From positions 7,394 to 71,393 of the forward strand of contig DASTLR010000008.1 of NCBI GenBank assembly GCA_035714745.1: 64,000 nucleotides of DNA, in the 5' to 3' direction. Numbering within the stretch: position 1 is the stretch's first letter; the number at the start of each line of letters is the position of its first letter. The DNA comes from Minisyncoccota bacterium (GTDB lineage Bacteria; Patescibacteriota; Minisyncoccia; Phycocordibacterales; UBA6065). Shown here piece by piece: positions 1 to 64,000 of this stretch. The translations under genes were made by a program, and so were the position numbers. The notes below the pieces were generated by a model. It was not told where the DNA came from, did no database searches, and worked only from the letters and a program-made list of their open reading frames with translations.

Positions 1-1
1 C

Positions 2-1099
2 TTGGCCCTCGACAGTTACACGGGAAACATCGTCGACCTCTTTGAGGGCCAGAAAGACCTGGGAAAGGGCATTATCCGCACGGTAGGCGACCCTCACGAG
101 AGGCTATCCGAGGACGCCCTGCGTATCATGCGAGCTATACGTATAGCCGCAGAATTAGGGTTTTCCATCGAAAAGAACACCCTGGAAGCCTTGAGAACGC
201 ATGCACCGCTCCTGGGCCATATCGCCAAAGAGCGCATCCGCGACGAATTCACACGGATCATCATGTCGGATACTCCAATGGATGCGTTGAAGATGGCTCG
301 AGACATTGGCATCCTACGGTTTATAGCCCCAGAATTGGAGGAGGGGGTGGGCATGAAACAGCCCCAGGCGCACGCATACGATGTCTGGGAACACCTCCTC
401 CGAACGATACAGCACGCCGCCGACAAGAAATATAGCCTGGAAATTAGGCTCGCGGCGCTCTTTCACGATATCGGCAAACCCAGGACGCGTCGGATTTCAC
501 ATGAAACAGGGCAATATACGTTCTACGGCCACGAGGTTGTCGGCGCCAATATGACGAGAAAAATCCTCAAGGACCTGCGTTTCACCAATAAGGTCATAGA
601 CGAGGTGGTGAAACTGGTCCGCTGGCACATGTTCTTCTCGGATACCGAGCAGATAACCCTGTCTGCCGTCAGGCGCATGGTCGCGAACGTGGGCAAGGAT
701 CGCATCTGGGACCTAATGAACGTGCGCATCTGCGACAGGATCGGTACCGGCCGCCCAAAGGAAAACCCATACCGCCTGCGCAAATACCGGGCGATGGTCG
801 AGGAAGCCCTGCGCGATCCGATCTCCGTCGGCATGCTCAAGATCGACGGCAAAAAGATCATGGAGACCGCCGGCCTGAAGCCTAGCGCAAAGATCGGCCT
901 GATATTGAATGCTCTGATGGAAGAAGTGCTCGAAGAGCCACGAAAGAACACGGAGGAACACTTGATACAGAGAACACGGGAACTGCAAGAACTTCCCGAA
1001 ACAGAGCTGAAAAAGCTGGCAGCCATAGGCAAGGAAAAGAAGATGAAGGCCGAGGAAGAGGAGATAGCCAGGATCAGAGGCAGGCACGGAGTAGAGTAA
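2..1099 (+). CDS. cca: CCA-adding tRNA nucleotidyltransferase, 5'-truncated at window start (polymerase head domain, HD motif FHDIGKP, Lys/Glu-rich tail)
   Basis: ORF translation reads GDPHERL...RIMRAIRIAAELGF followed by an HD domain HD..FHDIGK. The ORF is open to the window edge. Confidence 0.75.
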   Translation: MALDSYTGNIVDLFEGQKDLGKGIIRTVGDPHERLSEDALRIMRAIRIAAELGFSIEKNTLEALRTHAPLLGHIAKERIRDEFTRIIMSDTPMDALKMARDIGILRFIAPELEEGVGMKQPQAHAYDVWEHLLRTIQHAADKKYSLEIRLAALFHDIGKPRTRRISHETGQYTFYGHEVVGANMTRKILKDLRFTNKVIDEVVKLVRWHMFFSDTEQITLSAVRRMVANVGKDRIWDLMNVRICDRIGTGRPKENPYRLRKYRAMVEEALRDPISVGMLKIDGKKIMETAGLKPSAKIGLILNALMEEVLEEPRKNTEEHLIQRTRELQELPETELKKLAAIGKEKKMKAEEEEIARIRGRHGVE

Positions 1100-1548
1100 A
1101 ACGGCTCTACATAGCCGCTTTTTGCTACTTAGGCAGATACAAATAACCGCCTGCACGGAATCCGTACAAGCGGCTCCCAAAGGATCGCTTGATGAGTGTA
1201 GGGCGCTTAACCGCAAGGTTAGCGCGCATAAAATTGTATGATGTCGCCATTTGAACGGCTAACGTCACTGCACTCGTCTGAGAGATCTTTTGGATTGCTG
1301 GGGAGCGAATAAGTCGCGTCACCCGAGATAAGATCGCTGGGCTACGGGACGCCCAGCAAACTAGATTCTTTCGGAAGAATCCACTTTGCTGAGCAGCGCG
1401 CAGACCGATCGCGACCGAAACCAAAACCTTTACCGACCGAACATATTTGGAAGAGCTCGTCCTGGAGATATTCTAGCAGTCATAAAGGACATGTAAAGGA
1501 CAATAGTGTGGATAACTTGTCCCTTATAAAGGACATAAAAAGATGGCT

Positions 1549-2346
1549 CTACAGAGCGATGTCCAGCAATACCGGACAATGGTCCGAGCCCATCACTTCC
1601 GGCAAGATATCTGCCTTCGTTATTTTCTTCTCTAAAGATTTCGAGGTCAGGACGTAGTCGATCCTCCAGCCGACGTTCCTCGCCCGCGCGTTGGCGAAAT
1701 GAGACCACCAGGTGTAGAAGCCGTTGCCTGTGTGAGATATGCGGAAGGTATCGACGAAGCCGGCGTCGACGAATCTCTGGAAGCCCTCGCGCTCCTCGTC
1801 GGTAAAGCCCTTCAGCCCGACGTTCTCCTTTGGCCGGGCTAGGTCGTCCGAGGTATGCGCCACGTTCAGGTCGCCGCAAAAGATGACCGGCTTTTTCTTC
1901 TCCAATTCTTTGCAGTAGGCGAGAAAGGCCGGGTCCCAGTGCTTGTGGCGCAAGGGAATGCGGGTCAGGTCGTCCTTGGCGTTGGGGGTATAGACCGTGA
2001 CGACGTAGAAATCCTTGTATTCAGCCGCTATGACGCGGCCTTCAGTACGCGGATCCCCATATTCGTCAGCGATTAGGCCATATTTCTGGCAAATCTTGTC
2101 CGGAATGCCGTTCATGACGGCCATAGGCTTCTCTCTAGTGAATATGGCCGTGCCGGAATAGCCCTTCTTTTGGGCGGAGTTCCAGTATTCCTCGTAATCT
2201 GGCAAGTCGATCACAGCCTGGCCTTGCTCGGCCTTGGTCTCTTGGAGGCAGAGGATATCGGGACGATATTTCTCTATAAATGGCAAGAAAAGGCCCTTTT
2301 TATGGACAGCGCGGATGCCATTGACGTTCCAGGAGATGATCCTCAT
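1549..2346 (-). CDS. xth: Exodeoxyribonuclease III (ExoIII/APE1 family)
   Basis: MRIISWNVNGIRA...ILCLQETK...SDHCPV, the classic ExoIII signature. Start taken at the internal Met of the 275 aa ORF. Confidence 0.85.
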   Translation of the reverse strand: MRIISWNVNGIRAVHKKGLFLPFIEKYRPDILCLQETKAEQGQAVIDLPDYEEYWNSAQKKGYSGTAIFTREKPMAVMNGIPDKICQKYGLIADEYGDPRTEGRVIAAEYKDFYVVTVYTPNAKDDLTRIPLRHKHWDPAFLAYCKELEKKKPVIFCGDLNVAHTSDDLARPKENVGLKGFTDEEREGFQRFVDAGFVDTFRISHTGNGFYTWWSHFANARARNVGWRIDYVLTSKSLEKKITKADILPEVMGSDHCPVLLDIAL

Positions 2347-2408
2347 CCAGATAGTATAGCAAGAAAGTCCTTGCATTTCTCATTTATATGTGCTATCCTG
2401 GTCAGACC

Positions 2409-2675
2409 ATGCTTTCAACCACCAAGAAAACCAAGGTTATCAGGAGCGTCGGCGTCCACGACAAGGACACGGGCTCGCCCGAGGTACAGATCGCCCTTTT
2501 GACTTCGAAGATCGAGGAACTGGCGAAGCATCTCAAGAAGCACGACAAGGACAAGCACTCCCGCAGGGGACTCCTGGCCATGGTCGCAGACCGCCAGAAT
2601 CATATGAAGTACCTCCAGAAGAAGCACCCAAAGAGATACTCGGCGATCGCAGCAAAGCTCGAGCTCAAGAAGTAA
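2409..2675 (+). CDS. rpsO: 30S ribosomal protein S15
   Basis: MLSTTKKTKVI...HSRRGLLAMVADRQNHMKYLQKK, typical of S15. Start at the internal Met. Confidence 0.9.
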   Translation: MLSTTKKTKVIRSVGVHDKDTGSPEVQIALLTSKIEELAKHLKKHDKDKHSRRGLLAMVADRQNHMKYLQKKHPKRYSAIAAKLELKK

Positions 2676-2785
2676 CGATAACCTCCGCCTCTTGGCGGAT
2701 TGGTTATTTAGGGCTATCGTTAAGCATGGTACGTCGGTTTTTAATACAGACGGTATATCTTATATATCGATAAGCAACTATTTAT

Positions 2786-3400
2786 ATGGCGATCATCAAG
2801 CACAAAGAGCAGCGCGTAGGGGTATTCCTGGACGCGCAGAACCTCTACCACAGCGCCAAGAACCTCCACCGAGGCCGCGTCAATTTCGACAACGTCCTGA
2901 AAGACGCGGTCGGGGACAGGCAGCTCGTCCGGGCCATCGCCTATGTCATCACCACGGAATCAGGCGAAGAATCGGGATTCTTTGAGGCGCTCAACAAGAT
3001 CGGCATCGAGACCAAGACCAAGGACCTGCAGATCTTCTCGTCGGGCTCGAAAAAGGCAGACTGGGACGTCGGCCTGGCTATCGACGCTGTAAAATTAGCG
3101 TCCAAGCTGGATGTAGTGGTGCTCGCCTCGGGCGACGGCGACTTCGTGCCGCTCGTCGAATACCTCAAGATGAACGGCTGCCAGGTCGAGGTCATCACCT
3201 TTGGCAAGTCGGCCTCAGGCAAGCTCAAGGAGGTTGCTGACGACTTCGTCGACCTTGACGAGAATCCGGCCCGCTATGTCATGGGCTCGTACGGAGGCAG
3301 GGCAGACAGGGGCGAAAGGCAACAGGATCGCGCAGACCGCTCCTCGACCCGTGAAGGTCGCGTCGGCGGCATGAGAAAGGTCATCCGCAAGATCCAGTAG
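2786..3400 (+). CDS. NYN-domain (LabA/YacP-like, PIN-like) protein with an Arg-rich C-terminal tail
   Basis: VGVFLDAQNLYHS...VVLASGDGDFVPLVEYL matches the NYN/LabA motif. Confidence 0.6.
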   Translation: MAIIKHKEQRVGVFLDAQNLYHSAKNLHRGRVNFDNVLKDAVGDRQLVRAIAYVITTESGEESGFFEALNKIGIETKTKDLQIFSSGSKKADWDVGLAIDAVKLASKLDVVVLASGDGDFVPLVEYLKMNGCQVEVITFGKSASGKLKEVADDFVDLDENPARYVMGSYGGRADRGERQQDRADRSSTREGRVGGMRKVIRKIQ

Positions 3401-3411
3401 CCGCATGAAGT

Positions 3412-3442
3412 AAAAAACGGCGCGATTCATCGCGCCGTTTTG
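3412..3442 (+). terminator. Rho-independent terminator after the NYN-domain gene
   Basis: ACGGCGCGA-ttca-TCGCGCCGT-TTTT. Confidence 0.6.
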
Positions 3443-3612
3443 ATATGCGGGACAGGAATGCCTATTTTATAGTGGACATCCTGTAGATGCGCTGGCCCCG
3501 CTTGCGGATACGGACGCGCGGCGCCTTTACTCGCGAGCGGTCTGACAGGGCTTTCGCCGAGGACTTCTTTGCGGAGAGCATACGCAGCCTAGTATAGCGT
3601 ATAATACAATCT

Positions 3613-4788
3613 ATGGGACCGCAGGAACAAAACAATAGCCGTGCGCAGGGAGTGCCGAAGCCGCCCGTTACTCCTGCCGCCGCTCGACCGAACGACGACC
3701 TGAACGCCGAAGGCATAGAGCTCGTCGGATCTGCCGTATCGTTCGACAACGAATTCACTACCGGAGCCACGGACGAACGGGAGGCCGCGCCCGTCGTCAT
3801 CCAATCCGCCGACGAAGCCCCACAGGAGCCCGAGAGCCCTGCGCGCGCCGTTCCCCAGTCGCCGACGCCCCCGGTTCCTCCAGCGCCGCCGACGCCAAAA
3901 GCCTCGCAGCAGCCGCGACCAGCTCAGGACGCGCCCCGGAACGATCCGTCGATAAAACCGATCCGTACCTATAGAAGCGACGCGGAAGAGGCGGTCAGAT
4001 ACGGCGGGGCTTCCAAGGTCAGCATGGCCGTCGCGGAGCAGCAGAAGAAGGAAAGGGAAGGAATCATGGATCTATCCCCCCGCCGATCATCGCTGGCAGG
4101 AGCGCTTGCAGCGTTCGGGCTCGTGGCGATCATTGCCGCGGGCGGTGCCTACTACTGGCTTTACCTGTCGCCAGGCGTACGGCAGGACGCGCCGTCGCAG
4201 GCGGCCTCCATATCCACGATGATACCGGCAGCGAAAGCGTCGCTCGTCGTCGTCGAACCAGAGAGCAAGCCGCTCCAGACGATCGCGCGCAAGCTGCAGG
4301 GCGCCGACGCCGGGCTCGGCAACGTCTATGCCATCATCCCTGTCTCTACGGCCACCTCGACCAGCATGGCTCCGGTCTCATCGGTCTTTGCCGGCACCAG
4401 GATGCCGAACCGCCTGCTCCGCTCGCTCGGCGAGCGCTATATGGTCGGACTCTATACCTTCGAGACGCCAAGCCCCTTCATCATCCTGACCGACACCTAT
4501 TTCCAGAACGCCTTCTCGGGAATGCTCGAGTGGGAAAGAGACCTGGCCGAAGATCTCCAGGGCTTCATATCCCTAGCGCATCCGGACGCCGCCTCTGCGG
4601 CCTTGGATAAGGCGTCATTCAAAGACGAAGTGATATCTAACGTCGATACGCGCATACTCCAGGGCGAGGATGGGCAGACCCTCTTGGCCTACGCCTTTGC
4701 GGACAAGGACACGCTCGTCATAGCAACGACCGAGACATCCCTTACATACGCCCTCGAAAGGCTCCTGCAGGTACGTACTATACAGTAA
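3613..4788 (+). CDS. Hypothetical Pro-rich protein with a single TM helix
   Basis: Long ORF with a Pro/Ala-rich N-terminus and one hydrophobic segment (LAGALAAFGLVAIIAAGGAYYWLYL). No motif recognised. Confidence 0.4.
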   Translation: MGPQEQNNSRAQGVPKPPVTPAAARPNDDLNAEGIELVGSAVSFDNEFTTGATDEREAAPVVIQSADEAPQEPESPARAVPQSPTPPVPPAPPTPKASQQPRPAQDAPRNDPSIKPIRTYRSDAEEAVRYGGASKVSMAVAEQQKKEREGIMDLSPRRSSLAGALAAFGLVAIIAAGGAYYWLYLSPGVRQDAPSQAASISTMIPAAKASLVVVEPESKPLQTIARKLQGADAGLGNVYAIIPVSTATSTSMAPVSSVFAGTRMPNRLLRSLGERYMVGLYTFETPSPFIILTDTYFQNAFSGMLEWERDLAEDLQGFISLAHPDAASAALDKASFKDEVISNVDTRILQGEDGQTLLAYAFADKDTLVIATTETSLTYALERLLQVRTIQ

Positions 4789-4806
4789 GCGCGATTATAG
4801 GTATGA

Positions 4807-5193
4807 TTGGCCAATAACTACAGACACATGAATACGGAACACCACAAGAAAGCGCTGGAAAAGGAGCTCAAGACCCTCGAGGCCGAGCTGAAAAGCGTCG
4901 GGCACAAGAATCCGGCGAACCCAAAGGATTGGGAGCCTCGCGCGACCGACGTGGACATCGAATCTTCCGACGTAGCCGACACCGCTGACAATATCGAGAA
5001 CTACGAATCGAACACCGCCATCCTCAAACAGCTGGAGAAACAGTACAATGACGTAAAATCGGCCTTGGACAAGATCAAAAAGGGCACCTACGGCCTCTGC
5101 GAAGTAGACGGCAAGCCGATCGAAGAGGATCGCCTCAAGGCCAATCCGTCCGCGCGCACCTGCATGAAGCACGTCGACCAGGAGAAGCGATAG
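4807..5193 (+). CDS. DksA/TraR-family C4-type zinc-finger protein
   Basis: A coiled-coil N-terminus followed by CEVDGKPIEEDRLKANPSARTCMKH, a C4 zinc finger typical of DksA/TraR. Confidence 0.6.
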   Translation: MANNYRHMNTEHHKKALEKELKTLEAELKSVGHKNPANPKDWEPRATDVDIESSDVADTADNIENYESNTAILKQLEKQYNDVKSALDKIKKGTYGLCEVDGKPIEEDRLKANPSARTCMKHVDQEKR

Positions 5194-5274
5194 CACTCCC
5201 CCTGTACATCTCTCGCGGAAAGTTGTTAAATTTTCTTTATCGTTCCTTTATCTGCCCTTTGCTAGGGTAGAGGG

Positions 5275-6825
5275 ATGAGATTTTCAAAAATAGCCAGCGC
5301 CCAGAATTATCTTTTGCGGCCGCAGATCGTCACGGTCGAGACCGACATATCGAACGGCCTGCATAGCTTTTCGATCGTCGGCCTGCCGGACAAGGCAGTC
5401 GAGGAGGCCCGCGACCGCGTGAGCGCGGCTATCAAGAACTCTGGCTTCAAATCTCCGAAGCAGACGAACACGAAGATCACCGTCTCCCTGGCGCCCGCCG
5501 ATATGAAGAAAGAGGGGCCGCTCTTCGACCTGCCAATCGCCCTCGGCTATCTGACGGCGGCAGACCTCTTGCGCTTCGACCCCGAGGGCAGGCTCTTCGT
5601 CGGCGAGCTAGCCCTCGATGGGAGGCTCAGGCCGATTTCGGGAGCGCTCTCGTACGCGCGGCTGGCGCGAGAGCTGGGCATGCGCGAGATCTTCGTGCCT
5701 ATCGAGAACGCGGCCGAAGCGGCGCTGATCTCGGGCATCGACGTCTATGGGGCCGAGACGCTCGCCCAGGTCGTCTCGCACCTCGACGGATATTCAGGAG
5801 AAAAGCTCTGCGTCACGCCCGCCATCGACCCGCTCTCGCTCGCGCCCGATCGCGAGCCGGCTTCCGACCTCGACGATGTGGTAGGGCAGGACATCGCCAA
5901 GCGCGGCTTGGTAATCGCCGCGGCTGGACGCCACAACATCGCCCTCTTCGGCCCGCCCGGCACTGGCAAGACCATGCTGGCGAGAGCGCTCATGTCCATC
6001 ATGCCGCCCTTATCGCTCCAGGAGATGCTCGAAGTCACCGAGATCCACTCCGTAGCCGGCATATTGGACGGCGCGATCATGACGCGCCCGCCTGTCAGAT
6101 CGCCCCACCATACGTCATCGTATATCGCCATCGTCGGAGGGGGAGGAACCCTGCCAAAGCCCGGCGAGATCACCTTGGCCCACCGCGGCGTGCTCTTTAT
6201 GGACGAGTTCCCCGAGTTCGACAGCCGGGTCATCGAATCGCTGCGACAGCCGCTCGAGGACCGCACCATCTCCTTGGCCAGGGCAAAGGGCAGCGCCAAA
6301 TATCCAGCCGATTTCATCTTGATAGCGGCCCTGAATCCTTGTCCCTGCGGCAACAAGGGCATCATCGGCAAGACTTGCAAATGCACCCTGGGCGACATCA
6401 GGCGCTACGAAAGGCGCATCTCCGGACCGATCATAGACAGGATCGACATGTGGATCGAGGTATCGAAAGTCGAGCACGCCATGCTCATCAGGCACCGGCG
6501 AGGCTCGGCGGAGACCGATGCGGCGCGCCAGACCGTCCTCAGGGCGCGCGAGCTGCAGACGAAGCGGGCCCAAGAGCTCGGCTTAGAAACCGTATCGAAC
6601 TCCGCCGTGGCCGTTCGCGACCTGGCGCGCATCGCGCGGCTCTCCGCATCGGCGCGCGAGACTCTCGAGCGTGCCGCTCGCGTCTATGACCTTTCAGGCC
6701 GCGGATACCACCGCACGGTCAAATTGGCCCGCACCATCGCGGATATTAGCGGGTCCGAAACGATAGAAGCGCCCCACGTGCTGGAGGCGCTCCAATACAG
6801 ACAACGATATTTTATGGGGATTTAG
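5275..6825 (+). CDS. comM: Mg-chelatase-like AAA+ ATPase of the YifB/ComM family
   Basis: An N-terminal Lon-like domain followed by GPPGTGKTMLA, a Walker B box and the ComM C-terminus. Confidence 0.85.
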   Translation: MRFSKIASAQNYLLRPQIVTVETDISNGLHSFSIVGLPDKAVEEARDRVSAAIKNSGFKSPKQTNTKITVSLAPADMKKEGPLFDLPIALGYLTAADLLRFDPEGRLFVGELALDGRLRPISGALSYARLARELGMREIFVPIENAAEAALISGIDVYGAETLAQVVSHLDGYSGEKLCVTPAIDPLSLAPDREPASDLDDVVGQDIAKRGLVIAAAGRHNIALFGPPGTGKTMLARALMSIMPPLSLQEMLEVTEIHSVAGILDGAIMTRPPVRSPHHTSSYIAIVGGGGTLPKPGEITLAHRGVLFMDEFPEFDSRVIESLRQPLEDRTISLARAKGSAKYPADFILIAALNPCPCGNKGIIGKTCKCTLGDIRRYERRISGPIIDRIDMWIEVSKVEHAMLIRHRRGSAETDAARQTVLRARELQTKRAQELGLETVSNSAVAVRDLARIARLSASARETLERAARVYDLSGRGYHRTVKLARTIADISGSETIEAPHVLEALQYRQRYFMGI

Positions 6826-6826
6826 G

Positions 6827-7816
6827 CTAGAAAGGATTCGTCGCCCCGCGGATCTCGAAGTGGACGTGCGGACCGGTAGACTTGCCGGTCGAGCCCAAGA
6901 GGCCGATGGTATCGCCCTGGCCGACAGCCTGGCCCTGGACGACGTCGACTCTGCTCATATGGCCATAGAGAGTCTGGGTGCCGTTCGGATGGGAGATGAC
7001 GACATATGAGCCGTAGCCTCCGTTATAGCCGCCGGAACGCGCCACGATGACGATGCCGCTCGCCGAGGCATGGATGGGCGTGCCTGTAGGCGCAGCCAGG
7101 TCGACGCCGTTATAGCCGTGAAGGCCCTGAGACTTCCTACCGCCATCGATAGGACGGATATAGTAATCCTTGTATACAGGACCGCCGGCGCCGCGCAGGG
7201 CCTCGGTAGGATTGGCGGCGGCCCCAGGGATGGAGGCGGGAGCGGGAGCAAGCTGGGCCTCGCCGTCAGGCACGATGATAGTCGAACCCACGGAAAGCAT
7301 CCCGTCCGCTGGCAGATCGTTATAGGCGATTATGTCATTCATGTCGGCCTTGTATTTCGTGGCTATCGAACGAACGGTGTCGCCTTTAGCGACCTTGTGG
7401 CTGACGCCGTTGATCGGCAGGATGACCAGCTCGTCTCCTTCGCGGATAGGGCCTTTGATATTGTTAGCCCAGATGATGGTATTAGCAGAGACGCCGTACA
7501 TCTTTGCGATCTGAGAAAGGGAATCGCCCTGGCGCACGACATACAGGCTGATCTGGGTCGATCGGCCTTCTTGGATATCTGCCTGGGTGCCGCTCGCGCC
7601 GCTCTCCTGGATCAGGGCCATACCGTTCAGCATGGCGATATCGCCCCCGCCGACGCCTGCCGTAGCGCTCGGGCCGACGTTCGCCTGGAGGACGCCGAGG
7701 ACTTCGGACGAGCGGGCGGCCACCTTTGCGTCAGCTTCTTTATTGCCGATAAGGTCAGAAATAAAAGAAAATACGCCCGCATAGGACGTACATGGCGCGA
7801 ATATGGTAAAAAGCAA
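6827..7816 (-). CDS. Peptidoglycan hydrolase with two LysM domains and an M23 metallopeptidase domain
   Basis: LysM repeats (YVVRQGDSLSQIAKMYGV and HKVAKGDTVRSIATKY) and the M23 motifs HxGVDLAA...GSTGKSTGPHVHFE. Confidence 0.8.
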   Translation of the reverse strand: MLFTIFAPCTSYAGVFSFISDLIGNKEADAKVAARSSEVLGVLQANVGPSATAGVGGGDIAMLNGMALIQESGASGTQADIQEGRSTQISLYVVRQGDSLSQIAKMYGVSANTIIWANNIKGPIREGDELVILPINGVSHKVAKGDTVRSIATKYKADMNDIIAYNDLPADGMLSVGSTIIVPDGEAQLAPAPASIPGAAANPTEALRGAGGPVYKDYYIRPIDGGRKSQGLHGYNGVDLAAPTGTPIHASASGIVIVARSGGYNGGYGSYVVISHPNGTQTLYGHMSRVDVVQGQAVGQGDTIGLLGSTGKSTGPHVHFEIRGATNPF

Positions 7817-8104
7817 AGAAAGCTTTACGCCGTAAAGCCCGATATTAAGCCATATATTTGACCGACGTGGAACAGACGTAGAAATAGTGCTGAAATTATC
7901 CGGGAATCGCGGGGTTTTCTGGCGATATGGCCTTGTTGAGCCATATTTTCAGGTAATCTGAGTTCGGTGTCCCTCCACTATACCTGCCCAGAGGGATACG
8001 TCAATCACATTTGTCCACCTGCTGTCCCCAGAGATATCTACAGCGTTGTATATGGCCTAACAAAGCCATATATTGGAAAATTTAGGCTATGATATAATCG
8101 ACTT

Positions 8105-10048
8105 GTGAACCACCTCGATAGCCTGAACGACCGACAGAGAGAAGCCGTGCTCAAGACCGAGGGTCCCGTGCTTATTCTGGCCGGCGCAGGGGCGGGCAAG
8201 ACCAAGACCATCACCCACCGTATCCTCCACCTCATAAAATCGGGGATAAAGCCCTCGAACATCCTGGCCATCACCTTTACCAATAAGGCTGCCAAAGAGA
8301 TGCGCGAGCGAGTCTTCGCCCTTATCAAGGGGGACAAGGAGTTGAACCTGCCCATATCCTTTGACGAAAGGCCGTTCGTCAGCACCTTCCACTCCCTGGG
8401 CGTCCACATCATCAAGGAGAACGCCCACCGCATAGGCCTGACCCGCCATTTCACCATTTTCGACCGTAGCGACTCGCGGCGGGCGATAAAAGAGGCCGTC
8501 ATGGAGCTCGGCCTCGACCCAAAGCAATACGACCCCAGCGTCATCCTCTCCGTCATCTCGCGGGAGAAGGGAAACGGCATCGGCTTGGACCGTTTTCAGG
8601 ACAGCGTCGGGAACGACTATATGAGAGAGGTCGTCTGGAAGGTCTGGCAGAAGTATGAGGCAGCGCTTCGCAGGGAGAAAGCCCTGGATTTCGACGACCT
8701 CCTTCTGCGCTCGGCCGAGATGCTCGAGAAGCATGCCGAAGTGCGAACTCATTACGAAAAAGCATGGAAGTACGTTCATATCGACGAGTATCAGGACACG
8801 AATAAGGTCCAGTACAAGATCGCCCGGCTCATCAGCGGCGAGACGAAGAACATCTGCGTGGTCGGCGACGTCGACCAGAACATCTACAGCTGGCGAGGCG
8901 CCGATATCAAGAACATCCTGAACTTCGAGCGCGACTATCCGGGAGCGGCCATGGTCACGCTCGAGGAGAACTACCGCTCGACCCAGACCATCCTGGAGGT
9001 GGCGAACCACATCATCCAGAAGAACAAGAACCGCTTCGAGAAGAATCTCTACACCAGGCGCGGGGAAGGAGACAAGATCCTCGTCTATAACGCCTTTGAC
9101 GAGAACGACGAGGCGCGCTTCGTGGCTGAAAAAGCGGCGGCCCTGATCGAGGGCGGCACCGATCCTCGCGAGATCGCCGTCCTTTACCGCGCCAACTTCC
9201 AGTCGCGCGCCTTGGAAGAGGCCATGATCGCCCGTGAAGTCCCATACCAAGTCCTGGGCGTGAAGTTCTTCGAGCGCAAAGAGGTGCGCGACGCGCTCTC
9301 ATACATCCGCGCCGCCCTGAACCGCGACTCGCTCTCGGACCTGCAGCGCGTCATAAACGTGCCCGCGCGCGGCATCGGCAAGGTGACGATAGCAAAGATC
9401 TTCTCGGGCATGATCGACAGCCTCTCGAACGCCCACGCCGAGAAGTGGAAGAATTTCAATCTGATACTCGACGACATCGCCGCCGCGGCCGGACGGGAGA
9501 AGCCGTCCGACCTGATCAAATTCGTCCTCAGGCGAACGGGTCTCGAGGACATGCTCAAGGCCGGCACCGACGAGGACCTGGAGCGCCTGGAGAACGTCCG
9601 CGAGCTGGCGACCCTGGCGACGAAATACGACTTCATGATGCCAGGGGAGGGGGTGTCAAAGCTCCTGGAGGACGCCGCCCTGGCCACCGATCAGGACGAG
9701 ATGGAGGAAGACAAGCCCGCAGCCAGGATGATGACGGTCCATGCCTCGAAAGGCCTGGAATTCGAGCACGTCTTCATCACCGGCCTCGAGCAGGACCTCT
9801 TCCCGCACCGCGGCATGGAGTCGTCGAAGCGCGAGAAGCGCGACGAGGAAGAGGAGCGCCGCCTCTACTACGTGGCTCTCACGCGAGCTAAAAAGAGGCT
9901 GTACCTGAGCCATGCCTCGATGAGGACTATCTTTGGCTCGCGCCAGGTGACCGTGCCGTCAGAGTTCGTCTTCGACATCCCGGAAAAATACCTAGAGACC
10001 GAGGAGCGGGCCCGCATCGGCGGGAAAGTGATATATTTCGACATATGA
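8105..10048 (+). CDS. pcrA: UvrD/PcrA-family ATP-dependent DNA helicase
   Basis: LNDRQREAV...AGAGAGKT, helicase motifs I-VI, the VHASKGLEFEHVF box and the C-terminal YVALTRAK motif. GTG start. Confidence 0.9.
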   Translation: MNHLDSLNDRQREAVLKTEGPVLILAGAGAGKTKTITHRILHLIKSGIKPSNILAITFTNKAAKEMRERVFALIKGDKELNLPISFDERPFVSTFHSLGVHIIKENAHRIGLTRHFTIFDRSDSRRAIKEAVMELGLDPKQYDPSVILSVISREKGNGIGLDRFQDSVGNDYMREVVWKVWQKYEAALRREKALDFDDLLLRSAEMLEKHAEVRTHYEKAWKYVHIDEYQDTNKVQYKIARLISGETKNICVVGDVDQNIYSWRGADIKNILNFERDYPGAAMVTLEENYRSTQTILEVANHIIQKNKNRFEKNLYTRRGEGDKILVYNAFDENDEARFVAEKAAALIEGGTDPREIAVLYRANFQSRALEEAMIAREVPYQVLGVKFFERKEVRDALSYIRAALNRDSLSDLQRVINVPARGIGKVTIAKIFSGMIDSLSNAHAEKWKNFNLILDDIAAAAGREKPSDLIKFVLRRTGLEDMLKAGTDEDLERLENVRELATLATKYDFMMPGEGVSKLLEDAALATDQDEMEEDKPAARMMTVHASKGLEFEHVFITGLEQDLFPHRGMESSKREKRDEEEERRLYYVALTRAKKRLYLSHASMRTIFGSRQVTVPSEFVFDIPEKYLETEERARIGGKVIYFDI

Positions 10049-10866
10049 TCGGCAAGCCGCAGAGATCGATAGCCGCCAAAAAATCCCTTGGCCAGAACTT
10101 CCTCATCTCGCCGCGCGTCGTCGAGGCCATCGCCGCGGCAGGAGAGCTAAGGGCAGAGGACGCCGTGATTGAAATAGGTCCGGGAAAGGGCGTATTGACC
10201 CGCGCGCTGCTCGCGAGCGGCGCGCGGGTCGTCGCCATAGAAAAGGATGACCGCCTTGTTCCCTTGCTCGCTGAAGAATTCAAACAGGAAATTGCCGCGG
10301 GCTGGCTACAGGTCGTTCATGGAGATGTTCTTGAGATCATGGCCGATAGCTCTCCTCTCCCTGAAAGCTGGCAGCTGAAAGCTGAAAGCTATAAAGTCAT
10401 CGCCAACATCCCGTACTACATCACCGGCCAGATCGTCAGGCTCTTCCTCTCGGCCAAGCAGAAGCCCGCGCTCATGGTCCTGATGGTCCAAAAGGAGGTA
10501 GCGGCCAGGGTCATCGCCCGCGACGGCAAGGAGAGCATCCTCTCGCTCTCGGTAAAAGCCTATGCCACGCCAGAGCTCGTCATGAACGTCTCGCGAGGGA
10601 ATTTCTTTCCCGTCCCGAACGTCGACTCGGCGGTCATCAAGCTTACGAATATACAAAACCCCTTTGCGGATAGAGCAGCGGAAGACCGCTTTTTTGAGAT
10701 AGTAAAGGCCGGCTTCTCGCAGAAGCGAAAGAAGCTTATCTCGAACCTGGAGGCGGTCATGCCGCGCGCCGAACTAGAAGCGAGGTTCGCCGCGCTCCGA
10801 CTCGATTCAAACGTGCGTGCCGAGGATGTACCGCTCGAGACGTGGATCGCCCTCGCCTCACGCTAG
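10045..10866 (+). CDS. rsmA: 16S rRNA (adenine1518/1519-N6)-dimethyltransferase
   Basis: KSLGQNFL...EIGPGKG...IANIPY, the KsgA signature. The ATGA start overlaps the pcrA stop. Confidence 0.9.
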   Translation: MIGKPQRSIAAKKSLGQNFLISPRVVEAIAAAGELRAEDAVIEIGPGKGVLTRALLASGARVVAIEKDDRLVPLLAEEFKQEIAAGWLQVVHGDVLEIMADSSPLPESWQLKAESYKVIANIPYYITGQIVRLFLSAKQKPALMVLMVQKEVAARVIARDGKESILSLSVKAYATPELVMNVSRGNFFPVPNVDSAVIKLTNIQNPFADRAAEDRFFEIVKAGFSQKRKKLISNLEAVMPRAELEARFAALRLDSNVRAEDVPLETWIALASR

Positions 10867-11255
10867 AATCCTGAAGATCCGACCGTCGAGGTGATCTTGC
10901 CCATGGCTGGGACGACGCTACAAGACGTGCCCACATAGATCTTGCACTGGCTCCTCGTCGTCGGATCGTACAGACCCAGTACCTTTGCGGCATAGGGGAG
11001 ATTCTTGTTGGCATACTTTTGCGTGCCGGCTTGATAGGTGAGCGTCACTTTGCTCGTGCCAGAAAAGATGGTCATGTAATAAACCCCGCTTGGACTGCAT
11101 GTACAAGGAAAAGAGAGGGGAAAAGTCGCCACAGTCCCTCCAAAAGGTACATCCTTGCCCACAATGTTCCCGAGAGTGAAAGCAAGAGCGCACACCGGCA
11201 GAGCAACGCCCGCAAGGATCGTTGCCGTCAGATATATTCTGCGTCTTATCATGCT
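10863..11255 (-). CDS. Hypothetical small secreted protein with a signal peptide (start at the internal Met MIRRRIYL)
   Basis: N-terminal signal-like segment ILAGVALPVCALA. No known motif. Confidence 0.35.
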   Translation of the reverse strand, partial: SMIRRRIYLTATILAGVALPVCALAFTLGNIVGKDVPFGGTVATFPLSFPCTCSPSGVYYMTIFSGTSKVTLTYQAGTQKYANKNLPYAAKVLGLYDPTTRSQCKIYVGTSCSVVPAMGKITSTVGSSGF

Positions 11256-11302
11256 CCCAGTATACCTCATACTGCAGTCGTGCGTGATATACTGGAGAGA
11301 CC

Positions 11303-12166
11303 ATGCGCGCTCTCCTGGGTTTCTTTGGGACAAAGATCGGCATCGCCGTCCTGGCGGCCATCGTCATCGTCGGCGCGGCAGCCGGATTCAAGTACAGCCG
11401 CTCGGCTCAGGAGAAGCAGAAAGGCGCCGCCACCCTCGTCGTCGAGCAGATCATCAAGGATTCCCTCAAGAACCTGAACGAGATAGAAGGGGACAGCGCC
11501 TTCGTCGCCTCGACCACCGGCCCAGACGACGCCGCTCCCCAGGAGCCGGCAGTGCCCTATACGGCTACCGACCGCTTCTCCCAGCAGATCTTCCGCGAAT
11601 ACATCTCGGCCAAGCAAAACGGCAAAGAGGTCGACGCCGACACCTCTGCCCGCATCGCCGAGAGCGTTCTTGCTCAAGATTATAGCGATAGAACGCCAGC
11701 CTACTCGGTTCTCGACCTCCATATCAGCGCCGACGAATCCGCCTCCTCTCTTAGAACGTACGGAAATAGCCTGGGAGCCATACTTTCAGCCCCGCCGGCG
11801 GCCAAAGAAAATGAATTAGAGATATTCCTCAAGCTCTCGTCAAAGTCGACAGACGACTATGGAAAAGAGCTGGCGGCCATACAAAAGCGCTATATTTCGA
11901 TGCGGACGGCGCTTTTGGCCCTGCCGGCGCCCAAAAGCTTTGCCGCGGCGCAGGTCGACATCCTTAATTCCCTCAACCTCTTCGTCGACGCCATAGACGG
12001 AGCGCTGAATATAGACGCTGACCCAATCGGGGCATTGAACAAGATAGCGCGGCATGACGACGGCATGACGGCCCTCCAAAAGGCCCTCGCTTCGATCAAA
12101 AAGACCTTCGCCGCAAAAGGCATGACCTTCGCGGCCAAAGAAAAAGGATTTATCCTCACAGAATAA
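11303..12166 (+). CDS. Hypothetical membrane-anchored protein
   Basis: An N-terminal TM helix (IGIAVLAAIVIVGAAAGF) followed by a soluble domain. It lies directly upstream of the T4SS-like locus. Confidence 0.4.
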   Translation: MRALLGFFGTKIGIAVLAAIVIVGAAAGFKYSRSAQEKQKGAATLVVEQIIKDSLKNLNEIEGDSAFVASTTGPDDAAPQEPAVPYTATDRFSQQIFREYISAKQNGKEVDADTSARIAESVLAQDYSDRTPAYSVLDLHISADESASSLRTYGNSLGAILSAPPAAKENELEIFLKLSSKSTDDYGKELAAIQKRYISMRTALLALPAPKSFAAAQVDILNSLNLFVDAIDGALNIDADPIGALNKIARHDDGMTALQKALASIKKTFAAKGMTFAAKEKGFILTE

Positions 12167-12195
12167 GGCCACATCGGTGGTATAATTTCCATATC

Positions 12196-14388
12196 ATGAA
12201 AGGCGGACTGCACCAAAAGATCGTTCTCTCGCTTCTCGTGCCCTTGCTCGCCGCCTCGAGCATGGTCTTTGGCACGGAAACCGCCTCTGCCGCCGTCGCG
12301 GGCTGTACCGCCAACGTCATCAGCGCCGCCGTAGGTAAAGGGGCGCTCGGAAAAGTGCTCGGCTCCGTCGTGCCGGTAGGCGACACCGTCACCAACATCG
12401 GCGTGACAGGCAGCTTCACCAAAGACTGCATCCTCACGCCGATCGCCATAAAGATGGCCCGCACCATGGCCAGGAACATCTCGAACAGCATCGTCAATTG
12501 GATCAATAGCGACTTCAAGGGCAAGCCTGCCTTCGTCACCGATTTCGGCAGCCTGGCAAAGGATAGCGCCGACGAGGTCATCGGCAACTTCATCTACGGC
12601 AGCGACTTGAACTTCCTCTGCCAGCCGTTCTCCTTCAAGATCCGCCTGGCCCTGGCCACGAAGTATCAGCAGCCCTTCCAGGAACAGATCCGCTGCCGCG
12701 TGACGGACGTGACCAAGAACGTCTCGAGCTTCGTCAAGGCAAACGGGGGAGCGGGCTGGAACAACTGGCTCGAGATCACCACTCAGCCGCAGAACAACGT
12801 ATACGGCGCATACCTGATGGCCGATTCCCAGCTTGCCCAGAACGTCCAGAGCGCCCTGAACGTCAAGAACGACCAGCTCAAGATGGGCAATGGATTCTTG
12901 GACTTCCAGGTCTGCGAGAAATGGATAGAGCCCGGAAAGTCGAGCGGCATCGTCGCAGACAGCGCAGCGTCGGCCGCGGCCCAGTCCAGCACCTATTCCT
13001 CGAGCCCCTTCAACTCGACGCTCCAGCCGACGAATACGAGTCTGACCGGCGGATCGCTGGGCGCGTCTGGAAATTCTCCACTCCAGGGCGCTAGCGTCGG
13101 CTTCGGCGTTCCTGTGACGGCCAACACCCTGCCTACCTTCAAAGACAGCGCCGGAAAGACCTTTGGAGTCGAGAAAACCTGCAGCAAATGGGTCACAAAG
13201 ACTCCTGGCGCCTATGTCGCCGAGCTCGGCAAGCCTGTGTTGGGCGGCTGGGCGGATCAGCTGAATCTCGCCACCGATATCGATCAGATCGTCGGAGCGC
13301 TCATCAACCACTTCGGGGAGAAGGTCGTGAGCGGCGCCCAAGGCTTCCTCGGGCTGTCGTCAAAGGGCGGCTACGCGCAGAGCAACCTGAACTATGCGCA
13401 GGCTTCCACATTCGCAGACGACGCCTCGAATCCCGAGAATGCCGGCCTGGGCGATGCCGGCGCCGCCGCTTCGGACAGCTTCTCGGCGCTCTTTTCGGCC
13501 ACCCAGGTCAGCCTGGGCGACAGCCTGGCGGCAGGCAAGGCGGTCTCGATGTCGAGCCCCGGCATCGGCAGCTCGGCATGGGTCGTCGACGGGGACACCG
13601 GCACGGCCGCCGCCACTGCCGAGACAGTCAATCCATGGATTGAGGTGGACCTGGGCGAGCCTGCAGAGATCAGGGAGATCCATATCTGGAGCCCTACCGA
13701 CCAGACACCGGCAGAAAGCGTCGGAACCTTTGACGTCGTCGTCTCGAAGTCGCAGGGCGGCCGCGACTGGGTCAGTCCGCAGGCTACGCAGACGGAGACC
13801 AGTCCGAACCCCGCCGTCGTCTCGGTAGGCCAGACCGGCAGATATATCAGGATAGAGCGCTCAAGGAACTCATACGAATGCGGCGACCCAGAGCAGGGCT
13901 CGCAGACCTGCTACTATCCGCTCCGAGTGGGGGAGATCGAGGTCGTCGGCCCTGCCGCCGGTACGGAACAAGACGGCGCAGCCCAGAGCGCGAGCGTCTC
14001 GTTCGGCACGCCGAGCGGGGCCACCTCTATCCGTCCTTCCTCGGCCTTCTCCTTTACCATCCCTGTCAACGCGACCTCCGAGACGAACATCGCCTTCGTA
14101 GAGGTCAGGCTCTACGCCGGAACCGAGCTCGCGCCGTTCGCCTCGGCCTTTTCCAACGGCTCGGTCGGCCTGAAACAGAGCGGCGCCACCCGCAACGTCT
14201 ATCCCGCAGGCGCTCCCGGCGTAGATTTCACGGGCGTTTCGGCCGGTCCGACCTCTGGAACCGCCATCACTGTCGCCGGTACCGCCCTGCCGCCGGGCGC
14301 CACGAGCGCGTACAAGATCGTGCTCACCGCCCGCGACGCAAATAGGGAAATCCTCGATACGGCTACTGTCAATTTCATAGTACAATAG
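12196..14388 (+). CDS. Large secreted protein with an F5/8 type C (discoidin) domain, a putative surface adhesin of the T4SS-like locus
   Basis: Signal peptide MKGG..LLAASSMVFG. The segment SAWVVDGDTGTAAATAETVNPWIEVDLGEPAEIREIHIW..RYIRIERS reads as a discoidin/F5-8C signature. Confidence 0.55.
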   Translation: MKGGLHQKIVLSLLVPLLAASSMVFGTETASAAVAGCTANVISAAVGKGALGKVLGSVVPVGDTVTNIGVTGSFTKDCILTPIAIKMARTMARNISNSIVNWINSDFKGKPAFVTDFGSLAKDSADEVIGNFIYGSDLNFLCQPFSFKIRLALATKYQQPFQEQIRCRVTDVTKNVSSFVKANGGAGWNNWLEITTQPQNNVYGAYLMADSQLAQNVQSALNVKNDQLKMGNGFLDFQVCEKWIEPGKSSGIVADSAASAAAQSSTYSSSPFNSTLQPTNTSLTGGSLGASGNSPLQGASVGFGVPVTANTLPTFKDSAGKTFGVEKTCSKWVTKTPGAYVAELGKPVLGGWADQLNLATDIDQIVGALINHFGEKVVSGAQGFLGLSSKGGYAQSNLNYAQASTFADDASNPENAGLGDAGAAASDSFSALFSATQVSLGDSLAAGKAVSMSSPGIGSSAWVVDGDTGTAAATAETVNPWIEVDLGEPAEIREIHIWSPTDQTPAESVGTFDVVVSKSQGGRDWVSPQATQTETSPNPAVVSVGQTGRYIRIERSRNSYECGDPEQGSQTCYYPLRVGEIEVVGPAAGTEQDGAAQSASVSFGTPSGATSIRPSSAFSFTIPVNATSETNIAFVEVRLYAGTELAPFASAFSNGSVGLKQSGATRNVYPAGAPGVDFTGVSAGPTSGTAITVAGTALPPGATSAYKIVLTARDANREILDTATVNFIVQ

Positions 14389-14393
14389 ACAGG

Positions 14394-16787
14394 ATGAGAA
14401 AGTTCCTGCCCCAATTCCTCCTTGCAACGACCGCGCTCGTCGGAGTAGGCTTCTTTTTCGCGCCGCATGAGGCGCACGCGTTCGAAGCGATAGACACCCT
14501 CGTGAAATTCCTGACCTTCAGCTCGGACATCGTCTATGGCACCCTGGGCAAGCTCTTCTGGTTCGGCACCGTGCCGATCACCAGCTTCGTGCTCTGGCTG
14601 GTCGGCATGATGATCGACCTGGCCACCAACCTCTCTCTGACTAACAATTTCTTTAACGCTCCCGCCATCGCCACGGCATGGAGCATCATCCGCGACCTCT
14701 GCAACATGGTCTTCATCTTCGTCCTGATCTGGGCGGGACTGAGGACCATCCTGAACCTCGGCAACGCGGTGACGGTCAAGAAGACCATCACCGGCGTGGT
14801 CATCGCCGCCCTTTTCATCAACTTCAGCCTCTTCATCACCAAAGCCATTATCGACGTCAGCAATATCGGCACGGCCTGGTTCGTCAAAGGCGTCGAGAAC
14901 GTCGGGGGAGGGACGAGCGTCAGCGATTCCGTGCGAAGCGTCCTCCAGATGAACAAGCTCGTCGAGAACAAGGACGCCGGCAAAGGCGCCTGGAGCCTGC
15001 AGTCGTTCGTCGCAGGCTTCGCCCTGACCATCTTGAACTGCGTCGCCATCTACGTGCTCTTCAAAGTCGCCTTCTTCCTGGTAGCCAGGATCGTATCGTT
15101 CTTCTTCTTGCTCGTCACCGCGCCGCTCGGCTTCGTCGGCGGGCTCGAGATACCGCAGCTCTCGGCCTATTCGAAGAAATGGTGGGACGAGCTCCGCAAC
15201 CAGGCCCTGATGGCCCCGATGTTCTTCCTCATGCTCTATATCACGCTCTACATCGTCGATCAGGTTGACGCTCTCGTCTTTGCCAACGGCGCGGCGAGCT
15301 CGGTCGATCCCGTCACTGGCTCCGGCTTCACCCCCGCGAACTACGTGATGTTCGCCATCATCGTCCTCATGCTCAATAAATGCCTCTCCACCGCCGAGGA
15401 ATACAGCGGCGAGCTCGGCGGCCAGATCGCGGGGTATCTCAAGAGCGCTACCTCATTCGTTGGCGGCGCGGCTCTCATGGGAACGGTGGGCCGGGCAGCT
15501 ACTTGGGCCAAGAATAACAAAAGCTTCCAAAGCCTCGCGGGCAGGAGCGCGATCGCCGGCGCTCTTTATGGCGGGACAACGAAAGTCGCCGAGTCTGGCT
15601 TCGGCGTAAAATCTAATTATAACCAGCTCGCAAAATCCACCGGCCTCAGCTCCATCGATCTGACTAAAAACGCGTTCAAAGGCGCAGACAGCTATGAGAA
15701 ACAGAGGAAATTCGAAATCGATGAGAAGAAGAAATTCGCCAAAACGCTTGGAAAGGGGCCTGAAGGGGAGGCTAACAGGATCGCATACGCCAATCGGCTG
15801 GACAAAGGCGTCTACGCTCAGACTGTCGGCAGGCTGACCGGAGACAAGGCCAACCTCAAGGAAGCCGCAAAGGATATGGCGAAAGACGCGAAGACGGCCA
15901 TGACCAAGGGAGTCAAAGACGACGCCAAGAAGAAAGCGACCGCGAAGCAGAATCAGGTTGTCGTAGCAGAAACCGTCCAGGGTATGCTCAAGAAGCCTAT
16001 GAACAGCGCCGACGTGGGCGAAGTCGACAAGGCAGCTAAATCCGGGAAGAAGCTCCTGGCAGAATTGAGGAAAGACCTCAAAGAAGAGAACAAGGACGAC
16101 TACCTGAAATTCGTAAGCGGATACGAGGAATCAAAAGGAAGAATAGATCCGGAGAGCAAGGCAGACAAAATCGGGATTGACATTGCCCGTCTCCAGACCG
16201 AGAAAATGGAAGCGGAATGGGCGTTGAATAGGAATCCTAAAGACAGAGACGCCGAGAAGAAATTCTCTGAGGTTAATGCAAAGATAGCTGAAAAGACCAA
16301 GGAGAAGGAAGAAGCAGCCGCTCAGGAGTCTAAACAGAGAGAGCGCTTCGCCGAGCTAGCTAAAAAGATAACCGCTGAGGATAGGAAAGAAGCTGCCAAG
16401 AAATTCTCTGGAATCTCCGCCAAAGAATGGACCAAGATAGCCGAGCAACAAGTCGCATACGAAGACGAGATCATCAAGAATATCGATGCCGCTGAAAAGG
16501 CCCTTGATAATGCGCTAGAGAAGGCGGAATACATAGGGACTAAGAAAGAGAACCTCATGGAGGCGCAAAAAGCCCTTGAGACCGTCATCGGAAAGACTCC
16601 GAAGTTCAAGGGCGGCAAAAAAGGTCAGCCGCGAGAAATCGACAAAGATAATCCAGGATCAGGCCTCAAGAAGCAGGCAGCCGATCTTAAAGAGAAGTTC
16701 AATGATAAGAACAAGGAGCTCACTATAGGCAAAGACGAACCAGAGAAAAAAGAGGAGAAACCTCCGGAAGCAGCTCCTTCTAAATAA
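14394..16787 (+). CDS. VirB6/TrbL-like polytopic membrane protein with a Lys/Glu-rich coiled-coil tail of about 400 aa
   Basis: At least six hydrophobic helices in the first 400 aa in a VirB6-like arrangement, followed by a low-complexity K/E/A-rich region. Confidence 0.55.
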   Translation: MRKFLPQFLLATTALVGVGFFFAPHEAHAFEAIDTLVKFLTFSSDIVYGTLGKLFWFGTVPITSFVLWLVGMMIDLATNLSLTNNFFNAPAIATAWSIIRDLCNMVFIFVLIWAGLRTILNLGNAVTVKKTITGVVIAALFINFSLFITKAIIDVSNIGTAWFVKGVENVGGGTSVSDSVRSVLQMNKLVENKDAGKGAWSLQSFVAGFALTILNCVAIYVLFKVAFFLVARIVSFFFLLVTAPLGFVGGLEIPQLSAYSKKWWDELRNQALMAPMFFLMLYITLYIVDQVDALVFANGAASSVDPVTGSGFTPANYVMFAIIVLMLNKCLSTAEEYSGELGGQIAGYLKSATSFVGGAALMGTVGRAATWAKNNKSFQSLAGRSAIAGALYGGTTKVAESGFGVKSNYNQLAKSTGLSSIDLTKNAFKGADSYEKQRKFEIDEKKKFAKTLGKGPEGEANRIAYANRLDKGVYAQTVGRLTGDKANLKEAAKDMAKDAKTAMTKGVKDDAKKKATAKQNQVVVAETVQGMLKKPMNSADVGEVDKAAKSGKKLLAELRKDLKEENKDDYLKFVSGYEESKGRIDPESKADKIGIDIARLQTEKMEAEWALNRNPKDRDAEKKFSEVNAKIAEKTKEKEEAAAQESKQRERFAELAKKITAEDRKEAAKKFSGISAKEWTKIAEQQVAYEDEIIKNIDAAEKALDNALEKAEYIGTKKENLMEAQKALETVIGKTPKFKGGKKGQPREIDKDNPGSGLKKQAADLKEKFNDKNKELTIGKDEPEKKEEKPPEAAPSK

Positions 16788-16793
16788 CCAGCC

Positions 16794-17309
16794 ATGGACA
16801 CACAACAAATAGCTGAAAAGATACTTTCGGTGGGAAAAGCCCATAGCCTGAACCTCGAACAGATCGGCATGCTCGAGAGCATCGTCAGAGACGTCGTTGA
16901 GGGCAGGACTTCAGCTGGGGACTTCGTCAGTAGCATAGAAGACGCACTGAACCTCGAAGACGACGAACTGACTTCGCTTGCCGCTGACATCAACCTTGAA
17001 GTGCTCATGCCTATCAGGGAGAGCCTGATCGAAGATCAGGCGAGCGATACAGAGGAAGACCTGACAGAAAAAGAAACCGACGACACCCGCGAATCCATCC
17101 TCGCCGAGATCGAGAATCCGAGCCCGACCGTCCATCCGATATCTGCCGCCGACCAGACGGTGGCGGGGCCTGCCGCGGCCAGGGAAGTGATCGCCGAGCG
17201 CCTGAGCCAGCCGGTCAGCTCGCCCGCCCAAACGATCGTCGTACCGCCGAAAGCGCCGGAAAAGCCCCGCGGCTACGCCGTAGATCCGTATCGCGAGCCG
17301 ATCAATTAG
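16794..17309 (+). CDS. Hypothetical acidic protein inside the T4SS-like locus
   Basis: Asp/Glu-rich ORF with no TM segment, tightly linked to its neighbours. Confidence 0.4.
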   Translation: MDTQQIAEKILSVGKAHSLNLEQIGMLESIVRDVVEGRTSAGDFVSSIEDALNLEDDELTSLAADINLEVLMPIRESLIEDQASDTEEDLTEKETDDTRESILAEIENPSPTVHPISAADQTVAGPAAAREVIAERLSQPVSSPAQTIVVPPKAPEKPRGYAVDPYREPIN

Positions 17310-17344
17310 ACGGCGGGCCCATGCCGGCATGCTAGACTATAGCC

Positions 17345-17791
17345 ATGCGTTTCCAGGTCCCTCAATTCATCGAGGTCGAGGACAAGATCTTCGGCCCTCT
17401 GACCATCAAGCAGTTCATCTACCTCCTGGGCGGGGCCGGCCTCTCCTTTATCGTCTATAGCTTCGTCGGCAACCTCTTTCTGAGCGCCGTCTTCATCGTG
17501 CCGATCATGGCCTTTGCCCTGGCTCTGGCCTTCTACAAAGTGAACGGCAAGCCCTTCATCAACGTCGTCGAGGCGGCCTTTACTTACTTCGTCAACAGCA
17601 AGCTCTATATCTGGAAGAAGGTCGACAAGGTCCCGGTAGCCAAGAACGCCCCGACCGCGGCAGGCGCCGCCTCGCCCGATTTCTATGTGCCAAAGCTGTC
17701 GGATTCCAAGCTCAAGGACCTGACCTGGTCGCTCGACATCAAGCAGAGCCAGAACCCCGCCCAGAACCAGAAAGGGAAGAGCAATTTCTAG
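17345..17791 (+). CDS. PrgI/VirB3-like small membrane protein
   Basis: Two TM helices (LGGAGLSFIVYSFVGNLFLSAVFIVPIMAFALALAF) sit directly upstream of the VirB4 gene, as in Gram-positive conjugation loci. Confidence 0.5.
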   Translation: MRFQVPQFIEVEDKIFGPLTIKQFIYLLGGAGLSFIVYSFVGNLFLSAVFIVPIMAFALALAFYKVNGKPFINVVEAAFTYFVNSKLYIWKKVDKVPVAKNAPTAAGAASPDFYVPKLSDSKLKDLTWSLDIKQSQNPAQNQKGKSNF

Positions 17792-17807
17792 ATGATATAC
17801 TTCTAAG

Positions 17808-18443
17808 ATGGCAGTGAACGCAAAAACGACCCAGGAATTCGTGCCGATCAAGGAGATCCGCCAGGGTGTGGTCATCCTCAAGGACGATTCCCTGCGGGGC
17901 ATCGTCATAGCCTCGTCCCTGAACTTCGCCCTGAAGTCCGCCGAGGAGCAGCAGTCGATCATCCTGCAGTTCCAGAACTTCCTGAACTCGCTCGATTTCT
18001 CCGTGCAGATCTTCATCCAGTCCCGAAAGCTCGACATCAGGCCCTATATCGCTCTATTAGAGAACAGACTCAAGGAGCAGGTGGGCGACCTCTTGAAAAT
18101 GCAGACGCGCGAGTACATCTCATTCATCAAGAACTTCACCGAGAGCCAGAACATCATGAGCAAGACCTTCTTCGTCGTGGTGCCCTATACTCCGGCACCG
18201 GTGAGCGCCAGCGGCATCGCCGACGTCCTGGGGAAAAAGAAGACGGCGACCGAGACGGCCGAGCAGCGCCTGGCCGAATTCGAGGAGCACAGGAGCCAGC
18301 TGGAGCAGAGGATGGGCGTGGTGACCCAGGGCCTGGTGCGCTGCGGCATCCGCACCATCGAGCTGGGCACCGAGGAGGTCGTCGAGCTCTTCTACAAGAT
18401 CTTTAACCCGGGCGATACGGAAAAGCCTATTCCACTTTCATAA
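17808..18443 (+). pseudogene. virB4: VirB4-family ATPase, N-terminal fragment of about 211 aa, separated from the rest of the gene by a stop plus a +1 frame change
   Basis: TQEFVPIKEIRQGVVILKDDSLRGIV matches the N-terminal motif of Gram-positive VirB4/TraE/Orf16 proteins. The ORF ends at TAA 4 nt before the next ORF, which is in another frame. Confidence 0.55.
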
Positions 18444-18447
18444 TCCT

Positions 18448-20250
18448 ATGGGAATATTCGATTTTCTAAAGAAGAAGAGCAAGGTAGAGATAGCTCCGAT
18501 CCTACCTCAAGAAATATACGAAGCGGGCGTCTTGGAATTAAAAGACGTCATCGCCCCGTCGGCCCTCAAGGTATCGCCGCGCGAGCTCTCCCTGGGTGAC
18601 AAGATCGTCAGGTCCTTCTTCGTCATCTCGTACCCGCGCTTCCTCTCGGAGAGCTGGTTCGCCCCGATCATCAACTTGGACAAGGTCTTCAACATCTCTA
18701 TCTTCATCCACCCGGTCGAGACGGCCAAGGTCCTCCGCCAATTCCAAAAGAAAGTAGCCGAGGTCCAGAGCCAGATCTCCATCAGGGAACAGAAAGGATT
18801 AGTGCGCGATCCGATGCTCGATACGGCATACCAGGACCTGGAATCGCTCCGCGACAACCTCATGCAGGCTCAGGAGAAGCTCTTCGACGTGGGCGTCTAT
18901 ATCTCGATCTACGGCGACAGCGCCAGCGAGCTGGACAAGACCGAGTCCGAGATCAAGTCGATCCTGGAGTCCAAGCTGGTCTACGTCAAGCCGGCCCTCT
19001 TCCAACAGGAGCAGGGCTACAAGAGCAACCTGCCGACAGCCACCGACCAGCTTTTGGTCCATTCCAAGCTGAATTCCAGCCCTCTTTCCAGTCTTTTCCC
19101 GTTCATCTCCTTCGACCTGACCTCGGACAAGGGCATCCTCTACGGCATCAACAGGCATAACTCGTCCCTGGTGCTCTTCGACCGCTTCTCGCTCGAGAAC
19201 TACAACTCCATCACCTTTGCCAAGTCCGGCGCCGGAAAGTCATACGCCACCAAGCTGGAGATCCTGCGAACGCTGATGTTCGACACCGACGTCATCGTCA
19301 TCGACCCCGAGAAAGAATACGAATACCTGGCCGAATCGACGGGAGGCAAATACTTCAACATCTCGCTCAATTCCGAGCATCGCATCAATCCCTTCGACCT
19401 GCCGCTGCCGCGCGAGGACGAGTCGCCAGCCGACGTCCTGCGCTCGAACATCATCAACCTGGTCGGCCTGTTCCGCATCATGATGGGCGGCCTGACGCCC
19501 GAGGAGGACGCCATCATCGACCGCGCCATCACCGAGACCTACGCCCTCAAGGACATCACCCCGGACACTGACTTCTCGCACACCGAGGCGCCGCTGCTCT
19601 CGGACTTCGAGCTGGTGCTCGCCGGCATGGAGGGAGGGGAGTCCCTGGTCCAGCGCCTGACGAAATACACCAAGGGCACCTGGTCCGGCTTCATCAACAG
19701 GCCGACGAACGTCGACATCGGCGCCAAATTCGTGGTCTTCTCGCTCCGCGACATGGAGGACGAGCTCAAGCCGGTGGCCATGTATATCGTCACCCACTAC
19801 ATCTCGAACGCCGTGAGGAAGAACGTCAAGAAGCGCCTGCTCGTCATCGACGAGGCGTGGTGGATGATGAAATCCGAAGACACGGCCTCGTTCCTCCTGG
19901 GCTTGGCCAAGCGCGGACGCAAGTATTTCCTAGGCCTGGCCACCATCACCCAGGACGTCGACGACTTCCTTAAATCGCCGTACGGCCTACCGATCATCAC
20001 CAACTCCTCGATCCAGGTCCTCCTCAAGCAATCGCCGTCGTCGATCGACCGTCTCCAGCAGGTCTTCAATCTCACCGACGAGGAGAAATACCTCCTCCTC
20101 GAGTCCGACGTGGGAGAGGGCATATTCTTCGTCGGCTTGAAACACGTGGCCATAAAGGTCATCGCCTCGTATACCGAGGACCAGATCATCACCTCGGACC
20201 CCGCCCAGATATTGGCTATAAAGGAAGCGAAGAAGAATCTGGCGCAGTAG
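18448..20250 (+). CDS. virB4: VirB4-family ATPase, C-terminal 600 aa piece with a Walker A box
   Basis: IAPSALKVSPRELSLGDKIVRSFFVISYPRF is the VirB4 mid-N-terminal motif. Later come the Walker A box AKSGAGKSY, a Walker B box LLVIDEAWWMM and the C-terminal TraC/VirB4 motifs. Confidence 0.8.
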   Translation: MGIFDFLKKKSKVEIAPILPQEIYEAGVLELKDVIAPSALKVSPRELSLGDKIVRSFFVISYPRFLSESWFAPIINLDKVFNISIFIHPVETAKVLRQFQKKVAEVQSQISIREQKGLVRDPMLDTAYQDLESLRDNLMQAQEKLFDVGVYISIYGDSASELDKTESEIKSILESKLVYVKPALFQQEQGYKSNLPTATDQLLVHSKLNSSPLSSLFPFISFDLTSDKGILYGINRHNSSLVLFDRFSLENYNSITFAKSGAGKSYATKLEILRTLMFDTDVIVIDPEKEYEYLAESTGGKYFNISLNSEHRINPFDLPLPREDESPADVLRSNIINLVGLFRIMMGGLTPEEDAIIDRAITETYALKDITPDTDFSHTEAPLLSDFELVLAGMEGGESLVQRLTKYTKGTWSGFINRPTNVDIGAKFVVFSLRDMEDELKPVAMYIVTHYISNAVRKNVKKRLLVIDEAWWMMKSEDTASFLLGLAKRGRKYFLGLATITQDVDDFLKSPYGLPIITNSSIQVLLKQSPSSIDRLQQVFNLTDEEKYLLLESDVGEGIFFVGLKHVAIKVIASYTEDQIITSDPAQILAIKEAKKNLAQ

Positions 20251-20266
20251 AGGCCTGTGGTACAAT

Positions 20267-21289
20267 ATGCGCATGTCGCGCTTAGCAAAAAGCACTTTCT
20301 TTATCCTATCTTCTCTGGTGTTCTTGGTGTTCTCTGTGCTCTCTGTCTCTTCCGTATCGGCCCAGGGCATCCCCGGCATCTCCGCTCCTCTCATCCTCAC
20401 CATGGAGCCAGCCAATCCCAAGCCGCTCCAGACCGTCAACCTCTCGCTAAAAAGCTTCAGCCTCGACATCGACAAGGCGTCCATATCATGGACCGTCAAC
20501 GGTAAAGTAGCCGCCCGCGGCATAGGCATGAAGGTCTTTAGCGTCCAGGCTGGGTCTTTGGGCTCCTCAAAGACCGTTGAAGCGGTGGTCGCCACCGACT
20601 CCGAGGGCGATTTGAGCCAGACGGCAGTCATCCGTCCGGCCGACCTGACCTTGATATGGCAGGCCGCGTCATACGTTCCGGCTTTTTACAAGGGAAAGGC
20701 CCTGCTTTCCTACGGCGGCGCCTACAAAGTCGTGGCATTGCCCGAGATCCTCGACGCGAACGGGCGAAAGATAGATCCGCGCACGCTCATTTACGCCTGG
20801 AAAAAGAACGAGGCGGCCCAGCAGGAGGCTTCAGGCTATGGAAAATCCTACTTCGTCAGCAGCCAGAGCAGCTTCGTCCGCCAGGGCGACGAGATCGCGG
20901 TCGAAGTGACCTCCCCGGCCGATGGCTTCACCGTCTCGGCGCAGACCACCGTCGTGCCGGTCGCCCCCGAGCTTCATTTCTATGAGGATAGCCCCCTGTA
21001 TGGCGTCGTCTTCGAGAAAGAGGCTGCGGGCAGGATGAAGCTGGCAAACGAGGAGGTCACGCTGGCCGCCGAGCCGTTCTTCTTTTCTGCTGTCGACAAG
21101 GGGAGCGCGCTCCTGGGCTACACGTGGACGCTCGGCGGGGCTGCGGTCCCGGAATTCCAGGATAAGCCCTCGATAACCCTGCGCCGCGCCACGGCGGCGG
21201 CCGGCTCGGCCTCTATCGGCCTGTCGGTAGGGAACAGCGCCAGGCTCCTGCAGGGCGCCGAACAGAGCCTTTTAATACAATATGAATAG
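20267..21289 (+). CDS. Hypothetical secreted protein of the T4SS-like locus
   Basis: Signal peptide LSSLVFLVFSVLSVSSVSAQG. The start is translationally coupled to the virB4 stop. No motif recognised. Confidence 0.45.
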   Translation: MRMSRLAKSTFFILSSLVFLVFSVLSVSSVSAQGIPGISAPLILTMEPANPKPLQTVNLSLKSFSLDIDKASISWTVNGKVAARGIGMKVFSVQAGSLGSSKTVEAVVATDSEGDLSQTAVIRPADLTLIWQAASYVPAFYKGKALLSYGGAYKVVALPEILDANGRKIDPRTLIYAWKKNEAAQQEASGYGKSYFVSSQSSFVRQGDEIAVEVTSPADGFTVSAQTTVVPVAPELHFYEDSPLYGVVFEKEAAGRMKLANEEVTLAAEPFFFSAVDKGSALLGYTWTLGGAAVPEFQDKPSITLRRATAAAGSASIGLSVGNSARLLQGAEQSLLIQYE

Positions 21290-22520
21290 GATGAAAAAAA
21301 CCTTTGCCGCCGTCGCATTCTCGCTCTACCTGGCGTTGGGCTTCGCGGCTGCCGCATCAGCTCAGGTAGATACCAACTACATACCTCTGACGACCGTTCC
21401 CGGCGCCTTTGAAGCCGGCAAGATCACGAACCCGGTAAAGGTAGTGGCGGGCGTCTACGGCATCGCCATCGGCATCGGATCGATCATCGCCGTCGTCATG
21501 ATCATCCTGGCCGGCTTCAAATATATGTACCAGGAGTCGATCGACGGCAAGTCAGACGCCAAAGAGCAGATCACCAACGCCTTCATAGGCCTCTTCGTCA
21601 TCCTCGGCTCGTATATCATCCTCAAGACCATCAATCCCGCGCTCGTCGACTTCGACGTCGAGCTCCGGGGCGGAAGCGGAAAGGTGTCCGGGCTCATCGC
21701 CATACAAAAGGAGCTCGATGCGACTCAATCAAAAGTAGCTCAAGCTAACGCCGCCACAGCCGAGCGGCAAAAAGAAATCGACGCTCTCAAGACTACGACT
21801 CTACCTAACAAGGAAAAAGAGATCCAAGCGATGAAAGACAGGATCGCAGCCGCAGAAAAGACAGCAGGCGGGCCGGGAAAAAAAGCCGTGCTCGACGAAC
21901 TTAATGGCCAACTCGCCAAGCTGGAGGGTGAGAAAGCCCAGATACTCGACACTATCAGCATAAAGACGATTGATAACCTAAAGACCATCGCCCAAAATAA
22001 TGTCACCCTTGGAAGAGACAATGTCTTCAAGAACGAGATCACCTCGCTCACCAAGATAACAGACCCGACCCAGGCTTCGGTTGAGGCAAGGGAATCCCTT
22101 CGAAGACTGGCGGTCCAGACAGACAGCCTTAAACTCGCGATGGAAAAGAAGATAGCCGAGGCCGAAACAATTGACGTAGCGATCGGCTCAAAAAGCGAGG
22201 TGGCTAAGCAAGAGTACTTCAATGCTGCCAACCAGGATTTGACATATATCAATCAATCAAAAAGCCTCATCACCGAAGCTCATGACACAATAAACGCCAA
22301 CTCTGGCGGTACAGACAAGCAAAATTCTGAATACAATGCGCTGCTCAGCAAATATGCGGGCTATGTTAAAGAACTTCAAGATTCCAATAGAAAGGACTTG
22401 GCAGACCGACTCCAAACCGATATTGATAGCGTGACCAAGATAATGAAAATCCGCCAAGCGGTGAATTGCGCGACATATGATGCGGCTCGTCGACAGCAGC
22501 TTACTCTCTGCCAACCATAG
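21282..22520 (+). CDS. VirB2/TrbC-like pilin-fold protein (signal peptide plus two TM helices) with a C-terminal coiled-coil extension of about 280 aa
   Basis: Signal peptide followed by two hydrophobic helices (VVAGVYGIAIGIGSIIAVVMIILAGF and AFIGLFVILGSYIILKTI), which is the TrbC/VirB2 topology. The rest is heptad-rich. Confidence 0.45.
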   Translation: MNRMKKTFAAVAFSLYLALGFAAAASAQVDTNYIPLTTVPGAFEAGKITNPVKVVAGVYGIAIGIGSIIAVVMIILAGFKYMYQESIDGKSDAKEQITNAFIGLFVILGSYIILKTINPALVDFDVELRGGSGKVSGLIAIQKELDATQSKVAQANAATAERQKEIDALKTTTLPNKEKEIQAMKDRIAAAEKTAGGPGKKAVLDELNGQLAKLEGEKAQILDTISIKTIDNLKTIAQNNVTLGRDNVFKNEITSLTKITDPTQASVEARESLRRLAVQTDSLKLAMEKKIAEAETIDVAIGSKSEVAKQEYFNAANQDLTYINQSKSLITEAHDTINANSGGTDKQNSEYNALLSKYAGYVKELQDSNRKDLADRLQTDIDSVTKIMKIRQAVNCATYDAARRQQLTLCQP

Positions 22521-22522
22521 CC

Positions 22523-23749
22523 ATGTCAAAGAAACTGTTCTTCTTCATCATACTGGCGGTCATCGCGGTCCTGGGCGTGGCGGGATGGTGGTTCCTGCGC
22601 CTACAGGTGGCGGCGCCGGCGGTACAGCAGCCTGACCAGACGGGGGAGGACCTCTTTCCTTTTGGCTCGGGAGCGGTAAAGCCGAGCGAGGCCAAGCCTG
22701 CAACCACCACCCAGCCTGTCTCGAACGTCACGGCTCCGACTTCGCCCGCGGCCCAGCCAAGGCTCCGCAAGCTCTCGTCCGAGCCTGCCGTCTCCGCGGC
22801 TTTCGTCTATTCAGCGACGTCGACGCGCGCCGTCCGCTTCGTCGACCGCGCCACGGGCCATATCCTGGAAGCGGCGGTAGATTCGGCCCTTCAGTCCACA
22901 CCGTCGAACGTCACCATCCCCCAGGTCAGGGAAGCGCTGTGGGGAGACAAGGCTTCGTCATTGGTCTATCGCTATCTGAAAGGCTCGACCGTCCAATCGT
23001 TCTACGCCGCTCTTAAATCCGGCACGGCGACGAGCTCCCAGCCGATCGAGGGCATATTCCTGCCGAGCGACATCCGATCGATGGCGGTGACCGGCGGCAA
23101 GATCCTCTATTTCGATCCTTCCGTCGAAAGCGGCCGCCTGATCATGGCGAATATGGACGGATCAAAGAAAGCCACGGTCTGGACCTCTGATTTCGGCGAG
23201 TGGGCAATCTCCTCGGTAAATCCCGCAAAGGCTTTCATATATACCAAACCGAGCGCCTCAGCTAACGGCGTCGGCTACATCGTCGACACTACAAAGGGCA
23301 CGGCTACGAAGGTCGTCGGCGACGCTGCCGGCCTCGAGGGTTCGATCGGCCCGTCCGGCGACTACGTCTTCCTCTCGGCCGCTTCGGGCTCGGGAATCGC
23401 TTCAGCGTCGTATTCGGCCGCCAAAAAGACGGTCAGCCAGCTCTCCCTGAGCACGCTAGCCTCCAAATGCGCCTGGAGCGGCGCATCGAAAAAGACGGTC
23501 TACTGCGGAATCCCTGCGAACCTTGAAAGCGCCGCATACCCTGACGACTGGTACAAGGGCTCCGTCAGCTTCTCTGACAGGCTCTGGAAGATCGACATGG
23601 AAACGGGAGAGACCGAGGTCGTCTTGGACCCCTTCCTCGACAGCCTGAACGAATTCGACATGACGAACCTGACGGTCGATCCGACGGATACCTATCTGGC
23701 CTTTGTGAACAAGAAAGACCTCTCGCTCTGGCTGTACAAGATCAAATAA
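22523..23749 (+). CDS. Hypothetical membrane-anchored extracytoplasmic protein, last gene of the T4SS-like locus
   Basis: N-terminal TM helix FFFIILAVIAVLGVAGWWF, a Pro/Thr-rich linker, then a beta-rich domain. Confidence 0.45.
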   Translation: MSKKLFFFIILAVIAVLGVAGWWFLRLQVAAPAVQQPDQTGEDLFPFGSGAVKPSEAKPATTTQPVSNVTAPTSPAAQPRLRKLSSEPAVSAAFVYSATSTRAVRFVDRATGHILEAAVDSALQSTPSNVTIPQVREALWGDKASSLVYRYLKGSTVQSFYAALKSGTATSSQPIEGIFLPSDIRSMAVTGGKILYFDPSVESGRLIMANMDGSKKATVWTSDFGEWAISSVNPAKAFIYTKPSASANGVGYIVDTTKGTATKVVGDAAGLEGSIGPSGDYVFLSAASGSGIASASYSAAKKTVSQLSLSTLASKCAWSGASKKTVYCGIPANLESAAYPDDWYKGSVSFSDRLWKIDMETGETEVVLDPFLDSLNEFDMTNLTVDPTDTYLAFVNKKDLSLWLYKIK

Positions 23750-23761
23750 GAGGCCGAAAGG

Positions 23762-24505
23762 CTATTTCGCCGCCTTCTCTCGGGCGATCTGCCTCCTGAT
23801 ATAGAGCTCCTGGCCGATCATAAAGAGGTTGCTGGTGATCCAGTAGATCGCCAGGGCGCCGGCGACGTTCCACGAGATGAAGAATATCATCACCGGAAAG
23901 ACGTATTTCATCTGGGCCTGCATGTTGCGCGCCAGGTCCTCGTGAAGCTTGGCTCCCGCCGCCGGCCGAGCCGCGGCTTTTGGGACGGAGATCGAGATCT
24001 GCAAGTACTGCGAGAGCGCGGCGAGCGCGGCCAAAAAGACGCTTTTCTGGGTCACGTCGATGAGGTCGAGGAAATGCGTGCCGATAGCAGGCGGGATGGA
24101 TACCCAGCTATAGAGGAGCTCGGTATGAACGGTCGAGAAACCGGTCGTATAAAAGATCCTATAGAGGGCGATGATGATCGGCAGCTGGATGAAGAGCAAG
24201 AGGATGCTGGAGAAGGGATTTATCTTCTTTTCCTTGTACAATGCCATGGTCTGTATCGCCTGGGCCTGCTTGTCGTCCTTGTATTTCTCCTTTATGGCGG
24301 CGAGCTCGGGCTCGACGGTCTTCATGACGACCTGCGTGCGAGCGGCTTTCTTCGAGATAGGGAAGAGCACCAGCCGAACGATGATGGTAAAGAGGATGAC
24401 GACCATGCCCGCGTCGATCCATGGAGCGAATCGAGCCGAGTTCATCAGGATGACCAGGCCGTTATAGAGGGGGTTATAGACGACCGTCGTATAGAGATAA
24501 TGCAT
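23762..24505 (-). CDS. yidC: Membrane protein insertase YidC (short, Gram-positive type)
   Basis: The YidC/Oxa1 core helices and the conserved rpmH-rnpA-yidC synteny. Confidence 0.85.
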   Translation of the reverse strand: MHYLYTTVVYNPLYNGLVILMNSARFAPWIDAGMVVILFTIIVRLVLFPISKKAARTQVVMKTVEPELAAIKEKYKDDKQAQAIQTMALYKEKKINPFSSILLLFIQLPIIIALYRIFYTTGFSTVHTELLYSWVSIPPAIGTHFLDLIDVTQKSVFLAALAALSQYLQISISVPKAAARPAAGAKLHEDLARNMQAQMKYVFPVMIFFISWNVAGALAIYWITSNLFMIGQELYIRRQIAREKAAK

Positions 24506-24526
24506 ATTGATGAGTATAGACGCTGA

Positions 24527-24847
24527 TTATAGCACCCGAGAGAGCAGGGAGTGGACCTCGGCGGAGAGCCGCTCAGCGGGCGCCGTCAGAGCCTCCTTCT
24601 TCGGCATGAACATCACGAACGCCGGCTCTGCCGAGCGCAGGCGCTCCATGTCGAGCACGCCGTAGACGCGGCGGCGGGCGCGGTTGCGCTCGACGGCGGT
24701 CTTGAAGACCTTCTTTGACGCAGAAACGGCGAACTTGAGCCGTTTCGCGGGAATATAGCGCAAAGAAACAAGCGTCCCAAAGACGCTTTTTCCTTGCGCG
24801 AGGCATTCGATCTCACCAGACGCGAGTCGATCGCCCTTCTTGAGCAT
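24527..24847 (-). CDS. rnpA: Ribonuclease P protein component
   Basis: Basic 106 aa protein (RNRARRRVYG) in the canonical position between rpmH and yidC. Confidence 0.85.
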   Translation of the reverse strand: MLKKGDRLASGEIECLAQGKSVFGTLVSLRYIPAKRLKFAVSASKKVFKTAVERNRARRRVYGVLDMERLRSAEPAFVMFMPKKEALTAPAERLSAEVHSLLSRVL

Positions 24848-24984
24848 TAGACGTTCACTATCCTGGCTCGGCCTTTGTGTCGCCTGCGAGCCATGACCTT
24901 CTTTCCGGTCGGAGTGCTCTTGCGAGCGAGGAATCCGTGAGCGCGGGCTCGCTTTCGGTTACGGGTTTTGTATACGATCGCCAT
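24847..24984 (-). CDS. rpmH: 50S ribosomal protein L34
   Basis: My hand translation of the minus strand gives MAIVYKTRNRKRARAHGFLARKSTPTGKKVMARRRHKGRARIVNV. It is absent from the ORF track because it is shorter than 60 aa. Its stop overlaps the rnpA start (TAATG). Confidence 0.85.
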   Translation of the reverse strand: MAIVYKTRNRKRARAHGFLARKSTPTGKKVMARRRHKGRARIVNV

Positions 24985-25094
24985 AAAAATCTTGTTAACA
25001 GCTTGTGAACATATTATTAACATATTTACTTCGCATTCACAAGTACTAAAATTCCTTAAAGCGACTATACTTAATCCACTTCATCCGAGAGATC

Positions 25095-26438
25095 ATGGAT
25101 ACTAAAAAACTTTGGGAGAACGTGTCGGGCGCCATCGAGCTCCAGGTGTCGAAAGCGACCTTTAATACCTGGTTCCGCGACACCCACATCCACAAGATCG
25201 ACGAAGGGGTAGTGTACGTGGCGGTCCCTAATCCCTTTGTAAAGGACTGGCTCTCTGAGAAGCTCCACAAGGTCATCCTGAAATACCTCCGAGACTTCGG
25301 CAGCGACGTCAGGTCCATAGAATACGTCATCTCCAAGACTCCCGAGCGAAAAGAGCCCGTAGAAGACGCCTCGAGGCCTTCGCCGGTCTTCGAGTTGCCT
25401 CTCCAGGAGCACTATATAAACAAAGAGGATAACCTCAATCCTAAATATACGTTCGATTCATTCGTGGTCGGGCCCTTTAACGAGCTTGCCCATGCAGCCG
25501 CACAGGCGGTCCTCAAGAGCCCCGGAGTGGCCTATAACCCTCTTTTCATCTATGGCGATACCGGGCGAGGCAAGACGCACATCATGCAGGCAGTCGGGAA
25601 CGCTATAAAAGCCAACTATCCCGATAAAAAGGTCTTCTACGTCACCTCCGAGCGCTTCGCGGTCGACTACATGAACTCGCTCCAGCTGGGAACCGCAAAT
25701 AAATTCAAAGAACGCTATAGGAAATACGATGTCCTTATCATGGACGACGTACAGTTCTTCGCCAGCAAGGAAAAGATCCAAGAGGAGTTCTTCCACCTTT
25801 TCAATACCCTCAAAGAGAACAACAAACAGCTGATCTGCTCGTCCGATCGCCATCCGAACAACATCCCTGAGCTCGAAGACCGCATAAAATCGCGCTTTAA
25901 TGCCGGCATGATCGTCGACGTGGCCGCCCCGGACCTGGAATCCAGGCTCTCCATCCTGAAGGCGAAGCTATCGAAGCAGGGCATCAGCCTGCCGGCAGAG
26001 CTCATCGAATATATAGCCACCACTATAGAAGGTAACGTCCGCGAGCTTGAAGGAGTCATCAACTCGATCGCCATGCAGACCCAGCTAAAGGGCAGGGAGC
26101 TGAATATCATCGAGATCAAGGGCATCCTCAAGAACAATGCGAAACCAAAGAAATCCGTCTCGGTAAAAGATGTGGTGAAGGTCGTGACCGACTTCTATAA
26201 CATCGAGGAGAACAACATTTACGAAAAGACCCGTAAAAAGGAGGTGGTCAAACCGCGCCAGGTCATCATGTACCTCTTGCGAGAGGACTTGAATATCTCG
26301 TACCCCTCCATCGGCGAGAAATTAGGAGGCCGCGACCATACCACCGTCATCCATTCGTGCGAAAAGATAAAGGAAGACATAAAATCCAACCAAACGCTGG
26401 TGCAGGAGCTGAATCATATACGATCGCTTATCCTCTAG
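25095..26438 (+). CDS. dnaA: Chromosomal replication initiator DnaA
   Basis: The DnaA N-terminus, an AAA+ domain (GDTGRGKTH), a sensor box and a C-terminal DnaA-box-binding domain. Confidence 0.95.
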
Positions 26439-26721
26439 GGCGCGGCATGCGTTGGGGAAAAAGCTGTGGAGAAGCGGGAAAGAGCGCGGGGATAACCTTG
26501 AAAATCGAAAGAGGGAAATGGGGACAAAAAAAGGATAACTTCCCGGAAAACGACGAAACAAAATTAGTTGTTCGAACGTAGTGGGGGATATCCACCGATG
26601 GGCCCGGAGCTATTTTTTAAAGGACCCTTTGCCAGAGCGCTGTAAAAAGTTATTCACATATCAACACCGGTAATAGTAATAGTAGTTTTCTTTTAAGAAT
26701 ATTAAGAGATATAGTAGGGAC
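26439..26721. promoter_or_regulatory. Candidate oriC: DnaA-box cluster plus an AT-rich unwinding element in the dnaA-dnaN spacer
   Basis: DnaA-box-like 9-mers GGGATAACC, AGGATAACT, ATATCCACC and TTATTCACA (consensus TTATCCACA). The 45-nt AT-rich tract taatagtaatagtagttttcttttaagaatattaag lies just before dnaN. Confidence 0.55.
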
Positions 26722-27822
26722 ATGAAAATCGAATGCATCAAAGACAAGCTGATCGACGGAATCTCCAAAGCTGATCGACTGACCGGCAAGAACCTCTCAT
26801 TGCCTATCCTGGCGTGCATCTATCTCAAGGCCGTAAAGAATACCTTGGTCATCCGCGCAACCAACCTGGATTGCGGCATAGAGGTCAGGATCCCCGCTAA
26901 AGTCGAAGCCGAGGGCGAGGTAGCCCTCCAGGGAGCGGTTCTAAACTCCCTTTTGGCCGGACTGCCTCGCGAAAAGAATATCGTTTTGCAGTCGAAAGAC
27001 GGAAATCTCCTGGTATCGACTTCGGCGAATACGACCCTTATAAAGACGTTCTCTCCGGACGAATTCCCTACGATCCCAAAGCTTGATACCCAGCGCACCA
27101 TCGAGATGAGCCCTAAAGTCCTCGTAAAAGGCTTTAAATCGGTCGTATACAGCGCTTCTCAATCGACGGTGAAGCCTGAGCTGTCGAGCGTCTACGTCTA
27201 CAAGGACGGGGCGGACCTGGTCTTCGTCTCGACCGATTCGTTCCGCCTGGCCGAAAAGAGGATAAAAGTGAAGGAGGATATGGATTTTCCTTCAGTCATC
27301 ATTCCTGGCAAGAATGTGAACGACATAATCAGGACCCTGGAGAGCTCTACCGAAGACGTCAGAGTGCTCTTTGATAAGAACCAGATCGCTTTCGAGGGCA
27401 AGGACGTCTACCTGATGTCCCGCGTCATCGACGCGACGTTCCCGGATTACAAGCAGATCATCCCAAAGGTTTTTGTCACCGAGGTAGTGGTCCTCAAGCA
27501 GGACTTCGTGGATTCGCTCAAGACCTCGCACGTGTTCTCGGATAAATTCAATCAGGTCAACGTGAAGGCCCTGCCTTCCAAGAAGTCGTTCATCATCTCG
27601 ACCAAGAACAGCGATATCGGGGAATATACGAATACCATCGATTCCAGTGTCACCGGGCAGGATGTCGAGATCAATTTCAACCATAAGTATCTTTCGGATT
27701 GCTTCCAGTCTATCGACGCCGATAGCCTCTCTATCTCGATCAGCGGCGCCAACAAGCCATTGGTCATGAGGGGGGTTTCCGACAAGTCCTTCACCTATCT
27801 GGTGATGCCTATGAATAGGTAA
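26722..27822 (+). CDS. dnaN: DNA polymerase III beta sliding clamp
   Basis: 366 aa with the three-domain beta-clamp pattern, downstream of dnaA. Confidence 0.9.
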   Translation: MKIECIKDKLIDGISKADRLTGKNLSLPILACIYLKAVKNTLVIRATNLDCGIEVRIPAKVEAEGEVALQGAVLNSLLAGLPREKNIVLQSKDGNLLVSTSANTTLIKTFSPDEFPTIPKLDTQRTIEMSPKVLVKGFKSVVYSASQSTVKPELSSVYVYKDGADLVFVSTDSFRLAEKRIKVKEDMDFPSVIIPGKNVNDIIRTLESSTEDVRVLFDKNQIAFEGKDVYLMSRVIDATFPDYKQIIPKVFVTEVVVLKQDFVDSLKTSHVFSDKFNQVNVKALPSKKSFIISTKNSDIGEYTNTIDSSVTGQDVEINFNHKYLSDCFQSIDADSLSISISGANKPLVMRGVSDKSFTYLVMPMNR

Positions 27823-27858
27823 TCGACAGGCTTTGATTCGGGGCTTGTCTACCGCTCC

Positions 27859-28110
27859 ATGTTCAATATCTCTGATTATTTCAAGAAATTCGCCCGCCTG
27901 GAGGGCGAATCTCTGCTTCAAAAAGAAGCCATCGAACAGGCTCTGAAAGAAGTGTGCGGCATCCCGCATGCGGGCTACAGCCTAAAAAAAGGGGTCCTGA
28001 CCGTCAAAGGTTCGCCTATGTTGAAGTCAGTGGTCTTTACCAAGAAGCAGCAGCTTCTTGCGGCTCTACAGGCGTCGCTGCCGCAGGGCAGGATCACCGA
28101 CGTCCGCTAG
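27859..28110 (+). CDS. DUF721-domain small protein (DciA-like fold), 83 aa
   Basis: KKGVLTVKGSPMLKSVVFTKKQQLLAALQASLPQGRITDVR matches the DUF721 C-terminal pattern (GvLvV..s.....L.....ll..L...L....i.d). It sits in the dnaN-adjacent position typical of DUF721 genes. Confidence 0.45.
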   Translation: MFNISDYFKKFARLEGESLLQKEAIEQALKEVCGIPHAGYSLKKGVLTVKGSPMLKSVVFTKKQQLLAALQASLPQGRITDVR

Positions 28111-30681
28111 CTATCGTCCCTCTATCGCGACTTTCAGCGTGACCGTCGTATCTCTTTTGTTATAGATGGAGTCCTGAGTCGAGACGCGTACGGTGTTAGT
28201 CTCGCGGATGCTGCCGATATCCTTTGGCGCGAAGCGGAAGATGAATGGTTGACGGTCAAGGGTAGCGGCGAACTGGTCGTTGATATAGAGCGAGGCTTTC
28301 TGGACCGAGTATGGCCCAGTCGAATTGACCAGGATGGAGATCGGCTCGTTCAAGCCGTATGTTCGCGCTGGGTCGATTCCTTGGATAGTGACGGTCGAGG
28401 CGCTCGACTGGGTATGGAGATTGTCGGTGGCCGTCGGAATGACCGCGCTGGTCTGGTCGGTATAGCCATTTCTGAGCGCCCAGGCGCGCACAGGCGTCTC
28501 CCAGCGGATGAATTGAGGGTCGTCCTCTGGATGGGCGGGTGGCGGGCCGAGGGGATCGTTCTTGTCGACCCAATAGAGGATGTCATGGATCGATTGCACC
28601 GCTACCTCCTTGCGCGTTTCCGGCGGCGTGAATTCCGTCGCCAGCTTGCCGGTGACGGTGTCTATGGTATAGGTCTGGCCCCCTTGCCAGATGCCTCTCA
28701 TGACAGGCTTGAGAACGGAGGGGTCGGCGGGCGTCGGCGGCACGAAGCTCTCGTCAGGCAGAGTCGCGAGCGCCTGATGCATGAACGAGCTCCACATCGG
28801 CGCCACGATCTGGCCGGCGACCTTCTTGACCATGGGGCTGTTGTCGTTATTGCCTGCCCAGACGCCCACGACGATGTTCGGGGCATAGCCGACAGTCCAT
28901 GCGTCGCGCGAATCGTTCGTCGTACCTGTCTTTGCCGCTACGTCTCGATCGGGGAAGTAGAGCACGGAATTGGGGCTGTAGGCGGGCGTGCGGGCCTGGT
29001 TGTCCGAGAGAATGCTCGATATGGTCTCGGCCACGTTCGCCGGCAGGACGCGGCTCTGCTTGTCGCGGGGCAGGGCCACCTCGGAGCCTTTGGAGTCGAA
29101 GACGTGCAGGACCGGCTTGTAAGGGACGCGCACGCCGTCGTTGGCGAAGATGCCGTAGGCGCTCGTCATCTCTAGGAGCGATATCTCGCCGCCTCCCAGC
29201 ACCAAGGTCAGGCCGTATTGGTCGGCGTTCGTCAGGCTGGTGATGCCCATGTCCTTTGCCAGGGCGAGCGACGGCTTGATGCCGGCCAGATAGAGCGTCT
29301 TGATAGCCGGGATGTTGATCGACTGGGCCAGAGCCTCGCGCATGGTGATCGGTCCGCGGAACTTGTCGTCGTAGTTCTGTGGGTTATAGCAGACCTTTGG
29401 GTCGATTGAGGGGTCGATCGGCTTGCTCTGTCCCGTCTCGTCCATCAAGCACTGCGTGCTGAATTCCGTCTCTAGGTCAAAGAGCACGGTGTCGGGGGTA
29501 AAGCCCTTGATGAAGGCCTCGGAATAGATGATCGGCTTCATGGTCGAGCCGGGCTGGCGGTTCTTGGAGACGGCGACGTTGAATTCTCCGTCGATGGCCT
29601 TGTCGAAATAGTCGCGCGAGCCGACCATGGCCAGGATGCCGCCGGTCTTTGGGTCCAAGGCGACCAGGGCGGCGTTCGAAGCGGTGAAGTTCTTCTCGTT
29701 CGACAGCGCGGTGGTCTTTACCAGGTCCTCGGCCTTGGTCTGGAGGTCGGCGTCCAGGGTAGTGATGACCTTGTAGCCGCCGTCATCCAAGGAGCCTGCG
29801 CCCAAGATCTTCTCCAGATAGTCTTTGACGAAGAACACGAAGTGCGGCGCCTTGATGCCGAGGTTGTTCTTGGGCTGGAATTTGACCTGCTCGGCCTTTG
29901 CTTCGGCATATTGCGCGTCGGTGATGAAGTGGAGGTCGAGCATCTTGCGCAGGACGGTGTTCTTGCGCGCCTCCAGCTGGGCCACGTTCTTGCCGTAGGG
30001 GGAATAATAGGTCGTCGCCTGGGGGATGGCGGCCAGGTAGGCGGCCTCTGCCAAAGTCACGTCCCTGGCGTCCTTGCCGAAGAATTGCCGAGAAGCCTCC
30101 TCGACGCCATAGACGCTGCCGCCGTAGGGATTCTCGTTCAGATAGCTCGTCAGGATGGCGTCCTTGCTGAGGGTCTTGTCCAGTTTGATCGCCAGGACCC
30201 ATTCCTTGAGCTTGCGCGAGATGGTCTTGTCGCCGGTCAGCAAGGTATTCTTGACCACCTGTTGGGTGATGGTCGAGCCGCCCTGGCTGTAGCCGCCGGA
30301 AACGATGTTGGCGAGGATGGCGCGGATGATCGAGGTGATCTTGATGCCGTGGTGCTGATAGAAAGTCTCGTCCTCGATCGCCACCGTGGCGTTCTTTATG
30401 TAGGGCGAGATGTCGGCGGAAGGCAGGAGGGTGCGCTTGATGCCGTCGTGCAGGTCGTAGAGCAGGACCGTGCCGGTCTTGTCGTAGATCTTGGTCGATT
30501 CGGTGACCTTGCGGTTCTCGAAGGAGGACAGGTCAGGCAGGCGGAACGAGGAGATCCATAAGATCAAGACGCTGAGGAACACGAAGATCACAGAGAACGT
30601 CAGAATGAGGATGTCGCGTTTGGTGTGGGCTTTGACGTGCTGCCTGAGCCAGCGCAGGCGCCTGAAGGTCGTTTTTTTCAT
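28111..30681 (-). CDS. mrcA: Class A penicillin-binding protein (PBP1A: glycosyltransferase plus transpeptidase) with a C-terminal extension of about 220 aa
   Basis: N-terminal TM helix, GT51 motifs (EDETFYQHHGI, GGSTITQQ), transpeptidase motifs STMKP, SxN and KTGT. Confidence 0.85.
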   Translation of the reverse strand: MKKTTFRRLRWLRQHVKAHTKRDILILTFSVIFVFLSVLILWISSFRLPDLSSFENRKVTESTKIYDKTGTVLLYDLHDGIKRTLLPSADISPYIKNATVAIEDETFYQHHGIKITSIIRAILANIVSGGYSQGGSTITQQVVKNTLLTGDKTISRKLKEWVLAIKLDKTLSKDAILTSYLNENPYGGSVYGVEEASRQFFGKDARDVTLAEAAYLAAIPQATTYYSPYGKNVAQLEARKNTVLRKMLDLHFITDAQYAEAKAEQVKFQPKNNLGIKAPHFVFFVKDYLEKILGAGSLDDGGYKVITTLDADLQTKAEDLVKTTALSNEKNFTASNAALVALDPKTGGILAMVGSRDYFDKAIDGEFNVAVSKNRQPGSTMKPIIYSEAFIKGFTPDTVLFDLETEFSTQCLMDETGQSKPIDPSIDPKVCYNPQNYDDKFRGPITMREALAQSINIPAIKTLYLAGIKPSLALAKDMGITSLTNADQYGLTLVLGGGEISLLEMTSAYGIFANDGVRVPYKPVLHVFDSKGSEVALPRDKQSRVLPANVAETISSILSDNQARTPAYSPNSVLYFPDRDVAAKTGTTNDSRDAWTVGYAPNIVVGVWAGNNDNSPMVKKVAGQIVAPMWSSFMHQALATLPDESFVPPTPADPSVLKPVMRGIWQGGQTYTIDTVTGKLATEFTPPETRKEVAVQSIHDILYWVDKNDPLGPPPAHPEDDPQFIRWETPVRAWALRNGYTDQTSAVIPTATDNLHTQSSASTVTIQGIDPARTYGLNEPISILVNSTGPYSVQKASLYINDQFAATLDRQPFIFRFAPKDIGSIRETNTVRVSTQDSIYNKRDTTVTLKVAIEGR

Positions 30682-30719
30682 GTGTATTAGTATGATACAG
30701 TATTTCTATATATACCAAT

Positions 30720-31931
30720 ATGGATAGTACGAAGGAGATCCAGTCTTTTGTGACGCGCGGAATCGAGAACGTCTTTCCTTCCCGCGAAGCGCTCGCGGCC
30801 GCGCTTTCGCGCGCGCATGCGGAAGGCAAAAGGCTGACGATCTATCTGGGCATCGATCCGACCGGCCCCACCCTCCATATCGGCCATGCTATCCCCCTCA
30901 TGAAGCTGGGCGCCCTACAGAAGATGGGCCACCGCATCATCCTCCTTATGGGCGATTTCACGGCCATGATAGGCGACCCGACCGACAAGATGGCTGCCCG
31001 CAAGCAGCTCACACGCAAGGAGGTGCTGAACAACCTGAAGCTCTACAAGAAGCAGGCCTCGGTCTTCCTCTCTTTTAGCGGCAGGAACAAGGCCGAGATC
31101 AAGTACAACAGCAAATGGTTGGGCAAGATGTCGTTCGAGGACGTGGTCAGGCTGGCTTCGAACATGACCGTCGACCAGATGCTCAAGCGCGACATGTTCA
31201 GAGCGCGCATGGACGCGGGCAAGCCGGTCTATCTCCACGAGTTCCTGTACCCCTTGATGCAGGGTTACGATTCCGTGGCTATGGACGTCGACGCCGAGAT
31301 AGGCGGCAATGACCAGACCTTCAACATGCTGGCCGGGCGCGACCTGATGCGCTCGCTGCGGGACAAAGAGAAGTTCGTCATCGCTACCAAGCTCCTGGTC
31401 GACCCGACCGGCAAGAAGATGGGCAAGACCGAGGGCAATATGATCACCCTGGCAGACGAGCCCGCCGATATGTTCGGCAAGGTCATGAGCTGGAGCGATC
31501 CGCTCATCATCCCAGGCTTTGAGCTCTGCACGCGCGCTTCGGACGCCGAGATCGCTGCCGAGAGAGCTCTCTTGGACGGCGGAGCCAATCCTCGCGACTC
31601 AAAGGCGAAGCTCGCTCACGCCATCGTCGAACTCTACCGGGGCAGGGAGGCCGCCGACAAGGCCCACGAATCGTTCTTCTCCGCCTTCTCCAAGGGCGGT
31701 ATGCCGGATGACGTTCCGATGGCGGCTGTCGCCAAGGGTGCGTCGCTCGCCGATACGCTGGTCGCGCACCAGATAGTCTCCTCAAAGACCGAATTCAGGC
31801 GCCTCCTGACCGAAGGGGCCATCAAAGACCTGGCGAGCGGCCGTCAGCTCGGCCCGGAGGACCAGCTCGTCTCGTCGGACCTCGACCTCAAGATAGGCAA
31901 GCACCGCTTCCTCAAGATCAGGGCAAAATAG
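30720..31931 (+). CDS. tyrS: Tyrosine--tRNA ligase
   Basis: HIGH motif (LHIGHAIPL), KMSKS-type motif (KMGKT) and a C-terminal S4-like domain. Length typical of TyrRS. Confidence 0.8.
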   Translation: MDSTKEIQSFVTRGIENVFPSREALAAALSRAHAEGKRLTIYLGIDPTGPTLHIGHAIPLMKLGALQKMGHRIILLMGDFTAMIGDPTDKMAARKQLTRKEVLNNLKLYKKQASVFLSFSGRNKAEIKYNSKWLGKMSFEDVVRLASNMTVDQMLKRDMFRARMDAGKPVYLHEFLYPLMQGYDSVAMDVDAEIGGNDQTFNMLAGRDLMRSLRDKEKFVIATKLLVDPTGKKMGKTEGNMITLADEPADMFGKVMSWSDPLIIPGFELCTRASDAEIAAERALLDGGANPRDSKAKLAHAIVELYRGREAADKAHESFFSAFSKGGMPDDVPMAAVAKGASLADTLVAHQIVSSKTEFRRLLTEGAIKDLASGRQLGPEDQLVSSDLDLKIGKHRFLKIRAK

Positions 31932-31969
31932 AGAAAAGCCCCGGATTTCCGGGGCTTTTCTATGGAGGG

Positions 31970-32215
31970 CTACCAGCTGTCCTCCTCCGTAATGAAGTCT
32001 TTGATAGGGTCATCCTCCTCGCCGGACTCTTCCTCGTCGAGGAGGTCGTCGCCCAGCTCCGCTACCTCTTCCTCGTCGTCATCGGAGGCGATCTTCTTTG
32101 GGCTTGGGTCGTCCTCCGCCTCGTCCTCGTCGTCCTTGAGCCTGACCGGCTTCTCGTCGAGCTCGCTGATGTCTCGCTGTGGCGCTTCTGCTGGTTGTGT
32201 TCTCTTTCGCGGCAT
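31970..32215 (-). CDS. Hypothetical highly acidic small protein (Asp/Glu about 45%)
   Basis: 81 aa ORF rich in Asp/Glu and followed by a terminator-like hairpin. The call is uncertain. Confidence 0.3.
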   Translation of the reverse strand: MPRKRTQPAEAPQRDISELDEKPVRLKDDEDEAEDDPSPKKIASDDDEEEVAELGDDLLDEEESGEEDDPIKDFITEEDSW

Positions 32216-32291
32216 GTGTTTTTTCTTGAATATCGCTATTTGTAGCAGATCCCTTTTTGTTTGGGAAGCTTGCCTTCTGTGGAAAAGTATT

Positions 32292-32780
32292 TTATGAGAG
32301 CCTTTCGCAGGCGAAGCAGGTCAGGCCGACGGCGATAGCGTCGTATTCGTCGTCGTAGCGGATGGCGTCGGCGCCCTTTTTGACGTCGATGAGGCGGGGG
32401 ATCATGGCGATGACCTGTTTCTTGTCGCTCTTGCCGTGGCCGGTGACCGCTACCTTTATCTGGCCGGGGCCGTACTCGTAGACTTTCAAGCCGTGACGCG
32501 CCGCCGCGGCCAGTATGACGCCGCGGACCTCCGCCACTTTGGTGGCGGTCTTCTGGTTGACGCTGAAGAAGAGCGTCTCGAGGCAGAGCGCCTGCGGCGC
32601 GTAGAGGGCGATGACGCGGTCGAGCTCGGTCGCCACCAGGCCCAGGCGCTGGTCGTGGGGGAGGGCCTTGTCGGTCTGGAAGCACTCAGAATAGACGAGC
32701 GATTCGCGCTCGCGGGGATTCTTTTCGAGGATAGCGACCCCGAGGCGCTCGTACCCTGGGTCGATGGCGATGATGCGCAT
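32292..32780 (-). CDS. ruvC: Crossover junction endodeoxyribonuclease RuvC
   Basis: MRIIAIDPGYERLGVA plus the catalytic Asp/Glu pattern. Confidence 0.9.
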   Translation of the reverse strand: MRIIAIDPGYERLGVAILEKNPRERESLVYSECFQTDKALPHDQRLGLVATELDRVIALYAPQALCLETLFFSVNQKTATKVAEVRGVILAAAARHGLKVYEYGPGQIKVAVTGHGKSDKKQVIAMIPRLIDVKKGADAIRYDDEYDAIAVGLTCFACERLS

Positions 32781-32789
32781 GCGCCTATT

Positions 32790-33317
32790 CTACTCTACAT
32801 TCGTGAACACCTCCTGCACCTCTTCGTTCGCCTCCAGCGCCTCGACGAGCTTCTGTAGCAGCTCGAGGTCTGCGTCCGAGAGGTCGACGCTCATGGTGGC
32901 CTTCCATGCGGCGCCTTCGCGGGCAAATGCCCATGAGGCGCTGCCTGGGGCCGCCAGGGCGTAGCCGTTGTCGGCCAGGATGTGCTTGACCTCTTGGGCG
33001 GCTTTGTTCTTGTTCGTCGTCAGGGCCTCTATCATCAGGGCGCAGCCGCCCGGGCCGTACGCCTCATAGATGATGGATTCCAGGGCCTGGCCAGGCTCGG
33101 AGGCTTTCTTGACCGCGCGCTCGATGACCTCGTTCGTCACGTCCTCGGATTTGGCGCGGTCGATGAGGGCGCGCAGCGAGGGCGAGTTCCTGTCGCCTTT
33201 GACTTTCTGCGCCTCGGCGGAGATGAGCTTGGAATATTTAGAGTAGAGCTTAGACTTCGCTCCGTCGGTCTTGGCTTTCTTGTCCTTGATCTGCTTCCAT
33301 TTATTGTGTCCGGCCAT
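32790..33317 (-). CDS. yebC: YebC/PmpR-family transcriptional regulator (short form)
   Basis: MAGHNKWKQIKDKKAKTDGAKSKLYSK matches the YebC N-terminus. Syntenic with ruvC as in many bacteria. Confidence 0.8.
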   Translation of the reverse strand: MAGHNKWKQIKDKKAKTDGAKSKLYSKYSKLISAEAQKVKGDRNSPSLRALIDRAKSEDVTNEVIERAVKKASEPGQALESIIYEAYGPGGCALMIEALTTNKNKAAQEVKHILADNGYALAAPGSASWAFAREGAAWKATMSVDLSDADLELLQKLVEALEANEEVQEVFTNVE

Positions 33318-33364
33318 ATTTTTAACTTATGACTAACAACCTACAACGTACAACGGAAACCTGG

Positions 33365-34387
33365 CTATAACAACTTCTTGTTGTGGGTTGTCTGGTGTCT
33401 GTTGTCGGTTATCTTCATATGCCCATACGCCTTCTCGGTGACCTTGCGGCCGCGCGGGGTGCGCTCGATGAGGCCCAGCTGGAGGAGATATGGCTCGTGC
33501 ACCTCTTCGATGGTTGCTTCCTCCTCGGCTAGGGAGGCGGCCAGAGTGTTCAGGCCCACCGGCCCGCCGCCGAATTTGTCGATGAGGGTGCGCAGGAGCT
33601 CGCGGTCGGCCTGGGTCAGGCCCAGCTCGTCGATGCCGAGCATGGAGAGGGCGCGGTCGACGATCTCGACCGAGACGGTCGCCTTTTCCACCTGGGCCAG
33701 GTCGCGCACGCGCTTGAGGAGGAAGTTTGCCGTCCTCGGCGTGAAGCGGCTGCGCTGGGCGATCTTCTCCGACGATTTTTCGTCGATGTCGATCTTCAGG
33801 AGCTTGGCCGAGCGGTGGATGATGGTCTGGATCTCCTTGTCCGTATAGAATTCCAGCCTAAAGGTGCCGCCCGAGAAGCGCGAGCGCAGCGGAGCCGAGA
33901 GCATGGCCACGCGCGTGGTGGCGGCGATGAGGGTGAAGGGAGGGAGCTCCAGCTGGATGGTGCGGGCGCTCGGGCCCTTGCCGATGATGATGTCGAGCGA
34001 GCCCGACTCCATGGCGGGGTAGAGGACTTCCTCGATGTTCTTGTTCAGGCGGTGGATCTCGTCGATGAAGAGGATGTCGCCCGCAGCCAGGTTCGTCAGG
34101 ATGGAAGCCAGGTCGCCGACCTTCTCGATGGCCGGACCCGAGGTGGCCTTTAGCTGGGAGGCTGTCTCTTTGGCGATCAGATGGGCCAGGGTGGTCTTGC
34201 CCAGGCCGGGAGGGCCATAGAAAAGGACGTGCTCGGGCGGGTGCTTGCGCTCGGCGGCGGCCTTCAAAAGGACCTTGAGGTTCTCCTTGATGGTCTTTTG
34301 ACCGATATATTCGTCCCAGGACGACGGGCGCAGGGTCGTATCCAGGAAGAGCTCGTCGGCGCTGATGTTCTTGGGAGTACTTGACAT
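33365..34387 (-). CDS. ruvB: Holliday junction branch-migration ATPase RuvB
   Basis: LDEYIGQ...VLFYGPPGLGKTTLA...DEIHRL plus a winged-helix C-terminus. Confidence 0.95.
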   Translation of the reverse strand: MSSTPKNISADELFLDTTLRPSSWDEYIGQKTIKENLKVLLKAAAERKHPPEHVLFYGPPGLGKTTLAHLIAKETASQLKATSGPAIEKVGDLASILTNLAAGDILFIDEIHRLNKNIEEVLYPAMESGSLDIIIGKGPSARTIQLELPPFTLIAATTRVAMLSAPLRSRFSGGTFRLEFYTDKEIQTIIHRSAKLLKIDIDEKSSEKIAQRSRFTPRTANFLLKRVRDLAQVEKATVSVEIVDRALSMLGIDELGLTQADRELLRTLIDKFGGGPVGLNTLAASLAEEEATIEEVHEPYLLQLGLIERTPRGRKVTEKAYGHMKITDNRHQTTHNKKLL

Positions 34388-34705
34388 ATAGGATGCTTTG
34401 TGCTAAGATACCACCGTAGTCGATTCTCGGCCTTTTCCGATCATTCCAGGGTATAAATCTCTAAGCAATTAAACCTTCGGTTTACTGGGCGAAACTCATA
34501 GGACGCTCTGGTTAGACTCCGGTCTTCCTACTGGGGCTATCCTACGACCTCGCCCTAGCTTTCGATGCACTTCGCAAGTATTGCTTAGAGATTTATGCTC
34601 TGGAACTTTCTTTTTCCATACTACTCCTCCCATCTGCGGACGCAATACTCGTTTTCCAAGGGAACACGGGGCCGAAGGGCAGGCAACTAGCTCTCATTCC
34701 TCTCG

Positions 34706-35050
34706 TTACGCCGCCTTTTTGAATGACGACCTCTTTTCTTCGTTCAAGGCCTCTTCAAGGACGTGGTGAAGGCGCTGAAGCTCCATCTCGTGAGCCTTGT
34801 GCTCGTTCTGGAACTTCGCCAGCTCGCGCTGGGCGATGAGGAGCGCCGCTTTGTCGCGCTGCAGGTTCCTTTCGTGCTCGCGCTTCTTCTCCTCGGCTTC
34901 CTTGAGGCCGGCTTCAGAGGCGCGGATGGCTTCGTTGAGCTTTTGTACGGCGACTTCTTTCTCTTGGAATTCGTGCGCGCTCCTATCCATGGCCGCCTCG
35001 AGCGCGTGGACCTGCGCGGTGATGTTCTGTGATTGTATACCCATAGGCAT
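34706..35050 (-). CDS. Hypothetical coiled-coil protein (about 114 aa) co-transcribed downstream of pilB
   Basis: Start at the internal MPMGIQ 10 nt after the pilB stop, with a GGAGG ribosome-binding site. The upstream part of the tracked 196 aa ORF is a low-complexity Ser/Arg artefact. Confidence 0.45.
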   Translation of the reverse strand: MPMGIQSQNITAQVHALEAAMDRSAHEFQEKEVAVQKLNEAIRASEAGLKEAEEKKREHERNLQRDKAALLIAQRELAKFQNEHKAHEMELQRLHHVLEEALNEEKRSSFKKAA

Positions 35051-35060
35051 TCTTTGATTA

Positions 35061-36737
<1,677 letters not shown>

Positions 36738-36905
36738 GGAGATATTTTAGCACGACCCTGCTCGGCTTTGTGATTTTGGAGGGTATGGATATTCGCCTGC
36801 TGGCGAATTCCTCGTGCTCGCCCCGTCGGGCTCGCAAGCCCCTCCAAGATCACAAAGCCGAGCAAGGAAGCGGTGGAACGCCTTCGTGGACCTGCCGGAG
36901 CAGTA

Positions 36906-36934
36906 TTGACAGCATGGTATTAAAGGTGTATAAT
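36906..36934 (+). promoter_or_regulatory. Consensus sigma70-type promoter (TTGACA, 17 nt spacer, TATAAT) upstream of the lipoprotein gene
   Basis: The sequence reads TTGACAgcatggtattaaaggtgTATAAT. Confidence 0.5.
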
Positions 36935-36994
36935 AGAAGAAGTGAGCGTGGTATGGCGCCGCGCTTCGGAAATCCTGGTCGGTCTCCTTTTTCC

Positions 36995-37393
36995 ATGAAA
37001 ACCTCGAAATTCGTTCTTTTTAGCGTGATGGCGGCGGTCGCATTCCTTTCTTTTGGCTGCGCGCATCGGGCCGATCCGAACTGGCGGCCGTCGGCCCGGG
37101 TCGACTTCGTCAATTCGACGCCGGGCGCCCACGTCCGCGTGCGGGACAACTACGACAACACGTGGAGTCCCTTCGTTCCGTATGGCCAGAGCGTCTGGGT
37201 GCCGCTCCATATGAGCTACTACTCCGTCATCGCCTCGGCGACGGTGGAAGTGGTGGCGAACGGACGGAGCAGCATGCTGCCCTATCAGAACAGCTGGAGC
37301 ACCGGGCAGGGCGGGATCTTTTACGCCAACGTCCTGGTCCAGGGCGGCGGCCGGGGTCCAAGCGTCTCGCTCGTAGCCTCGACGGCGTATTGA
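36995..37393 (+). CDS. Hypothetical lipoprotein or secreted protein
   Basis: Signal peptide MKTSKFVLFSVMAAVAFLSFGC with a Cys at the cleavage position. Internal start of the tracked 207 aa ORF. Confidence 0.45.
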   Translation: MKTSKFVLFSVMAAVAFLSFGCAHRADPNWRPSARVDFVNSTPGAHVRVRDNYDNTWSPFVPYGQSVWVPLHMSYYSVIASATVEVVANGRSSMLPYQNSWSTGQGGIFYANVLVQGGGRGPSVSLVASTAY

Positions 37394-37477
37394 GCGGCGG
37401 TTTCGGCCCAAGCGCCTGCTTTTCGAAGGCTCGCCTCGCGCGGGCCTTTTTCATTTCTCTGTGTATATAATGCAGGC

Positions 37478-37915
37478 ATGATATCGAGAAGCCTGGAAGA
37501 GACGGCAAAGATCGCTGCCGATCTGGCAAAGAGCCTGGAGCCGGCGGCAGGCGGGGGAGCGACGGTCGTCGCCCTCTCGGGCGACCTGGGCGCGGGCAAG
37601 ACTACGTTCGCAAAGGCGTTCGCGGCGGCTCTCGGCCTGCGTCCAGAGGACGTCACCAGCCCGACCTTCGTCATCGAGAAGCGCTTCGATATCGGCGACC
37701 ATGCGCATTTCCGCCGCTTCATCCATATAGACGCCTATCGGCTGGAGAAAGCCGGCGAGGTCATGCGCCTGGGCTGGGCCGAGACCGTGGCCGATCCGGC
37801 GAACCTCGTCCTCATCGAATGGCCCGAGAACATCGGCGACGCCCTGCCGGCGGACGCGGTGCGGGTCAACTTTGCATATGTGAGCGAAGAGGCAAGGGAG
37901 ATAGTCGTTCAATAA
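37478..37915 (+). CDS. tsaE: tRNA threonylcarbamoyladenosine biosynthesis ATPase TsaE (YjeE)
   Basis: VALSGDLGAGKTTFAKAF...LIEW, the TsaE signature. Confidence 0.8.
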   Translation: MISRSLEETAKIAADLAKSLEPAAGGGATVVALSGDLGAGKTTFAKAFAAALGLRPEDVTSPTFVIEKRFDIGDHAHFRRFIHIDAYRLEKAGEVMRLGWAETVADPANLVLIEWPENIGDALPADAVRVNFAYVSEEAREIVVQ

Positions 37916-37946
37916 AAAAGCCGCTCATAGAGCGGACCGGAGGGTT

Positions 37947-38429
37947 TTACGAAACGAACGGAGGCAAAGAGTTCCAAAGAGCAGACCAGCTGTCGCTAGC
38001 GAGAGCTGTGAAGTGCTCCCTGAATTCCAGAGAAAGCGGGCTTGAATCGCCGAGGGGGTCGCCTTTCGCAAGATCGTTGATCCGTAGAACGCACATATGG
38101 CAGAGCGGCAGGTCTTCGAGGCGACCGGAAGCATACAGCATGCAGGCGGCGCGGTAGAGGTCATTGGCGCCGACGATCCAGCCGACCCAGAATTTTTCCT
38201 TTACTAGGTCGGCCCGCCCATAGCGCGCGGCTTTTTCATCTTCGTGGATGTTGTGTCGAATTTCCCAACGCTCGACGGTTTGGGGGCCTTTGCCGGGCTG
38301 TAAGTCGCTTTCACGGCTTAAGCTTGTCAGGTGCCGCTCGAAAAGGACGGCTAGGATTTCGTCAGGTTTGAATGAGGCCATAAGGGGAGGTTCTGGTCCG
38401 TATTCTCCATACATTGAAGACGGGGTCAA
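37947..38429 (-). CDS. Hypothetical protein, weakly supported
   Basis: 160 aa ORF filling the tsaE-polA gap. No motif recognised. Confidence 0.25.
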   Translation of the reverse strand: MTPSSMYGEYGPEPPLMASFKPDEILAVLFERHLTSLSRESDLQPGKGPQTVERWEIRHNIHEDEKAARYGRADLVKEKFWVGWIVGANDLYRAACMLYASGRLEDLPLCHMCVLRINDLAKGDPLGDSSPLSLEFREHFTALASDSWSALWNSLPPFVS

Positions 38430-38469
38430 GGACCATAGCGTTGCTTCAAAAATGAGCTATGCTGTAGCC

Positions 38470-40899
38470 ATGTCCAAACGCCTCATCCTCCTCGACTCTC
38501 ACGCCATCCTCCATCGGGCGTACCACGCCCTGCCTGACTTCGCTACCTCGAAAGGCGAGGCTACGGGCGCTCTCTATGGCCTCTGCACCATGATCCTCTC
38601 GGCCGTGGAGAAGCTCAAGCCTGACTATATCGTGGCGGCCTACGACTTGCCCAAGCCGACCCATCGCCACGAGGCCTACAAGGACTACAAAGCCGGTCGG
38701 GCAAAGACCGACGACGCGCTGGTCCAGCAGATCATCCGCTCGCGCGACATCTTTGCCGCCCTCGGCATCCCTGTCTATGATAAGGAAGGCTTCGAGGCCG
38801 ACGACATCCTGGGCACCATCGTCGAGAAGACCCGTCCTCAGTGGGAGAAGAAAGGCGACCTGGAGGTCATTATCGCTTCAGGGGACATGGATACCCTGCA
38901 GCTGGTCTCGGGCGAGAAGGTGCGCGTCTATACTCTGAAGAAAGGCATCAAGGATACCATCATCTACGACGAGGAGAGCGTGCGCGAGAGGTTCGGCTTT
39001 GGGCCGGAGCTTTTGCCGGACTACAAGGGCCTGCGCGGCGATCCATCGGACAATATCATCGGCATCAAGGGCATCGGCGAAAAGACCGCCACCGCCCTCA
39101 TCACTGCTTTCGGCGGCATCGAGGGCATGTACAAGGCCCTGAAAAAAGACAAGGGATCCTTTGCCAAGAAAGCCGGCCTGACGCCGCGCCTAGTCCAGAT
39201 CATCGAAGAGGGCCAGGAGGACGCGGAATTCTCCAAGGTCCTGGCTACTATCCGCCGCGACGCGCCGATCGACTGGGCCTTGCCGGCCCAGACCTGGCGC
39301 GAGGCCATCGACGTCGAGAGGGCGACCAAGCTCTTTGCCGAGCTGGAGTTCCGCGCTATGGCGACGCGGTTAAAGCACGTCCTGGGAAGGGATGTCTTGG
39401 CAGAAGCCGAACGGAATGACTCTGCGGAGGCTTCCGCAGCGCGACGGCGCGAGGACGAGGGCCTGGTCCATCAGGACCAGAGCCCGTACTCCGCAGAGTC
39501 ATTCCGCGAGGCTGCTGTCATGCTCTGGCTGGTCAAATCCGACATGACCGACCCGTCGCCCCAGGACATCATGGAATTCACCGGCGCCAAGACCTTTGAC
39601 GAGGCGTACCAGACCCTCGCCGCCGAGGTCAAGAAGCGCGGCCTCTCGCGCGTCTGGGAAGAGATCGAGAAGCCGCTTATGCCCATCGTCGACAAGATGA
39701 AGGGGGACGGGGTGAAGATCGACGTCGCGTATCTGGAGAAGCTGGGCGCCGAATACCACAAGGAGCTGGCGACCATCGAGAAGTCTATCCATCGCATGGC
39801 CGGCGTCGAATTTAACATCGCCTCGCCGAAGCAGCTGGGGGAGGTCCTCTTCGTCAAGCTGGGCCTGAAGCCCTCGAGCGGCCGCCAAAAGAAAACGGCC
39901 GGCGGCGCCCTCTCGACCAAGGAGTCTGAGCTCGAAAAGCTGGCGGACGAGCATCCGATCATCGACGAGATCCTCAAATACCGTGAGCTGGCCAAGCTTC
40001 TGGGCACCTATATCGATACTATCCCGACCTATGTAGACGAGAACGACCGCATCCACCCGACCTCCATTCAGGCCGGCGCCGCTACCGGCCGCATGGCCAC
40101 CAAGGACCCGGCCATCCAGAACATCCCGAACCGCACCGACCTGGGCCGCCGCATCCGGAACGCCTTTATCGCCGAGAAGGGTTGGAAGCTGGTCGCCTTT
40201 GATTACTCCCAAATCGAGCTCCGCATCGCCGCCTTCCTTTCACAGGACGAGACGTTCGTCGACATCTTCCGCAGGGGAGAGGACGTCCACGCCGCCGTGG
40301 CGGCCCAGGTCTTTGGCGTGCCGGTCGATTCCGTGACCAAGGCCATGCGCTCCCAGGCAAAGGTCATAAACTTCGGCGTGATGTACGGCATGGGCGTGAC
40401 GGCCTTGCAGAAGAACATGGGCGTCGACCGCAAGGCGGCCCAAAAGTTCTACAACGACTATTTCGAGAGGTTCCACGGCCTGGCCGGCTACCTGGCCGCC
40501 GTAAAGGCCGAGGCCGCGCGCAAGGGCTATACCGAGACCTATTTCGGCCGCCGCCGCTACTTCGAGGGCCTCAGGTCAAGGCTGCCCTTCATCCGCGCCG
40601 CCGCCGAGCGCATGGCCATCAACGCGCCCATCCAGGGCACCGAGGCCGATATCGTCAAGCTGGCCATGGTCAGGATCGACGAGTACATCCGCGCGAAAAA
40701 GCTGGGCGATCAGGCCCGCATCCTCATGCAGGTGCACGACGAGATCGTCATCGAGGCCAAGGACGCCGTGGTACGGAAGATCGTTCCGGACATCAAGGAG
40801 ATCATGGAGGGCATCATCCCGCCCAAGGACATCCAGGGCATCACCATCGTCGCCGAGGCCAAAGCAGGGGAGAATTGGGGGGAGATGGAGAAGGTATAA
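38470..40899 (+). CDS. polA: DNA polymerase I (5'-3' exonuclease plus polymerase domains)
   Basis: MSKRLILLDSHAILHRAYHA is the 5'-nuclease N-terminus. Polymerase motifs A, B (RSQAKVINFGVMYG) and C (QVHDE). The start is chosen at an internal Met; the upstream part of the tracked ORF overlaps the promoter region. Confidence 0.9.
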   Translation: MSKRLILLDSHAILHRAYHALPDFATSKGEATGALYGLCTMILSAVEKLKPDYIVAAYDLPKPTHRHEAYKDYKAGRAKTDDALVQQIIRSRDIFAALGIPVYDKEGFEADDILGTIVEKTRPQWEKKGDLEVIIASGDMDTLQLVSGEKVRVYTLKKGIKDTIIYDEESVRERFGFGPELLPDYKGLRGDPSDNIIGIKGIGEKTATALITAFGGIEGMYKALKKDKGSFAKKAGLTPRLVQIIEEGQEDAEFSKVLATIRRDAPIDWALPAQTWREAIDVERATKLFAELEFRAMATRLKHVLGRDVLAEAERNDSAEASAARRREDEGLVHQDQSPYSAESFREAAVMLWLVKSDMTDPSPQDIMEFTGAKTFDEAYQTLAAEVKKRGLSRVWEEIEKPLMPIVDKMKGDGVKIDVAYLEKLGAEYHKELATIEKSIHRMAGVEFNIASPKQLGEVLFVKLGLKPSSGRQKKTAGGALSTKESELEKLADEHPIIDEILKYRELAKLLGTYIDTIPTYVDENDRIHPTSIQAGAATGRMATKDPAIQNIPNRTDLGRRIRNAFIAEKGWKLVAFDYSQIELRIAAFLSQDETFVDIFRRGEDVHAAVAAQVFGVPVDSVTKAMRSQAKVINFGVMYGMGVTALQKNMGVDRKAAQKFYNDYFERFHGLAGYLAAVKAEAARKGYTETYFGRRRYFEGLRSRLPFIRAAAERMAINAPIQGTEADIVKLAMVRIDEYIRAKKLGDQARILMQVHDEIVIEAKDAVVRKIVPDIKEIMEGIIPPKDIQGITIVAEAKAGENWGEMEKV

Positions 40900-40906
40900 T
40901 CAAGCG

Positions 40907-41626
40907 ATGCTCTACGTCATCCACGGCACCGACATCGAGAAGGCGCGCGAGAAATCGCATGCGCTGTTCGAGGCGCTCCGGGCGAAGAAGCCGGACGCTT
41001 CGGCGGGCATCGTGCGCGGCGAGGAGGTGACGCCGGAAAAGATCGAGGAGTGGACCCAGACGCAGGGATTGTTCGAGAACAAGCAGATCATCTTCCTGGA
41101 TAGGACGCTCGAGAATCCCGACATCCGCGAGGTCATGCTCGACCGGATCGACGCCATCCGGGAATCGCCGAACATCTTCATCTTCTTCGAGGGCAAGCTT
41201 ACGAAGGAAGTCCTGAAAAAGCTGGAGAAGCGCGCCGAAAAGATCACCGAATACGAGGCCGCCGCGGGCGGCACGGCGAAAAAGGATGGCTCATTCTTTG
41301 CCCTGGCCGACGCTCTGGGCTCGCGCGACAAGAGATCTCTCTGGATCCTCCTCCGCGAAGCCCTTGATCAAGACGCCGCGCCCGAGGAGATCCACGGCAT
41401 CCTCTTTTGGCAGGCAAAGTCGCTCGCTCTGGCGGCACGCTGCGCCTCGGCGGGCGAGGCCGGCCTCAATCCCTTTGTCTATGGCAAAGCCAAGCGCTTC
41501 GTCTCGAACTTCAAGCCGGGAGAGGTCGACGCCCTCCTTACGAAGCTCGTTTCCATGTATCATCGCGCCCATCGCGGCCAGGCGGATTTCGCCGTGGAGC
41601 TGGAGAAGCTGGCGCTCGATATCTAG
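40907..41626 (+). CDS. Putative DNA polymerase III delta subunit (HolA-like, short form)
   Basis: Position downstream of polA and a weak resemblance to the HolA N-terminus and helical domains. Uncertain. Confidence 0.4.
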   Translation: MLYVIHGTDIEKAREKSHALFEALRAKKPDASAGIVRGEEVTPEKIEEWTQTQGLFENKQIIFLDRTLENPDIREVMLDRIDAIRESPNIFIFFEGKLTKEVLKKLEKRAEKITEYEAAAGGTAKKDGSFFALADALGSRDKRSLWILLREALDQDAAPEEIHGILFWQAKSLALAARCASAGEAGLNPFVYGKAKRFVSNFKPGEVDALLTKLVSMYHRAHRGQADFAVELEKLALDI

Positions 41627-41697
41627 CGGCCGCTCCGCGCCTTTTGGAGCAAGAAAAAGCCCCGCGCGATGCGGGGCCGGTAGTTCGACTCTCTTGG

Positions 41698-42168
41698 CTA
41701 GCCGTTGGCAAAGGCCGGGTCGAAAGCCGCGAAGCGCGACTTGGGCGCCGGGGCGAATCGCGGAGCGGCGGGACGGGGATAGTTCGCGGCGGTCCTCGGG
41801 AGGATCCTCCGGAAACCCCATTCTTCGATCGAGAACAGAAAATCGGTGACAGGTTCGCAGATGATCCGCTCGTTCCCGTCGGCGCCGACGATGCGGCCCT
41901 TGGCGACGCAGATACCGCCCGAGGCGACGGTGCGCTTTCGGGTGCTGCGCTCGCTCTGGGGGATGGCGTCCAGGAGGCTCCGTGACAGGGGGAATTTCTT
42001 GGAAGGATCGTCGACGTGGCAGGCCACGAGGATGTTTCCCGAGATCGCTTGTCCGCTTTCAGTGCAGCTGGTCATGGTGTGTGCTTCGAAGAGCTCGCGA
42101 TAGACCCTCGCGCAGGGTATGTTCCGTGGATGTACGGAGCAACCCGTATAGACTAGCTCCGAGGCCAT
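41698..42168 (-). CDS. Hypothetical Cys-rich protein
   Basis: 156 aa ORF followed by its own rho-independent terminator on the minus strand (41654-41677). Confidence 0.35.
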   Translation of the reverse strand: MASELVYTGCSVHPRNIPCARVYRELFEAHTMTSCTESGQAISGNILVACHVDDPSKKFPLSRSLLDAIPQSERSTRKRTVASGGICVAKGRIVGADGNERIICEPVTDFLFSIEEWGFRRILPRTAANYPRPAAPRFAPAPKSRFAAFDPAFANG

Positions 42169-42243
42169 AGAAAGTCAAAGCGCCATGGAAATTCTGCGGT
42201 TCTGTGGTACTATCGCGATACGACGGCGGCCGTACGGCCATAC

Positions 42244-42316
42244 CCGCCCATAGCTCAGTCGGTAGAGCAGCTCCCTTTTAAGGAGAGGGTCCCAGGTTCG
42301 ATTCCTGGTGGGCGGA
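42244..42316 (+). tRNA. tRNA-Lys (anticodon UUU)
   Basis: Cloverleaf folded by hand: acceptor CCGCCCA/TGGGCGG, D arm GCTC-AGTCGGTA-GAGC, anticodon loop CUUUUAA, T loop TTCGATT. No encoded CCA. Confidence 0.8.
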
Positions 42317-42329
42317 CTAAGTGTTCCCT

Positions 42330-42803
42330 ATGAAGCGCCAGATCTGCATCCTCCTCCACGATATCCGCTCGGTCTACAACGTCGGGGCGATCTTTCGCAC
42401 CGCGGATGCGGTCGGCGTCTCAAAGATCTATCTGACGGGCTATTCGCCGACGCCTCTGGATCGCTTTGGCCAGCCGCGCTCTGATTTCGCCAAATGCGCC
42501 CTGGGCGCCGAGCGCTCTGTGCCGTGGGAATACGCCAAGACTCCGGACGATATCGTCGCAAGGCTCAAGGCCGATGGTTTTTCGCTCCTCTGCGTCGAAC
42601 AGGCTCCGCGATCGGTCGATTATAAAAAAGCGGAGCCGCCGGCCCGCTCGCTCGTGGTCTTTGGCAATGAGGTCGCAGGAATATCGAAAGAGTTGCTCGA
42701 GATCTGCGACGTCGTGGCCGAGATCCCTATGCGCGGCGAAAAGGAGTCGCTGAACGTCTCGGTCTCCGCCGGTATCGTCCTCTTTCGCTGGTTCGACAGA
42801 TAG
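42330..42803 (+). CDS. trmH: SpoU/TrmH-family RNA 2'-O-methyltransferase
   Basis: ILLHDIRSVYNVGAIFRTADAVGV...VFGNEVAGIS...ESLNVSVSAGIVLF matches the SPOUT motifs. Confidence 0.75.
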   Translation: MKRQICILLHDIRSVYNVGAIFRTADAVGVSKIYLTGYSPTPLDRFGQPRSDFAKCALGAERSVPWEYAKTPDDIVARLKADGFSLLCVEQAPRSVDYKKAEPPARSLVVFGNEVAGISKELLEICDVVAEIPMRGEKESLNVSVSAGIVLFRWFDR

Positions 42804-42812
42804 GCGTCCGCG

Positions 42813-43631
42813 CTAGTATGTCAGGGCGTCGACGACCTTGCCTTTGGCGTCGACGAGCTTGATGATGTCGCTCGAATCGCCCCACAGCTCGACGGTCTGG
42901 CCCAGGAATATCCTCCATTCGTTCGTGTAGAAGCCCGATTCTTCGCCGTGGCGGGCGGCGCACTCTTTGTAGGTCATCGTTCCCGAATACGCCGATTTGC
43001 GGAGGGCGGGGACGAGACGAGACGCGCCCGACAGATAGCTGCTGCAGGCGTCGACGCGGAAGTTGCCGCCCACAGGAGAGACGCCGGTCGAGACGACGAC
43101 GCGGTCTCCGGGAGCGAGCCAGATGTCCTGCTTGGCCGCCGACTGGGGCAGGGGAATAGTGCCGTCGAAATAGCCGCCTTCCAGGGTCAGGCCGGATATC
43201 TTGATAGGCGTGCTCGCTAGGCCGCTCGCCACTAGGCGCAGGTATTCGGCGTTCGGGTCCTTGGCCCGCGCTCCGGCCACGCCGTCGAACGACAGGCTGT
43301 GAGTCAGGACGGAGGTGGCGTGGATGCGCTCGGCCTCTTTCGATTTGGCGAAGAAGTTCTCGATGGCGGTCTCGGCGTGCCTGATGACTTCGGCAGGCGC
43401 GTCGGGCAGGTTGAGGGTCGCTTTTGCCGCGCTTGGCGCTCCGGCGTAGTAGCGGCCGTAGACCTCGCCGGTGTCGACCGGGGCCAGGGGCTTGATGTAC
43501 GCCCCTTCGTGAGCGCTCTGCCTATCGGCTCCGCCGTTCCAGAACCAGATGATGCCGATGACAGCCAGCCCGCCCAGGAGCCAGCCAAATTCTTCCCACA
43601 GCTTTGAAAAGAGGCCTTTGATGATATCCAT
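42813..43631 (-). CDS. Hypothetical membrane-anchored protein (start at the internal MDIIKGLF)
   Basis: TM helix WLLGGLAVIGIIWFW followed by an extracytoplasmic domain. The upstream Ala/Pro-rich extension of the tracked ORF is judged spurious. Confidence 0.45.
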   Translation of the reverse strand: MDIIKGLFSKLWEEFGWLLGGLAVIGIIWFWNGGADRQSAHEGAYIKPLAPVDTGEVYGRYYAGAPSAAKATLNLPDAPAEVIRHAETAIENFFAKSKEAERIHATSVLTHSLSFDGVAGARAKDPNAEYLRLVASGLASTPIKISGLTLEGGYFDGTIPLPQSAAKQDIWLAPGDRVVVSTGVSPVGGNFRVDACSSYLSGASRLVPALRKSAYSGTMTYKECAARHGEESGFYTNEWRIFLGQTVELWGDSSDIIKLVDAKGKVVDALTY

Positions 43632-43635
43632 GCCG

Positions 43636-44550
43636 CTAAGTATAGAGCTTCTGGTGGCCATCGCAATAATGTCCGCTCCTGCCGCCGACGACCAGGCGGC
43701 GGATGGTGCCGTGGCAGCCGCGCCGGCCGCAGGGCTCGCCGGTCCGGCGGTAGGCGTTATGACGGCCCTGAAAGGCGCCGCGCTCGCCATGGATGTTGCG
43801 ATAGTCTGACATCGAGTCTCCGCCGAAGTCGATGCCGCTCGCGAGCGTCTCGCGCATGGCAGAGAACATCAGAGGGAGCTTCGCGGCAGGGATGGCCCGC
43901 ACGATCGAGAGGGGATGGACGCCCGCGCGCCAAAGGATCTCGTCCGAATAGATGTTGCCGATGCCCGAGACCGTCTGGTGGTCCATGAGCACAGTCTTTA
44001 TCGGGCCCTCCGGTCGGGCAAGCAGGGCGGATTTGAAATCGGCTACAGTAAAATCCGGGTCGAGAGGCTCGGGTCCGTGCTCGGAAAGGTGGACCGATTG
44101 GGACATAGAGGCTGTCTCTACCAGGGTGACCTTGGCGAATTTGCGCATATCGCAGAGGGCCAGGCTGTAGCCGTTGGTGAAATTCAGGATGAAATGGACG
44201 AAGCGATTGAAGGGGTCGTCTCTCAATGGTCCCGGATCGGTCGCGACCCATGCTTTGCTTTTCTGCACGTACCTGCCGTACATGACGTGCCCCGTCATCT
44301 TCATATGGATGAGGATAGTCTTGCCATTCGACAGATGGATTAGCACGTTCTTGCCGCGGCGCGAGGTGTCGGCGATGATCGCTCCACGCACGGCTTTTCG
44401 GAAGCGGGCAAAGAACGCTGGGTCGGCGATGTTGTCCTTGCCGACGTGGAAGGCACTGCCATAGTCAGTCCAAGCGTCCTTGATGGTCAGGCCCAGGGCC
44501 AGCTTTTTGATGCCATTGACCGTCGTCTGTACTTCAGGCAGTTCGGGCAT
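43636..44550 (-). CDS. mutM: Formamidopyrimidine-DNA glycosylase (Fpg/Nei family)
   Basis: MPELPEVQT N-terminus, an H2TH domain and a C-terminal CxxC zinc finger. Confidence 0.85.
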   Translation of the reverse strand: MPELPEVQTTVNGIKKLALGLTIKDAWTDYGSAFHVGKDNIADPAFFARFRKAVRGAIIADTSRRGKNVLIHLSNGKTILIHMKMTGHVMYGRYVQKSKAWVATDPGPLRDDPFNRFVHFILNFTNGYSLALCDMRKFAKVTLVETASMSQSVHLSEHGPEPLDPDFTVADFKSALLARPEGPIKTVLMDHQTVSGIGNIYSDEILWRAGVHPLSIVRAIPAAKLPLMFSAMRETLASGIDFGGDSMSDYRNIHGERGAFQGRHNAYRRTGEPCGRRGCHGTIRRLVVGGRSGHYCDGHQKLYT

Positions 44551-44584
44551 ATGGCAAAGGCTATCGCACCTTGGCCTTATTTAC

Positions 44585-44610
44585 AAAAAAAAGAGCGCGC
44601 GGGCGCTCTT
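44585..44610 (-). terminator. Rho-independent terminator ending the Mur ligase / small-ORF transcript
   Basis: The minus strand reads AAGAGCGCccgcGCGCTCTT followed by TTTTTTTT. Confidence 0.6.
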
Positions 44611-44627
44611 GTCGAGATGGTCGGCGG

Positions 44628-44822
44628 CTAGTGCCGCGAACGATATATCATGACGGCGACCGCCGCCGCAAAGGCGAGGGCCGCGATGAGGACGAGATAT
44701 CCCTTGCGGAAGACGGCGATGATGTCGCCCATGCCTTCGTCTGATTCGGCGTCTCGGCCGAGATGATCCTGTTCGAAATGGTCGTGGAGGGGCATTCGGG
44801 GAGGGGTGAGGGTCTGCGCCAA
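44628..44822 (-). CDS. Hypothetical small membrane protein
   Basis: 64 aa with a C-terminal TM helix, 14 nt downstream of the Mur ligase gene. Confidence 0.25.
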   Translation of the reverse strand: MAQTLTPPRMPLHDHFEQDHLGRDAESDEGMGDIIAVFRKGYLVLIAALAFAAAVAVMIYRSRH

Positions 44823-44835
44823 GACTACTCCCGCT

Positions 44836-46104
44836 TCACCGCTTCGTCAATTTCTCCAACTCCTCGCGCGCGACTGCGGCGTCGCTCCAAGGGACCTTGG
44901 TGTTCTTTGGCCCCATGATGTAGGGATCGGTGCCCTTGCCGGTGATGAGCACGGCGTCGCCTGGGCGGGCCATGCGCAGGGCGGTATGGATGGCCTCGCG
45001 GCGGTCCATGACGAGGTAGGGGGTCTTTGTGGTGATGGCGCTGGCCATGTCCGCGACGATCTTCATTGGGTCGTCGTCGTAGGGGTCCTCGTTGGTCAGG
45101 ATGATCTCGTCGCAGTCGCGCTCGGCGATGCGGGCCATCTCGTCGCGCTTCCAGACGTCGCGGCCGCCGCCTGTATTGCCCAAGACGCAGATGCGGCGCG
45201 AGCCCCGGTAGACTTTGTAAAGCTTTTCGAGCGAGTCCGGCGTGTGGGCATAGTCGACAACGACTGTGAAGTCCTGACCGGCGTCCACCTTCTCCACTCT
45301 GCCGCGGATTCCTGCCAGCTTCTCGATGGCCCGCTTGCAGGCCTCGAGCGTCACGCCGAGCTCCTGGGCCATATAGATCGCCGCTAGCTCGTTCAGTATA
45401 TTGAATTCGCCCGAGAGGTTCGAATGGATTTTCGTTCCATGCACGGTCATGTCGAAGCCCTCCTTGTGGAGCTCGTAGGGCTGGGCGTCGGCCAGGGAGT
45501 AGCCGATGCGCAGGTCGAAGTCCTTGGCCATGAAGCGAGGCGTTTCCTTGTCCTCTGCGTTCGCCACCAGGATGCGCTCAGGCTTGCGGGAGCGCGAGAC
45601 GGCCTCGGCGATGGCGAGCTTGGCCTGTACGTAGCTCTCGTACGAGCCGTGCGCCTCGATGTGCTCGGGGGCCAGGTTGGTAAAGATCAAGCCATCGAAG
45701 TCGATGAACCTATGGCGGTGCAGGGCTGCTCCCTGGGAAGTGACCTCGACGACGGCATGGCTGCAGCCCGCGTTGACGGCCCGGCGCAGGAAGCGCTGGA
45801 GGAACATGCGCCCCGGCATGGACATCTTGAAGAGGTTCTCCTCGCTCCTCTCGCCGACCTTGAAGCGGATGGTGTTCGAGAGGGCGGTCTTGTACCCGGC
45901 CTCTTCGAGGATGGCGTTCAGGATCTCGGTGACGGACGACTTGCCCTTGGTGCCCGTGACGGCGATGACGGTCAGGCGCCGCGAAGGGAAGCGATATGCC
46001 AGAGCGGCAACGAGCGCCATGGAATAGTGATAGAACGGCTGGGCCCAGGCAAAGACCTTTCGTGGTATGAGGGCGCGGACGCGGTAGAGGATGGAGTCGA
46101 GCAT
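44836..46104 (-). CDS. murE: Mur ligase family protein, MurE-like (UDP-MurNAc-tripeptide synthetase)
   Basis: P-loop TGTKGKSS, a Mur ligase central domain and a MurE-like C-terminus (ITGKGTDPYIMGPK...WSD..VARE). The short N-terminus leaves MurE versus another Mur ligase unresolved. Confidence 0.6.
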   Translation of the reverse strand: MLDSILYRVRALIPRKVFAWAQPFYHYSMALVAALAYRFPSRRLTVIAVTGTKGKSSVTEILNAILEEAGYKTALSNTIRFKVGERSEENLFKMSMPGRMFLQRFLRRAVNAGCSHAVVEVTSQGAALHRHRFIDFDGLIFTNLAPEHIEAHGSYESYVQAKLAIAEAVSRSRKPERILVANAEDKETPRFMAKDFDLRIGYSLADAQPYELHKEGFDMTVHGTKIHSNLSGEFNILNELAAIYMAQELGVTLEACKRAIEKLAGIRGRVEKVDAGQDFTVVVDYAHTPDSLEKLYKVYRGSRRICVLGNTGGGRDVWKRDEMARIAERDCDEIILTNEDPYDDDPMKIVADMASAITTKTPYLVMDRREAIHTALRMARPGDAVLITGKGTDPYIMGPKNTKVPWSDAAVAREELEKLTKR

Positions 46105-46107
46105 GGT

Positions 46108-46674
46108 TTATTTGCCTAGGATCTTGAGGGCTTTCTTGACTCTCTCGCCAGTGTCGGTGATGGATTGATCAACTGATTTGAGGGCTTCGCGAGCCTCGGC
46201 GTGCTTGAAGCCCAGGGCTTTAAGGGCCTCTAGGGCGTCGACTTCGTCGCGGAGCGAGATGCCGTCGCTCTCTTCGCCGCCGAACTTGCCCTTGAGCTCA
46301 AGGACGATCTTGTCGGCGAGCTTCTTGCCCACGCCGGAGACCTTGGTCAGGTGAGAGGTGTCGCCGGTCGAGACGGCCTTGCGGATGTTCGCCACCGACG
46401 AGACGTTCAGGATGCCCAGGGCGGTCTTTGGCCCGATGCCCGAGACCGAGATGAGGAGCTCGAAGAAGCCGAGCTCGTCCTTTGTAGGGAAGCCGAAAAG
46501 GGTGTGGGCGTCCTCGCGCACGGCCAGGTGGGTCCAGAGGGATATCTCGCGGCCCTCGCGCGCCTGTTCGGCTGTCGCCGCTGTGACGAAGGCCTTGTAG
46601 CCGACGCCGGCCACGTCCACGACCAGGGCGCGCTCCTCCTTGTCTATGATGGTGCCTTTTATATGGGTGATCAC
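46108..46674 (-). CDS. ruvA: Holliday junction DNA helicase RuvA
   Basis: ITHIKGTIIDKEERALVVDVAGVGY, an HhH domain (SGIGPKTALGIL) and a C-terminal domain III. Probable GTG start within the tracked ORF. Confidence 0.85.
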   Translation of the reverse strand: MITHIKGTIIDKEERALVVDVAGVGYKAFVTAATAEQAREGREISLWTHLAVREDAHTLFGFPTKDELGFFELLISVSGIGPKTALGILNVSSVANIRKAVSTGDTSHLTKVSGVGKKLADKIVLELKGKFGGEESDGISLRDEVDALEALKALGFKHAEAREALKSVDQSITDTGERVKKALKILGK

Positions 46675-47115
46675 GCGCCCAGTATAGCAAATACCACGCA
46701 AAATACCGTCCGGAGACGGTATTTCGGGCCTGCTTCAGCTTCGATGCTGTACGGGGGCTTTCGCTCCACAGGTCTAGCAAGTATAGGGCGTCGGCAGGGC
46801 TTGAGTCGATATGAAATAAGTTATTGAATTTTCTTTATCATTTCTTTATCGCTGATTTCCTAGATTCGCCATCCTATCTATACTGGGAGGGGACGTAGAA
46901 GGAGTAGAGGCGGCATGATAAGGAGGTTCAGACTCCTGCCGCTTGCCGTGGTAATCGTTCAAAGAGTCGAGCATATTTCAGAATATTCCCACAGAGGCGA
47001 CGATGAATATTGGCCTTTGGTCCGGCAGAACGTGACGGTCGTTCTGAGACGTGTCGGCAACGGCGCCACACATTTCTATAGCGTCATGGATTAGCGCGCG
47101 GTTCAGGCCCTAAAC

Positions 47116-47144
47116 TTGCATTTAGAGCGCTCTGCTGGTAGAGT
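47116..47144 (+). promoter_or_regulatory. Putative rpsT promoter (TTGCAT, 17 nt spacer, TAGAGT)
   Basis: Sequence elements sit 12 nt upstream of the rpsT ATG. Confidence 0.4.
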
Positions 47145-47155
47145 AACCGCCACAT

Positions 47156-47419
47156 ATGGCAATCACATCTTCAGCGAAAAAGGCGCTCAGGGCTTCGAAA
47201 AAGAAGCGCGTCTTCAATATCAGGCACCGCGACGCCGTCTCTGATGTCGTCAAAGAAATCAAGAAGCTGGTGGCGGCAGGCAACAAGGGCGAGGCCATGA
47301 AGCTCCTCCCAAAGGCCTACGCAGAGCTCGACAAGGCGGCAAAGACCAATTACCTGAAAGCCAACACGGCATCCCGCAAGAAATCCCGCCTCTCGGCCCT
47401 GATCAGGAAGGCGAAATAA
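47156..47419 (+). CDS. rpsT: 30S ribosomal protein S20
   Basis: MAITSSAKKALRASKKKRVFNIRH, the S20 signature. Confidence 0.9.
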   Translation: MAITSSAKKALRASKKKRVFNIRHRDAVSDVVKEIKKLVAAGNKGEAMKLLPKAYAELDKAAKTNYLKANTASRKKSRLSALIRKAK

Positions 47420-47446
47420 GAAAGCAAGAAAGCGGATCAAGGCAAG

Positions 47447-47480
47447 AAAAATCCCCGGCTCTCCGGGGATTTCTCTATTC
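47447..47480 (+). terminator. Rho-independent terminator after rpsT
   Basis: The stem ATCCCCGG, loop ctct, stem CCGGGGAT is followed by a TTCTCTATTC run. Confidence 0.6.
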
Positions 47481-47638
47481 AGGAATCGACCCTTACAGGG
47501 TCAGTGTCCTGTTTGGATTTTCTTTTCGCTCGGAGAGCTCAAGAAAATCTCAAACAGGCTTCTATTCCTGCACGGACGCCCGCTGGGCGTCCTCTTGAGC
47601 ACCATATGAAAAGATCCCTTGTGAGGGACCTTTTCATA

Positions 47639-47713
47639 TGGTGCTCTCGGCAGGAATCGAACCTGCATTTCTTCCTTCGCAGGGAAGTGTCCTATCCATT
47701 GAACGACAAGAGC
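47639..47713 (-). tRNA. tRNA-Arg with anticodon GCG (genomically encoded G34), CCA encoded
   Basis: Hand-folded cloverleaf: acceptor GCTCTTG/CGAGAGC, a perfect 5-bp anticodon stem CTTCC/GGAAG, loop CUGCGAA, T loop TTCGATT and a 3' ACCA. Confidence 0.7.
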
Positions 47714-47776
47714 GCGAAACCGCCTCTGACTGCTCTAACTTACAGGAAAACGGCCAAAAGTAAACTCGGCGCCGGA

Positions 47777-48235
47777 TCAGAAGCCCAGCCTCTCGAAGAC
47801 GGTATGCATGAAATTCTGGGGGAACTTCTCTGATCTCAGGTGCCGCTCGAGGTGCTCGCGGAGGTCGTCGAGGCCGTCATGCATGATCGGCACGGTGATC
47901 AAGGGGACGATGGGCTTCTTCGAGCGTAGGACCAGGCGCGGGCCGTGGTGGTGCTCCTCGTCGACCGAGAACGATTCGAGCTCGGCGTAGGGGAAGAGGG
48001 TCTTGCCGATGACGACGCCCCTGTCCGTGACCTCGACCGAGACGACGTTCGGCGGCCGCGAGGCGAAGACCGCCAGGGTGAAGGCCGCGATGGCCAAGAC
48101 GACGCCGAAGAGGATGTCGCCCAGGATGATGGCCGTGACGACCAGGGCGGCGGTGATGATGCCGACGGTCCAGTACCAGTCGTTCGACTTTTCGAAGTGG
48201 ATGTATTCAGGCGTCTGCCACGAGAATTTCGCCAT
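47777..48235 (-). CDS. Hypothetical membrane protein (two TM helices plus a cytoplasmic domain)
   Basis: Hydrophobic hairpin WYWTVGIITAALVVTAIILGDILFGVVLAIAAFTLAVF followed by a soluble domain. Confidence 0.45.
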   Translation of the reverse strand: MAKFSWQTPEYIHFEKSNDWYWTVGIITAALVVTAIILGDILFGVVLAIAAFTLAVFASRPPNVVSVEVTDRGVVIGKTLFPYAELESFSVDEEHHHGPRLVLRSKKPIVPLITVPIMHDGLDDLREHLERHLRSEKFPQNFMHTVFERLGF

Positions 48236-48314
48236 GCGGGAATTATACCACCAATCTTTGCCCCGCGGTCGGCTTTGTTGTAAGTTGTAGGGGCGGCAAA
48301 GAGCGATACTTGAC

Positions 48315-48401
48315 GGATAGGTGCCGGAGTGGTCTAACGGAACAGTCTTGAAAACTGTCGTCCCTTTACGGGGACCGTGAGTTCGAATCTCACCCTATCC
48401 G
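48315..48401 (+). tRNA. tRNA-Ser (anticodon UGA), type II with a long variable arm
   Basis: Acceptor GGATAGG/CCTATCC, anticodon stem ACAGT/ACTGT, loop CUUGAAA, variable arm CGTCCCTTTACGGGGACC and a T loop TTCGAAT. Confidence 0.8.
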
Positions 48402-48412
48402 CATAACGTCAT

Positions 48413-48817
48413 ATGAGACTCCTAGGCATCGATTACGGCAAGAAGAGAGTGGGCGTGGCCCTGTCTGACGACAAGGGCTTGATGGCGTTCCCAAAGGCGG
48501 TTTTGCCGAACGACAACTATCTCTTTACCGAGGTGCGCCGGCTGATCGAGTCGAACGAGATCGATACGGTGGTGGTAGGGGAGTCGAAGGATTACGCTAT
48601 GAGGGACAATTCCATTATGTCCAAGGCGCGCGCGTTCGCCGATGAGCTCAAGCGCGAGCTCGACGTCGTAGTGGTATACGAGCCGGAGCTCCTGACCTCG
48701 CACCAGGCCGCGCAGACCGGGCACGCTTTGGGAAAAACGGATATGATAGACGCGTCTGCGGCCGCGATTATCTTGCAAAGCTACATAGACAGGAAGAAGG
48801 AAGGGGAGAGAATTTAG
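48413..48817 (+). CDS. ruvX: Putative pre-16S rRNA nuclease / Holliday junction resolvase-like YqgF (RuvX)
   Basis: MRLLGIDYGKKRVGVALSD matches the YqgF/RuvX N-terminal motif. Confidence 0.85.
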   Translation: MRLLGIDYGKKRVGVALSDDKGLMAFPKAVLPNDNYLFTEVRRLIESNEIDTVVVGESKDYAMRDNSIMSKARAFADELKRELDVVVVYEPELLTSHQAAQTGHALGKTDMIDASAAAIILQSYIDRKKEGERI

Positions 48818-48842
48818 AATCTGGGATTTAGAATTTAGAATC

Positions 48843-49250
48843 TTGAACATGATTTCATACGACGATTTCGCAAAGGTGGAGATAAAGGCAGGCAAGATCC
48901 TCTCGGCCGAAAAGGTTCCCGAGACCGACAAGCTGCTCAAGCTCTCGGTCGATTTCGGCCCGCTGGCCCAGACCGTCGCTACGCTCTCGGTCGACGGCGC
49001 CCCGGCGGCCGAAGTGCAGATGACCGAGATGAAGCGCGACGTTCGCCAGATTGTCTCGGGCATCTCGATGTATTTCCCTGACCCTCAGGCCCTCGTCGGC
49101 AGGAAGTGCATGTTCGTCACCAACCTGGAGCCGCGCACCATCAAAGGCCTGCAGTCGAATGGCATGCTTTTTGCTCTGTCGACGAACGACGGCAAGTTCT
49201 CGCTCCTCGAGCCAGGCGCCGATATCCCCGAGGGCACCAAGGCCAAATAA
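48843..49250 (+). CDS. tRNA-binding protein (CsaA/Trbp111-type OB fold)
   Basis: FAKVEIKAGKILSAEKVPETDKLLKLSVDFG matches the MetRS-C/EMAP-like tRNA-binding domain. Confidence 0.7.
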   Translation: MNMISYDDFAKVEIKAGKILSAEKVPETDKLLKLSVDFGPLAQTVATLSVDGAPAAEVQMTEMKRDVRQIVSGISMYFPDPQALVGRKCMFVTNLEPRTIKGLQSNGMLFALSTNDGKFSLLEPGADIPEGTKAK

Positions 49251-49251
49251 T

Positions 49252-49872
49252 ATGTTCGAATTCCTGCAGCCGCAGCACCTGATCGCCGTCGCGGGCCTGG
49301 CCGGCGTCATCGCCGCCGTTTTCGCCGAGTCGGGGCTATTCTTTGGCTTCTTTTTGCCGGGCGATTCGCTCCTCTTTACCGCGGGCCTGGTGGCTTCGCA
49401 GGGCGCGCTCGATATCTGGTGGCTGGTCATAGGCTGCGCCATAGCCGCCATAGTGGGCGACAGCGTGGGCTACGCATTCGGCAAGAGGGTGGGACCCGCG
49501 CTCTTCTCGCGCGAGGATTCTCTCTTCTTCCATAAAAAGCATGCCGAACGGGCCAAGGCCTTCTATGGCCGGCACGGCCGCAAGGCGATCGTCCTGGCCC
49601 GCTTCGTGCCGATCGTCAGGACCTTTGCCCCTATCGTGGCGGGCGTCGGCGGCATGGCCTATCGCACCTTTGTCGCTTTTAACGTCATCGGCGGCGTGGT
49701 ATGGACCTTCCTTCTGACCCTGGCCGGCTATTTTCTGGGTCGGGCCTTTCCCCAGACCGAGAGGTATCTCTCGTATATCGTCGTCGGCATCATCGCCGTC
49801 TCGCTCGTGCCTGTAGCGGTCGAATGGCTCCGCGGCCGCGCCGCCGCTCGAAAGGCCGCTGCGGACCTGTAG
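49252..49872 (+). CDS. DedA/SNARE-associated family membrane protein
   Basis: ESGLFFGFFLPGDSLLFTAG...RFVPIVRTF, typical of DedA. Internal start of the tracked ORF. Confidence 0.8.
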   Translation: MFEFLQPQHLIAVAGLAGVIAAVFAESGLFFGFFLPGDSLLFTAGLVASQGALDIWWLVIGCAIAAIVGDSVGYAFGKRVGPALFSREDSLFFHKKHAERAKAFYGRHGRKAIVLARFVPIVRTFAPIVAGVGGMAYRTFVAFNVIGGVVWTFLLTLAGYFLGRAFPQTERYLSYIVVGIIAVSLVPVAVEWLRGRAAARKAAADL

Positions 49873-49884
49873 TATAATCTGTGG

Positions 49885-50880
49885 GTGAATTCTTTCATCA
49901 AAAAGGCGTTTCCCGTCCCTCGCGCCCTCATCATGGCCGACGTCTCGGTCGATACGAACGACGGCGAGCTGCGCTTCTTTGAATTCTCGCGCAAGGCGGG
50001 CACGCTCCGCCCGAAACGCTGCGGCGTCCTGGAGTTCCCGCGCACCCATGGCCCGGGCAGCGAGGAGAACGCCGCCCAGGCGGCTGCCGCCCTCAAGAAG
50101 TTCGCCGAGAGGTACGGCTATCAGACTGTCCAGTGCGTCATCCACGAGGGCGACGCCTATATCTTCAAGCAGAAGGTCCCGACGACCGATCCCTCGCTCC
50201 TGCGCGCCGCCATCGAAGCCTCGCTCGAAGAGAACGTGCCGATGCCTCCCGCCGAGGCGATCTTCGAGTATGACGTCCTCGCCATAGACAAGGTCCGCGG
50301 AGAGAGCACGGTCGTAGTCTCGGCCGTCTCGGAGAAGGTGGTCGAGAGATATCGAGCCCTCCTCGAGTCTGGGACGCTCGCGCCCGTCTCGTTCGAGACC
50401 GAGTCGCACGCCATCGCCCGCGCCTCTATACGCAAGGGAGACCAGGCTACCCACGCCGTCCTTTGCATCAAGGGCCACCATACCGTGGTCTTTATCGCCG
50501 AGAGGGGCAAGGTCTCGTTCAGCTCCTCTATAGAGGTGGGGTCGGCCGACATCGAGGCCGCCAGCGCCAAGGACCCCGGCTCATTCGACGCCCTCTTGCC
50601 CGTGTTCTCGACGCTGCAGGACGAGCTTGGAAAGATATTGACCTATCATAAGGCCGCCGCCAAGAAAGAAGGGGTCGAGCAGGATATCGCCGATGTCATC
50701 CTGCTGGGCAGCTGCGCCCGCATCCCGGGGTTCTCGCGCTATATATCCTTGGCGTCCAAGCTGCCCGTGCGCGTCGGCTCGGTCTGGGCGAACGCTCTGT
50801 CGCCCGAGAGCGAGGTGCCCGACCTGGATGAAAAGAGCTCGCTCGACTATGCGGCCCTGATCGGCATGTATCTGAACTGA
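49885..50880 (+). CDS. pilM: Type IV pilus assembly protein PilM (actin-like ATPase fold)
   Basis: 331 aa with the PilM architecture, directly followed by pilN- and pilO-like genes. Confidence 0.7.
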   Translation: MNSFIKKAFPVPRALIMADVSVDTNDGELRFFEFSRKAGTLRPKRCGVLEFPRTHGPGSEENAAQAAAALKKFAERYGYQTVQCVIHEGDAYIFKQKVPTTDPSLLRAAIEASLEENVPMPPAEAIFEYDVLAIDKVRGESTVVVSAVSEKVVERYRALLESGTLAPVSFETESHAIARASIRKGDQATHAVLCIKGHHTVVFIAERGKVSFSSSIEVGSADIEAASAKDPGSFDALLPVFSTLQDELGKILTYHKAAAKKEGVEQDIADVILLGSCARIPGFSRYISLASKLPVRVGSVWANALSPESEVPDLDEKSSLDYAALIGMYLN

Positions 50881-50881
50881 T

Positions 50882-51418
50882 ATGCTCACCTTTCTCCCGC
50901 GCACATACAGGATCGAGGTCGAACGCGAATATCGCCGCCGCGTCTATGCGGTCGCCGCCTGGCTCTTGGCGTTGCTCATGCTCGTCGGGGCGGCCCTGGT
51001 CCTGCCGACGTACGCGAGGCTCTCTTCCGAGAAGGCCGCGGCCGAGGCCGCACTGCGGGCGGCGTCTCAGTCCGCCGGCGGGGATGCGAGCCTCGTCGAT
51101 ACGCGGTTGGCCGACCTTCAGGACAAGGCCAAGGCCCTCGACGACCTGGCTGCAAGGCGGAGCCTTGTCTGGGCCGTGGAGCGGGTCGCGGCCGCTCGGG
51201 AGCAGGCCGGCGTCTCCATCACCGGGCTCGGCATAAAAAGAGGAGGGGGCGCCGGCTCGATCAGCGTCTCGGGCACGGCATCGTCCAGAGAGGCGCTCGT
51301 CGCCTTTACCAAGGCCCTCCAGGCGGAGCCGTCGTTCAAGGACGTCTCCTTGCCGGTATCCGCCCTGGCAAAGAGCGTCAGCTTGCCGTTCTCGCTCGGC
51401 ATCGACACGAATCTCTGA
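50882..51418 (+). CDS. pilN: PilN-like bitopic protein
   Basis: N-terminal TM helix plus a coiled coil, in the pilM-pilN-pilO gene order. Confidence 0.5.
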   Translation: MLTFLPRTYRIEVEREYRRRVYAVAAWLLALLMLVGAALVLPTYARLSSEKAAAEAALRAASQSAGGDASLVDTRLADLQDKAKALDDLAARRSLVWAVERVAAAREQAGVSITGLGIKRGGGAGSISVSGTASSREALVAFTKALQAEPSFKDVSLPVSALAKSVSLPFSLGIDTNL

Positions 51419-51422
51419 TCCC

Positions 51423-51974
51423 ATGTATATCCGCACCAGCTACAAAGCGTCTCTCGTCATCGCTCTCGCCGCCGCGGTCGCGCTGGCGGCGGCATGGGGC
51501 TTTATCGCCTACCGCTCTTCCGTCCTGCGGGATCAGATCGTCGGCCTCGAGGAGAAGGCGGCGGCGGCTTTGGCTCGCGGGCAGCGGGCGCAGGAGGCTC
51601 GCGCAGCCTTGCGCGAGACTGGGGCTGCTATCCGCTCCGTAGATGCCCGCTTCCTCTCAAAGGACGACATCCCAGGTTTTATCAGCCTAGTAGAAAGCCA
51701 AGGCGCCGCTGCCGGGGTAAAGGCTGACGTCGGCTCGATCGACCTGGACGAGAAGGGCGACCTCTCGGAGCTCAAGACCCTGCGCTTGCGCCTGACCGCC
51801 AAGGGGGCATGGAAGGACTGCGTGGCCTACGCCGCCGCTCTCGAGGACCTGCCGTACGCCGTCCAGGTGGACGCGCTGGCCCTTTCCAAGGCGGCGGGGG
51901 CGGCAGGCGTCTGGAATATGACCGTCGAGATGACGGCCTTGGTAGACTTACAGAGAACCGATGAGACGATTTAA
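51423..51974 (+). CDS. pilO: PilO-like bitopic protein
   Basis: N-terminal TM helix, a coiled coil and a C-terminal PilO-like domain, in operon position. Confidence 0.45.
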   Translation: MYIRTSYKASLVIALAAAVALAAAWGFIAYRSSVLRDQIVGLEEKAAAALARGQRAQEARAALRETGAAIRSVDARFLSKDDIPGFISLVESQGAAAGVKADVGSIDLDEKGDLSELKTLRLRLTAKGAWKDCVAYAAALEDLPYAVQVDALALSKAAGAAGVWNMTVEMTALVDLQRTDETI

Positions 51975-52236
51975 CCTTCACATCCGCAGGCTAGGAGAGG
52001 ATCCCGCTTCCGACTGGCATCGATGCCTGGCGCTGTTCGCCGCATGCCTAGTCTTTGCGGCGCTCGTCGATGGGGCTCTCTATCTGACCCTGGCGCGCGG
52101 GGCGTCCGAGCTTCAGGCCGTCTCGGCGATCCAGGCGCCTGCCGCGCCGTCGACGCCCGTGCGCCTTGGCGCCGCGGCAGCCGAAAAGGCGCCGAGGACG
52201 GTCTCTCCGGCCGCCCAGAGAGACCCATCGCTCTAG
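51961..52236 (+). CDS. Hypothetical small membrane protein (possible PilP-like anchor)
   Basis: 91 aa with one TM helix, overlapping the pilO stop. Confidence 0.3.
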   Translation: MRRFNLHIRRLGEDPASDWHRCLALFAACLVFAALVDGALYLTLARGASELQAVSAIQAPAAPSTPVRLGAAAAEKAPRTVSPAAQRDPSL

Positions 52237-52280
52237 GCTTGCCTGGACAATGTCCGGCGAAAGCGCTTTGATGGGCCGAC

Positions 52281-52353
52281 GCCCCCGTAGTTCAATGGAT
52301 CAGAACACTGGACTTCTAAGCCAGTTATGTTGGTTCGATTCCAACCGGGGGCA
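52281..52353 (+). tRNA. tRNA-Arg (anticodon UCU)
   Basis: Acceptor GCCCCCG/CGGGGGC, anticodon loop CUUCUAA and a T loop TTCGATT. Confidence 0.75.
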
Positions 52354-52370
52354 CACGCGAAATGTACGCG

Positions 52371-52394
52371 AAAAGCCGGCATGTGCCGGCTTTT
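52371..52394. terminator. Bidirectional rho-independent terminator between convergent tRNA genes
   Basis: AAAA-GCCGGC-atgt-GCCGGC-TTTT. Confidence 0.6.
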
Positions 52395-52397
52395 CAG

Positions 52398-52473
52398 TGG
52401 TGCGCCCTGAGGGACTTGAACCCCCGACCTTCTCAGTGTAAATGAGCTGCTCTACCAACTGAGCTAAGGGCGC
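52398..52473 (-). tRNA. tRNA-Val (anticodon UAC), CCA encoded
   Basis: Acceptor GCGCCCT/AGGGCGC, D arm GCTC-AGTTGGTA-GAGC, anticodon loop UUUACAC and a 3' ACCA. Confidence 0.8.
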
Positions 52474-52602
52474 ATGGTATATGGCTGCGATGAGCTACGA
52501 CAGAGAAACAATAACGGATTTCGCCCGAAAACTCAAATAAACGCCGTTTTCTTGCTCATTTTTGGCTCGTATGTTAGATTGGTGTCCTATCACGCAACCC
52601 GC

Positions 52603-53040
52603 ATGGAAAGCAAAGTAATCACCTCTCCGGTAGACATGAAGGCCCGAGTAGCCCTCGGCCTCCGCTCGGGCGACACCGTCCGCGTCTGGCAAAAGATCAA
52701 GGAGGGCGACAAGACCCGCCTCCAGGCCTTCGAGGGCCTCATCCTCTCCCGCAAGCACGGCGACGAAGCCGGCGGCACCTTCACCGTCCGCAAGGTCATC
52801 GACGGCGTCGGCGTCGAGAGGATCTTTCCGCTCTATTCGCCCCTCATCGACGAGGTCGAGGTCATCCGCAGGTCCAAGGTCCGCAGGTCGAAGCTCTACT
52901 TCGTCCGCGAGAAGGCGGCCAAGGCCGTCAGGAAGCAGATGCGAAACCTCCGCGCCGAGAAGCCGGGCAAGGACACCAAGGCAGGCAAGCTAGAGGAGCC
53001 AGAGGCTCCTGCAGCAGCTCCAGAGGCGCCGGCGAAGTAA
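52603..53040 (+). CDS. rplS: 50S ribosomal protein L19
   Basis: [38 protein letters not shown] matches L19. Internal start of the tracked ORF. Confidence 0.9.
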
Positions 53041-53060
53041 TCTCCATACAGCGCAAACGA

Positions 53061-53085
53061 AAAACAGCCCGCGGGCTGTTTTTCT
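53061..53085 (+). terminator. Rho-independent terminator after rplS
   Basis: AAAAA-CAGCCCGCGGGCTG-TTTTTC. Confidence 0.65.
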
Positions 53086-53095
53086 CTGTCTTGGG

Positions 53096-53177
53096 TGCGC
53101 GGAAGAGGACTTGAACCTCCATGCCTTGCGGCGCTACCACCTCAAGGTAGTGTGTCTGCCAATTCCACCATCCGCGC
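53096..53177 (-). tRNA. tRNA-Leu (anticodon GAG), type II
   Basis: Acceptor GCGCGGA/TCCGCGC, a 3-bp D stem, anticodon stem CTACC/GGTAG, loop UUGAGGU, a 13-nt variable arm and a T loop TTCAAGT. Confidence 0.75.
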
Positions 53178-53258
53178 ATGTATGTCGAACCGTCCCGACG
53201 TGCGGCCATAATAGCCGATTGCTCACATTTTATCAATATCCGTCCTATACTAGGCGGT

Positions 53259-53735
53259 ATGAACGAAAAGAAGCTGCGGGTCATATTCGTGGCGAGCCTC
53301 TGCCTCAAGGCCTTGGGCGCCGCTCTCCAGATCGGCCTGGGCTCGCTTCTGCTCGTCACGGGCAGGGTCAGTTCCCTCATAGCCGCGGCCGCCGCGAACG
53401 AGCTTATCGAGGATCCTAACGATTTCTTTGCCCGCCATGCCGCGTCGGCGCTCTCGCACTTCTCGCCCCACCTGCAATACGTCGGGGCCGCGTACCTCCT
53501 CCTCCACGGCGCGGCAAAGGTCGTCCTGATCTGGGCGCTGATAAAAGAGAAGCTCTGGGCCTATCCCGCCTCGCTCGCCCTCTTCTCGCTCTTCATCGTC
53601 TACCAGCTGGTCCATGCCACGTGGGGAAGCCTGTTCCCCTTGGCTGCTTTCGCCGCCTTCGAAGTGTTCCTCCTCTGGCTCATCTGGCACGAATACCACT
53701 ACGTCCTCCGCAAGCGCGGACTGCCAATAGAATAG
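53259..53735 (+). CDS. DUF2127-like membrane protein
   Basis: Four hydrophobic helices, start at the internal MNEKK. The N-terminal extension of the tracked ORF overlaps tRNA-Leu. Confidence 0.45.
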   Translation: MNEKKLRVIFVASLCLKALGAALQIGLGSLLLVTGRVSSLIAAAAANELIEDPNDFFARHAASALSHFSPHLQYVGAAYLLLHGAAKVVLIWALIKEKLWAYPASLALFSLFIVYQLVHATWGSLFPLAAFAAFEVFLLWLIWHEYHYVLRKRGLPIE

Positions 53736-53824
53736 GGGAGGGACGGCCAGAGCTCGATTTTACGGCCTGAATCTGATATAACTGTCTTGCTCCGACAGCC
53801 CGTTCCCGCCGCGCGCGAGCAGCA

Positions 53825-53897
53825 TGGTGCCTATAGTTTAGTGGTAAAACTCCGGATTGTGGTCCCGGCATTGTGGGTTCGATTCCCACTAGGCACC
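53825..53897 (+). tRNA. tRNA-His (anticodon GUG) with a G(-1) extra base; boundary of the AT-rich island
   Basis: G-1 plus acceptor GTGCCTA/TAGGCAC, anticodon loop UUGUGGU, T loop TTCGATT and discriminator C. Confidence 0.75.
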
Positions 53898-55490
53898 CCT
53901 TAAGTCTGTTATTCCGATAGTCTCTCGGAAAGCAGGACTCTTTTCTGCAAAAGCCTTTTCCATTGGGAAAGGTTTTTGCTTGTTATTGAGGCAAAGCGTA
54001 CCAGTGGCAATCAACGCCTCCATAATTGGGCTAGGGACAGCTTTAGCGATCTTGCGGTCAGATACCTCAAATCTCTCCCAAAATATGCTCAAGTACGTCC
54101 TTTTAAGCTCTGGAGAAGCCTGTTGGTAAGCCTCGCCTAGGTTTCGAGCAAGAAGTATTACCTTCTGAATTACATCAACTTTGATGTTCTTATTGGCATC
54201 GAGCTTGGCGAGTTCGCTTCCACAAGAAACTATTATCTCCCTTTGTCTTTCTTTGATTCGAGTGAAGTCGTTATCATCAAGTACGCCAGAGATAAGCTTT
54301 TCCTCAGCGAGCTGGAGTTTTGATTCGGCGGCAGACTTAGTCGCCAGAATCTTTCGCTTCTCACGTTCCGTATCCTGCTTTTTCAGTGAATAGATGAACT
54401 TGACCCTCTCAAGCAGACGCTCAATGAACTTCTCAGAGAACTGAATTCCTCGAAAGTGTTCGACTACCTGATCTTCGAGGTCTTTTACGTTAACTCCTCG
54501 ATCGTTATCTGGAATAACGAATGGTTTCTGTTTATTCGTTGCATAAGGACGATAGTAGCTTTTATCCTTTTTCTTCTCATGGTTCTCGCCTATGAATCTC
54601 AAACCGCTTATAGCTGAGAACACATAGCCACGAAGAAGGAAATCATATTTTCGCCTCCGGCAGACACCATGACCATTATTCAATCGAACTTGTCGGCATC
54701 TTTCAAAGACTTCCTGAGATGTGAGAGGCGTGTGTTTACCCATTTTTCTCATTTCACCCCAGACCATTTCTCCATGGTAAAAAGGGTTTGCAATAATCTT
54801 AAACATATTCGCCAGACCGAGCTTTCCTCCCGTGTGTGATGTAAGTCCTTTCTTGAAAATCCATTCTCGCAATTCGAGCATTGGATGGTTACCCGTAGCG
54901 TACTTTCGGAAAAGTTCTGTAACAACCGGACCTTTTATTGGATCAACGACGATAATGCGTTTATCGGGATTATTTTCTTCGCCGACATTGAGATAACCAA
55001 GCGTAGCTCGCGTAGGCCACCAGCCGTCATTAAACCGCTGTTGCATGCTCTTCTTGGTCTTACGAGACGTTATCTGTGATTGAAGCTGATTAACGCCTGC
55101 AATGATCGTATCCATGAAGTTTCCCTCTGGAGTATCTTCAATTCCTGGCTGGGAGATAGAAACGAGCGTCGCAGAGTATTTCTTCAGAAGTGCCTTTATG
55201 GTGGTGTGATCGTTCACGTTGCGGGCAAGCCTGTCGGTATCGAGTACGAAGACCGCCCTGATATCTTTCTCTTGCACACGAACGAGCATATCCTGAAGAG
55301 CGGGACGATTCATTGTTGTAGCTGACTTACCAGCATCTACGAAGACCCCATTGTCCGTCAGTTCGTATTTACCGCTTTCTGTAATTGTTTTCTTACAGAG
55401 ATCCTCCTGTGTAGCAAGCGAATAACGCCCGCCCTTTGCCTGCTCCTCTGTGGAGACACGGCAATATATAACTGCTTTATCTTTGGTCAT
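53889..55490 (-). CDS. Large serine recombinase (resolvase/invertase N-terminal domain, recombinase domain and zinc ribbon)
   Basis: AVIYCRVSTEEQ with the catalytic Ser, resolvase domain motifs and a long C-terminal recombinase region. Its 3' end overlaps the tRNA-His 3' end by about 9 nt. Confidence 0.85.
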   Translation of the reverse strand: MTKDKAVIYCRVSTEEQAKGGRYSLATQEDLCKKTITESGKYELTDNGVFVDAGKSATTMNRPALQDMLVRVQEKDIRAVFVLDTDRLARNVNDHTTIKALLKKYSATLVSISQPGIEDTPEGNFMDTIIAGVNQLQSQITSRKTKKSMQQRFNDGWWPTRATLGYLNVGEENNPDKRIIVVDPIKGPVVTELFRKYATGNHPMLELREWIFKKGLTSHTGGKLGLANMFKIIANPFYHGEMVWGEMRKMGKHTPLTSQEVFERCRQVRLNNGHGVCRRRKYDFLLRGYVFSAISGLRFIGENHEKKKDKSYYRPYATNKQKPFVIPDNDRGVNVKDLEDQVVEHFRGIQFSEKFIERLLERVKFIYSLKKQDTEREKRKILATKSAAESKLQLAEEKLISGVLDDNDFTRIKERQREIIVSCGSELAKLDANKNIKVDVIQKVILLARNLGEAYQQASPELKRTYLSIFWERFEVSDRKIAKAVPSPIMEALIATGTLCLNNKQKPFPMEKAFAEKSPAFRETIGITDLRGA

Positions 55491-55987
55491 TGTTTATAGA
55501 TGAACTCCATTGGGACGAATCCCTTCCGTGAAGTGAATTGCCCGTCGAGTATTCTGATCTCTCGTACTCCCAATGAAGAATTGCTAAGTACCAACACTTT
55601 CGTTCCCGCCTTAACAAAATAGGCTTCATTGTTGCCGATAAGCTCGATCAGTCCATCTGAATCGTTAGCGATTGCAGACTTTGAGTATTTATCAAATGCT
55701 TCCTTGGTTGAAGGAACCATGACTTCGTCTTTTCCTTCGATTCTGAGATAACCCTCTTCACCCACGCTTACTCGAGTAGAAGTTTGAGGAGTGGAGGTTA
55801 CTGCACGCTCACTTACATTGTTAGATGCCTTAGCGAGAGATATGGTTATAAATAAAAAGAAGATCAGTGCGACGACAGCAAGAGGATGCCTACGTGCCCA
55901 TGATCTTAAATCTGCCTTACAATTCGGACATCGTTTCGCTTTCTTAGGGATATCCGTCTGACACTCCTTACATTTTTTTGTTTCCAC
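55487..55987 (-). CDS. Hypothetical zinc-ribbon membrane protein, translationally coupled to the recombinase
   Basis: N-terminal CKECQ..CPNC zinc ribbon, a TM helix and an extracytoplasmic domain. The stop overlaps the recombinase start (ATGA). Confidence 0.4.
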   Translation of the reverse strand: METKKCKECQTDIPKKAKRCPNCKADLRSWARRHPLAVVALIFFLFITISLAKASNNVSERAVTSTPQTSTRVSVGEEGYLRIEGKDEVMVPSTKEAFDKYSKSAIANDSDGLIELIGNNEAYFVKAGTKVLVLSNSSLGVREIRILDGQFTSRKGFVPMEFIYKQ

Positions 55988-56256
55988 GTGATTAGAAATA
56001 AACGATTAATCCCGTGGAAAGCTCCCACACAAAAAACCTGCCACAGGTAGGAACCGAAGTCCCTCGTGAAGGTTTCCCCGCACGGCCAGTTAGACAACCC
56101 TATGACAGGCTCTTTATGTCTAACTGGACTTATAGCCATGCTCTGGAGAAAACTCCAGAGGTTAGGCTCATGAACGCTATTTAGTTGTAAGGTAATTATG
56201 CTCTTTTTCATCCTTTTTGCCAAAATGACTTTGAAACGCTGACGCCTATACGTTTT

Positions 56257-56472
56257 TTAGTTGTCGGCTATAGGCGGTTTAGTCGCTTCTGACTGAGAGT
56301 CGCCAGTTTCCTTTTTGACGTTATCCACCAAGACCGCCCGTCTTTCTCTCATGTATCTCTCAAAAATGCTGTAAACCAGTTGATTAATGGACACCTTTTC
56401 ACAAAGAGCATCAATTTTGAGAAATGAATGCTGTTCGCGGGTAACTTTTATGTGTTTGGTGAACTTGAACAT
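56257..56472 (-). CDS. Hypothetical small protein (71 aa)
   Basis: ORF in the island followed by a hairpin. No motif recognised. Confidence 0.3.
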   Translation of the reverse strand: MFKFTKHIKVTREQHSFLKIDALCEKVSINQLVYSIFERYMRERRAVLVDNVKKETGDSQSEATKPPIADN

Positions 56473-56842
56473 GTAATTAAGTTGTTAACGCTATAGGGTA
56501 GGCGGAGCCCATATCCCTCGTCGGTAAATAATTGAAAGGTGTTACTCAGATTTCTCTCTGCACCTTTTGTAGAAAGACTTAAAGTGAATGGCGGTCTTCA
56601 CCCGAAGCTTCTCGGTTTCCCCGATGGCTTTCTTTAACGCCACACCTTCTACTTCATTCATGTGGCGGGAATCGCGAACCCTATAGGTATAGGCATCGCC
56701 CTGTATCGCGGCACTTTTTTAACGACGCACACCGCTCTACCCCTCACGTCGGAACTGAAAAGAGCCCTAATTTAGAAGGGCAGACCAGTACCCCCTAAAT
56801 CAGGGCTCGTTTCAGAGCTTAATTACTGGTCTGTCCCAAATA

Positions 56843-56981
56843 TTACTTATTGCCTTTCAATTCAGCCTCAATGAGCTCGATTGCCTCCTGGAGAAGAAGA
56901 TCAGCAACTCGGCGAGCCAAAGTAACCTCTGGGTCTTTTACCCAAGTAGGCTCTTCTATTCGCTTATCCTGCTTCTTTGCC
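56843..56981 (-). CDS. Hypothetical small protein (46 aa) followed by a strong hairpin terminator
   Basis: My hand translation gives MAKKQDKRIEEPTWVKDPEVTLARRVADLLLQEAIELIEAELKGNK. It is followed by nested inverted repeats at 56761-56837. Below the ORF-track size cutoff. Confidence 0.3.
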
Positions 56982-57059
56982 ATAATTTATTATTTGCAGG
57001 GCGATTATAAAAAAGCAGAGCAAGTTCATTGCTCCGCTTAAAGGGGGTGGTTAAGAGGG

Positions 57060-57752
57060 TTATAGTTTTCTACTCTTTATTTTGGCCATTATTTTTCTTG
57101 CCTGCGAGAGAGACACTCTCAAATGTCCGGCCATTTTTTCATCACCGCAATCAGGATTTGCCTTCAAAAACTCCTTGGCTTCCCATTCGAGGTTTTTTGT
57201 TTTTTCTTCTTTCGGTTTAACTTTTTTTGAGAGTGGATGCTTCGATGAAATTGAGTTCTTAAGACTCCTGTCGATTTCTGACCAATTGTCCTCAATGTAT
57301 TTAATGAGCTCAGGTTTGCTAGCCCCAGGTTCGACGTAGATTTCTGCGTAAGCGAAATTCTCGATGTCATCACCAGCATTTTTTATTTTATGAGAAACTC
57401 CCAAGGATGTATTCGAAATCCCTCCGAACAGGGTTTTTTCTACTATTGCCGCTACGACCAAGCCGTTATCAAAATTAAATTTTTTTGATACCGAATCATA
57501 CAACTCTGATTGTGCTTCCAGGAAAATCCTCTGAGTTTCTGGTTGGCGTATGGTATGACCTGCCAGTTTCATACCTCGCGTCAGTTTTATTTGTTCGATG
57601 TCGGAGAGCCATTTCCGAAACTCTTGAACAGTTTTAACCTCGTTTCTAAAAGGCAAAAAAGCTACCTTAAGTGCGTCTATGTCCTCATCCAGGTCGATTT
57701 TGAGCATCAATTTATCTACCCACTCTTCTAGTCTGTTGGCTGGTCTCTCCAT
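57060..57752 (-). CDS. Hypothetical protein with a possible C-terminal helix-turn-helix
   Basis: 230 aa. The C-terminal segment EKMAGHLRVSLSQARKIMAKIK resembles an HTH. Confidence 0.4.
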   Translation of the reverse strand: MERPANRLEEWVDKLMLKIDLDEDIDALKVAFLPFRNEVKTVQEFRKWLSDIEQIKLTRGMKLAGHTIRQPETQRIFLEAQSELYDSVSKKFNFDNGLVVAAIVEKTLFGGISNTSLGVSHKIKNAGDDIENFAYAEIYVEPGASKPELIKYIEDNWSEIDRSLKNSISSKHPLSKKVKPKEEKTKNLEWEAKEFLKANPDCGDEKMAGHLRVSLSQARKIMAKIKSRKL

Positions 57753-57805
57753 AGCTTAATCTTATGTCATTTTGGACGTGCATAAAATGACAAAAGGAAT
57801 AGTAT

Positions 57806-58942
57806 GTGGGTATGCCAGATATTCCCAAACAGTATTTTCTATACTATTTCCCTTACCTCACAATGAGAGATGTCGAGGAGATAGATTTTGGATTTATCAA
57901 GATTTGGAACTTTGATAAGAAGAAGGATGCTTATATCTCTGACCCTGCTCTTAAGGCAAAAATTACACAGATTCTTGCTAACTACCAATCCCAGTTTTAT
58001 CCAGTTAGAGGTATTGGAATAGCTTCTATTGGTACTAATGATTTTAGGAAATTTACACCTGAAGAGGCGGCGGATCTTCATACTGCAAAATACATTCTTT
58101 TCATTTCCGCTCTTGCATATAACAACCTCCATACTGCAAATGTAAATATCGGACACGCTATGTTTAGTTCGGAAAATTTCGAGAGCATGATATTTAGCAT
58201 GGTCTTAGACAGTGAGTACATGTCTGAACCTGGAGGATTCGTCATAAATATGCTTCATGGAGGTATTGAGATAAGTAAGAATCTCCAAAAGACACCCTCT
58301 TACATATTAAATCCGTCTCGCCTGAATTTAGATGTGGATTTGTTTAATACACTCATCAAACTAAGGAAGCGTAGGCCAAAATTCTTTAAAAGATTAATAT
58401 CGGCAATCGAAGTTTTCTATGAAAGCTATTACAATTCGCCTCAAGTCAGTGAAAAGGCACGTATCTTGCTCCTTACAAGTGCTTTTGAGATGCTTTTACA
58501 GTCTGAACCTGGGGCAGGCAGAGAAAAGACAAAAAACTTTATCGCTTTGCATGCTAACGTTCCCGAAGATCGAAAATATTCTTATTACTCCGAGAGAAGA
58601 GGTGGTGTAGTCAGGGAGAGCGGAACCCGAAAGGAAATATGGGCTGATAGGTTTTTTAGTCTTCGAAATCATATTGCTCACGGAGATATCGTTCCTAAGA
58701 CAGAATTTCTTTATAAGTCACAAAGGCACTTCGATATTGCCCCGCTATTCTTTGTCTTTACTCTTAAAAAGAAAATAGACCTGTATTTAAGGAGAGATAT
58801 CTTTGGTGACGAAATTGAGTGGAAGAAGTGGACAGATGAAAATACAATCCCTATTACGGAGTATGAGGGGTTTGCGTACAATGCAACTAAAGGGAAATTG
58901 AGAAAACTTTTTAATAAACTAAGAAAGAGGAAACGCCCATGA
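57806..58942 (+). CDS. HEPN-motif protein (Rx4H), putative abortive-infection or RNase-type defence protein
   Basis: LRNHIAHGD contains the R-x4-H HEPN catalytic motif in the C-terminal third. 378 aa with a basic tail. Confidence 0.45.
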   Translation: MGMPDIPKQYFLYYFPYLTMRDVEEIDFGFIKIWNFDKKKDAYISDPALKAKITQILANYQSQFYPVRGIGIASIGTNDFRKFTPEEAADLHTAKYILFISALAYNNLHTANVNIGHAMFSSENFESMIFSMVLDSEYMSEPGGFVINMLHGGIEISKNLQKTPSYILNPSRLNLDVDLFNTLIKLRKRRPKFFKRLISAIEVFYESYYNSPQVSEKARILLLTSAFEMLLQSEPGAGREKTKNFIALHANVPEDRKYSYYSERRGGVVRESGTRKEIWADRFFSLRNHIAHGDIVPKTEFLYKSQRHFDIAPLFFVFTLKKKIDLYLRRDIFGDEIEWKKWTDENTIPITEYEGFAYNATKGKLRKLFNKLRKRKRP

Positions 58943-59658
58943 AAAACCTACCCAAAGTAAAAAACAATTCCCAGACCGATCCCTTGGAGTCGGTTGAGTT
59001 ATCTGGAAAGCAAATAAAAGATGTCATTGAGTCCTCCGGAGTAAATCTAGTCGCCAGTTTTATTCCTGGACTTGGCAAGTTTCTTGAATGTATAGACTAT
59101 GCAAACCAAAAAATAAGAGAAGAGAAACTGAATAATGTATTAAAGATTTTCATATCTCATTTCGATTCATTGGATGAGGCTCTCGCTCAAATTAAGAAAC
59201 TCGTCAGCAATCGATCTGGAATTATTTTGTTTCAAAAAATAATACAGATCGTAGACAACGGGTCTTCTGATGATGAATGGTTAAACATACTAGCAAACAT
59301 ACTGAAAAACATAGCGGAGGAAGATATTACTAAACACTTTGATGAAAGGAGTTATTTTCTCGCACAAATTGATCGCCTAACACCACAGGCCTTGATTATT
59401 ATTAGTAAATACGACCTCTGGATGCAGGCTCATATCCAAGATACAACCACTACTAGCGGACAAACAGCCTCTGGTAATTGGAGTGAGCAAGTTACTGGTT
59501 TTCTCAAAACAAAAATTGGAATTTCTGATGGTCAGACTGGAGCTAGGATCAATCATTCCTTCCGTGAACTGGAATCGGCGGGGATGATTAAATTGGAAGG
59601 ACACCAAATCAGGCTCACCCCTGTTGGTAACGAGATTCGCCGAATGATGAAAAAATAA
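58939..59658 (+). CDS. Hypothetical protein, overlapping partner of the HEPN gene
   Basis: The start overlaps the HEPN gene stop (ATGA). No motif recognised. Confidence 0.4.
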   Translation: MKNLPKVKNNSQTDPLESVELSGKQIKDVIESSGVNLVASFIPGLGKFLECIDYANQKIREEKLNNVLKIFISHFDSLDEALAQIKKLVSNRSGIILFQKIIQIVDNGSSDDEWLNILANILKNIAEEDITKHFDERSYFLAQIDRLTPQALIIISKYDLWMQAHIQDTTTTSGQTASGNWSEQVTGFLKTKIGISDGQTGARINHSFRELESAGMIKLEGHQIRLTPVGNEIRRMMKK

Positions 59659-59663
59659 ATTCA

Positions 59664-60437
59664 ATGAAAGAAGGAACTTGTAAATTATGTCTGGAATACA
59701 AAAAGTTATGCAAAGAATCTCATATAATTCCGAAGTCTTTATATAGACTTCTAGCTGGAGAAAATAATCAACTGATATATATCAACGAGGAGAAATCGAA
59801 ACCTAAATACAATAGCGAATACGAAGGCGGTATTTTGTGTGAGAATTGCGATAACAAAGTGATTGGGTTACTTGATGACTATGCGGCAAAATTCATCTAC
59901 GGCGAGTTTCCAAATAAAGGGACTTCGGGGACGGAATGGATAGAAGGGCGTGAGACTGTAATTCGAGAAAACGATCCGAGTTACGATTATTCGCGTTTTA
60001 AACTATTTCTGCTTTCTGTTTTATGGAGAGCTAGTATCTCTTCGAGACCTTTCTTTCAAAAACTGAAGCTTCCTTCCGCCATAGAAGAAGATTTGAGGCA
60101 AAGAATCCTTACGGGTAGCCCAGGACAACCAGACGAATATCCATGTTTCATACACTTGCCCCCATTAATCACTCAACCGGACGGAAGGCGTGGTTTTGAG
60201 ACGTTCTACATGCAAACTATGTCTCCAATTTATATGGATAGGGGTGAGCTGAAAATGTGTGAGTTCATCATTCAAGGTATGCACTATTACTTCATAATTG
60301 CTCGTCCTGCGAACATGAATGTTCTTCCTTCGGTTGATACAAACAGACTAACCATGGCTTTTAGTAAGCCTGAGGAACATACCCAAATTATTCAAACCAT
60401 ACTCGATTTTATGAAGGGGCATCCTAAACGGAAATGA
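59664..60437 (+). CDS. HNH-like nuclease domain protein (CxxC..ESHIIP..CxxC N-terminus)
   Basis: GTCKLCLEYKKLCKESHIIPKS ... CENCDNK resembles an HNH zinc-finger nuclease core. Confidence 0.4.
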   Translation: MKEGTCKLCLEYKKLCKESHIIPKSLYRLLAGENNQLIYINEEKSKPKYNSEYEGGILCENCDNKVIGLLDDYAAKFIYGEFPNKGTSGTEWIEGRETVIRENDPSYDYSRFKLFLLSVLWRASISSRPFFQKLKLPSAIEEDLRQRILTGSPGQPDEYPCFIHLPPLITQPDGRRGFETFYMQTMSPIYMDRGELKMCEFIIQGMHYYFIIARPANMNVLPSVDTNRLTMAFSKPEEHTQIIQTILDFMKGHPKRK

Positions 60438-60487
60438 AACTAATGCACATTTGTTGACTATACCCCTAGGGGGTATATACTTTCGAC

Positions 60488-60757
60488 ATGACAAAAAATC
60501 CATCGAAAACAAAATTATCTCGTCGTCTCAAAATCGTTGAGGGTCAAATCAGAGGCCTTCAAGAGATGATCGAAAAGGACGCGTATTGTATAGACGTCAT
60601 CACCCAAACCTCGGCCGTGAAGCAAGCTCTCTCGGGTATTGAGGACGCTCTTATGGAACATCACCTCTCTACCTGTGCTGTAGATCAGATGCAGGGCGGC
60701 AAGTCTGAGAAAACTAAGCAAGAAATCCTTAAGGTCTATAGGCTTAAGCGAAAATAA
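60488..60757 (+). CDS. csoR: CsoR/RcnR-family metal-sensing transcriptional repressor
   Basis: RLKIVEGQIRGLQEMIEKDAYCIDVITQ...H...C, the CsoR Cys-His-Cys signature. Lies directly upstream of copA. Confidence 0.8.
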   Translation: MTKNPSKTKLSRRLKIVEGQIRGLQEMIEKDAYCIDVITQTSAVKQALSGIEDALMEHHLSTCAVDQMQGGKSEKTKQEILKVYRLKRK

Positions 60758-60760
60758 TCT

Positions 60761-63052
60761 ATGTATACCCAAACCTACAAAGTAAAAGGAATGCATTGTG
60801 CCTCATGTGCAGGCATAATCGAAAAAACCTTCAAAAAAACGGAGGGTGTGAAATCTGCTGAGGTAAATTACGGAACTGAGACTGCAAAAGTCGCTTTTGA
60901 TACTTCTAAAGTAAATCCACACCGCCTTTCAGAGAAAATCGAGAAATTGGGGTACTCTCTCGTCGTGCCTTCCGCAGAGGATATGAATATGTCGTCATCT
61001 GAACACGCGGCTCACCTAGGTCTCAACCAATCTAAAAAAGAAAAGCTTATTGAGATAAAAGATATGCAAAGCAAGGTCTTTTCCGTCATCCCACTCGCAG
61101 TCTTTAGTATCTTCGTCATGGGATGGGATATTCTCGCTCAGTTCGGCGTTCTGCCCGAAATGAGTCGAACGATATATGAGTTCTTCCACCACCTACTCCC
61201 AATATTCGCGACATACACTCTTTTCGTAGTCGGCAAGCCGTACCTTATGGGCATGTTCCGTTTCTTCCGCTATGGCAAGGCGAACATGGACACGCTCATA
61301 GGCATAGGAACGTCAGTGGCTTTTCTCTATAGCTTTATTGTTACTGCATTTGAAGAATCTCTCGCTCCATATATTAACGTTGAGCATAATTATTACGACG
61401 TAACGATTGTCGTCATCACATTCATTGCTCTCGGTAAATACCTTGAAGCCCGTGCAAAGGTGAAAACAGGCGATGCAATCGAAAAGCTTGTTGGCCTTCA
61501 GGCAAAGACCGCTTTGGTTATAAGGGACGGCAAGGAGCAAGAGATCGCCGTATCGGATGTAAGGCATGGAGACCTCATCATCGTAAAGCCAGGTGCAAAG
61601 ATCCCTGTAGATGGAGTTGTAGTTGAGGGTGCTTCATTTATAGATGAATCAATGATCACGGGTGAACCAATGCCCGTCGAGAAGAAAGTAGGAGATTCTG
61701 TCGTGGCGGGTACCATAAACACTAATAGCACTTTTACATTCAAGGCTACAAAAGTCGGTTCTGAAACGCTTATTGCTCATATCATAAAAATGGTAGAGGA
61801 AGCTCAGGGCAGTAAAGCTCCCATTCAAGCCCTCGCAGATAAAATATCGGCTGTATTCGTCCCCATAGTCCTCGTAGTCGCTTTTGTTACCCTTGGAGTG
61901 TGGTTACTTGTTGGAACAAGCTCTTTTGGTTTCTCTCAGGCTCTCTCATACGGATTAACTTCATTTGTAGGCATACTTGTCATCGCTTGCCCATGTGCCC
62001 TCGGCCTTGCCACTCCCACCGCAATCATCGTCGGCGTAGGTAAAGGTGCTAAGGAGGGCATCCTCATTAAGGACGCCGCTACGCTCGAAAAGCTCCACAA
62101 AGTTGATACCATCGTCGTAGATAAGACGGGTACGATCACCAGAGGCAAACCAGAACTTACGAGCATACAGAACCACTCAAAGCTTCCTGACGATAAGATC
62201 ATTTCTATCCTTACTTCTCTCGAAAGCAAATCGGAGCATCCTATAGCTCACGCTGTCATTGAATATGCCAAGGCTAAGTCTATTAGTCTCGTACCTGTTG
62301 AAAAACCAGAGATCATCAAGGGTAAAGGAATCAAAGGGACTATCTCGGGTACAGAATATTTCGCAGGCAACACGAGGCTTCTTTCCGATCTCGGCCTTTC
62401 GATCGATACCCAAAAGCTCGAGGTTGATACGAAAGAAGGAAAGACGCCTGTCATACTCTCAACCAAGAGCGAAATTCTAGCTGTCGTCATGGTCGCAGAT
62501 GCCGTGAAGAACGAAGCAGTGGAAGCAGTTAAGAGCCTTCACAAGCTTGGTATCAAAATCGTTATGCTCACGGGCGATAATAAACATACCGCTCAAGCTA
62601 TCGCAAAAGAGGTCGGCATTGATGATGTGGTCGCTGAAGTGTTGCCAGACGACAAACTTAATAAGATCAAAGAACTTCAAGAAGCGGGTCATATCGTAGC
62701 TATGGCGGGAGACGGCGTTAATGACGCTCCTGCTCTCGCTCAGGCGGATGTCGGCATTGCTATGGGCACAGGAACCGATGTCGCTATAGAGACCGCAGGC
62801 ATTACGCTTCTTCATGGAGATATTTCAAAGCTTGTGAAAGCAATACGGCTCTCGAAGTTAACAATGCGAGGCATCAAGCAGAATCTTTTCTGGGCGTTTA
62901 TCTATAACGTAGTCGGCATTCCTCTCGCCGCAGGATTATTCTTCCCATTCTTCGGGTGGCTTCTCAGTCCCGTATTCGCAGGTCTCGCTATGGCGTTCTC
63001 AAGCGTTTCAGTCGTTGGAAATTCGCTTCGCCTTAAAGCTAAAAACTTATAA
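60761..63052 (+). CDS. copA: Copper-translocating P1B-type ATPase
   Basis: N-terminal heavy-metal-associated (HMA) domain GMHCASCA, a TM CPC motif (ACPCALG), DKTGT phosphorylation site and GDGVNDAP. Confidence 0.9.
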
Positions 63053-63055
63053 TCA

Positions 63056-64000
63056 TGAAAACATACACTTTCCACATCCAAGGAATGCACTGTAAAGCAT
63101 GTATAGCTCTTACCGAAAGTGAACTCGGCGATATTCAGGAGATCACGCACGCTAAAGCATCGCTTGATAATCACACAGTGACAATTTCTGGTGAATTTGG
63201 AGACAAAACTCCTGAAGAGATAGCGAACAGCCTTACGTCAGTTCTCAAACCACACGGCTACACACTTTCTGTCGAGAAACAGAATCATGTAGTTAATTGG
63301 TCGCAGTTTAAAGTAGCCCTCCCAATCGCGGCCGCATTTGTCGCCGTATTTATCATTCTCCAAAAGCTTGGAATAGTGAATCTCGTGACCACGTCGAATG
63401 TCGGATACGGGACGGCGTTTCTAATCGGTATGATTGCTTCAGTATCAACTTGCATGGCAGTCGTGGGTGGACTTGTTCTCTCCATGTCGGCCAACTATGC
63501 GAAAGAGAATGATAAAGTTCGCCCGCAAGTTCTTTTCCATATCGGCAGACTTGTATCATTCTTCGTGCTTGGTGGCGTAATTGGGGCTATCGGGTCAGCA
63601 TTTCAGCTTAACGGAACAGGTACATTCATTTTGAGTCTCCTTGTTGCGATAATCCTTTTGATCCTTGGCATAAACCTGCTTGATATATTCCCGTGGGCAA
63701 AGAAGCTTCAACCTTCGCTTCCAAGCTTTATAACGAATCATGTTCGAGGCTTGAAAAAAATAAACCACACACTTACACCCCTTCTTATCGGCGTTGCCAC
63801 CTTCTTCCTTCCATGTGGGTTCACTCAATCCATGCAAATATACTCGCTCACAACGGGTAGTTTCTGGACTGGAGCGATGACGATGTTTTTCTTTGCACTT
63901 GGAACGCTTCCTGTACTCGCGATTCTATCCTTTAGCTCGATGGGAATACACGACAAGGTGAAGTCGGGCATCTTCTTCAAATCGGCAGGTCTCATCGTAT
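63056..64000 (+). CDS. HMA-domain (GMHCKAC) protein fused to a multi-TM domain with paired TM cysteines (CcdA/TauE-like); 3'-truncated at the window end
   Basis: My hand translation from the ATG at 63056 gives MKTYTFHIQGMHCKACIALTE followed by six or more TM helices including FFLPCGF. No stop before the window end. Confidence 0.5.

What the first reader, a model, noticed from the sequence alone, without database searches (positions are those of the whole stretch)
12196..14388. 730 aa secreted protein with a discoidin (F5/8 type C) domain as the first gene of the T4SS-like operon
Residues around 450-560 (SAWVVDGDTG...NPWIEVDLGEPAEIREIHIW...GRYIRIERS) read as a carbohydrate-binding discoidin module. 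The C-terminal part looks like Ig-like beta domains. A carbohydrate- or surface-binding module on a T4SS-linked secreted protein suggests an adhesin or host-attachment factor, by analogy with PrgB-like adhesins in Gram-positive systems. The N-terminal 400 aa have no recognisable family.
Basis: partly seen in the sequence, partly recalled or inferred. Interest (0 to 1): 0.55.

Follow-up and report, generated by a model that had tools for sequence, protein, structure and literature searches.

The report
Lectin-tipped secreted subunit of Patescibacteria T4SS
[quoted passage not shown] Its conserved front half may be the system's missing VirB5-like tip subunit, and its rear half has been replaced here by a sugar-binding domain that could recognise the host cell.

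Summary
ORF 12196-14388 (+) encodes 730 aa with a Sec-type leader and a significant discoidin-type domain at aa ~442-585 (PF22633 E 5e-12, PF00754 E 1e-9). The contig is from a Candidatus Paceibacterota bacterium.

The discoidin domain is not what defines the protein. The "unrecognisable" N-terminal part (aa ~71-395) is a very large Patescibacteria family with no Pfam model: 6091 cluster representatives. In 41 of 41 testable genomes it lies directly upstream of the VirB6-like, PrgI, TrsD and VirB4 genes.

About a fifth of family members carry the leader and mature N-terminal motif of VirB5/TrbJ, the T4SS minor pilin. The query keeps only a degenerate copy. C-terminal tails are swapped at this one locus: a helical tail of about 180 aa is commonest, and the discoidin plus beta-domain tail is in the minority.

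My best reading is an extracellular, VirB6-docked, VirB5-like stalk or tip subunit whose exchangeable C-terminal module binds a host-surface glycan. Full VirB5 homology and fold are not shown. The Ig-like fold of the last 140 aa is unproven, and this is the second gene of the conserved block, not the first. I rate it a new variant of a known kind, of moderate interest.

The parts
12178..12186 (+). TGGTATAAT, a perfect extended -10 box ending 9 nt before the ATG. It is a possible promoter of its own that would give a leaderless or near-leaderless mRNA.
   Evidence: Read from the sequence. Similar boxes start 6-15 nt before the start codon in 12 of 53 long ORFs, against about 0.7 expected. The two-hexamer promoter scan found none in this region.
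12196..14388 (+). The gene: a 730-aa secreted multidomain protein (P0001).
   Evidence: It has 40 homologues with E from about 1e-244 to 1e-10.
12196..12291 (+). Sec-type signal peptide, aa 1-32 (MKGGLHQKIVLSLLVPLLAASSMVFGTETASA).
   Evidence: Hydrophobic segment at aa 9-27 with a Kyte-Doolittle score of 2.07, and A-S-A before the predicted cut. Judged from the sequence; no predictor was run.
12292..12405 (+). Mature N-terminal segment, aa 33-70. It holds a Gly/Ala-rich stretch with Cys37, then VVPVGDTVTN (aa 57-66), a degenerate copy of the VirB5/TrbJ-type N-terminal motif.
   Evidence: Compared by eye with family N-termini such as AVVPVLDAPN and AQWFVIDPAN. No HMM detects the motif in the query itself. 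A Cys in this segment accompanies Cys78 in 35 of 35 members that have Cys78.
12406..12924 (+). Conserved family domain, first part, aa 71-243. It is helical and carries the motifs VNWINS(D/G)F-G-P-FVTD, FLC-PF, GGWNNW..TTQPQNN-YGAY and G-GFL..C.
   Evidence: Alignments A1-A3 and A5. The profile search found 6091 representatives. The AF2 model has pLDDT 70-91 for much of this part.
12925..13179 (+). Low-complexity Ser/Ala/Gly/Thr-rich insert, aa 244-328. It varies in length and sequence across the family.
   Evidence: Alignment A2 columns 200-320. pLDDT is below 50.
13180..13380 (+). Conserved family domain, second part, aa 329-395 (C..TPG....L...LG...DQL.LA.DIDQIVGAL).
   Evidence: Cys240 is accompanied by exactly one Cys in or after the insert in 155 of 162 members.
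13519..13950 (+). Discoidin / F5-8 type C / F-type-lectin-like domain, aa 442-585, with an internal Cys561-Cys572 loop.
   Evidence: PF22633 E 5.1e-12 and PF00754 E 1.3e-9. PDB F-type lectin 3le0 E 0.0025. The domain is conserved in 19 family members.
13963..14385 (+). C-terminal domain, aa 590-730, ending in NF(I/V)VQ. It looks beta-rich. An Ig/cadherin-like sandwich is suspected but not shown.
   Evidence: Conserved in 11 homologues (A4). The only outside hits are weak: protocadherin-15 at E 0.015 and Pfam Cadherin at E 0.039 in 2 of 11 members.
11303..12166 (+). Upstream syntenic gene: 287 aa, one N-terminal TM helix, no family assignment.
   Evidence: Present upstream on the same strand in 30 of 41 loci.
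14394..16787 (+). VirB6-like 'extended' polytopic membrane protein: 797 aa, about 6 hydrophobic helices plus a long charged tail.
   Evidence: TM scan. The orthologue in L002 carries a weak PF04610 TrbL hit. Present downstream in 41 of 41 loci.
17345..17791 (+). PrgI (VirB3-like) protein.
   Evidence: PF12666 E 7.5e-12. Present in 41 of 41 loci.
17808..20250 (+). Split VirB4: TrsD-like N-terminal protein (17808-18443) and the ATPase (18448-20250).
   Evidence: NCBIfam conju_CD1110 E 1.1e-108 and TrsD E 2.1e-5. Pfam P-loop_TraG. Present in 41 of 41 loci.
21282..22520 (+). VirB2-like T4SS pilin domain protein (412 aa).
   Evidence: PF18895 E 1.2e-5, which is 25.7 bits against a cut-off of 26.6. 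NCBIfam Mbov_0395 pilin-like E 2.4e-4.

Best explanation
The protein is a Sec-exported, disulfide-stabilised extracellular subunit of the chromosomal, oriC-proximal T4SS of Paceibacteria (Patescibacteria/CPR).

Shown: its conserved helical N-terminal domain (aa ~71-395) defines a very large, unnamed Patescibacteria family. That family is encoded immediately upstream of the VirB6-like channel protein.

Inferred: the N-terminal domain docks the protein onto the VirB6-like base. The protein then takes the role that VirB5/TrbJ plays in Gram-negative systems, as a stalk cap that is carried outward at the tip of the VirB2-like pilus.

Shown: the C-terminal part is an exchangeable module. Inferred: it acts as the business end. 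In this genome it is a discoidin/F-type-lectin-like domain followed by a beta-rich domain, and this most likely binds a carbohydrate on the envelope of the host cell. That would give the T4SS its target specificity or attachment.
For: Anatomy:
- Leader peptide.
- Significant discoidin domain.
- Co-varying cysteine pairs: Cys142 and Cys167 are both present in 170 members, both absent in 10 and never single. Cys240 has exactly one partner Cys in 155 of 162 members. Cys78 has a partner in 35 of 35 members. This indicates an oxidising, extracytoplasmic location.
- No invariant acidic or other catalytic-looking residues in the N-domain. This argues for a structural or binding role.

Family size: 6091 representatives at E<=1e-3 and 3656 at E<=1e-30.

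T4SS linkage:
- The gene order UvrD, RsmA, ~300-aa TM protein, this family, VirB6-like, PrgI, TrsD, VirB4, pilin is the same in distant homologues and in discoidin-bearing ones.
- All four core T4SS genes follow in 41 of 41 loci with enough flank.

VirB5 link:
- PF13605 matches 21 of 93 family members, best E 3.8e-8, at the leader plus mature N-terminus.
- PF13605 is also the only Pfam hit of genuine Agrobacterium VirB5, and several annotated VirB5 proteins carry it.
- PF13605 genes in Bacteroides lie beside traJ (PMC10434189); traJ is the VirB6 homologue from my own knowledge.
- TrbJ models are the top recurrent NCBIfam hits, matching the same residues.
- A profile of only the mature 28 residues of 26 members ranks VirB5 proteins as the top 7 of 767 targets. 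E ranges from 1e-7 to 4e-4 for five of them, and no decoy scores below 1.
- virB5 also directly precedes virB6 in the Ti plasmid.
- In R388, a VirB5 pentamer sits on a VirB6 pentamer (PMC9259494).

Module exchange: tails cluster into a common helical type of about 180 aa (98 representatives), a discoidin type (34) and others, all at the same locus.

Context: published surveys found VirB2-like pilins but no VirB5 and no adhesin in the Patescibacteria-clade T4SS (PMC12102498).
Against: - Similarity to VirB5/TrbJ is confined to about 25-40 N-terminal residues. hhalign of the family against a VirB5 alignment aligned only 25 columns, with probability 38% and E 3e-4.
- All PF13605 and TrbJ scores that I saw individually are below the curated cut-offs.
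- The query itself is not detected by PF13605 or by my motif profile. Its motif is degenerate and is displaced by a 25-aa insertion.
- The domain is larger than a whole VirB5.
- Of the four fucose-contacting positions of F-type lectins, only the Asp is kept: His, Arg, Asp and Arg align with Ala, Pro, Asp and Ser. Sugar binding and its target are therefore inferred, not shown.
- No expression, localisation or binding data exist.
Confidence: 0.5

Rival explanations
1. It is a cell-wall-spanning scaffold of the machine rather than a tip adhesin. The N-domain would form part of the channel or collar through the Patescibacteria envelope, standing in for the hard-to-find VirB8-like or wall-spanning parts. 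The discoidin domain would bind the bacterium's own wall or S-layer glycans and anchor the apparatus.
For: The synteny with VirB6, VirB3 and VirB4 is strict. VirB8 homologues are largely undetected in Patescibacteria (PMC12102498). Discoidin/CBM32-type domains often bind cell-wall-related sugars (my own knowledge). The extracellular disulfides fit this reading too.
Against: A self-anchoring module should be conserved across the family. Instead the tail is swapped between lineages, as expected for a part facing a variable partner. The VirB5/TrbJ-type N-terminal motif points to the minor-pilin slot and not to VirB8. No NTF2-like fold is predicted; the model is all-helical.
Confidence: 0.2
2. It is a secreted substrate or effector, or an envelope-remodelling enzyme, of the T4SS locus. 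The N-domain would be an unrecognised hydrolase or pore-former acting on the host envelope, and the discoidin domain would be its carbohydrate-targeting module, as CBM32 is in glycoside hydrolases.
For: Discoidin/CBM32 domains are typically appended to enzymes (my own knowledge). The best Pfam model is named after a NedA-like domain. The Gly/Ala-rich hydrophobic segment at the mature N-terminus of this subclade could insert into a membrane. In the R388 complex, VirB5's own N-terminus is described as reminiscent of pore-forming proteins (PMC9259494).
Against: The protein has a Sec leader, so it does not need the T4SS for export. Only Asp126 is a near-invariant acidic residue, and the other conserved residues are hydrophobic, Gly, Asn or Cys. 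No hydrolase family or fold was matched. An M23/LysM hydrolase is already encoded nearby at 6827-7816.
Confidence: 0.15
3. It is an unrelated surface lectin or adhesin. It would be a conserved neighbour of the T4SS genes only because the whole oriC-proximal region is syntenic in Paceibacteria.
For: Housekeeping genes (UvrD, RsmA, YidC, DnaA, DnaN) are part of the same conserved neighbourhood, so synteny alone is not proof of function.
Against: The gene is embedded between two other cluster-specific genes with gaps of 5-30 nt or overlaps. It is on the same strand as the T4SS genes in 41 of 41 loci. Family members carry a motif otherwise seen in VirB5, TrbJ and Bacteroides DUF4141 proteins, which are T4SS components.
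Confidence: 0.1

Closest known systems
VirB5 / TrbJ / TraC(pKM101) / TrwJ(R388) / CagL: the T4SS minor pilin, which forms the stalk tip and acts as an adhesin
   Same: - Sec leader.
- Predicted mainly helical.
- Gene directly next to the VirB6-type gene.
- A VirB2-like pilin is encoded in the same cluster.
- A fraction of the family shares the mature N-terminal motif, for example Q-W-F-V-I-D-P-A-N against VirB5 Q-F-V-V-S-D-P-A-T. This was detected by PF13605, by TrbJ models and by my own profile.
   Different: - Two to three times larger.
- No detectable similarity beyond about 25-40 residues.
- No structural match to TraC, CagL or TrwJ with the available model.
- Three disulfides.
- An exchangeable C-terminal module.
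- The query's own motif is degenerate.
Bacteroides conjugative-transposon DUF4141 (PF13605) proteins, known as 'TraI' in MPF_B systems
   Same: The N-terminal Pfam signature is the same, and the gene again sits beside the VirB6 homologue traJ (PMC10434189). Patescibacteria pilins also resemble Bacteroides TraE/DUF4134 proteins (supplement of PMC10633639).
   Different: PF13605 covers only 53 positions. The rest of the Bacteroides proteins could not be compared here because no sequence was at hand. The hosts are diderm and the proteins are much shorter (my own knowledge).
PrgB / aggregation substance and other LPxTG adhesins of Gram-positive conjugation systems
   Same: Both are surface proteins encoded with a monoderm-type (MPF_FATA-like) T4SS and are thought to bind polymers on the partner cell.
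   Different: There is no LPxTG sorting signal and no polymer-adhesin domain, and no sequence similarity was found. The published survey found no PrgB homologues in Patescibacteria. PrgB is not encoded beside VirB6 as an invariant core gene (my own knowledge).
F-type lectins and discoidin / CBM32 (galactose-binding-like) domains, for example Sm-hPAF 3le0 and NedA-like PF22633
   Same: Significant Pfam matches, and the best PDB matches over aa 442-555.
   Different: Of the His/Arg/Asp/Arg fucose-binding residues, three are replaced by Ala, Pro and Ser and only the Asp is kept. An extra Cys561-Cys572 loop precedes the last strand. The ligand is unknown.

Membership tests
Discoidin / F5-8 type C superfamily (PF00754, PF22633) | Significant match to the family profile above the curated cut-off | tested here: met
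   PF22633 scores 46.7 bits against a cut-off of 27.8. PF00754 scores 38.7 bits against 28.2.
Discoidin / F5-8 type C superfamily (PF00754, PF22633) | Beta jelly-roll fold shown by a structural model | not tested
Only sequence alignment to solved F-type lectins is available.
F-type (fucose-binding) lectins | His ... Arg-x-Asp-x4-Arg/Lys fucose-binding motif (recalled from the literature) | tested here: not met
   In the alignment to Sm-hPAF the motif positions read Ala, Pro, Asp and Ser in the query.
VirB5 / TrbJ minor pilin family | Sec leader followed by the conserved mature N-terminal motif (PF13605-type; the N-terminus of TrbJ models) | tested here: inconclusive
   The motif is present in part of the family: 21 of 93 members by PF13605, TrbJ models in 6 of 93, and my profile finds VirB5 proteins at E from 1e-7 to 4e-4. 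The query itself is not detected by any of these. It has only a degenerate VVPVGDTVTN.
VirB5 / TrbJ minor pilin family | Full-length sequence homology to VirB5/TrbJ | tested here: not met
   hhalign aligns only 25 N-terminal columns, with probability 38%. The PDB profile search found no TraC, TrwJ or CagL. Scores are far below the NCBIfam cut-offs.
VirB5 / TrbJ minor pilin family | Elongated helical-bundle fold like TraC (1R8I), CagL or TrwJ | tested here: inconclusive
VirB5 / TrbJ minor pilin family | Encoded beside the VirB6-type gene in a cluster that also has VirB2-like pilin, VirB3 and VirB4 | tested here: met
   plus 41 of 41 loci. The Ti plasmid has the order virB5 then virB6.
VirB5 / TrbJ minor pilin family | Physical location on the VirB6 stalk and at the pilus tip | not testable with these tools
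   This needs cryo-EM/ET, immunolabelling or a multimer prediction.
PrgB-type Gram-positive conjugation adhesins | C-terminal LPxTG sortase signal and a polymer-adhesin domain | tested here: not met
   The C-terminus reads ...TATVNFIVQ with no LPxTG or TM anchor. No matching Pfam or NCBIfam domain was found.
Unnamed Patescibacteria family (N-domain with VNWINSGF ... TTxPQNNxYGAY ... TPGSVI ... ADEINEIVxAL) | Profile match over the whole domain, and the position upstream of the VirB6-like gene | tested here: met
   The query scores E 1e-101 against the A2 profile. There are 6091 relatives. Synteny is shown.

The most novel reading that the evidence does not exclude
The N-terminal domain family would be the long-missing VirB5-equivalent of the essential Patescibacteria T4SS. 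It would be a pentameric cap on the VirB6-like base that rides to the tip of the VirB2-like pilus. Its lineage-specific C-terminal modules (a helical tail, discoidin plus a beta domain, PKD/Ig and others) would be the host-range determinants of these obligate epibionts. In this subclade the glycine/alanine-rich mature N-terminus would insert into the host membrane, as proposed for the projected N-terminus of VirB5 in the R388 structure. Together these would turn the pilus tip into a lectin-guided membrane-penetrating device.
Probability: 0.25. Interest if true: 0.8.

Novelty: new variant of a known kind. Interest (0 to 1): 0.6.

Why it matters
Patescibacteria make up a large share of bacterial diversity, and every cultivated member lives attached to another microbe. 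Their T4SS is essential in the one genetically tractable species (PMC10633639), yet what it transports and how it finds its target are unknown. The published survey of these systems reported VirB2-like pilins but no VirB5 and no adhesin (PMC12102498).

A core, extracellular, VirB6-adjacent protein family with thousands of members fills that gap with a concrete candidate. The family has a VirB5/TrbJ-type N-terminus in part of its members and swappable C-terminal modules, here a lectin domain. This makes host recognition testable through glycan arrays, domain swaps and multimer modelling with the VirB6-like protein. It also supplies a new profile for annotating these clusters.

Tried and rejected
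1. AF2 of aa 1-440 with 41 sequences gave pLDDT 54.7 and was unusable. Repeating it for aa 60-440 with 150 sequences gave pLDDT 63.8.
3. Profile searches of the family against PDB sequences found nothing for the N-domain.
4. An enzyme reading of the N-domain is considered unlikely, because Asp126 is the only near-invariant acidic residue.
5. A lipoprotein reading of Cys37 was rejected. The preceding residues include Glu28, Cys37 lies beyond the usual window, and relatives have non-lipobox residues before their Cys.
6. A homologue search with the C-terminal tail alone (aa 440-730) returned nothing, although the parent protein is in the database. I treat this as a tool quirk, so the wider distribution of the tail module is unresolved.
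7. R388 (BR000038) could not be fetched as a TrwJ source. The Ti-plasmid VirB5 was used instead.
8. The two-hexamer promoter scan found no promoter near the gene. The -10-only boxes were found by eye and by regex.
9. The long antisense ORF 11890-13341 (-) was disregarded. The window is GC-rich and only the + frame has homologues.
Full report
**What is there.** The + strand ORF 12196-14388 encodes 730 aa. The identical protein is deposited as 'discoidin domain-containing protein [Candidatus Paceibacterota bacterium]' (P0001), so the window comes from a Patescibacteria (CPR) genome. The N-terminus has Lys at positions 2 and 8, a hydrophobic core at aa 9-25 and A-S-A at aa 30-32, which reads as a Sec leader. 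Pfam gives two significant, overlapping matches at aa 457-554: PF22633 F5_F8_type_C_2 at E 5.1e-12 and PF00754 at E 1.3e-9, both above their curated cut-offs. Among solved structures the nearest sequences are F-type lectins, led by Sm-hPAF 3le0 at E 0.0025 over aa 442-555. In that alignment the His/Arg/Asp/Arg fucose-contacting positions read Ala, Pro, Asp and Ser. The domain therefore belongs to the discoidin/galactose-binding-like superfamily, but it is not a canonical fucolectin and its ligand is unknown.

**The neighbourhood.** Downstream on the same strand, in order:
- a 797-aa protein with about six hydrophobic helices and a long charged tail (VirB6-like 'extended' type; its orthologue in another genome has a weak TrbL hit);
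- a 171-aa acidic protein;
- PrgI/VirB3 (PF12666);
- a split VirB4, made of a TrsD-like protein and an ATPase of the CD1110 family (E 1e-108);
- a secreted 340-aa protein;
- a 412-aa protein with a near-threshold T4SS_pilin domain;
- a 408-aa membrane-anchored protein.

Then come YidC, DnaA and DnaN. Upstream are a LysM/M23 peptidase, UvrD, RsmA and a 287-aa single-TM protein. This matches the oriC-proximal, relaxase-less, MPF_FATA-like T4SS with VirB2-like pilins described for Patescibacteria (PMC12102498). That system is essential in Southlakia epibionticum (PMC10633639).

**The N-terminal part is the real family signature.** Homologues of the whole protein share mainly aa ~75-240 and ~325-395, which flank a low-complexity insert. 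A profile of this domain found 6091 cluster representatives at E<=1e-3, and 3656 at E<=1e-30, among 1.84 billion representatives. Neither Pfam nor NCBIfam has a model for it. All named sources are Patescibacteria, chiefly Paceibacterota/Parcubacteria lineages.

Typical members are about 550 aa: a leader, about 60 aa, the domain of about 280 aa, and a tail of about 180 aa. The tails fall into clusters. The commonest is a helical-looking tail (98 representatives) that is absent from our protein. The discoidin-containing type has 34 representatives. Several smaller clusters exist, some with PKD/Ig-like domains.

The domain has no invariant catalytic-looking residues. Its cysteines co-vary as pairs. 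Cys142 and Cys167 are both present in 170 members, both absent in 10 and never single. Cys240 has exactly one partner Cys in 155 of 162 members. Cys78 has an upstream partner in 35 of 35 members. This is the pattern of a disulfide-bonded extracellular protein.

**Linkage to the T4SS.** Three distant homologues (26-42% identity) and two discoidin-bearing ones all sit in the same slot: UvrD, RsmA, ~300-aa TM protein, this family, VirB6-like, one or two small genes, PrgI, TrsD, VirB4, then the pilin. A genome-wide scan recovered 373 loci. Of the 80 loci fetched, 41 had at least 8 kb of downstream sequence, and all 41 have VirB6-like, PrgI, TrsD and VirB4 downstream on the same strand at constant offsets. 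Only one of the 80 has a discoidin domain. The lectin module is a lineage-specific replacement of the tail at an orthologous locus.

A lead came from scanning 93 family members individually. PF13605 (DUF4141, a 53-position model) matched 21 of them, best E 3.8e-8. The match always fell at residues ~20-55, which is the end of the leader plus the mature N-terminus. The same model is the only Pfam hit of genuine Agrobacterium VirB5 (E 0.0016), and several proteins annotated 'pilin minor subunit VirB5' carry it. In Bacteroides, DUF4141 genes lie beside traJ in conjugative transposons (PMC10434189). NCBIfam independently ranks three TrbJ models (TrbJ is the P-type VirB5) as the most recurrent hits, on the same residues.

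To exclude an effect of the signal peptide, I built a profile from only the mature 28 residues of 26 members (consensus WAVFDPGNFVQNTITAV...). Among 767 targets (59 VirB5 proteins, the query and seven close relatives, and about 700 decoys), VirB5 proteins took the top seven places. Five of them scored E from 1e-7 to 4e-4, and no decoy scored below E 1. The motifs are nearly the same by eye: Q-F-V-V-S-D-P-A-T in VirB5 against Q-W-F-V-I-D-P-A-N in P0045.

Gene order agrees as well. virB5 directly precedes virB6 in the Ti plasmid. In the R388 structure, a VirB5 pentamer is mounted on a VirB6 pentamer, with the VirB5 N-terminus projected outward like a pore-former (PMC9259494).

**Limits of that link.**
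- hhalign of the family against a VirB5 alignment aligns only 25 columns, with probability 38%.
- Every PF13605 and TrbJ score that I saw individually is below the curated cut-off.
- The fold search did not recover TraC, CagL or TrwJ.
- The query itself is not detected by PF13605 or by my motif profile.
- In the query's subclade a Gly/Ala-rich, Cys-containing stretch of about 25 aa follows the leader, and only a degenerate VVPVGDTVTN (aa 57-66) remains.

I therefore treat 'works like VirB5' as the leading hypothesis and do not file the protein as a VirB5 family member.

**The C-terminal 140 aa.** Eleven homologues share this domain, which ends in NF(I/V)VQ. A profile of it gives only sub-threshold cadherin-type hits: protocadherin-15 at E 0.015, and Pfam Cadherin at E 0.039 in 2 of 11 members.

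**Operon position.** The gene is not the first of the block. The 287-aa TM protein gene ends 29 nt upstream and is syntenic in 30 of 41 loci. However, a perfect extended -10 box (TGGTATAAT, 12178-12186) ends 9 nt before the ATG and there is no Shine-Dalgarno sequence. Similar boxes precede 12 of 53 long ORFs in the window, against about 0.7 expected. This suggests -10-only promoters and leaderless mRNAs, so the gene may have its own promoter.

**Mechanism proposed.**
- Shown: a secreted, disulfide-bonded, modular protein; an invariant neighbour of VirB6, VirB3 and VirB4; a genuine discoidin domain; tail exchange at one locus; a VirB5/TrbJ-type N-terminal signature in part of the family.
- Inferred: after Sec export, the N-domain docks on the extracellular face of the VirB6-like base. 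It caps the growing VirB2-like pilus as VirB5 does. The C-terminal discoidin and beta domains bind a glycan on the host envelope, giving attachment or target specificity.
- Rivals: a wall-spanning scaffold whose lectin binds the bacterium's own envelope (0.2); a lectin-targeted enzyme, pore-former or effector (0.15); an unrelated neighbour (0.1).

**Novelty.** The protein and the T4SS cluster are in public databases, and the discoidin annotation already exists. The published survey of Patescibacteria T4SS found no VirB5 and no adhesin, and the papers I could search say nothing about this family or about discoidin domains in this context. The finding is best described as a new variant of a known kind: a VirB5-position subunit with an unrelated large helical body and swappable receptor-binding tails. 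Interest is moderate to good. The idea is testable and bears on how CPR epibionts recognise hosts, but the key steps are inferred.

Noticed in passing
window 53827-64000: GC content falls from about 0.59 to 0.38-0.47. The low-GC stretch starts just after a tRNA (53827-53897, +) with a large serine recombinase (53889-55490, -). It also contains a LOOT RNA (RF03000, 56049-56168, -, 84 bits) and a heavy-metal P-type ATPase (60761-63052, +). It looks like an integrated mobile element.
   Followed up: partly
window, upstream of many start codons, e.g. 8090-8098, 12178-12186, 40892-40900 and upstream of 47777-48235 (-): -10-like boxes (TAnA[AC]T, several of them perfect TGnTATAAT) start 6-15 nt before the start codon in 12 of 53 long ORFs, against about 0.7 expected. 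Most have no Shine-Dalgarno sequence. This suggests widespread leaderless mRNAs from -10-only promoters in this genome.
   Followed up: partly
window 12292-12363 (aa 33-56), and relatives P0004, P0039 and P0050: In the query's subclade, a Gly/Ala-rich hydrophobic segment with one Cys lies between the leader and the degenerate VirB5-like motif. In some relatives it looks like a glycine zipper, for example GAASGALAVASGAGALAG. It could be a membrane-inserting tip or only a linker.
   Followed up: no
window 17808-20250: VirB4 is encoded as two genes, a TrsD-like N-terminal protein and the ATPase, separated by 4 nt. This matches what has been described for Patescibacteria and pGO1-type systems.
   Followed up: partly
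window 20267-21289 and 22523-23749: Two further conserved cluster genes have no family assignment. One is a secreted 340-aa protein, found in 38 of 41 loci. The other is a membrane-anchored 408-aa protein, found in 29 of 41 loci, whose orthologue has a weak Tricorn_N beta-propeller hit. Both are candidates for other extracellular T4SS parts.
   Followed up: no
window 10863-11255 (-): A small minus-strand ORF encodes a leader-like N-terminus (MIRRRIYLTATILAGVALPVCALA...). It is divergent from the T4SS block. Related loci also have a minus-strand gene at this spot.
   Followed up: no
window 6827-7816 (-): A LysM + peptidase M23 protein is conserved just upstream of UvrD in all related loci examined. 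It is a possible VirB1-like wall-remodelling partner of the T4SS.
   Followed up: no

What the first reader, a model, noticed from the sequence alone, without database searches (positions are those of the whole stretch)
17808..20250. VirB4 ATPase gene split by a stop codon plus a +1 frame change at about 18420-18448
The 211 aa ORF carries the extreme N-terminal VirB4 motif (vPIKEIrqGvvilkD). The next ORF begins with the motif normally found near residue 215 of full-length Gram-positive VirB4 proteins (IAPSAL..LSLGDKIVRSFFVISYPRF). The two ORFs are in different frames and 4 nt apart. Reading the +1 frame back from 18448 stays open to at least 18385, so a single-base indel, for example in the A4 run in acgGAAAAGcct at about 18420, would restore an 811 aa protein of ConE/Orf16 size. 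This could be a sequencing or assembly error, a genuine pseudogene that inactivates the system, or a natural two-gene arrangement.
Basis: seen in the sequence. Interest (0 to 1): 0.55.

Follow-up and report, generated by a model that had tools for sequence, protein, structure and literature searches.

The report
Natural two-gene VirB4: TrsD-like plus ATPase
The "broken" VirB4 secretion ATPase is not broken: in this group of ultrasmall bacteria (Patescibacteria) the first ~210 residues of VirB4 are always made from a separate small gene, a TrsD-like protein, next to a shortened ATPase gene, and this arrangement has already been published.

Summary
A 211-aa ORF (17808-18443) and a 600-aa ORF (18448-20250) lie 4 nt apart in different frames, and together they tile a full-length Gram-positive VirB4.

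The frameshift, pseudogene and sequencing-error readings are refuted:
- The 120 best database homologues of each piece are all about 206-222 aa or about 561-620 aa.
- In 78 of 78 testable species-level genomes the N gene ends at the same stop. The C gene starts at a conserved ATG (MGIFDFLKKK).
- Spacers range from -4 to 565 nt, and all three frame offsets occur (13/41/24).
- The residues after the proposed indel site (EKPIPLS) are conserved, with synonymous codon changes, up to the stop.
- dN/dS is 0.07-0.12 for the N gene and 0.03-0.07 for the C gene.
- Four independent assemblies reproduce the junction exactly.

The N protein models well (pLDDT 85), and its only strong PDB match is TrwK/VirB4.

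Firmicutes plasmids show the same order: PrgI, a TrsD-like gene, then a short VirB4. A rare 797-aa fused relative also exists.

Quiñonero-Coronel et al. 2025 (PMC12102498) already describe TrsD, which has remote homology to the VirB4 N-terminus, as the most abundant T4SS component in Patescibacteria. They find it usually next to virB4, near dnaA.

Verdict: ordinary and already known.

The parts
17345..17791 (+). PrgI-family (VirB3-like) small membrane protein gene, immediately upstream of the pair
   Evidence: Pfam PF12666 PrgI, E 7.5e-12, above the gathering score. PrgI sits directly upstream of the pair in the identical-sequence assemblies and in the Firmicutes plasmids pJFP838A and pGspE55-1.
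17808..18443 (+). TrsD-like gene (211 aa), encoding a stand-alone protein that corresponds to the N-terminal ~180-200 residues of full-length VirB4
   Evidence: - NCBIfam: VirB4_plasma positions 101-233 of 894 (6e-11), TrsD/TraD positions 12-142 of 201 (2e-5), CD1110 positions 2-119 of 752, TIGR00929 positions 4-179 of 792.
- Of 75 family members, 75 match the VirB4_plasma model and 71 match TrsD.
- The database's precomputed Pfam family is PF26593 'TraC-like'.
- All 120 best homologues are 206-222 aa.
- dN/dS is 0.07-0.12.
18444..18447 (.). 4-nt spacer (tcct) between the TAA stop of the TrsD-like gene and the ATG of virB4
   Evidence: Sequence read. In 78 related species the spacer ranges from -4 to 565 nt. 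The commonest sizes are 4 nt (16 loci), 5 nt (12 loci) and 1 nt (8 loci). Frame offsets 0/1/2 occur 13/41/24 times.
18448..20250 (+). Short-form VirB4 ATPase gene (600 aa): the rest of the VirB4 N-terminal region plus the C-terminal P-loop ATPase domain. Walker A (GAGKS) is at 19228-19242 and Walker B (VIDEAWW) at 19843-19863
   Evidence: - NCBIfam NF045971 'VirB4-like conjugal transfer ATPase, CD1110 family': 364.6 bits against a cut-off of 325, positions 185-733 of 752.
- Pfam P-loop_TraG, AAA_10 and DUF87.
- PDB 4ag5 (VirB4 C-terminal domain), E 1e-38. TrwK residues 330-735 align with query residues 152-549.
- The 120 best homologues are 561-620 aa.
- The start ATG and the N-terminal motif M[GS][IL]FDFLKKK are conserved in related loci.
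- dN/dS is 0.03-0.07.
21282..22520 (+). Gene in the same cluster with a T4SS pilin (VirB2-like) domain at its N-terminus. It is context for the system, not part of the split
   Evidence: Pfam PF18895 T4SS_pilin, E 1.2e-5, 25.7 bits, just below the gathering score of 26.6. It fits the VirB2-like pilins reported near virB4 in Patescibacteria (PMC12102498).

Best explanation
These are two genuine, separately translated genes of an origin-proximal Patescibacteria (Paceibacteria-type) type IV secretion system.

**What the genes are.** The first gene (17808-18443) encodes a TrsD-like protein. It is the detached N-terminal subdomain of VirB4. The second gene (18448-20250) encodes a short VirB4, comprising the remainder of the N-terminal region plus the P-loop ATPase domain.

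**Shown here:**
- The split is conserved across hundreds of database clusters and across 78 species-level genomes.
- Spacing and frame between the two genes vary.
- Stop and start codons and both protein termini are conserved.
- Both genes are under strong purifying selection.
- The N protein has the fold of TrwK/VirB4.
- The two proteins tile full-length VirB4 models without overlap.
- A rare fused relative is collinear with the two pieces.

**Inferred, not shown:**
- The two polypeptides associate non-covalently to rebuild a functional VirB4.
- In solved Gram-negative systems the VirB4 N-terminal domain links protomers, embeds in the membrane and contacts VirB3 and VirB8 (review PMC12857230, citing Macé 2022). 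The TrsD-like subunit therefore probably docks the ATPase to the PrgI/VirB3-like protein encoded just upstream.
- The usual 1-5 nt spacer or ATGA overlap suggests co-transcription and coupled translation.
For: 1. Lengths. The 120 best homologues of the N piece (75-100% identity) are all 206-222 aa. Those of the C piece (85-100% identity) are 561-620 aa. Of the 150 best representatives of 50%-identity clusters (36-75% identity), 149 are 146-443 aa and only one is 797 aa.
2. Junction geometry. I examined 78 testable GTDB species-representative loci.
   - The N gene always ends at a stop aligned with residues 208-211.
   - The C gene always starts at an ATG aligned with its residue 1.
   - Spacers range from -4 to 565 nt, and frame offsets 0/1/2 occur 13/41/24 times.
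3. Several loci carry a whole 114-134 aa 23S_rRNA_IVP-family gene between the two genes. They are therefore independent cistrons.
4. The C-terminal NPGDTEKPIPLS of the N protein is conserved, with synonymous codon variation, up to the stop.
5. dN/dS is 0.07-0.12 for the N gene and 0.03-0.07 for the C gene.
6. Four independent assemblies from four samples or runs have identical junction DNA.
7. The two pieces tile the CD1110 VirB4 model at positions 2-119 and 185-733 of 752.
9. The fused relative P0296 (797 aa) is collinear with both pieces (N part 48% identity, C part 55%).
10. Firmicutes plasmids pJFP838A and pGspE55-1 have PrgI, then a 312-318 aa protein with a TrsD-like N-terminus, then a 636-641 aa DUF87 ATPase.
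11. Literature. TrsD has remote homology to the VirB4 N-terminus and is the most abundant T4SS component in Patescibacteria. 1,664 of 2,272 homologues lie next to virB4, and the gene is essential in Ca. Southlakia epibionticum. The T4SS lies near dnaA (PMC12102498). Here dnaA is at 25095-26438 and dnaN at 26722-27822.
Against: - No direct evidence of a physical TrsD-VirB4 complex was obtained. The only attempt to model the two parts together, using the fused relative P0296, gave a poor model (pLDDT 63, pTM 0.47), which I did not use.
- The N piece scores far below NCBIfam's curated TrsD cut-off (24 bits against 200). Strict membership of the pGO1-type TrsD family is therefore not established, only homology.
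- The local Pfam copy gave no hit for the N piece, although the database's precomputed annotation lists PF26593.
- There is no Shine-Dalgarno sequence before the C gene. That holds for essentially all genes in the window, so it does not discriminate.
Confidence: 0.92

Rival explanations
1. Sequencing or assembly error: a single-base indel, for example in the A4 run at 18421-18424, artificially splits one 811-aa virB4 gene.
For: The +1 frame is open from 18325 to 18448, so one indel could formally fuse the ORFs. Homopolymer runs are typical error sites. A 797-aa fused relative exists.
Against: - Identical junction DNA appears in four independent assemblies from different samples or runs.
- The same split is present in 78 of 78 testable species genomes and in all 120 + 120 closest database clusters.
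- The residues encoded after the A4 run in the N frame (EKPIPLS) are conserved with synonymous changes.
Confidence: 0.01
2. Genuine frameshift pseudogene: an ancestral single virB4 was broken in this lineage and the T4SS is inactive.
For: Full-length (~750-890 aa) VirB4 proteins are the norm in most Gram-positive and Gram-negative systems. The NCBIfam models CD1110, VirB4_plasma and TIGR00929 are all that long.
Against: - dN/dS is 0.07-0.12 and 0.03-0.07, with dS at or above 1. Both termini and the start codon are conserved.
- The arrangement is ancient. It is shared at 36-56% identity and with Firmicutes plasmids.
- Walker A and B motifs are intact.
- The TrsD homologue and the T4SS are reported essential in Ca. 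Southlakia epibionticum (PMC12102498; PMC12857230).
Confidence: 0.02
3. Programmed +1 ribosomal frameshift, or stop-codon bypass, produces a fused 811-aa VirB4 from the two ORFs, as in prfB-type recoding.
For: The commonest geometry, including the window, is a 4-nt spacer with a +1 offset (16 of 78 loci). A +1 offset is the most frequent class overall (41 of 78).
Against: - Offsets 0 (13 loci) and 2 (24 loci) are also common.
- Spacers reach 565 nt and can hold a whole foreign gene.
- The sequence around the stop is not conserved, and no slippery site or Shine-Dalgarno stimulator is present.
- The C gene keeps a conserved ATG and a conserved N-terminal peptide, as expected for independent initiation.
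Confidence: 0.02
4. The 211-aa protein is a paralogous accessory factor that merely resembles the VirB4 N-terminus, and not the missing part of a split VirB4. It would act independently of the ATPase.
For: [quoted passage not shown]
- Some relatives carry long low-complexity C-terminal tails (P0292 and P0311, 432-443 aa). The Firmicutes versions are 312-318 aa.
Against: - The C piece lacks exactly the region the N piece covers: model positions 2-119 against 185-733 of 752. TrwK residue 330 aligns with residue 152 of the C piece.
- The fused relative is collinear with the two pieces and has no duplication.
- Adjacency is conserved in all 78 loci.
Confidence: 0.05

Closest known systems
TrsD + VirB4 of the Patescibacteria T4SS (Quiñonero-Coronel et al. 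2025, Microb Genom 11:001409, PMC12102498)
   Same: - A stand-alone ~210-aa protein homologous to the VirB4 N-terminus, encoded directly upstream of a VirB4 ATPase.
- PrgI/VirB3-like and VirB2-like pilin genes are in the cluster.
- The cluster is chromosomal and lies next to dnaA, dnaN, ksgA and yidC.
- All of these features are present in the window.
   Different: I found nothing substantive. The paper describes TrsD as a separate component with remote homology to VirB4. As far as I read it, it does not spell out that the adjoining VirB4 lacks that region, that is, that the two tile a full-length VirB4. It also does not report spacer or frame variability.
TrsD/TraD + TrsE/TraE of staphylococcal conjugative plasmids of the pGO1/pSK41 type (NCBIfam NF041427; MPF_FATA subclass)
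   Same: A small protein (the model is 201 positions long) with VirB4 N-terminal homology. 71 of 75 members of the window's family hit the model, best E 1.4e-11.
   Different: - The window protein scores only 24 bits against a curated cut-off of 200, so it is a distant relative and not a member by NCBI's criterion.
- The plasmid systems are conjugative and have a relaxase. I did not search for a relaxase. None appears among the window proteins I scanned, and PMC12102498 reports that most Patescibacteria clusters lack one.
- I did not verify the gene order in pGO1 or pSK41 here.
Full-length VirB4 / TrwK (R388) / CD1110-family / ConE / Orf16-type ATPases
   Same: The combined 811 aa cover the same domains in the same order. 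The N piece has the TrwK fold. The C piece matches the VirB4 C-terminal domain structure 4ag5 and TrwK residues 330-735.
   Different: The polypeptide is encoded by two genes, split at about residue 185-235 of a full-length protein. A conserved new N-terminal peptide (MGIFDFLKKK...) sits on the ATPase part.
PrgI, TrsD-like and DUF87 ATPase clusters on Firmicutes megaplasmids (C. perfringens pJFP838A, Geobacillus pGspE55-1, many Bacillus plasmids)
   Same: Same three-gene order. The N-terminal ~190 aa of the middle gene is 25-31% identical to the window's N piece over more than 90% of its length.
   Different: The middle gene is longer (312-318 aa) and the ATPase is 636-641 aa. These genes are annotated only as hypothetical or DUF87, and they are on plasmids, not on the chromosome.

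Membership tests
VirB4-like conjugal transfer ATPase, CD1110 family (NCBIfam NF045971), for the C piece | Whole-protein score at or above the curated cut-off of 325 bits | tested here: met
   364.6 bits, E 1.1e-108, model positions 185-733 of 752.
VirB4-like conjugal transfer ATPase, CD1110 family (NCBIfam NF045971), for the C piece | Walker A and Walker B P-loop NTPase motifs intact | tested here: met
   GAGKS at residues 261-265 and VIDEAWW at residues 466-472. Pfam P-loop_TraG, AAA_10 and DUF87 hits. PDB 4ag5 at E 1e-38.
VirB4-like conjugal transfer ATPase, CD1110 family (NCBIfam NF045971), for the C piece | A single polypeptide that includes the N-terminal ~180 residues of the model | tested here: not met
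   The C piece starts at model position 185. Positions 2-119 are matched by the separate 211-aa protein.
TrsD/TraD family conjugative transfer protein (NCBIfam NF041427), for the N piece | Score at or above the curated cut-off of 200 bits | tested here: not met
   24.4 bits, E 2.1e-5, positions 12-142 of 201. 71 of 75 family members hit the model, best E 1.4e-11, all far below the cut-off. This shows homology, not membership by NCBI's criterion.
TrsD homologues of Patescibacteria as defined in PMC12102498 (MPF_FATA TrsD profile) | A small stand-alone protein with homology to the VirB4 N-terminal portion, encoded next to virB4 | tested here: met
   211 aa. VirB4 N-terminal HMM matches. TrwK fold. 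The gene lies 4 nt upstream of virB4, and adjacency holds in 78 of 78 related loci.
TrsD homologues of Patescibacteria as defined in PMC12102498 (MPF_FATA TrsD profile) | A hit to the authors' own CONJScan/MacSyFinder TrsD HMM profile | not testable with these tools
   That profile is not in the libraries available here. The NCBIfam TrsD model served as a proxy.
Pfam PF26593 (TraC-like), for the N piece | Match to the Pfam model | tested here: inconclusive
   The database's precomputed annotation lists PF26593 for the identical protein and for all 120 homologues. The local Pfam-A scan returned no family at E<=0.01. The local copy probably lacks that model.
Frameshifted pseudogene | Close relatives carry one intact ORF, and the broken copy shows relaxed selection | tested here: not met
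   All close relatives are split in the same way. dN/dS is 0.03-0.12.
Programmed ribosomal frameshift gene | Conserved frame offset, conserved slippery or stimulatory sequence, and no independent start for the downstream part | tested here: not met
   Offsets 0/1/2 occur 13/41/24 times. Spacers range from -4 to 565 nt. The junction sequence varies, and the ATG and the N-terminal peptide are conserved.

The most novel reading that the evidence does not exclude
The split could be functionally exploited and not merely tolerated. A separately encoded VirB4 N-terminal module would let the cell set the ratio of membrane-anchoring module to ATPase independently, or let the ATPase dock reversibly onto a pre-assembled PrgI/TrsD platform.

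The variable C-terminal tails on some TrsD-like proteins could serve as lineage-specific adaptors. The conserved MGIFDFLKKK N-terminus of the ATPase could be the docking peptide.

Nothing here tests this. My evidence only leaves it open.
Probability: 0.15. Interest if true: 0.4.

Novelty: already known. Interest (0 to 1): 0.1.

Why it matters
The main value is for annotation. This locus, and thousands like it in Patescibacteria MAGs, should not be flagged as a frameshifted or disrupted virB4. The 211-aa gene should be named a TrsD-like or VirB4 N-terminal-domain protein, not "hypothetical".

The biology is of moderate interest. The T4SS is reported essential for the epibiotic lifestyle of a cultivated Patescibacterium, and its VirB4 works as two polypeptides. 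That arrangement has already been described (PMC12102498).

The additions here are small:
- Explicit evidence that the two genes tile a full-length VirB4.
- Structural support from the TrwK fold match.
- The variability of the spacer and frame.
- A rare fused relative.

Tried and rejected
1. Modelling the fused relative P0296 (797 aa), to see whether its N part docks on the ATPase part as in TrwK. The alignment mixed N-only and C-only rows. The model was poor (pLDDT 63.4, pTM 0.47, residues 385-512 below 50), so I drew no inference from it and ran no fold search on it.
2. Sequence searches of the N piece against PDB, as a single sequence and as a 75-sequence profile. They found nothing meaningful. 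Only the fold comparison found TrwK.
3. A search for more fused forms using the junction segment of P0296. It returned only a handful of junction-spanning fragments on short contigs (P0391-P0396). The word pre-filter limited it to 1,317 candidates, so the true frequency of fusions is not measured.
4. Literature searches for TrsD/TrsE gave mostly irrelevant acronym hits. Guglielmini 2014 (PMC4027160) does not mention TrsD in its main text.
5. The local Pfam scan of the N piece gave no hit.
6. I considered and rejected sequencing error, pseudogene and programmed frameshift. The reasons are given under the rival explanations.
Full report
**Observation**

The window holds an ATG-initiated 211-aa ORF at 17808-18443 and an ATG-initiated 600-aa ORF at 18448-20250. 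They are separated by TAA-tcct-ATG and lie in frames offset by +1. The downstream frame is open back to 18325.

The open +1 frame carries little weight. GC3 in this region is 0.73-0.86, and the ORF list is full of long spurious ORFs in other frames.

**What the two ORFs are**

The C piece is a bona fide VirB4-type ATPase:
- NCBIfam NF045971 (CD1110 family) scores 364.6 bits against a cut-off of 325, but only over model positions 185-733 of 752.
- Pfam gives P-loop_TraG, AAA_10 and DUF87.
- PDB 4ag5, the VirB4 C-terminal domain, matches at E 1e-38. TrwK residues 330-735 align with query residues 152-549.
- Walker A (GAGKS, residues 261-265) and Walker B (VIDEAWW, residues 466-472) are intact.

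The N piece matches only the N-terminal ends of full-length VirB4 models, plus the stand-alone TrsD/TraD family model:
- VirB4_plasma positions 101-233 of 894, E 6e-11.
- CD1110 positions 2-119 of 752.
- TIGR00929 positions 4-179 of 792.
- TrsD/TraD (NF041427) positions 12-142 of 201, E 2e-5.

The two pieces therefore tile one VirB4 without overlap.

**Frameshift or natural split?**

Five lines of evidence agree.

1. Lengths.
   - The 120 best homologues of the N piece (75-100% identity, mostly Paceibacterota/Parcubacteria MAGs) are all 206-222 aa.
   - The 120 best homologues of the C piece (85-100% identity) are 561-620 aa, and the shortest are flagged partial.
   - Among the 150 best representatives of 50%-identity clusters (36-75% identity), 112 are at most 260 aa, 37 are 261-443 aa and one is 797 aa.

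2. Junction geometry. I fetched 80 species-representative genome loci and located both genes by tblastn. Two loci end before the C gene. In the other 78:
   - The N gene stops opposite residues 208-211.
   - The C gene starts at an ATG opposite its residue 1, with a conserved N-terminus M[GS][IL]FDFLKKK.
   - The spacer ranges from -4 nt (ATGA overlap, 3 loci) to 565 nt. The commonest sizes are 4 nt (16 loci), 5 nt (12 loci) and 1 nt (8 loci).
   - Frame offsets 0, 1 and 2 occur 13, 41 and 24 times.

   No single indel and no single recoding mechanism fits this pattern. In six loci the 411-481 nt spacer holds an intact 114-134 aa gene of the 23S_rRNA_IVP/bAvd four-helix-bundle family, and two more loci hold broken copies of it. 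The two T4SS genes are therefore independent cistrons.

3. Conservation up to the stop. The last 12 residues of the N protein (NPGDTEKPIPLS) are conserved in the N frame with synonymous codon changes right up to the stop. This contradicts a frame change at the A4 run upstream.

4. Selection. Where dS is not saturated (0.98-1.83), dN/dS is 0.07-0.12 for the N gene and 0.03-0.07 for the C gene.

5. Independent assemblies. The same protein is encoded on contigs from four different runs or samples: two Logan assemblies (SRR10585489, SRR10585493) and two ENA assemblies (ERZ28571917, ERZ28571925). The 121-nt junction is identical in all four. There are 0-1 mismatches over 1.9-5.0 kb of overlap with the window.

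**Depth of the arrangement**

tblastn of the N piece against PLSDB finds 333 plasmids, 285 of them from Bacillus. Identity is 24-31% in the listed hits, and 311 records cover at least 80% of the query.

In C. perfringens pJFP838A and Geobacillus pGspE55-1 the hit is the N-terminal part of a 312-318 aa 'hypothetical protein'. That gene lies between a PrgI-family gene and a 636-641 aa DUF87 ATPase. This is the same three-gene order as in the window (PrgI at 17345-17791).

In the other direction, one 797-aa protein (P0296) is collinear with both pieces. Its residues 5-214 match the N piece (48% identity), and its residues 225-796 match residues 26-596 of the C piece (55% identity). A few junction-spanning fragments also exist. 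Fused forms are therefore real or at least plausible, but rare.

**Literature**

Quiñonero-Coronel et al. 2025 (PMC12102498) report the following:
- It is the most abundant T4SS component in Patescibacteria, with 2,272 homologues, of which 1,664 are associated with virB4.
- The homologue in Ca. Southlakia epibionticum ML1 is listed as essential.
- The T4SS often lies near dnaA, dnaN, ksgA and rnpA.

The window fits this description: ksgA at 10045-10866, yidC at 23762-24505 on the minus strand, dnaA at 25095-26438 and dnaN at 26722-27822.

The review PMC12857230 summarises that VirB4 N-terminal domains link protomers, embed in the membrane and contact VirB3 and VirB8. It also states that the Patescibacteria T4SS is essential for epibiotic growth.

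**Mechanism**

Shown: two conserved, selected, separately initiated genes whose products together equal a VirB4.

Inferred:
- The TrsD-like protein binds the short VirB4 non-covalently and provides the part that docks onto PrgI/VirB3 at the membrane.
- The tight spacing suggests coupled expression.

I could not test the complex. The only joint model, of the fused relative, was of low confidence and I discarded it.

**Verdict**

The frameshift, pseudogene and error interpretations are wrong. The arrangement is already in the literature, so the finding is ordinary and scores low.

Noticed in passing
L013 4137-4547, L019 4140-4560, L042 4140-4586, L055 4149-4590, L066 4137-4600, L074 1498-1978 (broken copies in L028 and L063; a 3' remnant in L014): In at least six related species the spacer between the trsD-like gene and virB4 holds an intact 114-134 aa gene of the 23S_rRNA_IVP / bAvd-like four-helix-bundle family (Pfam E 4e-43 and 6e-33 for the two tested). 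L028 and L063 carry frameshifted or split copies, and L014 keeps only the 3' end. This looks like a small mobile gene that repeatedly lands in, or is lost from, the same intergenic site.
   Followed up: partly
window 8105-27822: The T4SS cluster (about 14394-23749) is close to the replication origin. UvrD-like helicase is at 8105-10048, ksgA at 10045-10866, yidC at 23762-24505 (minus strand), dnaA at 25095-26438 and dnaN at 26722-27822. This matches the origin-proximal T4SS location reported for Paceibacteria in PMC12102498.
   Followed up: partly
window, the 25 nt upstream of gene starts at 8105, 11303, 12196, 14394, 17345, 17808, 20267, 21282, 26722 and others: None of the 16 gene starts inspected has a recognisable Shine-Dalgarno sequence. 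Many instead have a TAnnnT (-10-like) hexamer 0-12 nt upstream of the ATG, for example gatataat, ggtataat, tagtacaat, tggtacaatATG and ttaatacaatATG. This suggests leaderless or very short-leader mRNAs. No statistics were done.
   Followed up: no
P0296 (797 aa; from the 50%-identity representative library) and fragments P0391-P0396: A rare fused TrsD-VirB4 protein is collinear with the two window genes. A short linker (…EKRGEVIGRQGMGG…) replaces the conserved MGIFDFLKKK N-terminus of the ATPase. I could not check its genomic origin or rule out an assembly artefact.
   Followed up: partly
P0292 (432 aa), P0311 (443 aa), and 37 of the 150 representatives that are 261-443 aa long; L081 3881-4819; L082 3887-4843: Many TrsD-like proteins carry long C-terminal extensions. 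In P0292 and P0311 these are low-complexity tails rich in Pro, Ala, Gly, Gln and Thr. The Firmicutes plasmid versions are 312-318 aa. The function of the tails is unknown.
   Followed up: no
window 18448-18477 and the homologous starts in L001-L080: The first ~10 residues of the short VirB4 (M[GS][IL]FDFLKKK) are conserved across species, although this segment has no counterpart in the fused relative. GC3 of the first 30 codons is 0.50 against 0.86 for the whole gene.
   Followed up: no
L052 (DATGWK010000001.1); many loci titled 'uncultured Candidatus Saccharibacteria'; P0189, P0439, P0508: Several contigs with this Paceibacteria-type trsD-virB4 pair are labelled as other taxa: Nanoarchaeia archaeon, Saccharibacteria, Thermodesulfobacteriota, Omnitrophota and Flavobacteriaceae. 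These are probably mis-binned or mislabelled MAG contigs.
   Followed up: no
window 14394-16787, 16794-17309, 20267-21289, 22523-23749: Four further genes of the cluster have no Pfam or NCBIfam match. One is a 797-aa protein with a hydrophobic N-terminal half and a Lys/Glu-rich C-terminal half, which is a possible VirB6 analogue. The others are 171, 340 and 408 aa, and the last two have signal-peptide-like N-termini. The 340-aa and 412-aa genes overlap by 8 nt (21282-21289).
   Followed up: no

Follow-up and report, generated by a model that had tools for sequence, protein, structure and literature searches.

A T4SS pilin-family protein with a hypervariable helical extension in an uncultured Paceibacteria bacterium

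Quinonero-Coronel et al. (2025; PMC12102498) surveyed the VirB2-like T4SS pilins of Patescibacteria (Pfam family PF18895), and in Southlakia epibionticum these pilins were reported to be essential (Wang et al. 2023; PMC10633639). In these papers they are treated as small proteins, often encoded in arrays of 2-11 divergent copies. Only the Saccharibacteria T4SS has been tested so far: in the one species studied, epibiotic growth depends on it (PMC10633639), yet a recent perspective calls the system's role 'completely unknown' (PMC11665869). Whether monoderm T4SS machines build a pilus, and what touches the host, are open questions (PMC12857230). Extended or fused PF18895 proteins receive no mention in the literature that we searched. 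The gene described here resembles the published pilins in its PF18895 core and in its locus by dnaA, dnaN, rnpA and ksgA with TrsD, VirB4 and PrgI. It is unlike them in being a single gene with a 280-aa helical ectodomain, and in that the variation takes the form of alternative extension types between genomes.

The window, the 64-kb stretch of DNA that we analysed, comes from an uncultured Paceibacteria (CPR) bacterium in which the T4SS is chromosomal. The genes run in the order PrgI, TrsD, VirB4, a 340-aa protein, the pilin-type gene, a 408-aa protein, yidC, dnaA and dnaN, in agreement with the published Patescibacteria T4SS locus beside dnaA (PMC12102498); the features given below all lie on the + strand. 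The PrgI/VirB3-like protein (17345..17791) matches PF12666 PrgI (46.1 bits, cutoff 27). It is followed by a TrsD/VirB4 N-terminal-domain protein (17808..18443), which gives N-terminal matches to NCBIfam TrsD and VirB4_plasma and has orthologues with PF26593 TraC-like, and by a VirB4-family ATPase (18448..20250) that forms the C-terminal part of a split VirB4 (NCBIfam conju_CD1110, 364.6 bits, cutoff 325; Pfam P-loop_TraG, 93 bits). A polytopic membrane protein with several hydrophobic segments and a long K/E-rich tail (14394..16787) has no Pfam match and is probably VirB6-like; its position is kept in four other contigs (L001, L003, L005 and L006). The pilin-type gene is the second gene downstream of VirB4, the end of which lies about 1 kb upstream of it.

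The gene between the two encodes the 340-aa protein (20267..21289), a putative secreted protein with an N-terminal signal-like segment. Its ORF runs 8 nt into that of the pilin, suggesting translational coupling; the overlap and the position are equal in the four other contigs, and identity with the L003 counterpart is 66%. On the downstream side, the 408-aa protein (22523..23749) carries an N-terminal TM segment and is a conserved operon partner, 65% identical to its counterpart in L003. Neither protein has a Pfam match. Synteny is kept in all four contigs, with a long form in the pilin slot of L001, L003 and L006; in L005 the identical slot holds a 124-aa stand-alone pilin with the same start overlap. 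Promoter and terminator motifs occur in the cluster about as often as in shuffled sequence, and a 'tRNA-Stop' call was a register artefact of ARAGORN.

The pilin-type ORF (21282..22520) has an ATG start and encodes a 412-aa protein. Its position is exactly that given in a first-pass annotation, and the string quoted there, ELDATQSKVAQANAATAERQKEIDALK, is present at aa 143-169. NCBI holds an identical protein (P0001) with a start 3 aa later, as a 'hypothetical protein' of a Candidatus Paceibacterota MAG. The ORF is neither a chance ORF nor an assembly fusion, because about 20 independent homologues (365-454 aa) have the same architecture and the gene order is kept in the four other contigs. A signal peptide and two closely spaced TM helices had been proposed for this protein, and Kyte-Doolittle hydropathy (KD) bears this out, with an h-region at aa 7-27 and TM helices at about aa 54-79 and 97-117. 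The predicted Sec-type signal peptide (21282..21362; aa 1-27) is composed of MNRMKK, the hydrophobic region and ASA, with Q as the first residue after it; mean family identity in this region is 29%, yet the AxA motif is kept across the family. The mature N-terminal segment that follows (21363..21446; aa 28-55, Y-I-P-L-T-T-V-P-G ... T-N-P-V) is predicted to be extracytoplasmic. It is conserved, with 61% mean family identity and with Y33, P35, L36, P40, G41, T49, N50, P51 and V52 nearly invariant, and its motif is also found in short pilins.

In TM helix 1 (21441..21518), KD hydropathy rises to 2.73 (aa 61-79), and the AF2 model has a helix there at aa 51-88; TM helix 2 (21570..21632) corresponds to a KD segment at aa 96-122 and an AF2 helix at aa 93-117. 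They are joined by a short charged loop of 17 aa (21519..21569; aa 80-96, KYMYQESIDGKSDAKEQ), in which Y81, M82, Y83, E85, S86, G89, K90, S91 and A93 are family-invariant. The signal peptide and the two TM helices predict a cytoplasmic location for this loop, the charges of which (+3/-4) are not decisive under the positive-inside rule. Mean family identity over TM1-loop-TM2 reaches 79%, whereas the signal peptide has 29% and the VirB6-like protein 31-42%, and the hairpin is therefore far too conserved for a passive anchor; the evolutionary rate of the conserved core is about that of VirB3/PrgI. The core closes with a conserved junction (21633..21686; aa 118-135, INPALVDFDVELRGGSGK) in which N118, L121, V122, F124, L128 and G131 are invariant. 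Stand-alone pilins end here, terminating 10-20 aa past KTINPxLV, and the variable region begins beyond.

Profile matches and alignments support the assignment of the N-terminal 135 aa as a T4SS pilin-family core. PF18895 T4SS_pilin matches the 412-aa protein at 25.7 bits (E = 1.2e-5), 0.9 bit short of the gathering threshold of 26.6; the match covers aa 56-114, equivalent to profile positions 10-68 of 71. Precomputed PF18895.6 matches are present on the identical protein P0001 and on most orthologues, and the family-core HMM scores the protein at about 200 bits. Aligned over its whole length, the core shows 40-51% identity with the stand-alone PF18895 pilins P0017-P0020 (124-134 aa), and 33 columns of the alignment with these proteins are invariant, including GFKYM and AKEQITNA...ILKTINP. 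The profile E-value, this identity and the proximity of VirB4 uphold the T4SS pilin core proposed in the first-pass annotation. The family-core HMM found no further PF18895-type cores in the 64-kb window, L001 or L003; a match of 11-13 bits to the N-terminal TM segment of ORF 11303..12166, considered as a paralogous pilin, is at noise level.

The VirB2/TrbC label that had been attached to the protein is accurate for its topology, as the predicted arrangement is of that type (cleaved leader, two TM helices, short cytoplasmic loop and both termini outside). Membership of the VirB2 family is not demonstrated by sequence: PF04956 (VirB2/TrbC) gives no match to the 412-aa protein at E <= 0.01, and hhalign of the core profile against Agrobacterium tumefaciens VirB2 gives a collinear alignment to residues 54-117 without significant similarity (E = 0.07, probability 0.8%). 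PF04956 is approached by some relatives only, at 26.3 bits for an L012 protein (cutoff 27.9) and 15.6 bits for P0017. The protein thus shares with proteobacterial VirB2, TrbC and TraA the leader peptide, the two hydrophobic helices, the short charged loop and adjoining VirB3-like and VirB4 genes; it is unlike them in belonging to a monoderm-type system without an outer-membrane core and in its mature length of about 385 aa, as against about 70 aa. A weak hairpin similarity (20.7 bits, aa 52-115) links it to the Mbov_0395 family, the pilin-like conjugal transfer proteins of Mollicutes ICEs (NCBIfam NF045849), also part of a monoderm MPF-FATA-type system, but the score is under the cutoff of 40, and Mbov_0395 proteins are about 80 aa long with no extension. 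The 974-aa polytopic protein pLS20_p028 (NCBIfam NF045890) was rejected as an analogue (16.6 bits, cutoff 150; BLASTP E = 0.68). Neither the full protein nor the core profile gave a match in sequence searches of the PDB.

Past TM helix 2, the first-pass annotation had described some 280 residues of heptad-rich sequence as a long coiled-coil stalk. An extension of that length is real, and AF2 models it as all-helical; the post-TM2 region of about 280 residues is 28% charged and contains 4 Pro. From the AF2 model, family identity and DNA comparison we delimit a hypervariable, type-A, all-helical extension, predicted to be extracytoplasmic, at 21687..22517 (aa 136-412). The model places six helices at aa 133-194, 199-257, 262-295, 304-338, 343-367 and 371-396 (pLDDT 85-95), of which the first two form a long antiparallel hairpin (21678..22052; about 60+60 residues, ~9 nm; pLDDT 84-94); at aa 122-132 the pLDDT falls below 50. 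As modelled, the extension is a long antiparallel hairpin plus four shorter helices; its heptad content is modest, so that the label 'heptad-rich' is correct only in part, and the single continuous stalk is not borne out. Heptads are enriched locally, in 35 windows compared with 8.8 expected from shuffles (z = 3.0, p about 0.003), with the steadiest registers at aa 136-185 and 192-231, but there is no global 3.5-residue periodicity in the extension, 75% of shuffles reaching the observed power. A canonical long coiled coil was rejected on this lack of excess power at period 3.5 and on the five breaks between the six AF2 helices. The AF2 model of a type-B extension has the same layout; the two models were built on one shared alignment and hence are not independent.

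The sole cysteines of the protein, C396 and C410 (22467..22511), probably form a disulfide at the C-terminus. C410 is invariant, a partner Cys is kept in every extension type, and additional pairs occur in type C; this pattern is consistent with an extracytoplasmic location. The extension has no Pfam, PDB or BFVD match. Among 1.84 billion representatives searched, the all-helical extension is limited to about 20 protein clusters, which have only this architecture.

The most informative property of the extension, which does not appear in the first-pass annotation, is that it is hypervariable and type-structured. It is the fastest-evolving segment of the region, with a mean family identity of 18%, and BLASTP and HMM significance blocks divide it into at least five sequence types without cross-similarity. 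The window and the L003 genome carry different types with VirB4 97.5% identical, DnaA 91% and DnaN 92%; BLASTP finds no match between their two extensions, and DNA identity drops sharply at about 21697, stays at background until 22520 and recovers past the stop codon. Since the extension is wholly different between near-identical genomes, it is likely to be a host-contact surface. Extension type is uncoupled from the core: core identity averages 73.6% for same-type pairs and 73.2% for different-type pairs, and the core nearest to that of the window (P0005, 82.7%) belongs to type B, while the farthest (P0027, 54.7%) belongs to type A. The junction motif INPxLVxF...GGxG[RK] is invariant or nearly so in all extension types.

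We infer from the type structure and its uncoupling that extension types are swapped at the conserved junction, separately from the core. Percent identity alone could not serve as proof of cassette exchange, because local-alignment identity is saturated, at 20-30%, whichever pair is compared; the conclusion therefore rests on the BLASTP and HMM blocks and on the discordance between core and type. Extreme divergence without recombination could formally account for the difference between the window and L003 extensions. Capture of the extension from a neighbouring gene, such as the extra 215-aa gene of L005, was rejected, as the extension HMM finds nothing in L005; nor does it match any other ORF of the window.

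On balance, we favour the reading that the protein is a pilin-family (PF18895, VirB2-like) subunit of a T4SS that is chromosomal, origin-proximal and of monoderm type (MPF-FATA-like), and that it carries an exchangeable surface domain. In one narrow clade, such a subunit would have gained an all-helical ectodomain of about 280 aa. The Sec pathway would insert the protein and its 27-aa signal peptide would be cleaved, giving a mature two-helix hairpin with the N-terminus outside, the loop in the cytoplasm and the C-terminus outside; from this predicted topology the extension, closed by its C-terminal Cys-Cys pair, would lie outside the cell. The hairpin and the N-terminal motif would engage the VirB4/TrsD-PrgI-VirB6-like machine as the 124-aa pilin does, by polymerising or by docking; the two proteins are positional orthologues, and a common mode of assembly would follow the same lines. 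The ~9-nm helical hairpin and the bundle would then project as the outermost layer of the structure, where they may be the surface that contacts the host cell or sets specificity for it, or else a target of host or phage recognition. A surface-contact role would explain why there are several mutually unrecognisable extension types exchanged independently of the core.

This logic may be likened to that of flagellin, with its conserved D0/D1 assembly core and a hypervariable displayed domain that differs between close relatives. The likeness is one of analogy only: there is no homology, the variable domain of flagellin is central whereas that of the window protein is C-terminal, and the filament is here only predicted. 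It counts against the favoured reading that a T4SS pilus has been observed in no Patescibacterium, the reviews only speculating on one (PMC12857230). So do the PF18895 score just under the gathering threshold, the non-significant alignment to VirB2, and the PF18895 cores that occur joined to enzymes such as SLT, which suggest that anchoring or docking may be all that the TM hairpin does; a short major pilin could also lie outside the 64 kb analysed. The pilin-type protein is a specific candidate for the host-facing surface: a search of the locus and the 64-kb window turned up no second gene of its kind, and discrete, exchangeable ectodomain types on a conserved core offer concrete handles for experiments. 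A bolder form of the proposal, speculative and rather unlikely to hold in full, is that the ~9-nm ectodomain is borne by all subunits of a VirB2-type filament or stalk built by the T4SS of a monoderm episymbiont and is swapped by recombination at the junction among at least five unrelated 'serotypes', and that more widely the PF18895 hairpin is a general display module of Patescibacteria for fitting the T4SS with adhesins and cell-wall hydrolases where it faces the host. If such swapping occurs, the pilus coat could change while the assembly core stays untouched, and with it the host range or the escape from recognition by host and phage.

A tentative alternative, on the whole unlikely, is that the protein is a non-polymerising, membrane-anchored T4SS accessory protein, whose TM hairpin docks at the VirB6/VirB3/VirB4 platform and whose helical hairpin serves as a strut across the cell wall or S-layer, by analogy with the envelope-spanning parts of VirB8 and VirB10 or the coiled-coil hairpins of periplasmic adaptor proteins. 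However, a purely structural strut is not expected to be the fastest-evolving segment, nor to occur as unrelated types in genomes with VirB4 97.5% identical, and the positional orthologue is a 124-aa protein with no strut.

It is quite improbable, in our view, that the protein is a pro-protein cleaved after export at the junction (…LVxF…L·GG·G[R/K]) into a canonical short pilin and a released helical effector or adhesin. A precedent exists in RP4 TrbC and VirB2, precursors of P-type pilins that are processed at the C-terminus. The junction motif is (nearly) invariant in all types and absent from the stand-alone pilins that end there, and the pLDDT below 50 at aa 122-132 points to a flexible, exposed linker in the model. 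On the other hand, Pfam and NCBIfam point to no protease in the cluster, and a Gly-rich flexible linker requires no extra explanation. The least probable proposal is a minor or tip pilin akin to VirB5, few copies of which would nucleate or cap a filament of a short major pilin encoded elsewhere with the bundle as tip adhesin: VirB5-type tip proteins are elongated helical bundles (PMC12857230), Pfam and NCBIfam recognise no VirB5 homologue in the locus, and the genome is viewed through 64 kb, beyond which a short major pilin could lie; the helical domain has no structural similarity to solved VirB5-family structures.

The first-pass annotation had called the subunit architecture unusual, which holds when the yardstick is proteobacterial VirB2; among Patescibacteria it does not. 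Of 87 PF18895-type cores sampled by motif from species-representative genomes, 57 are followed by more than 100 aa and 28 by more than 200 aa, with SLT lysozyme fusions among them. Long C-terminal tails are thus common on Patescibacteria PF18895 cores and the long-tailed architecture is not unique. The best 120 matches of a core-profile search are short pilins only, a bias opposite to that of the motif-selected sample, so that no unbiased ratio of long to short forms can be derived; a core-only word-index search returned 4 matches, a limit of the index. Large C-terminal domains on most close relatives of the core, including lytic transglycosylases, appear to be undescribed. Their wide spread may matter more than the single family of the window, and published 'pilin array' counts may include many non-canonical, domain-bearing proteins. 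Other PF18895-core fusions, such as that to an SLT lytic transglycosylase, share with the window protein the N-terminal hairpin followed by a large, putatively extracytoplasmic C-terminal domain; their tails are Cys-rich globular or enzymatic, whereas that of the window protein is Cys-poor and all-helical.

The protein encoded at 21282..22520 on the + strand starts with ATG and is 412 aa long; in NCBI, a 306-kb contig of a Candidatus Paceibacterota MAG encodes an identical protein, listed as hypothetical and with an annotation that is three residues shorter. Kyte-Doolittle analysis identified three hydrophobic segments: a typical Sec signal peptide (aa 7-27, ending ASA|Q), a second segment at aa ~54-79 with a peak of 2.73, and a third at aa ~97-117, the latter two separated by the charged loop KYMYQESIDGKSDAKEQ. 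The extension of ~280 residues that follows is 28% charged and Pro-poor, and holds the sole cysteines of the protein, C396 and C410. The hydrophobic segments and the composition of the extension therefore confirm the anatomy described in the first-pass annotation.

The proposal of a pilin-family core was borne out by a match to PF18895 (T4SS_pilin) at aa 56-114 (E = 1.2e-5; 25.7 bits, slightly below the gathering score of 26.6) and by a core-only search, which returned stand-alone PF18895 pilins of 124-134 aa with 40-51% identity to the core. Precomputed PF18895 hits are present on the database copy of the protein and on most orthologues. The stand-alone pilins align across the whole core with 33 invariant columns, and they stop 10-20 residues past the KTINPxLV motif, at the exact point where the extension starts. 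PF04956 gave no match in the protein, and comparison of the core profile with the authentic A. tumefaciens VirB2 was collinear but not significant (E = 0.07), such that direct homology to proteobacterial VirB2 is not demonstrable by either approach; the term 'VirB2-like' is accordingly used on the grounds of topology, family (PF18895) and genomic context.

The gene belongs to a co-directional cluster. This T4SS cluster opens with a gene (12196..14388), conserved in the related locus L001, whose secreted 730-aa product contains an F5/8 type C (galactose-binding-like) domain, and continues with a VirB6-like polytopic protein (14394..16787), a small acidic protein (16794..17309), a PrgI/VirB3-like protein (17345..17791), a TrsD/VirB4 N-domain protein (17808..18443) and a VirB4 ATPase of the CD1110 family (18448..20250; 364.6 bits, cutoff 325). 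A 340-aa secreted protein (20267..21289) adjoins the target upstream; next to it downstream (22523..23749) is a protein of 408 aa whose N-terminal region contains a TM segment. The cluster is followed by yidC on the opposite strand and then by dnaA and dnaN, a region where the GC-skew sign flips. A chromosomal, origin-proximal, MPF-FATA-like T4SS is known in Patescibacteria (PMC12102498), and the cluster is this system. Gene order is identical on the contigs carrying the orthologues P0009, P0005 and P0013. In L005, a related locus on another contig, the slot of the target is occupied by a 124-aa stand-alone pilin whose start overlaps a preceding ~350-aa gene, and which is followed by a ~420-aa gene, yidC and rnpA; by position, therefore, the 412-aa protein is orthologous to the canonical pilin of the locus. 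Searches of the 64-kb window, L001 and L003 with core HMMs revealed no other PF18895-type ORF.

Several neighbors merit description. The product of 12196..14388 is a possible carbohydrate-binding adhesin tied to the T4SS. The VirB6-like protein carries a K/E-rich, probably helical C-terminal tail of ~350 aa with no Pfam hit, and reaches only 31-42% identity when genomes with >91% identical VirB4 are compared. A Pfam scan matched neither the 340-aa nor the 408-aa flanking protein. Synteny of the two is kept in every related locus, their rate of evolution is intermediate, and both are candidate extracellular partners for the pilin ectodomain. The ORF that heads the cluster (11303..12166; 287 aa) has an N-terminal TM segment (…IVIVGAAAGFKYSRS) with a weak, noise-level likeness (11-13 bits) to the pilin TM1 and loop start, and the remainder of its product has a helical look; the ORF may be a distant or degenerate relative, or the likeness may be coincidence.

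Register scanning against composition-matched shuffles showed that heptads are locally enriched in the target (mean contrast z = 3.0; 35 strong windows against 8.8 expected), with stable registers only at aa 136-185 and 192-231 and no global 3.5-residue periodicity. AlphaFold2, supplied with a 14-sequence family alignment, modelled the extension as six helices (aa 133-194, 199-257, 262-295, 304-338, 343-367 and 371-396) with pLDDT 85-95, the two 60-residue helices forming an antiparallel hairpin of about 9 nm; confidence for the TM hairpin was only moderate. The coiled-coil character claimed for the extension thus holds locally, while a long continuous stalk does not.

When 1.84 billion representative proteins were searched with an extension-only profile, end-to-end matches were confined to proteins of 385-454 aa, with the match starting at residue ~130-147, plus fragments. 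All those inspected share the signal peptide, the hairpin, the junction and the pair of C-terminal Cys residues; other matches covered the first ~100 profile positions, in multiple stretches, in long generic coiled-coil proteins. The extension is therefore known only in this one architecture, in roughly 20 clusters, and is present in 1 of 185,579 GTDB species representatives (L007).

By all-against-all BLASTP and leave-out HMMs, the extensions fall into blocks without cross-similarity: type A (window, P0002-4, P0022, P0027), which is connected with type F (P0026, P0029) and has no more than a marginal link to type E (P0006, P0011), type B (P0005, P0007), type C (P0008, P0009) and type D (P0010, P0012, P0013, P0014, P0021). 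In all types the variable region lies between a conserved junction, INPxLVxF…L·GG·G[R/K], and a pair of Cys residues at the C-terminus. A type-B model, which shares its alignment with the type-A model and has lower confidence, is likewise all-helical and repeats the arrangement of two long helices and four shorter ones. Type C extensions (P0008/P0009/L007) have an additional Cys pair (C…x7…C) in their first third, placed by alignment near the turn of the long helical hairpin, which suggests an oxidising, extracellular location. Core similarity is uncoupled from type, with mean core identity of 73.6% for same-type and 73.2% for different-type pairs: P0005 has the core closest to that of the window (82.7%) yet a type B extension, and P0027 the farthest (54.7%) yet a type A extension (E = 6e-15). 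Between the window and the related locus L003, DNA identity is 76-79% across the core, drops abruptly at ~21697 (aa ~139), stays at background as far as the stop codon, and climbs back in the following gene; BLASTP found no hit between the two extensions. We read the type structure and its discordance with the core as a sign that the ectodomain has been replaced as a module; extreme divergence in the absence of recombination is a possible alternative.

Mean pairwise identity within the family is 29% for the signal peptide, 61% for the mature N-terminal segment, 79% for TM1-loop-TM2, 55% for the junction and 18% for the extension. Between the window and L003, identity is 97.5% for VirB4, 92% for DnaN, 91% for DnaA, 89% for TrsD, 88% for PrgI, 76-85% for the pilin core and ~65% for the two flanking secreted proteins. 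Judged from these sequence comparisons, the hairpin and mature N-terminus are conserved about as strongly as PrgI/VirB3, far above a passive anchor. Given this conservation and the canonical-pilin slot, we therefore consider that the core most likely performs the pilin's job; it would do so at the VirB4/PrgI/VirB6-like machine. With a signal peptide and then two TM helices, the C-terminus is predicted to lie outside the cell, with which the conserved Cys pairs agree. The ectodomain would then be the outermost part; it is also the fastest-evolving and comes in discrete exchangeable types, as would be expected if it served an obligate episymbiont as a surface for host contact or recognition. We consider it somewhat more likely than not that the core does the pilin's job and displays an exchangeable host-contact or recognition ectodomain. 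That the target is instead a docked, non-polymerising strut seems unlikely. Less likely again, a pro-protein might be cleaved at the Gly-rich junction, by analogy with the C-terminal processing of P-type pilins. A minor or tip pilin resembling VirB5, alongside a major pilin whose gene lies elsewhere, is the least likely reading. Genuinely new are the positional orthology with a short pilin, the restricted all-helical ectodomain family, the division of this family into types that do not follow the core and, more widely, the prevalence of PF18895 proteins with attached domains.

Set against this prevalence, the architecture described as unusual is not unique. In 74 loci from species-representative genomes, found via two core motifs, 57 of 87 PF18895-type cores have a tail (end of core to stop codon) of >100 aa: 23 tails are of 30 aa or fewer, 7 of 31-100 aa, 29 of 101-200 aa and 28 of >200 aa. 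Among ten long ORFs, Pfam placed eight above the PF18895 threshold and one with a clear SLT lytic-transglycosylase domain; P0015 is a fusion of the core to SLT_3. Other tails are mostly Cys-rich and globular, some with VanY/M15-like or HExxH peptidase-like motifs recognized by eye only. In a core-profile search of called genes the best 120 matches were all 101-153 aa; this sample and the motif-selected one are both biased, so no long:short ratio is derivable. In the phylum it is clearly common for PF18895 proteins to carry further domains, a prevalence that appears undescribed in the literature searched, where PF18895 pilins are described as small and domain fusions go unmentioned. Most PF18895-type cores of the motif-selected sample (GTDB Patescibacteria loci L008-L080) carry C-terminal domains of 100-480 aa (for example L022:2150-4249, L009:2462-3733 and L012:2495-3382), and ~23 have >150 aa N-terminal to the core as well.

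Elsewhere in the window, ARAGORN called a 'tRNA-Stop (anticodon tta)' at 42244..42317. Rfam confirms a real tRNA (68.8 bits) and aligns the 7-nt loop as C-U-UUU-A-A, so that this is an ordinary tRNA-Lys(UUU) whose anticodon stem has a G·A mismatch at its top; the suppressor call is a register artefact of ARAGORN. The segment ~53890..64000, with GC of 38-47% against 54-65% elsewhere, begins with a minus-strand gene for a large serine recombinase (53889..55490) that abuts tRNA-His (53827..53899). It also contains an ORF with weak HEPN likeness and a P-type ATPase for heavy metals (60761..63052), and is probably an integrated mobile element.

Follow-up and report, generated by a model that had tools for sequence, protein, structure and literature searches.

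The 318-nt spacer upstream of ruvB is likely to be an independent gene whose product is a structured, non-coding RNA some 200 nt long; its predicted transcript would be antisense to both ruvB and pilB. The existence of an independent, structured RNA gene on the plus strand is itself well supported by conservation, promoter and strand evidence. The family to which it belongs has more than 120 members, found in uncultured Parcubacteria/Paceibacteria (CPR), with about 37 covarying pairs and a near-perfect promoter, and is absent from Rfam. CPR bacteria, or Patescibacteria, make up a large share of bacterial diversity, have tiny genomes and cannot be grown alone, and little is known of their RNA biology. 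The locus offers a testable case of minimal genomes using one piece of DNA for both a protein gene and an RNA gene.

Locus, inverted repeat and predicted fold

The window is the whole 64-kb stretch of DNA that was analysed, and positions refer to it unless a locus is named. The spacer (34388-34705) extends from the start of ruvB to the stop of the next minus-strand ORF, and GC content falls to 0.48-0.49 at the element compared with approximately 0.62 in its flanks. A sequence-only reading of this region had reported a perfect 17-bp inverted repeat, and this was found exactly at 34453-34469 and 34580-34596. The repeat is in fact longer, forming part of 26-nt arms (34444-34469 and 34580-34605) that are 92% complementary and 110 nt apart. 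From shuffles of the window, 0.09 matches to the 17-bp repeat at ≤3 mismatches were expected, and none of 100 shuffles gave two. Both mismatches in the 26-nt arms are G-U on the plus strand and C-A on the minus strand.

The nested stems described in the same reading were likewise present in the spacer. When folded, the 171-nt core was far more stable than shuffled sequence on both strands, with the plus strand the stronger (z = -9.35 for plus, -6.97 for minus), and the entire 318 nt gave z = -5.6 and -4.0, respectively. In the predicted fold, a long closing stem (P1) encloses three hairpins (H1, H2 and H3) that meet in a tight four-way junction. The parts of the RNA and the neighbouring genes are listed in Table 1; the 112-aa coiled-coil ORF next to the spacer had no Pfam match.

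Table 1. Features of the spacer, its neighbours and related loci. Positions are those of the window unless a locus is named; parts of the RNA follow the predicted fold.
Feature	Position	Strand	Remarks
ruvB	33365-34387	-	340 aa; RuvB_N, AAA_lid_4, RuvB_C; divergent from the RNA; first codons hold the -35 box of the RNA promoter
-35 box TTGACA	34381-34386	+	overlaps ruvB codons 1-2; CAT of TTGACAT is the ruvB ATG
Extended -10 TGCTAAGAT	34401-34409	+	TG at 34401-34402; hexamer TAAGAT at 34404-34409
Predicted primary transcript, ~200 nt	34416-34615	+	ends inferred from promoter geometry and U-run
5' leader of predicted transcript	34416-34443	+	length not conserved
P1 closing stem, 5' arm TTCCAGGGTATAAATCTCTAAGCAAT	34444-34469	+	inner 13 nt conserved in sequence; outer part covaries
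H1, small hairpin UAAACC-UUC-GGUUUA	34470-34484	+	variable; absent from a few members
H2, long irregular hairpin	34487-34555	+	near-invariant core; distal hairpin covaries
H2 core	AGGAC 34500-34504, CUGG 34508-34511, CUGG 34531-34534, UAUCCU 34538-34543	+	
H3, hairpin GCUU.CGA-loop-UCG.AAGU	34558-34579	+	stem base CUUU/AAAG conserved in the family
P1 closing stem, 3' arm ATTGCTTAGAGATTTATGCTCTGGAA	34580-34605	+	
U-rich tract CUUUCUUUUUCC	34606-34617	+	directly 3' of P1; presumed intrinsic termination site
8-codon ORF MEKESSRA	34593-34619	-	behind GGGAGGAG (34624-34631); overlaps P1 3' arm and U-run
Coiled-coil ORF	34706-35044	-	112 aa; convergent with the RNA
pilB-like T2SSE ATPase	35061-36737	-	convergent with the RNA
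-10-like boxes: pilB TGCTAAAAT-N6-ATG; ruvC TAGAAT-N6-ATG; yebC TAAGTT-N6-ATG; tyrS TATATA-N5-ATG	start regions 36738-36767, 33318-33347, 32781-32810, 30690-30719		
Insert upstream of the RNA in L115	L115 387-1145		DUF3800 gene 387-1052 (+); DUF3800-IX RNA RF02968 1077-1145 (-)
RNA-like elements	L022 3658-3836, L025 1-153, L032 3584-3760	-	position and orientation as in the main family

Homologues in genomes and metagenomes

A RuvB search with one genome per species yielded 80 loci. The 18 closest of these came from Parcubacteria, Paceibacteria, Kaiserbacteria and similar MAGs (RuvB 67-78% identical), and each of the 18 has a homologue of the element immediately upstream of ruvB, encoded on the other strand. 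The covariance model R1, for which these 18 elements were the input, matched 19 of the genome loci at 89-147 bits, and also L026 (43 bits) and L034 (30 bits), where the copies lie in the same place and have a wholly different P1 sequence followed by a U-run. Metagenomes were scanned with a pattern derived from the conserved H2 core, which gave at least 120 loci, and among the matches listed R1 aligned full-length, at 62-142 bits, in about 105 of 120. Groundwater samples are among the sources of these loci, which have contig names such as Hain-H41/H43 and Ga0209541/2.

At three further loci (L022, L025 and L032; RuvB approximately 60% identical), a consensus promoter is followed by a closing stem and three hairpins of different sequence. 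With R1 these possible distant relatives scored 9-14 bits, and with the covariance model R2 14-20 bits, values similar to those of plain hairpins. They have a conserved H1 loop, CUAUCUUUU, in common. L026 additionally contains a simple hairpin (2438-2506) whose arms hold the inner-P1 words of the family, CUCUAAG and CUUAGAG; it scored 24.6 bits with R2, through the stem only.

Covariation and conservation of the fold

Covariation was assessed in an alignment (A3) of 98 sequences, 96 of them distinct, in which 44 pairs were scored. Paired cells made up 92.9% of the total, compared with 77.8% after shuffling and 43-54% when partners were slid by 1-3 columns. Compensatory changes on both sides occurred at 37 of the 44 pairs, and the observed measures were reached by none of 500 shuffles. 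The fold is conserved as a structured non-coding RNA, with pairing beyond both the shuffled and the slid controls. Changes on both sides were seen at 21 of 24 pairs in P1 (helix 1; 95% of cells paired), 7 of 11 in H2 (helix 3; 94% paired) and 8 of 8 in H3 (helix 4), and RNAalifold recovered the same helices. When members were folded individually, 84 of 98 formed a closing stem with exactly three hairpins, leaving a median of 6 unpaired junction nucleotides.

The model aligned H1, the H2 tip and H3 poorly. In 73-89 distinct sequences these parts nevertheless keep their hairpin form, with a fold that is better than in shuffled versions. H1 occurred in 73 distinct sequences and retained at least 3 bp in 89 of 92 cases; it is missing in three members (L018, L083 and L137). 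The native fold of H3 was better than shuffled in 91 of 95.

In sequence, conservation is concentrated in P1 at its inner 13 bp (AUCUCUAAGCAAU / AUUGCUUAGAGAU), in H3 at the stem base, at the junction and in the H2 core. Within this core, AGGAC..CUGG pairs with CUGG..UAUCCU, and 92 of the 96 distinct sequences retain a U-G wobble. The loops of the hairpins either vary or are UUCG-like caps. As conservation resides in duplexes and the junction and not in loops, an RNA that binds protein or adopts a tertiary fold is likelier than a small RNA that acts by seed pairing. The sequence-only reading had held that a functional RNA would be called into question by the lack of an Rfam match and of conservation or covariation in relatives; an Rfam match is indeed lacking (see below), whereas conservation and covariation are both strong.

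Coding strand, promoter and 3' end

The minus strand had been taken as the transcribed one, a view that the family contradicts. Over the 44 pairs of the 96 distinct sequences, G-U pairs numbered 532 against 81 A-C (6.6 to 1 in favour of the plus strand), a count made on an alignment that had been fitted to the plus-strand model. The structure was 92.9% paired in the plus sense versus 82.1% in the ruvB sense.

A sigma-70-type promoter precedes the element. In the window it reads TTGACA-17-TAAGAT with a TG extension, matches at 10 of 12 positions and is the sole sigma-70-like site in 34200-34900. Among the matches listed, a promoter of the form TTGACA-17-TRTGnTAnnnT was present at all 122 loci with enough upstream sequence; of these, 118 have TTGACA without a mismatch, 109 a spacer of 17 nt and 113 the TG extension, and TAnnnT occurs in all 122. 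TTGACAT lies over the ruvB ATG in 106 of these 122 listed loci. Members of the family differ in how far P1 lies from the -10 box (5 to 214 nt), which places the 5' leader outside the conserved unit; trimming at P1 may yield the mature RNA. Judged from sequence, the family is probably highly expressed.

A U-run (at least 6 of 7) is found at the 3' arm of P1 or immediately beyond it in 56 of 98 members and a separate hairpin with U-run terminator in 9, while 33 have no obvious terminator under strict criteria. The long P1 probably serves as the terminator in our model of the transcript and possibly doubles as an RNase III processing stem. Together, the G-U asymmetry, the promoter and the terminators indicate that the RNA gene lies on the plus strand, antisense to ruvB and pilB.

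This bears on the proposal that the spacer encodes a small RNA or a leader/attenuator for ruvB. The small RNA stands, and the leader/attenuator falls with the finding that the structure belongs to the other strand: the ruvB strand has no U-run or terminator-like site after the stem and no Shine-Dalgarno sequence to sequester. We consider any minus-strand product, be it a ruvB leader/attenuator or a small RNA, possibly with MEKESSRA as a leader peptide, very unlikely. Such a product would draw on the good fold of the minus strand, on the strong Shine-Dalgarno-like word before the tiny ORF and on the fact that the spacer would be the ruvB 5' untranslated region if read-through from pilB feeds ruvB. 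It is opposed by the 6.6 to 1 asymmetry, by the near-invariant U-G that becomes a C-A mismatch on that strand, and by the lack of a conserved minus-sense promoter, of a U-run after the stem, of a ruvB Shine-Dalgarno sequence and of conservation of the tiny ORF.

The elements of that ORF are all present as described: GGGAGGAG (34631-34624, minus strand), a gap of 4 nt, and ATG...TAA from 34619 to 34593. Under permissive criteria, a Shine-Dalgarno-like word with a start codon was found at 17 of 122 loci among the matches listed, with unrelated peptides, and we rejected the 8-codon ORF as a gene, regarding it as a chance feature. No conserved ORF was found on the RNA strand.

A leader of a downstream gene on the RNA strand was also considered and rejected. 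Among the matches listed, the first ORF 3' of the RNA was convergent in 93 of 104 loci and pilB-like in 77 of 104; the few same-strand neighbours (dapB-like, TPR, phosphatase-like) are mutually unrelated.

An element acting at the DNA level is extremely unlikely, whether a MITE-like repeat, a recombinase or cruciform site, or a terminator that works in both directions between pilB and ruvB. It would account for the 26-bp terminal inverted repeats, the dip in GC content and the terminator-like appearance of P1 with its U-run, but would leave the strand-asymmetric G-U pairs, the three covarying inner hairpins and the dedicated promoter unexplained. The element is also single-copy, with no second copy in the 64-kb window, and its syntenic position is shared by more than 120 loci. 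Its fixed site and the lack of a target-site duplication (flanks GATCA and CTTTC) led us to reject a mobile element or MITE. Phage origin was rejected as well, as the one match of the H2-core pattern in viral contigs was not a match to the R1 model.

Relation to known RNAs

At the gathering score, Rfam gave nothing at the element in searches of the whole window and 12 related loci. The spacer and seven diverse members were also compared with 4227 Rfam 15 models, with no match at E ≤ 10. ARAGORN found no tRNA or tmRNA at the element, and the Rfam models for tRNA, tmRNA and Y-RNA gave no match either. These searches bear out the earlier failure to match the region by eye to SRP RNA, tmRNA, 6S or RNase P RNA. 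A description of the RNA family was not found in the searchable literature.

A divergent 6S-type RNA, sequestering RNA polymerase by mimicry of an open promoter, was evaluated separately. The general outline of 6S RNA was reportedly laid out by Barrick et al. in 2005. With 6S RNA (RF00013 and related) the element has in common its length (~160-200 nt), ends paired in a long closing stem, a long distal stem and a strong, predicted housekeeping promoter. However, eight diverse members gave no match to the Rfam 6S models at E ≤ 10, and there is no single-stranded central bubble. The strands that would form the bubble are stable, covarying hairpins, one of them dispensable, around a junction with a median of 6 unpaired nucleotides, and members without H1 leave only about 2 nt on the would-be template side. 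We rejected 6S RNA as an identity, and a divergent relative is most improbable.

Other comparisons were closer in kind than in detail. Like LOOT (RF03000) and raiA, this is an orphan stand-alone structured RNA with strong covariation and a distribution confined to uncultured lineages; it is a different family and, unlike most such RNAs, has a near-fixed position and a promoter that runs over a protein start codon. A four-helix junction closed by pairing of the ends is also seen in tRNA-like cloverleafs, YrlA (Y RNA) and tmRNA, but the element has no T-loop or D-loop motifs and its closing stem is 26-30 bp. We class the RNA as a new family within a general type that is already known, that of stand-alone structured bacterial small RNAs; its fixed overlap of promoter and start codon is unusual. 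The alignment and covariance models allow it to be annotated in metagenomes and searched for in metatranscriptomes.

Genomic linkage to ruvB

Among the 105 metagenome loci listed, 99 have ruvB adjacent to and divergent from the RNA and another five end at contig boundaries, giving 99 of 100 testable loci. The linked loci span RuvB identities of 56-82%. The one listed exception, L115, keeps the RNA promoter, the structure and the pilB neighbour, and has an insert upstream of the RNA with a DUF3800 gene and a DUF3800-IX RNA (Table 1). The genome loci with pilB upstream of ruvB in the same orientation are exactly those in which the RNA or an RNA-like element occurs. At L026, L034, L022, L025 and L032 the elements adjoin ruvB though their promoters are 100-230 nt from its start.

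We searched for signals that might drive ruvB itself. No consistent site for a conserved ruvB-sense promoter was found between pilB and ruvB, either inside or beyond the RNA gene. A TAnnnT box lies 7 nt before the ruvB ATG in 40% of loci, about the frequency expected by chance for an AT-rich spacer. Boxes resembling a -10 element at 7 and 12 nt before the ATG were rejected as ruvB signals, since the opposite promoter, with its palindromic TA/TGCTA, and the AT-rich spacer account for them. The box at 7 nt could nonetheless mean that ruvB has a leaderless mRNA instead of being read through from pilB. In the window, ruvB has neither an upstream Shine-Dalgarno sequence nor a -10-like box 5-7 nt before its ATG.

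Most window genes that were checked also have no Shine-Dalgarno sequence, but their ATG is preceded, at 5-7 nt, by a -10-like box (Table 1). This pattern suggests that leaderless mRNAs may be widespread in the host organism. In a separate observation, the word CAATTGACA, with a palindromic core that places TTGAC on both strands, was seen 60-130 nt past the RNA 3' end in L001-L004, L017, L093, L108 and L169; it could be the -35 box of a neighbouring gene in either direction.

Possible roles of the RNA

Our tentatively preferred reading is that the RNA locus acts in cis on ruvB-yebC-ruvC, holding ruvB down or uncoupling it from pilB. We draw this mechanism purely from the geometry of the locus. 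RNA polymerase bound at the RNA promoter would cover the ruvB initiation region, and transcription of the RNA gene would collide head-on with any transcript arriving from pilB. The RNA would also be fully complementary to a read-through transcript from pilB and could serve as its antisense partner. ruvB would be fed either by pilB read-through, which we assume, or by a weak promoter overlapping that of the RNA; in either case, a strong outward promoter on the ruvB start should oppose ruvB expression. If so, the RNA may show how CPR bacteria control Holliday-junction resolution genes.

The arrangement has parallels in known antisense systems. GadY of E. coli is a cis-encoded antisense small RNA opposite the gadX-gadW spacer. 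RNA-OUT of IS10 is an antisense RNA whose outward-reading promoter, pOUT, is placed inside the beginning of the adjacent gene. The element resembles GadY as a small folded RNA with its own opposite-strand promoter in the spacer of two co-directional genes, and RNA-OUT in the embedding of its promoter in a neighbour's start, reading outward. A promoter of its own opposite the neighbouring gene, as defines a cis-encoded antisense RNA, was found at 122 of 122 loci among the matches listed. In contrast to both systems, the RNA beside ruvB is much larger, has a conserved junction and duplexes and shows no sequence relation to either. The predicted RNA covers neither the ruvB start codon nor any ribosome-binding site, and the likeness is one of layout, read from sequence.

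The conserved four-way junction, the fixed U-G wobble and the conserved duplexes go beyond what antisense action alone would need. It is quite conceivable, if short of probable, that the RNA is a purely trans-acting, housekeeping-type RNP RNA unrelated to ruvB, its linkage historical and frozen by the overlap of promoter and ORF. In favour are a near-consensus promoter of constitutive appearance, a terminator belonging to the gene itself, and a pattern of conservation that favours duplexes and the junction over loops. L115, where a DUF3800 gene stands in place of ruvB and the RNA promoter and structure are kept, points the same way, and since pilB-ruvB synteny is common to the whole clade, the linkage may reflect inheritance. 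Set against this, ruvB stays beside the RNA in 99 of the 100 testable loci listed, at RuvB identities of 56-82%, whereas the 3' neighbour is less constant (pilB-like in 77 of the 104 listed). The five loci with promoters 100-230 nt from ruvB still adjoin it, and no partner protein was identifiable.

The preferred action in cis on ruvB and a trans-acting role are compatible and not mutually exclusive. Overlap of the promoter with the ruvB ORF could by itself be enough to preserve the synteny. Taken together, the sequence features suggest a stable, probably protein-binding RNA whose promoter and transcript may also oppose ruvB in cis.

We also considered a protein-binding junction RNA that would act in trans and be tied to the Holliday-junction machinery (ruvB-yebC-ruvC), as a four-way-junction decoy or as an assembly scaffold for Ruv proteins. 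The idea is an analogy with 6S RNA, which mimics an open promoter, and we regard the whole proposal as a long shot. If true, a Ruv decoy or scaffold would be a new, CPR-specific class of RNP RNA.

Other features of the locus and window

In the window and in L002, L127, L129, L164, L169, L174 and L135, pilB and the RNA are separated by small ORFs of 103-127 aa, which were K/E-rich where the sequence was read. The group that includes the L002 ORF has seven members, which form one BLAST cluster, and the window ORF (34706-35044) and that of L135 are BLAST singletons.

The YebC/TACO1 homologue between ruvB and ruvC (32790-33317, minus strand) is just 175 aa long, and it covers only the first 57 of 160 positions of the Pfam model for the second and third domains. 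In the identical contig L081, the public gene call breaks this homologue into products of 37 and 116 aa.

Seven tRNA genes, on both strands, are spread over about 12 kb of the window (42244-53897; Rfam tRNA matches of 49-69 bits). A full-length LOOT RNA (RF03000) lies at 56049-56168 on the minus strand, with 84.1 bits against a gathering score of 46.4, and is a second orphan structured RNA in the same 64-kb window.
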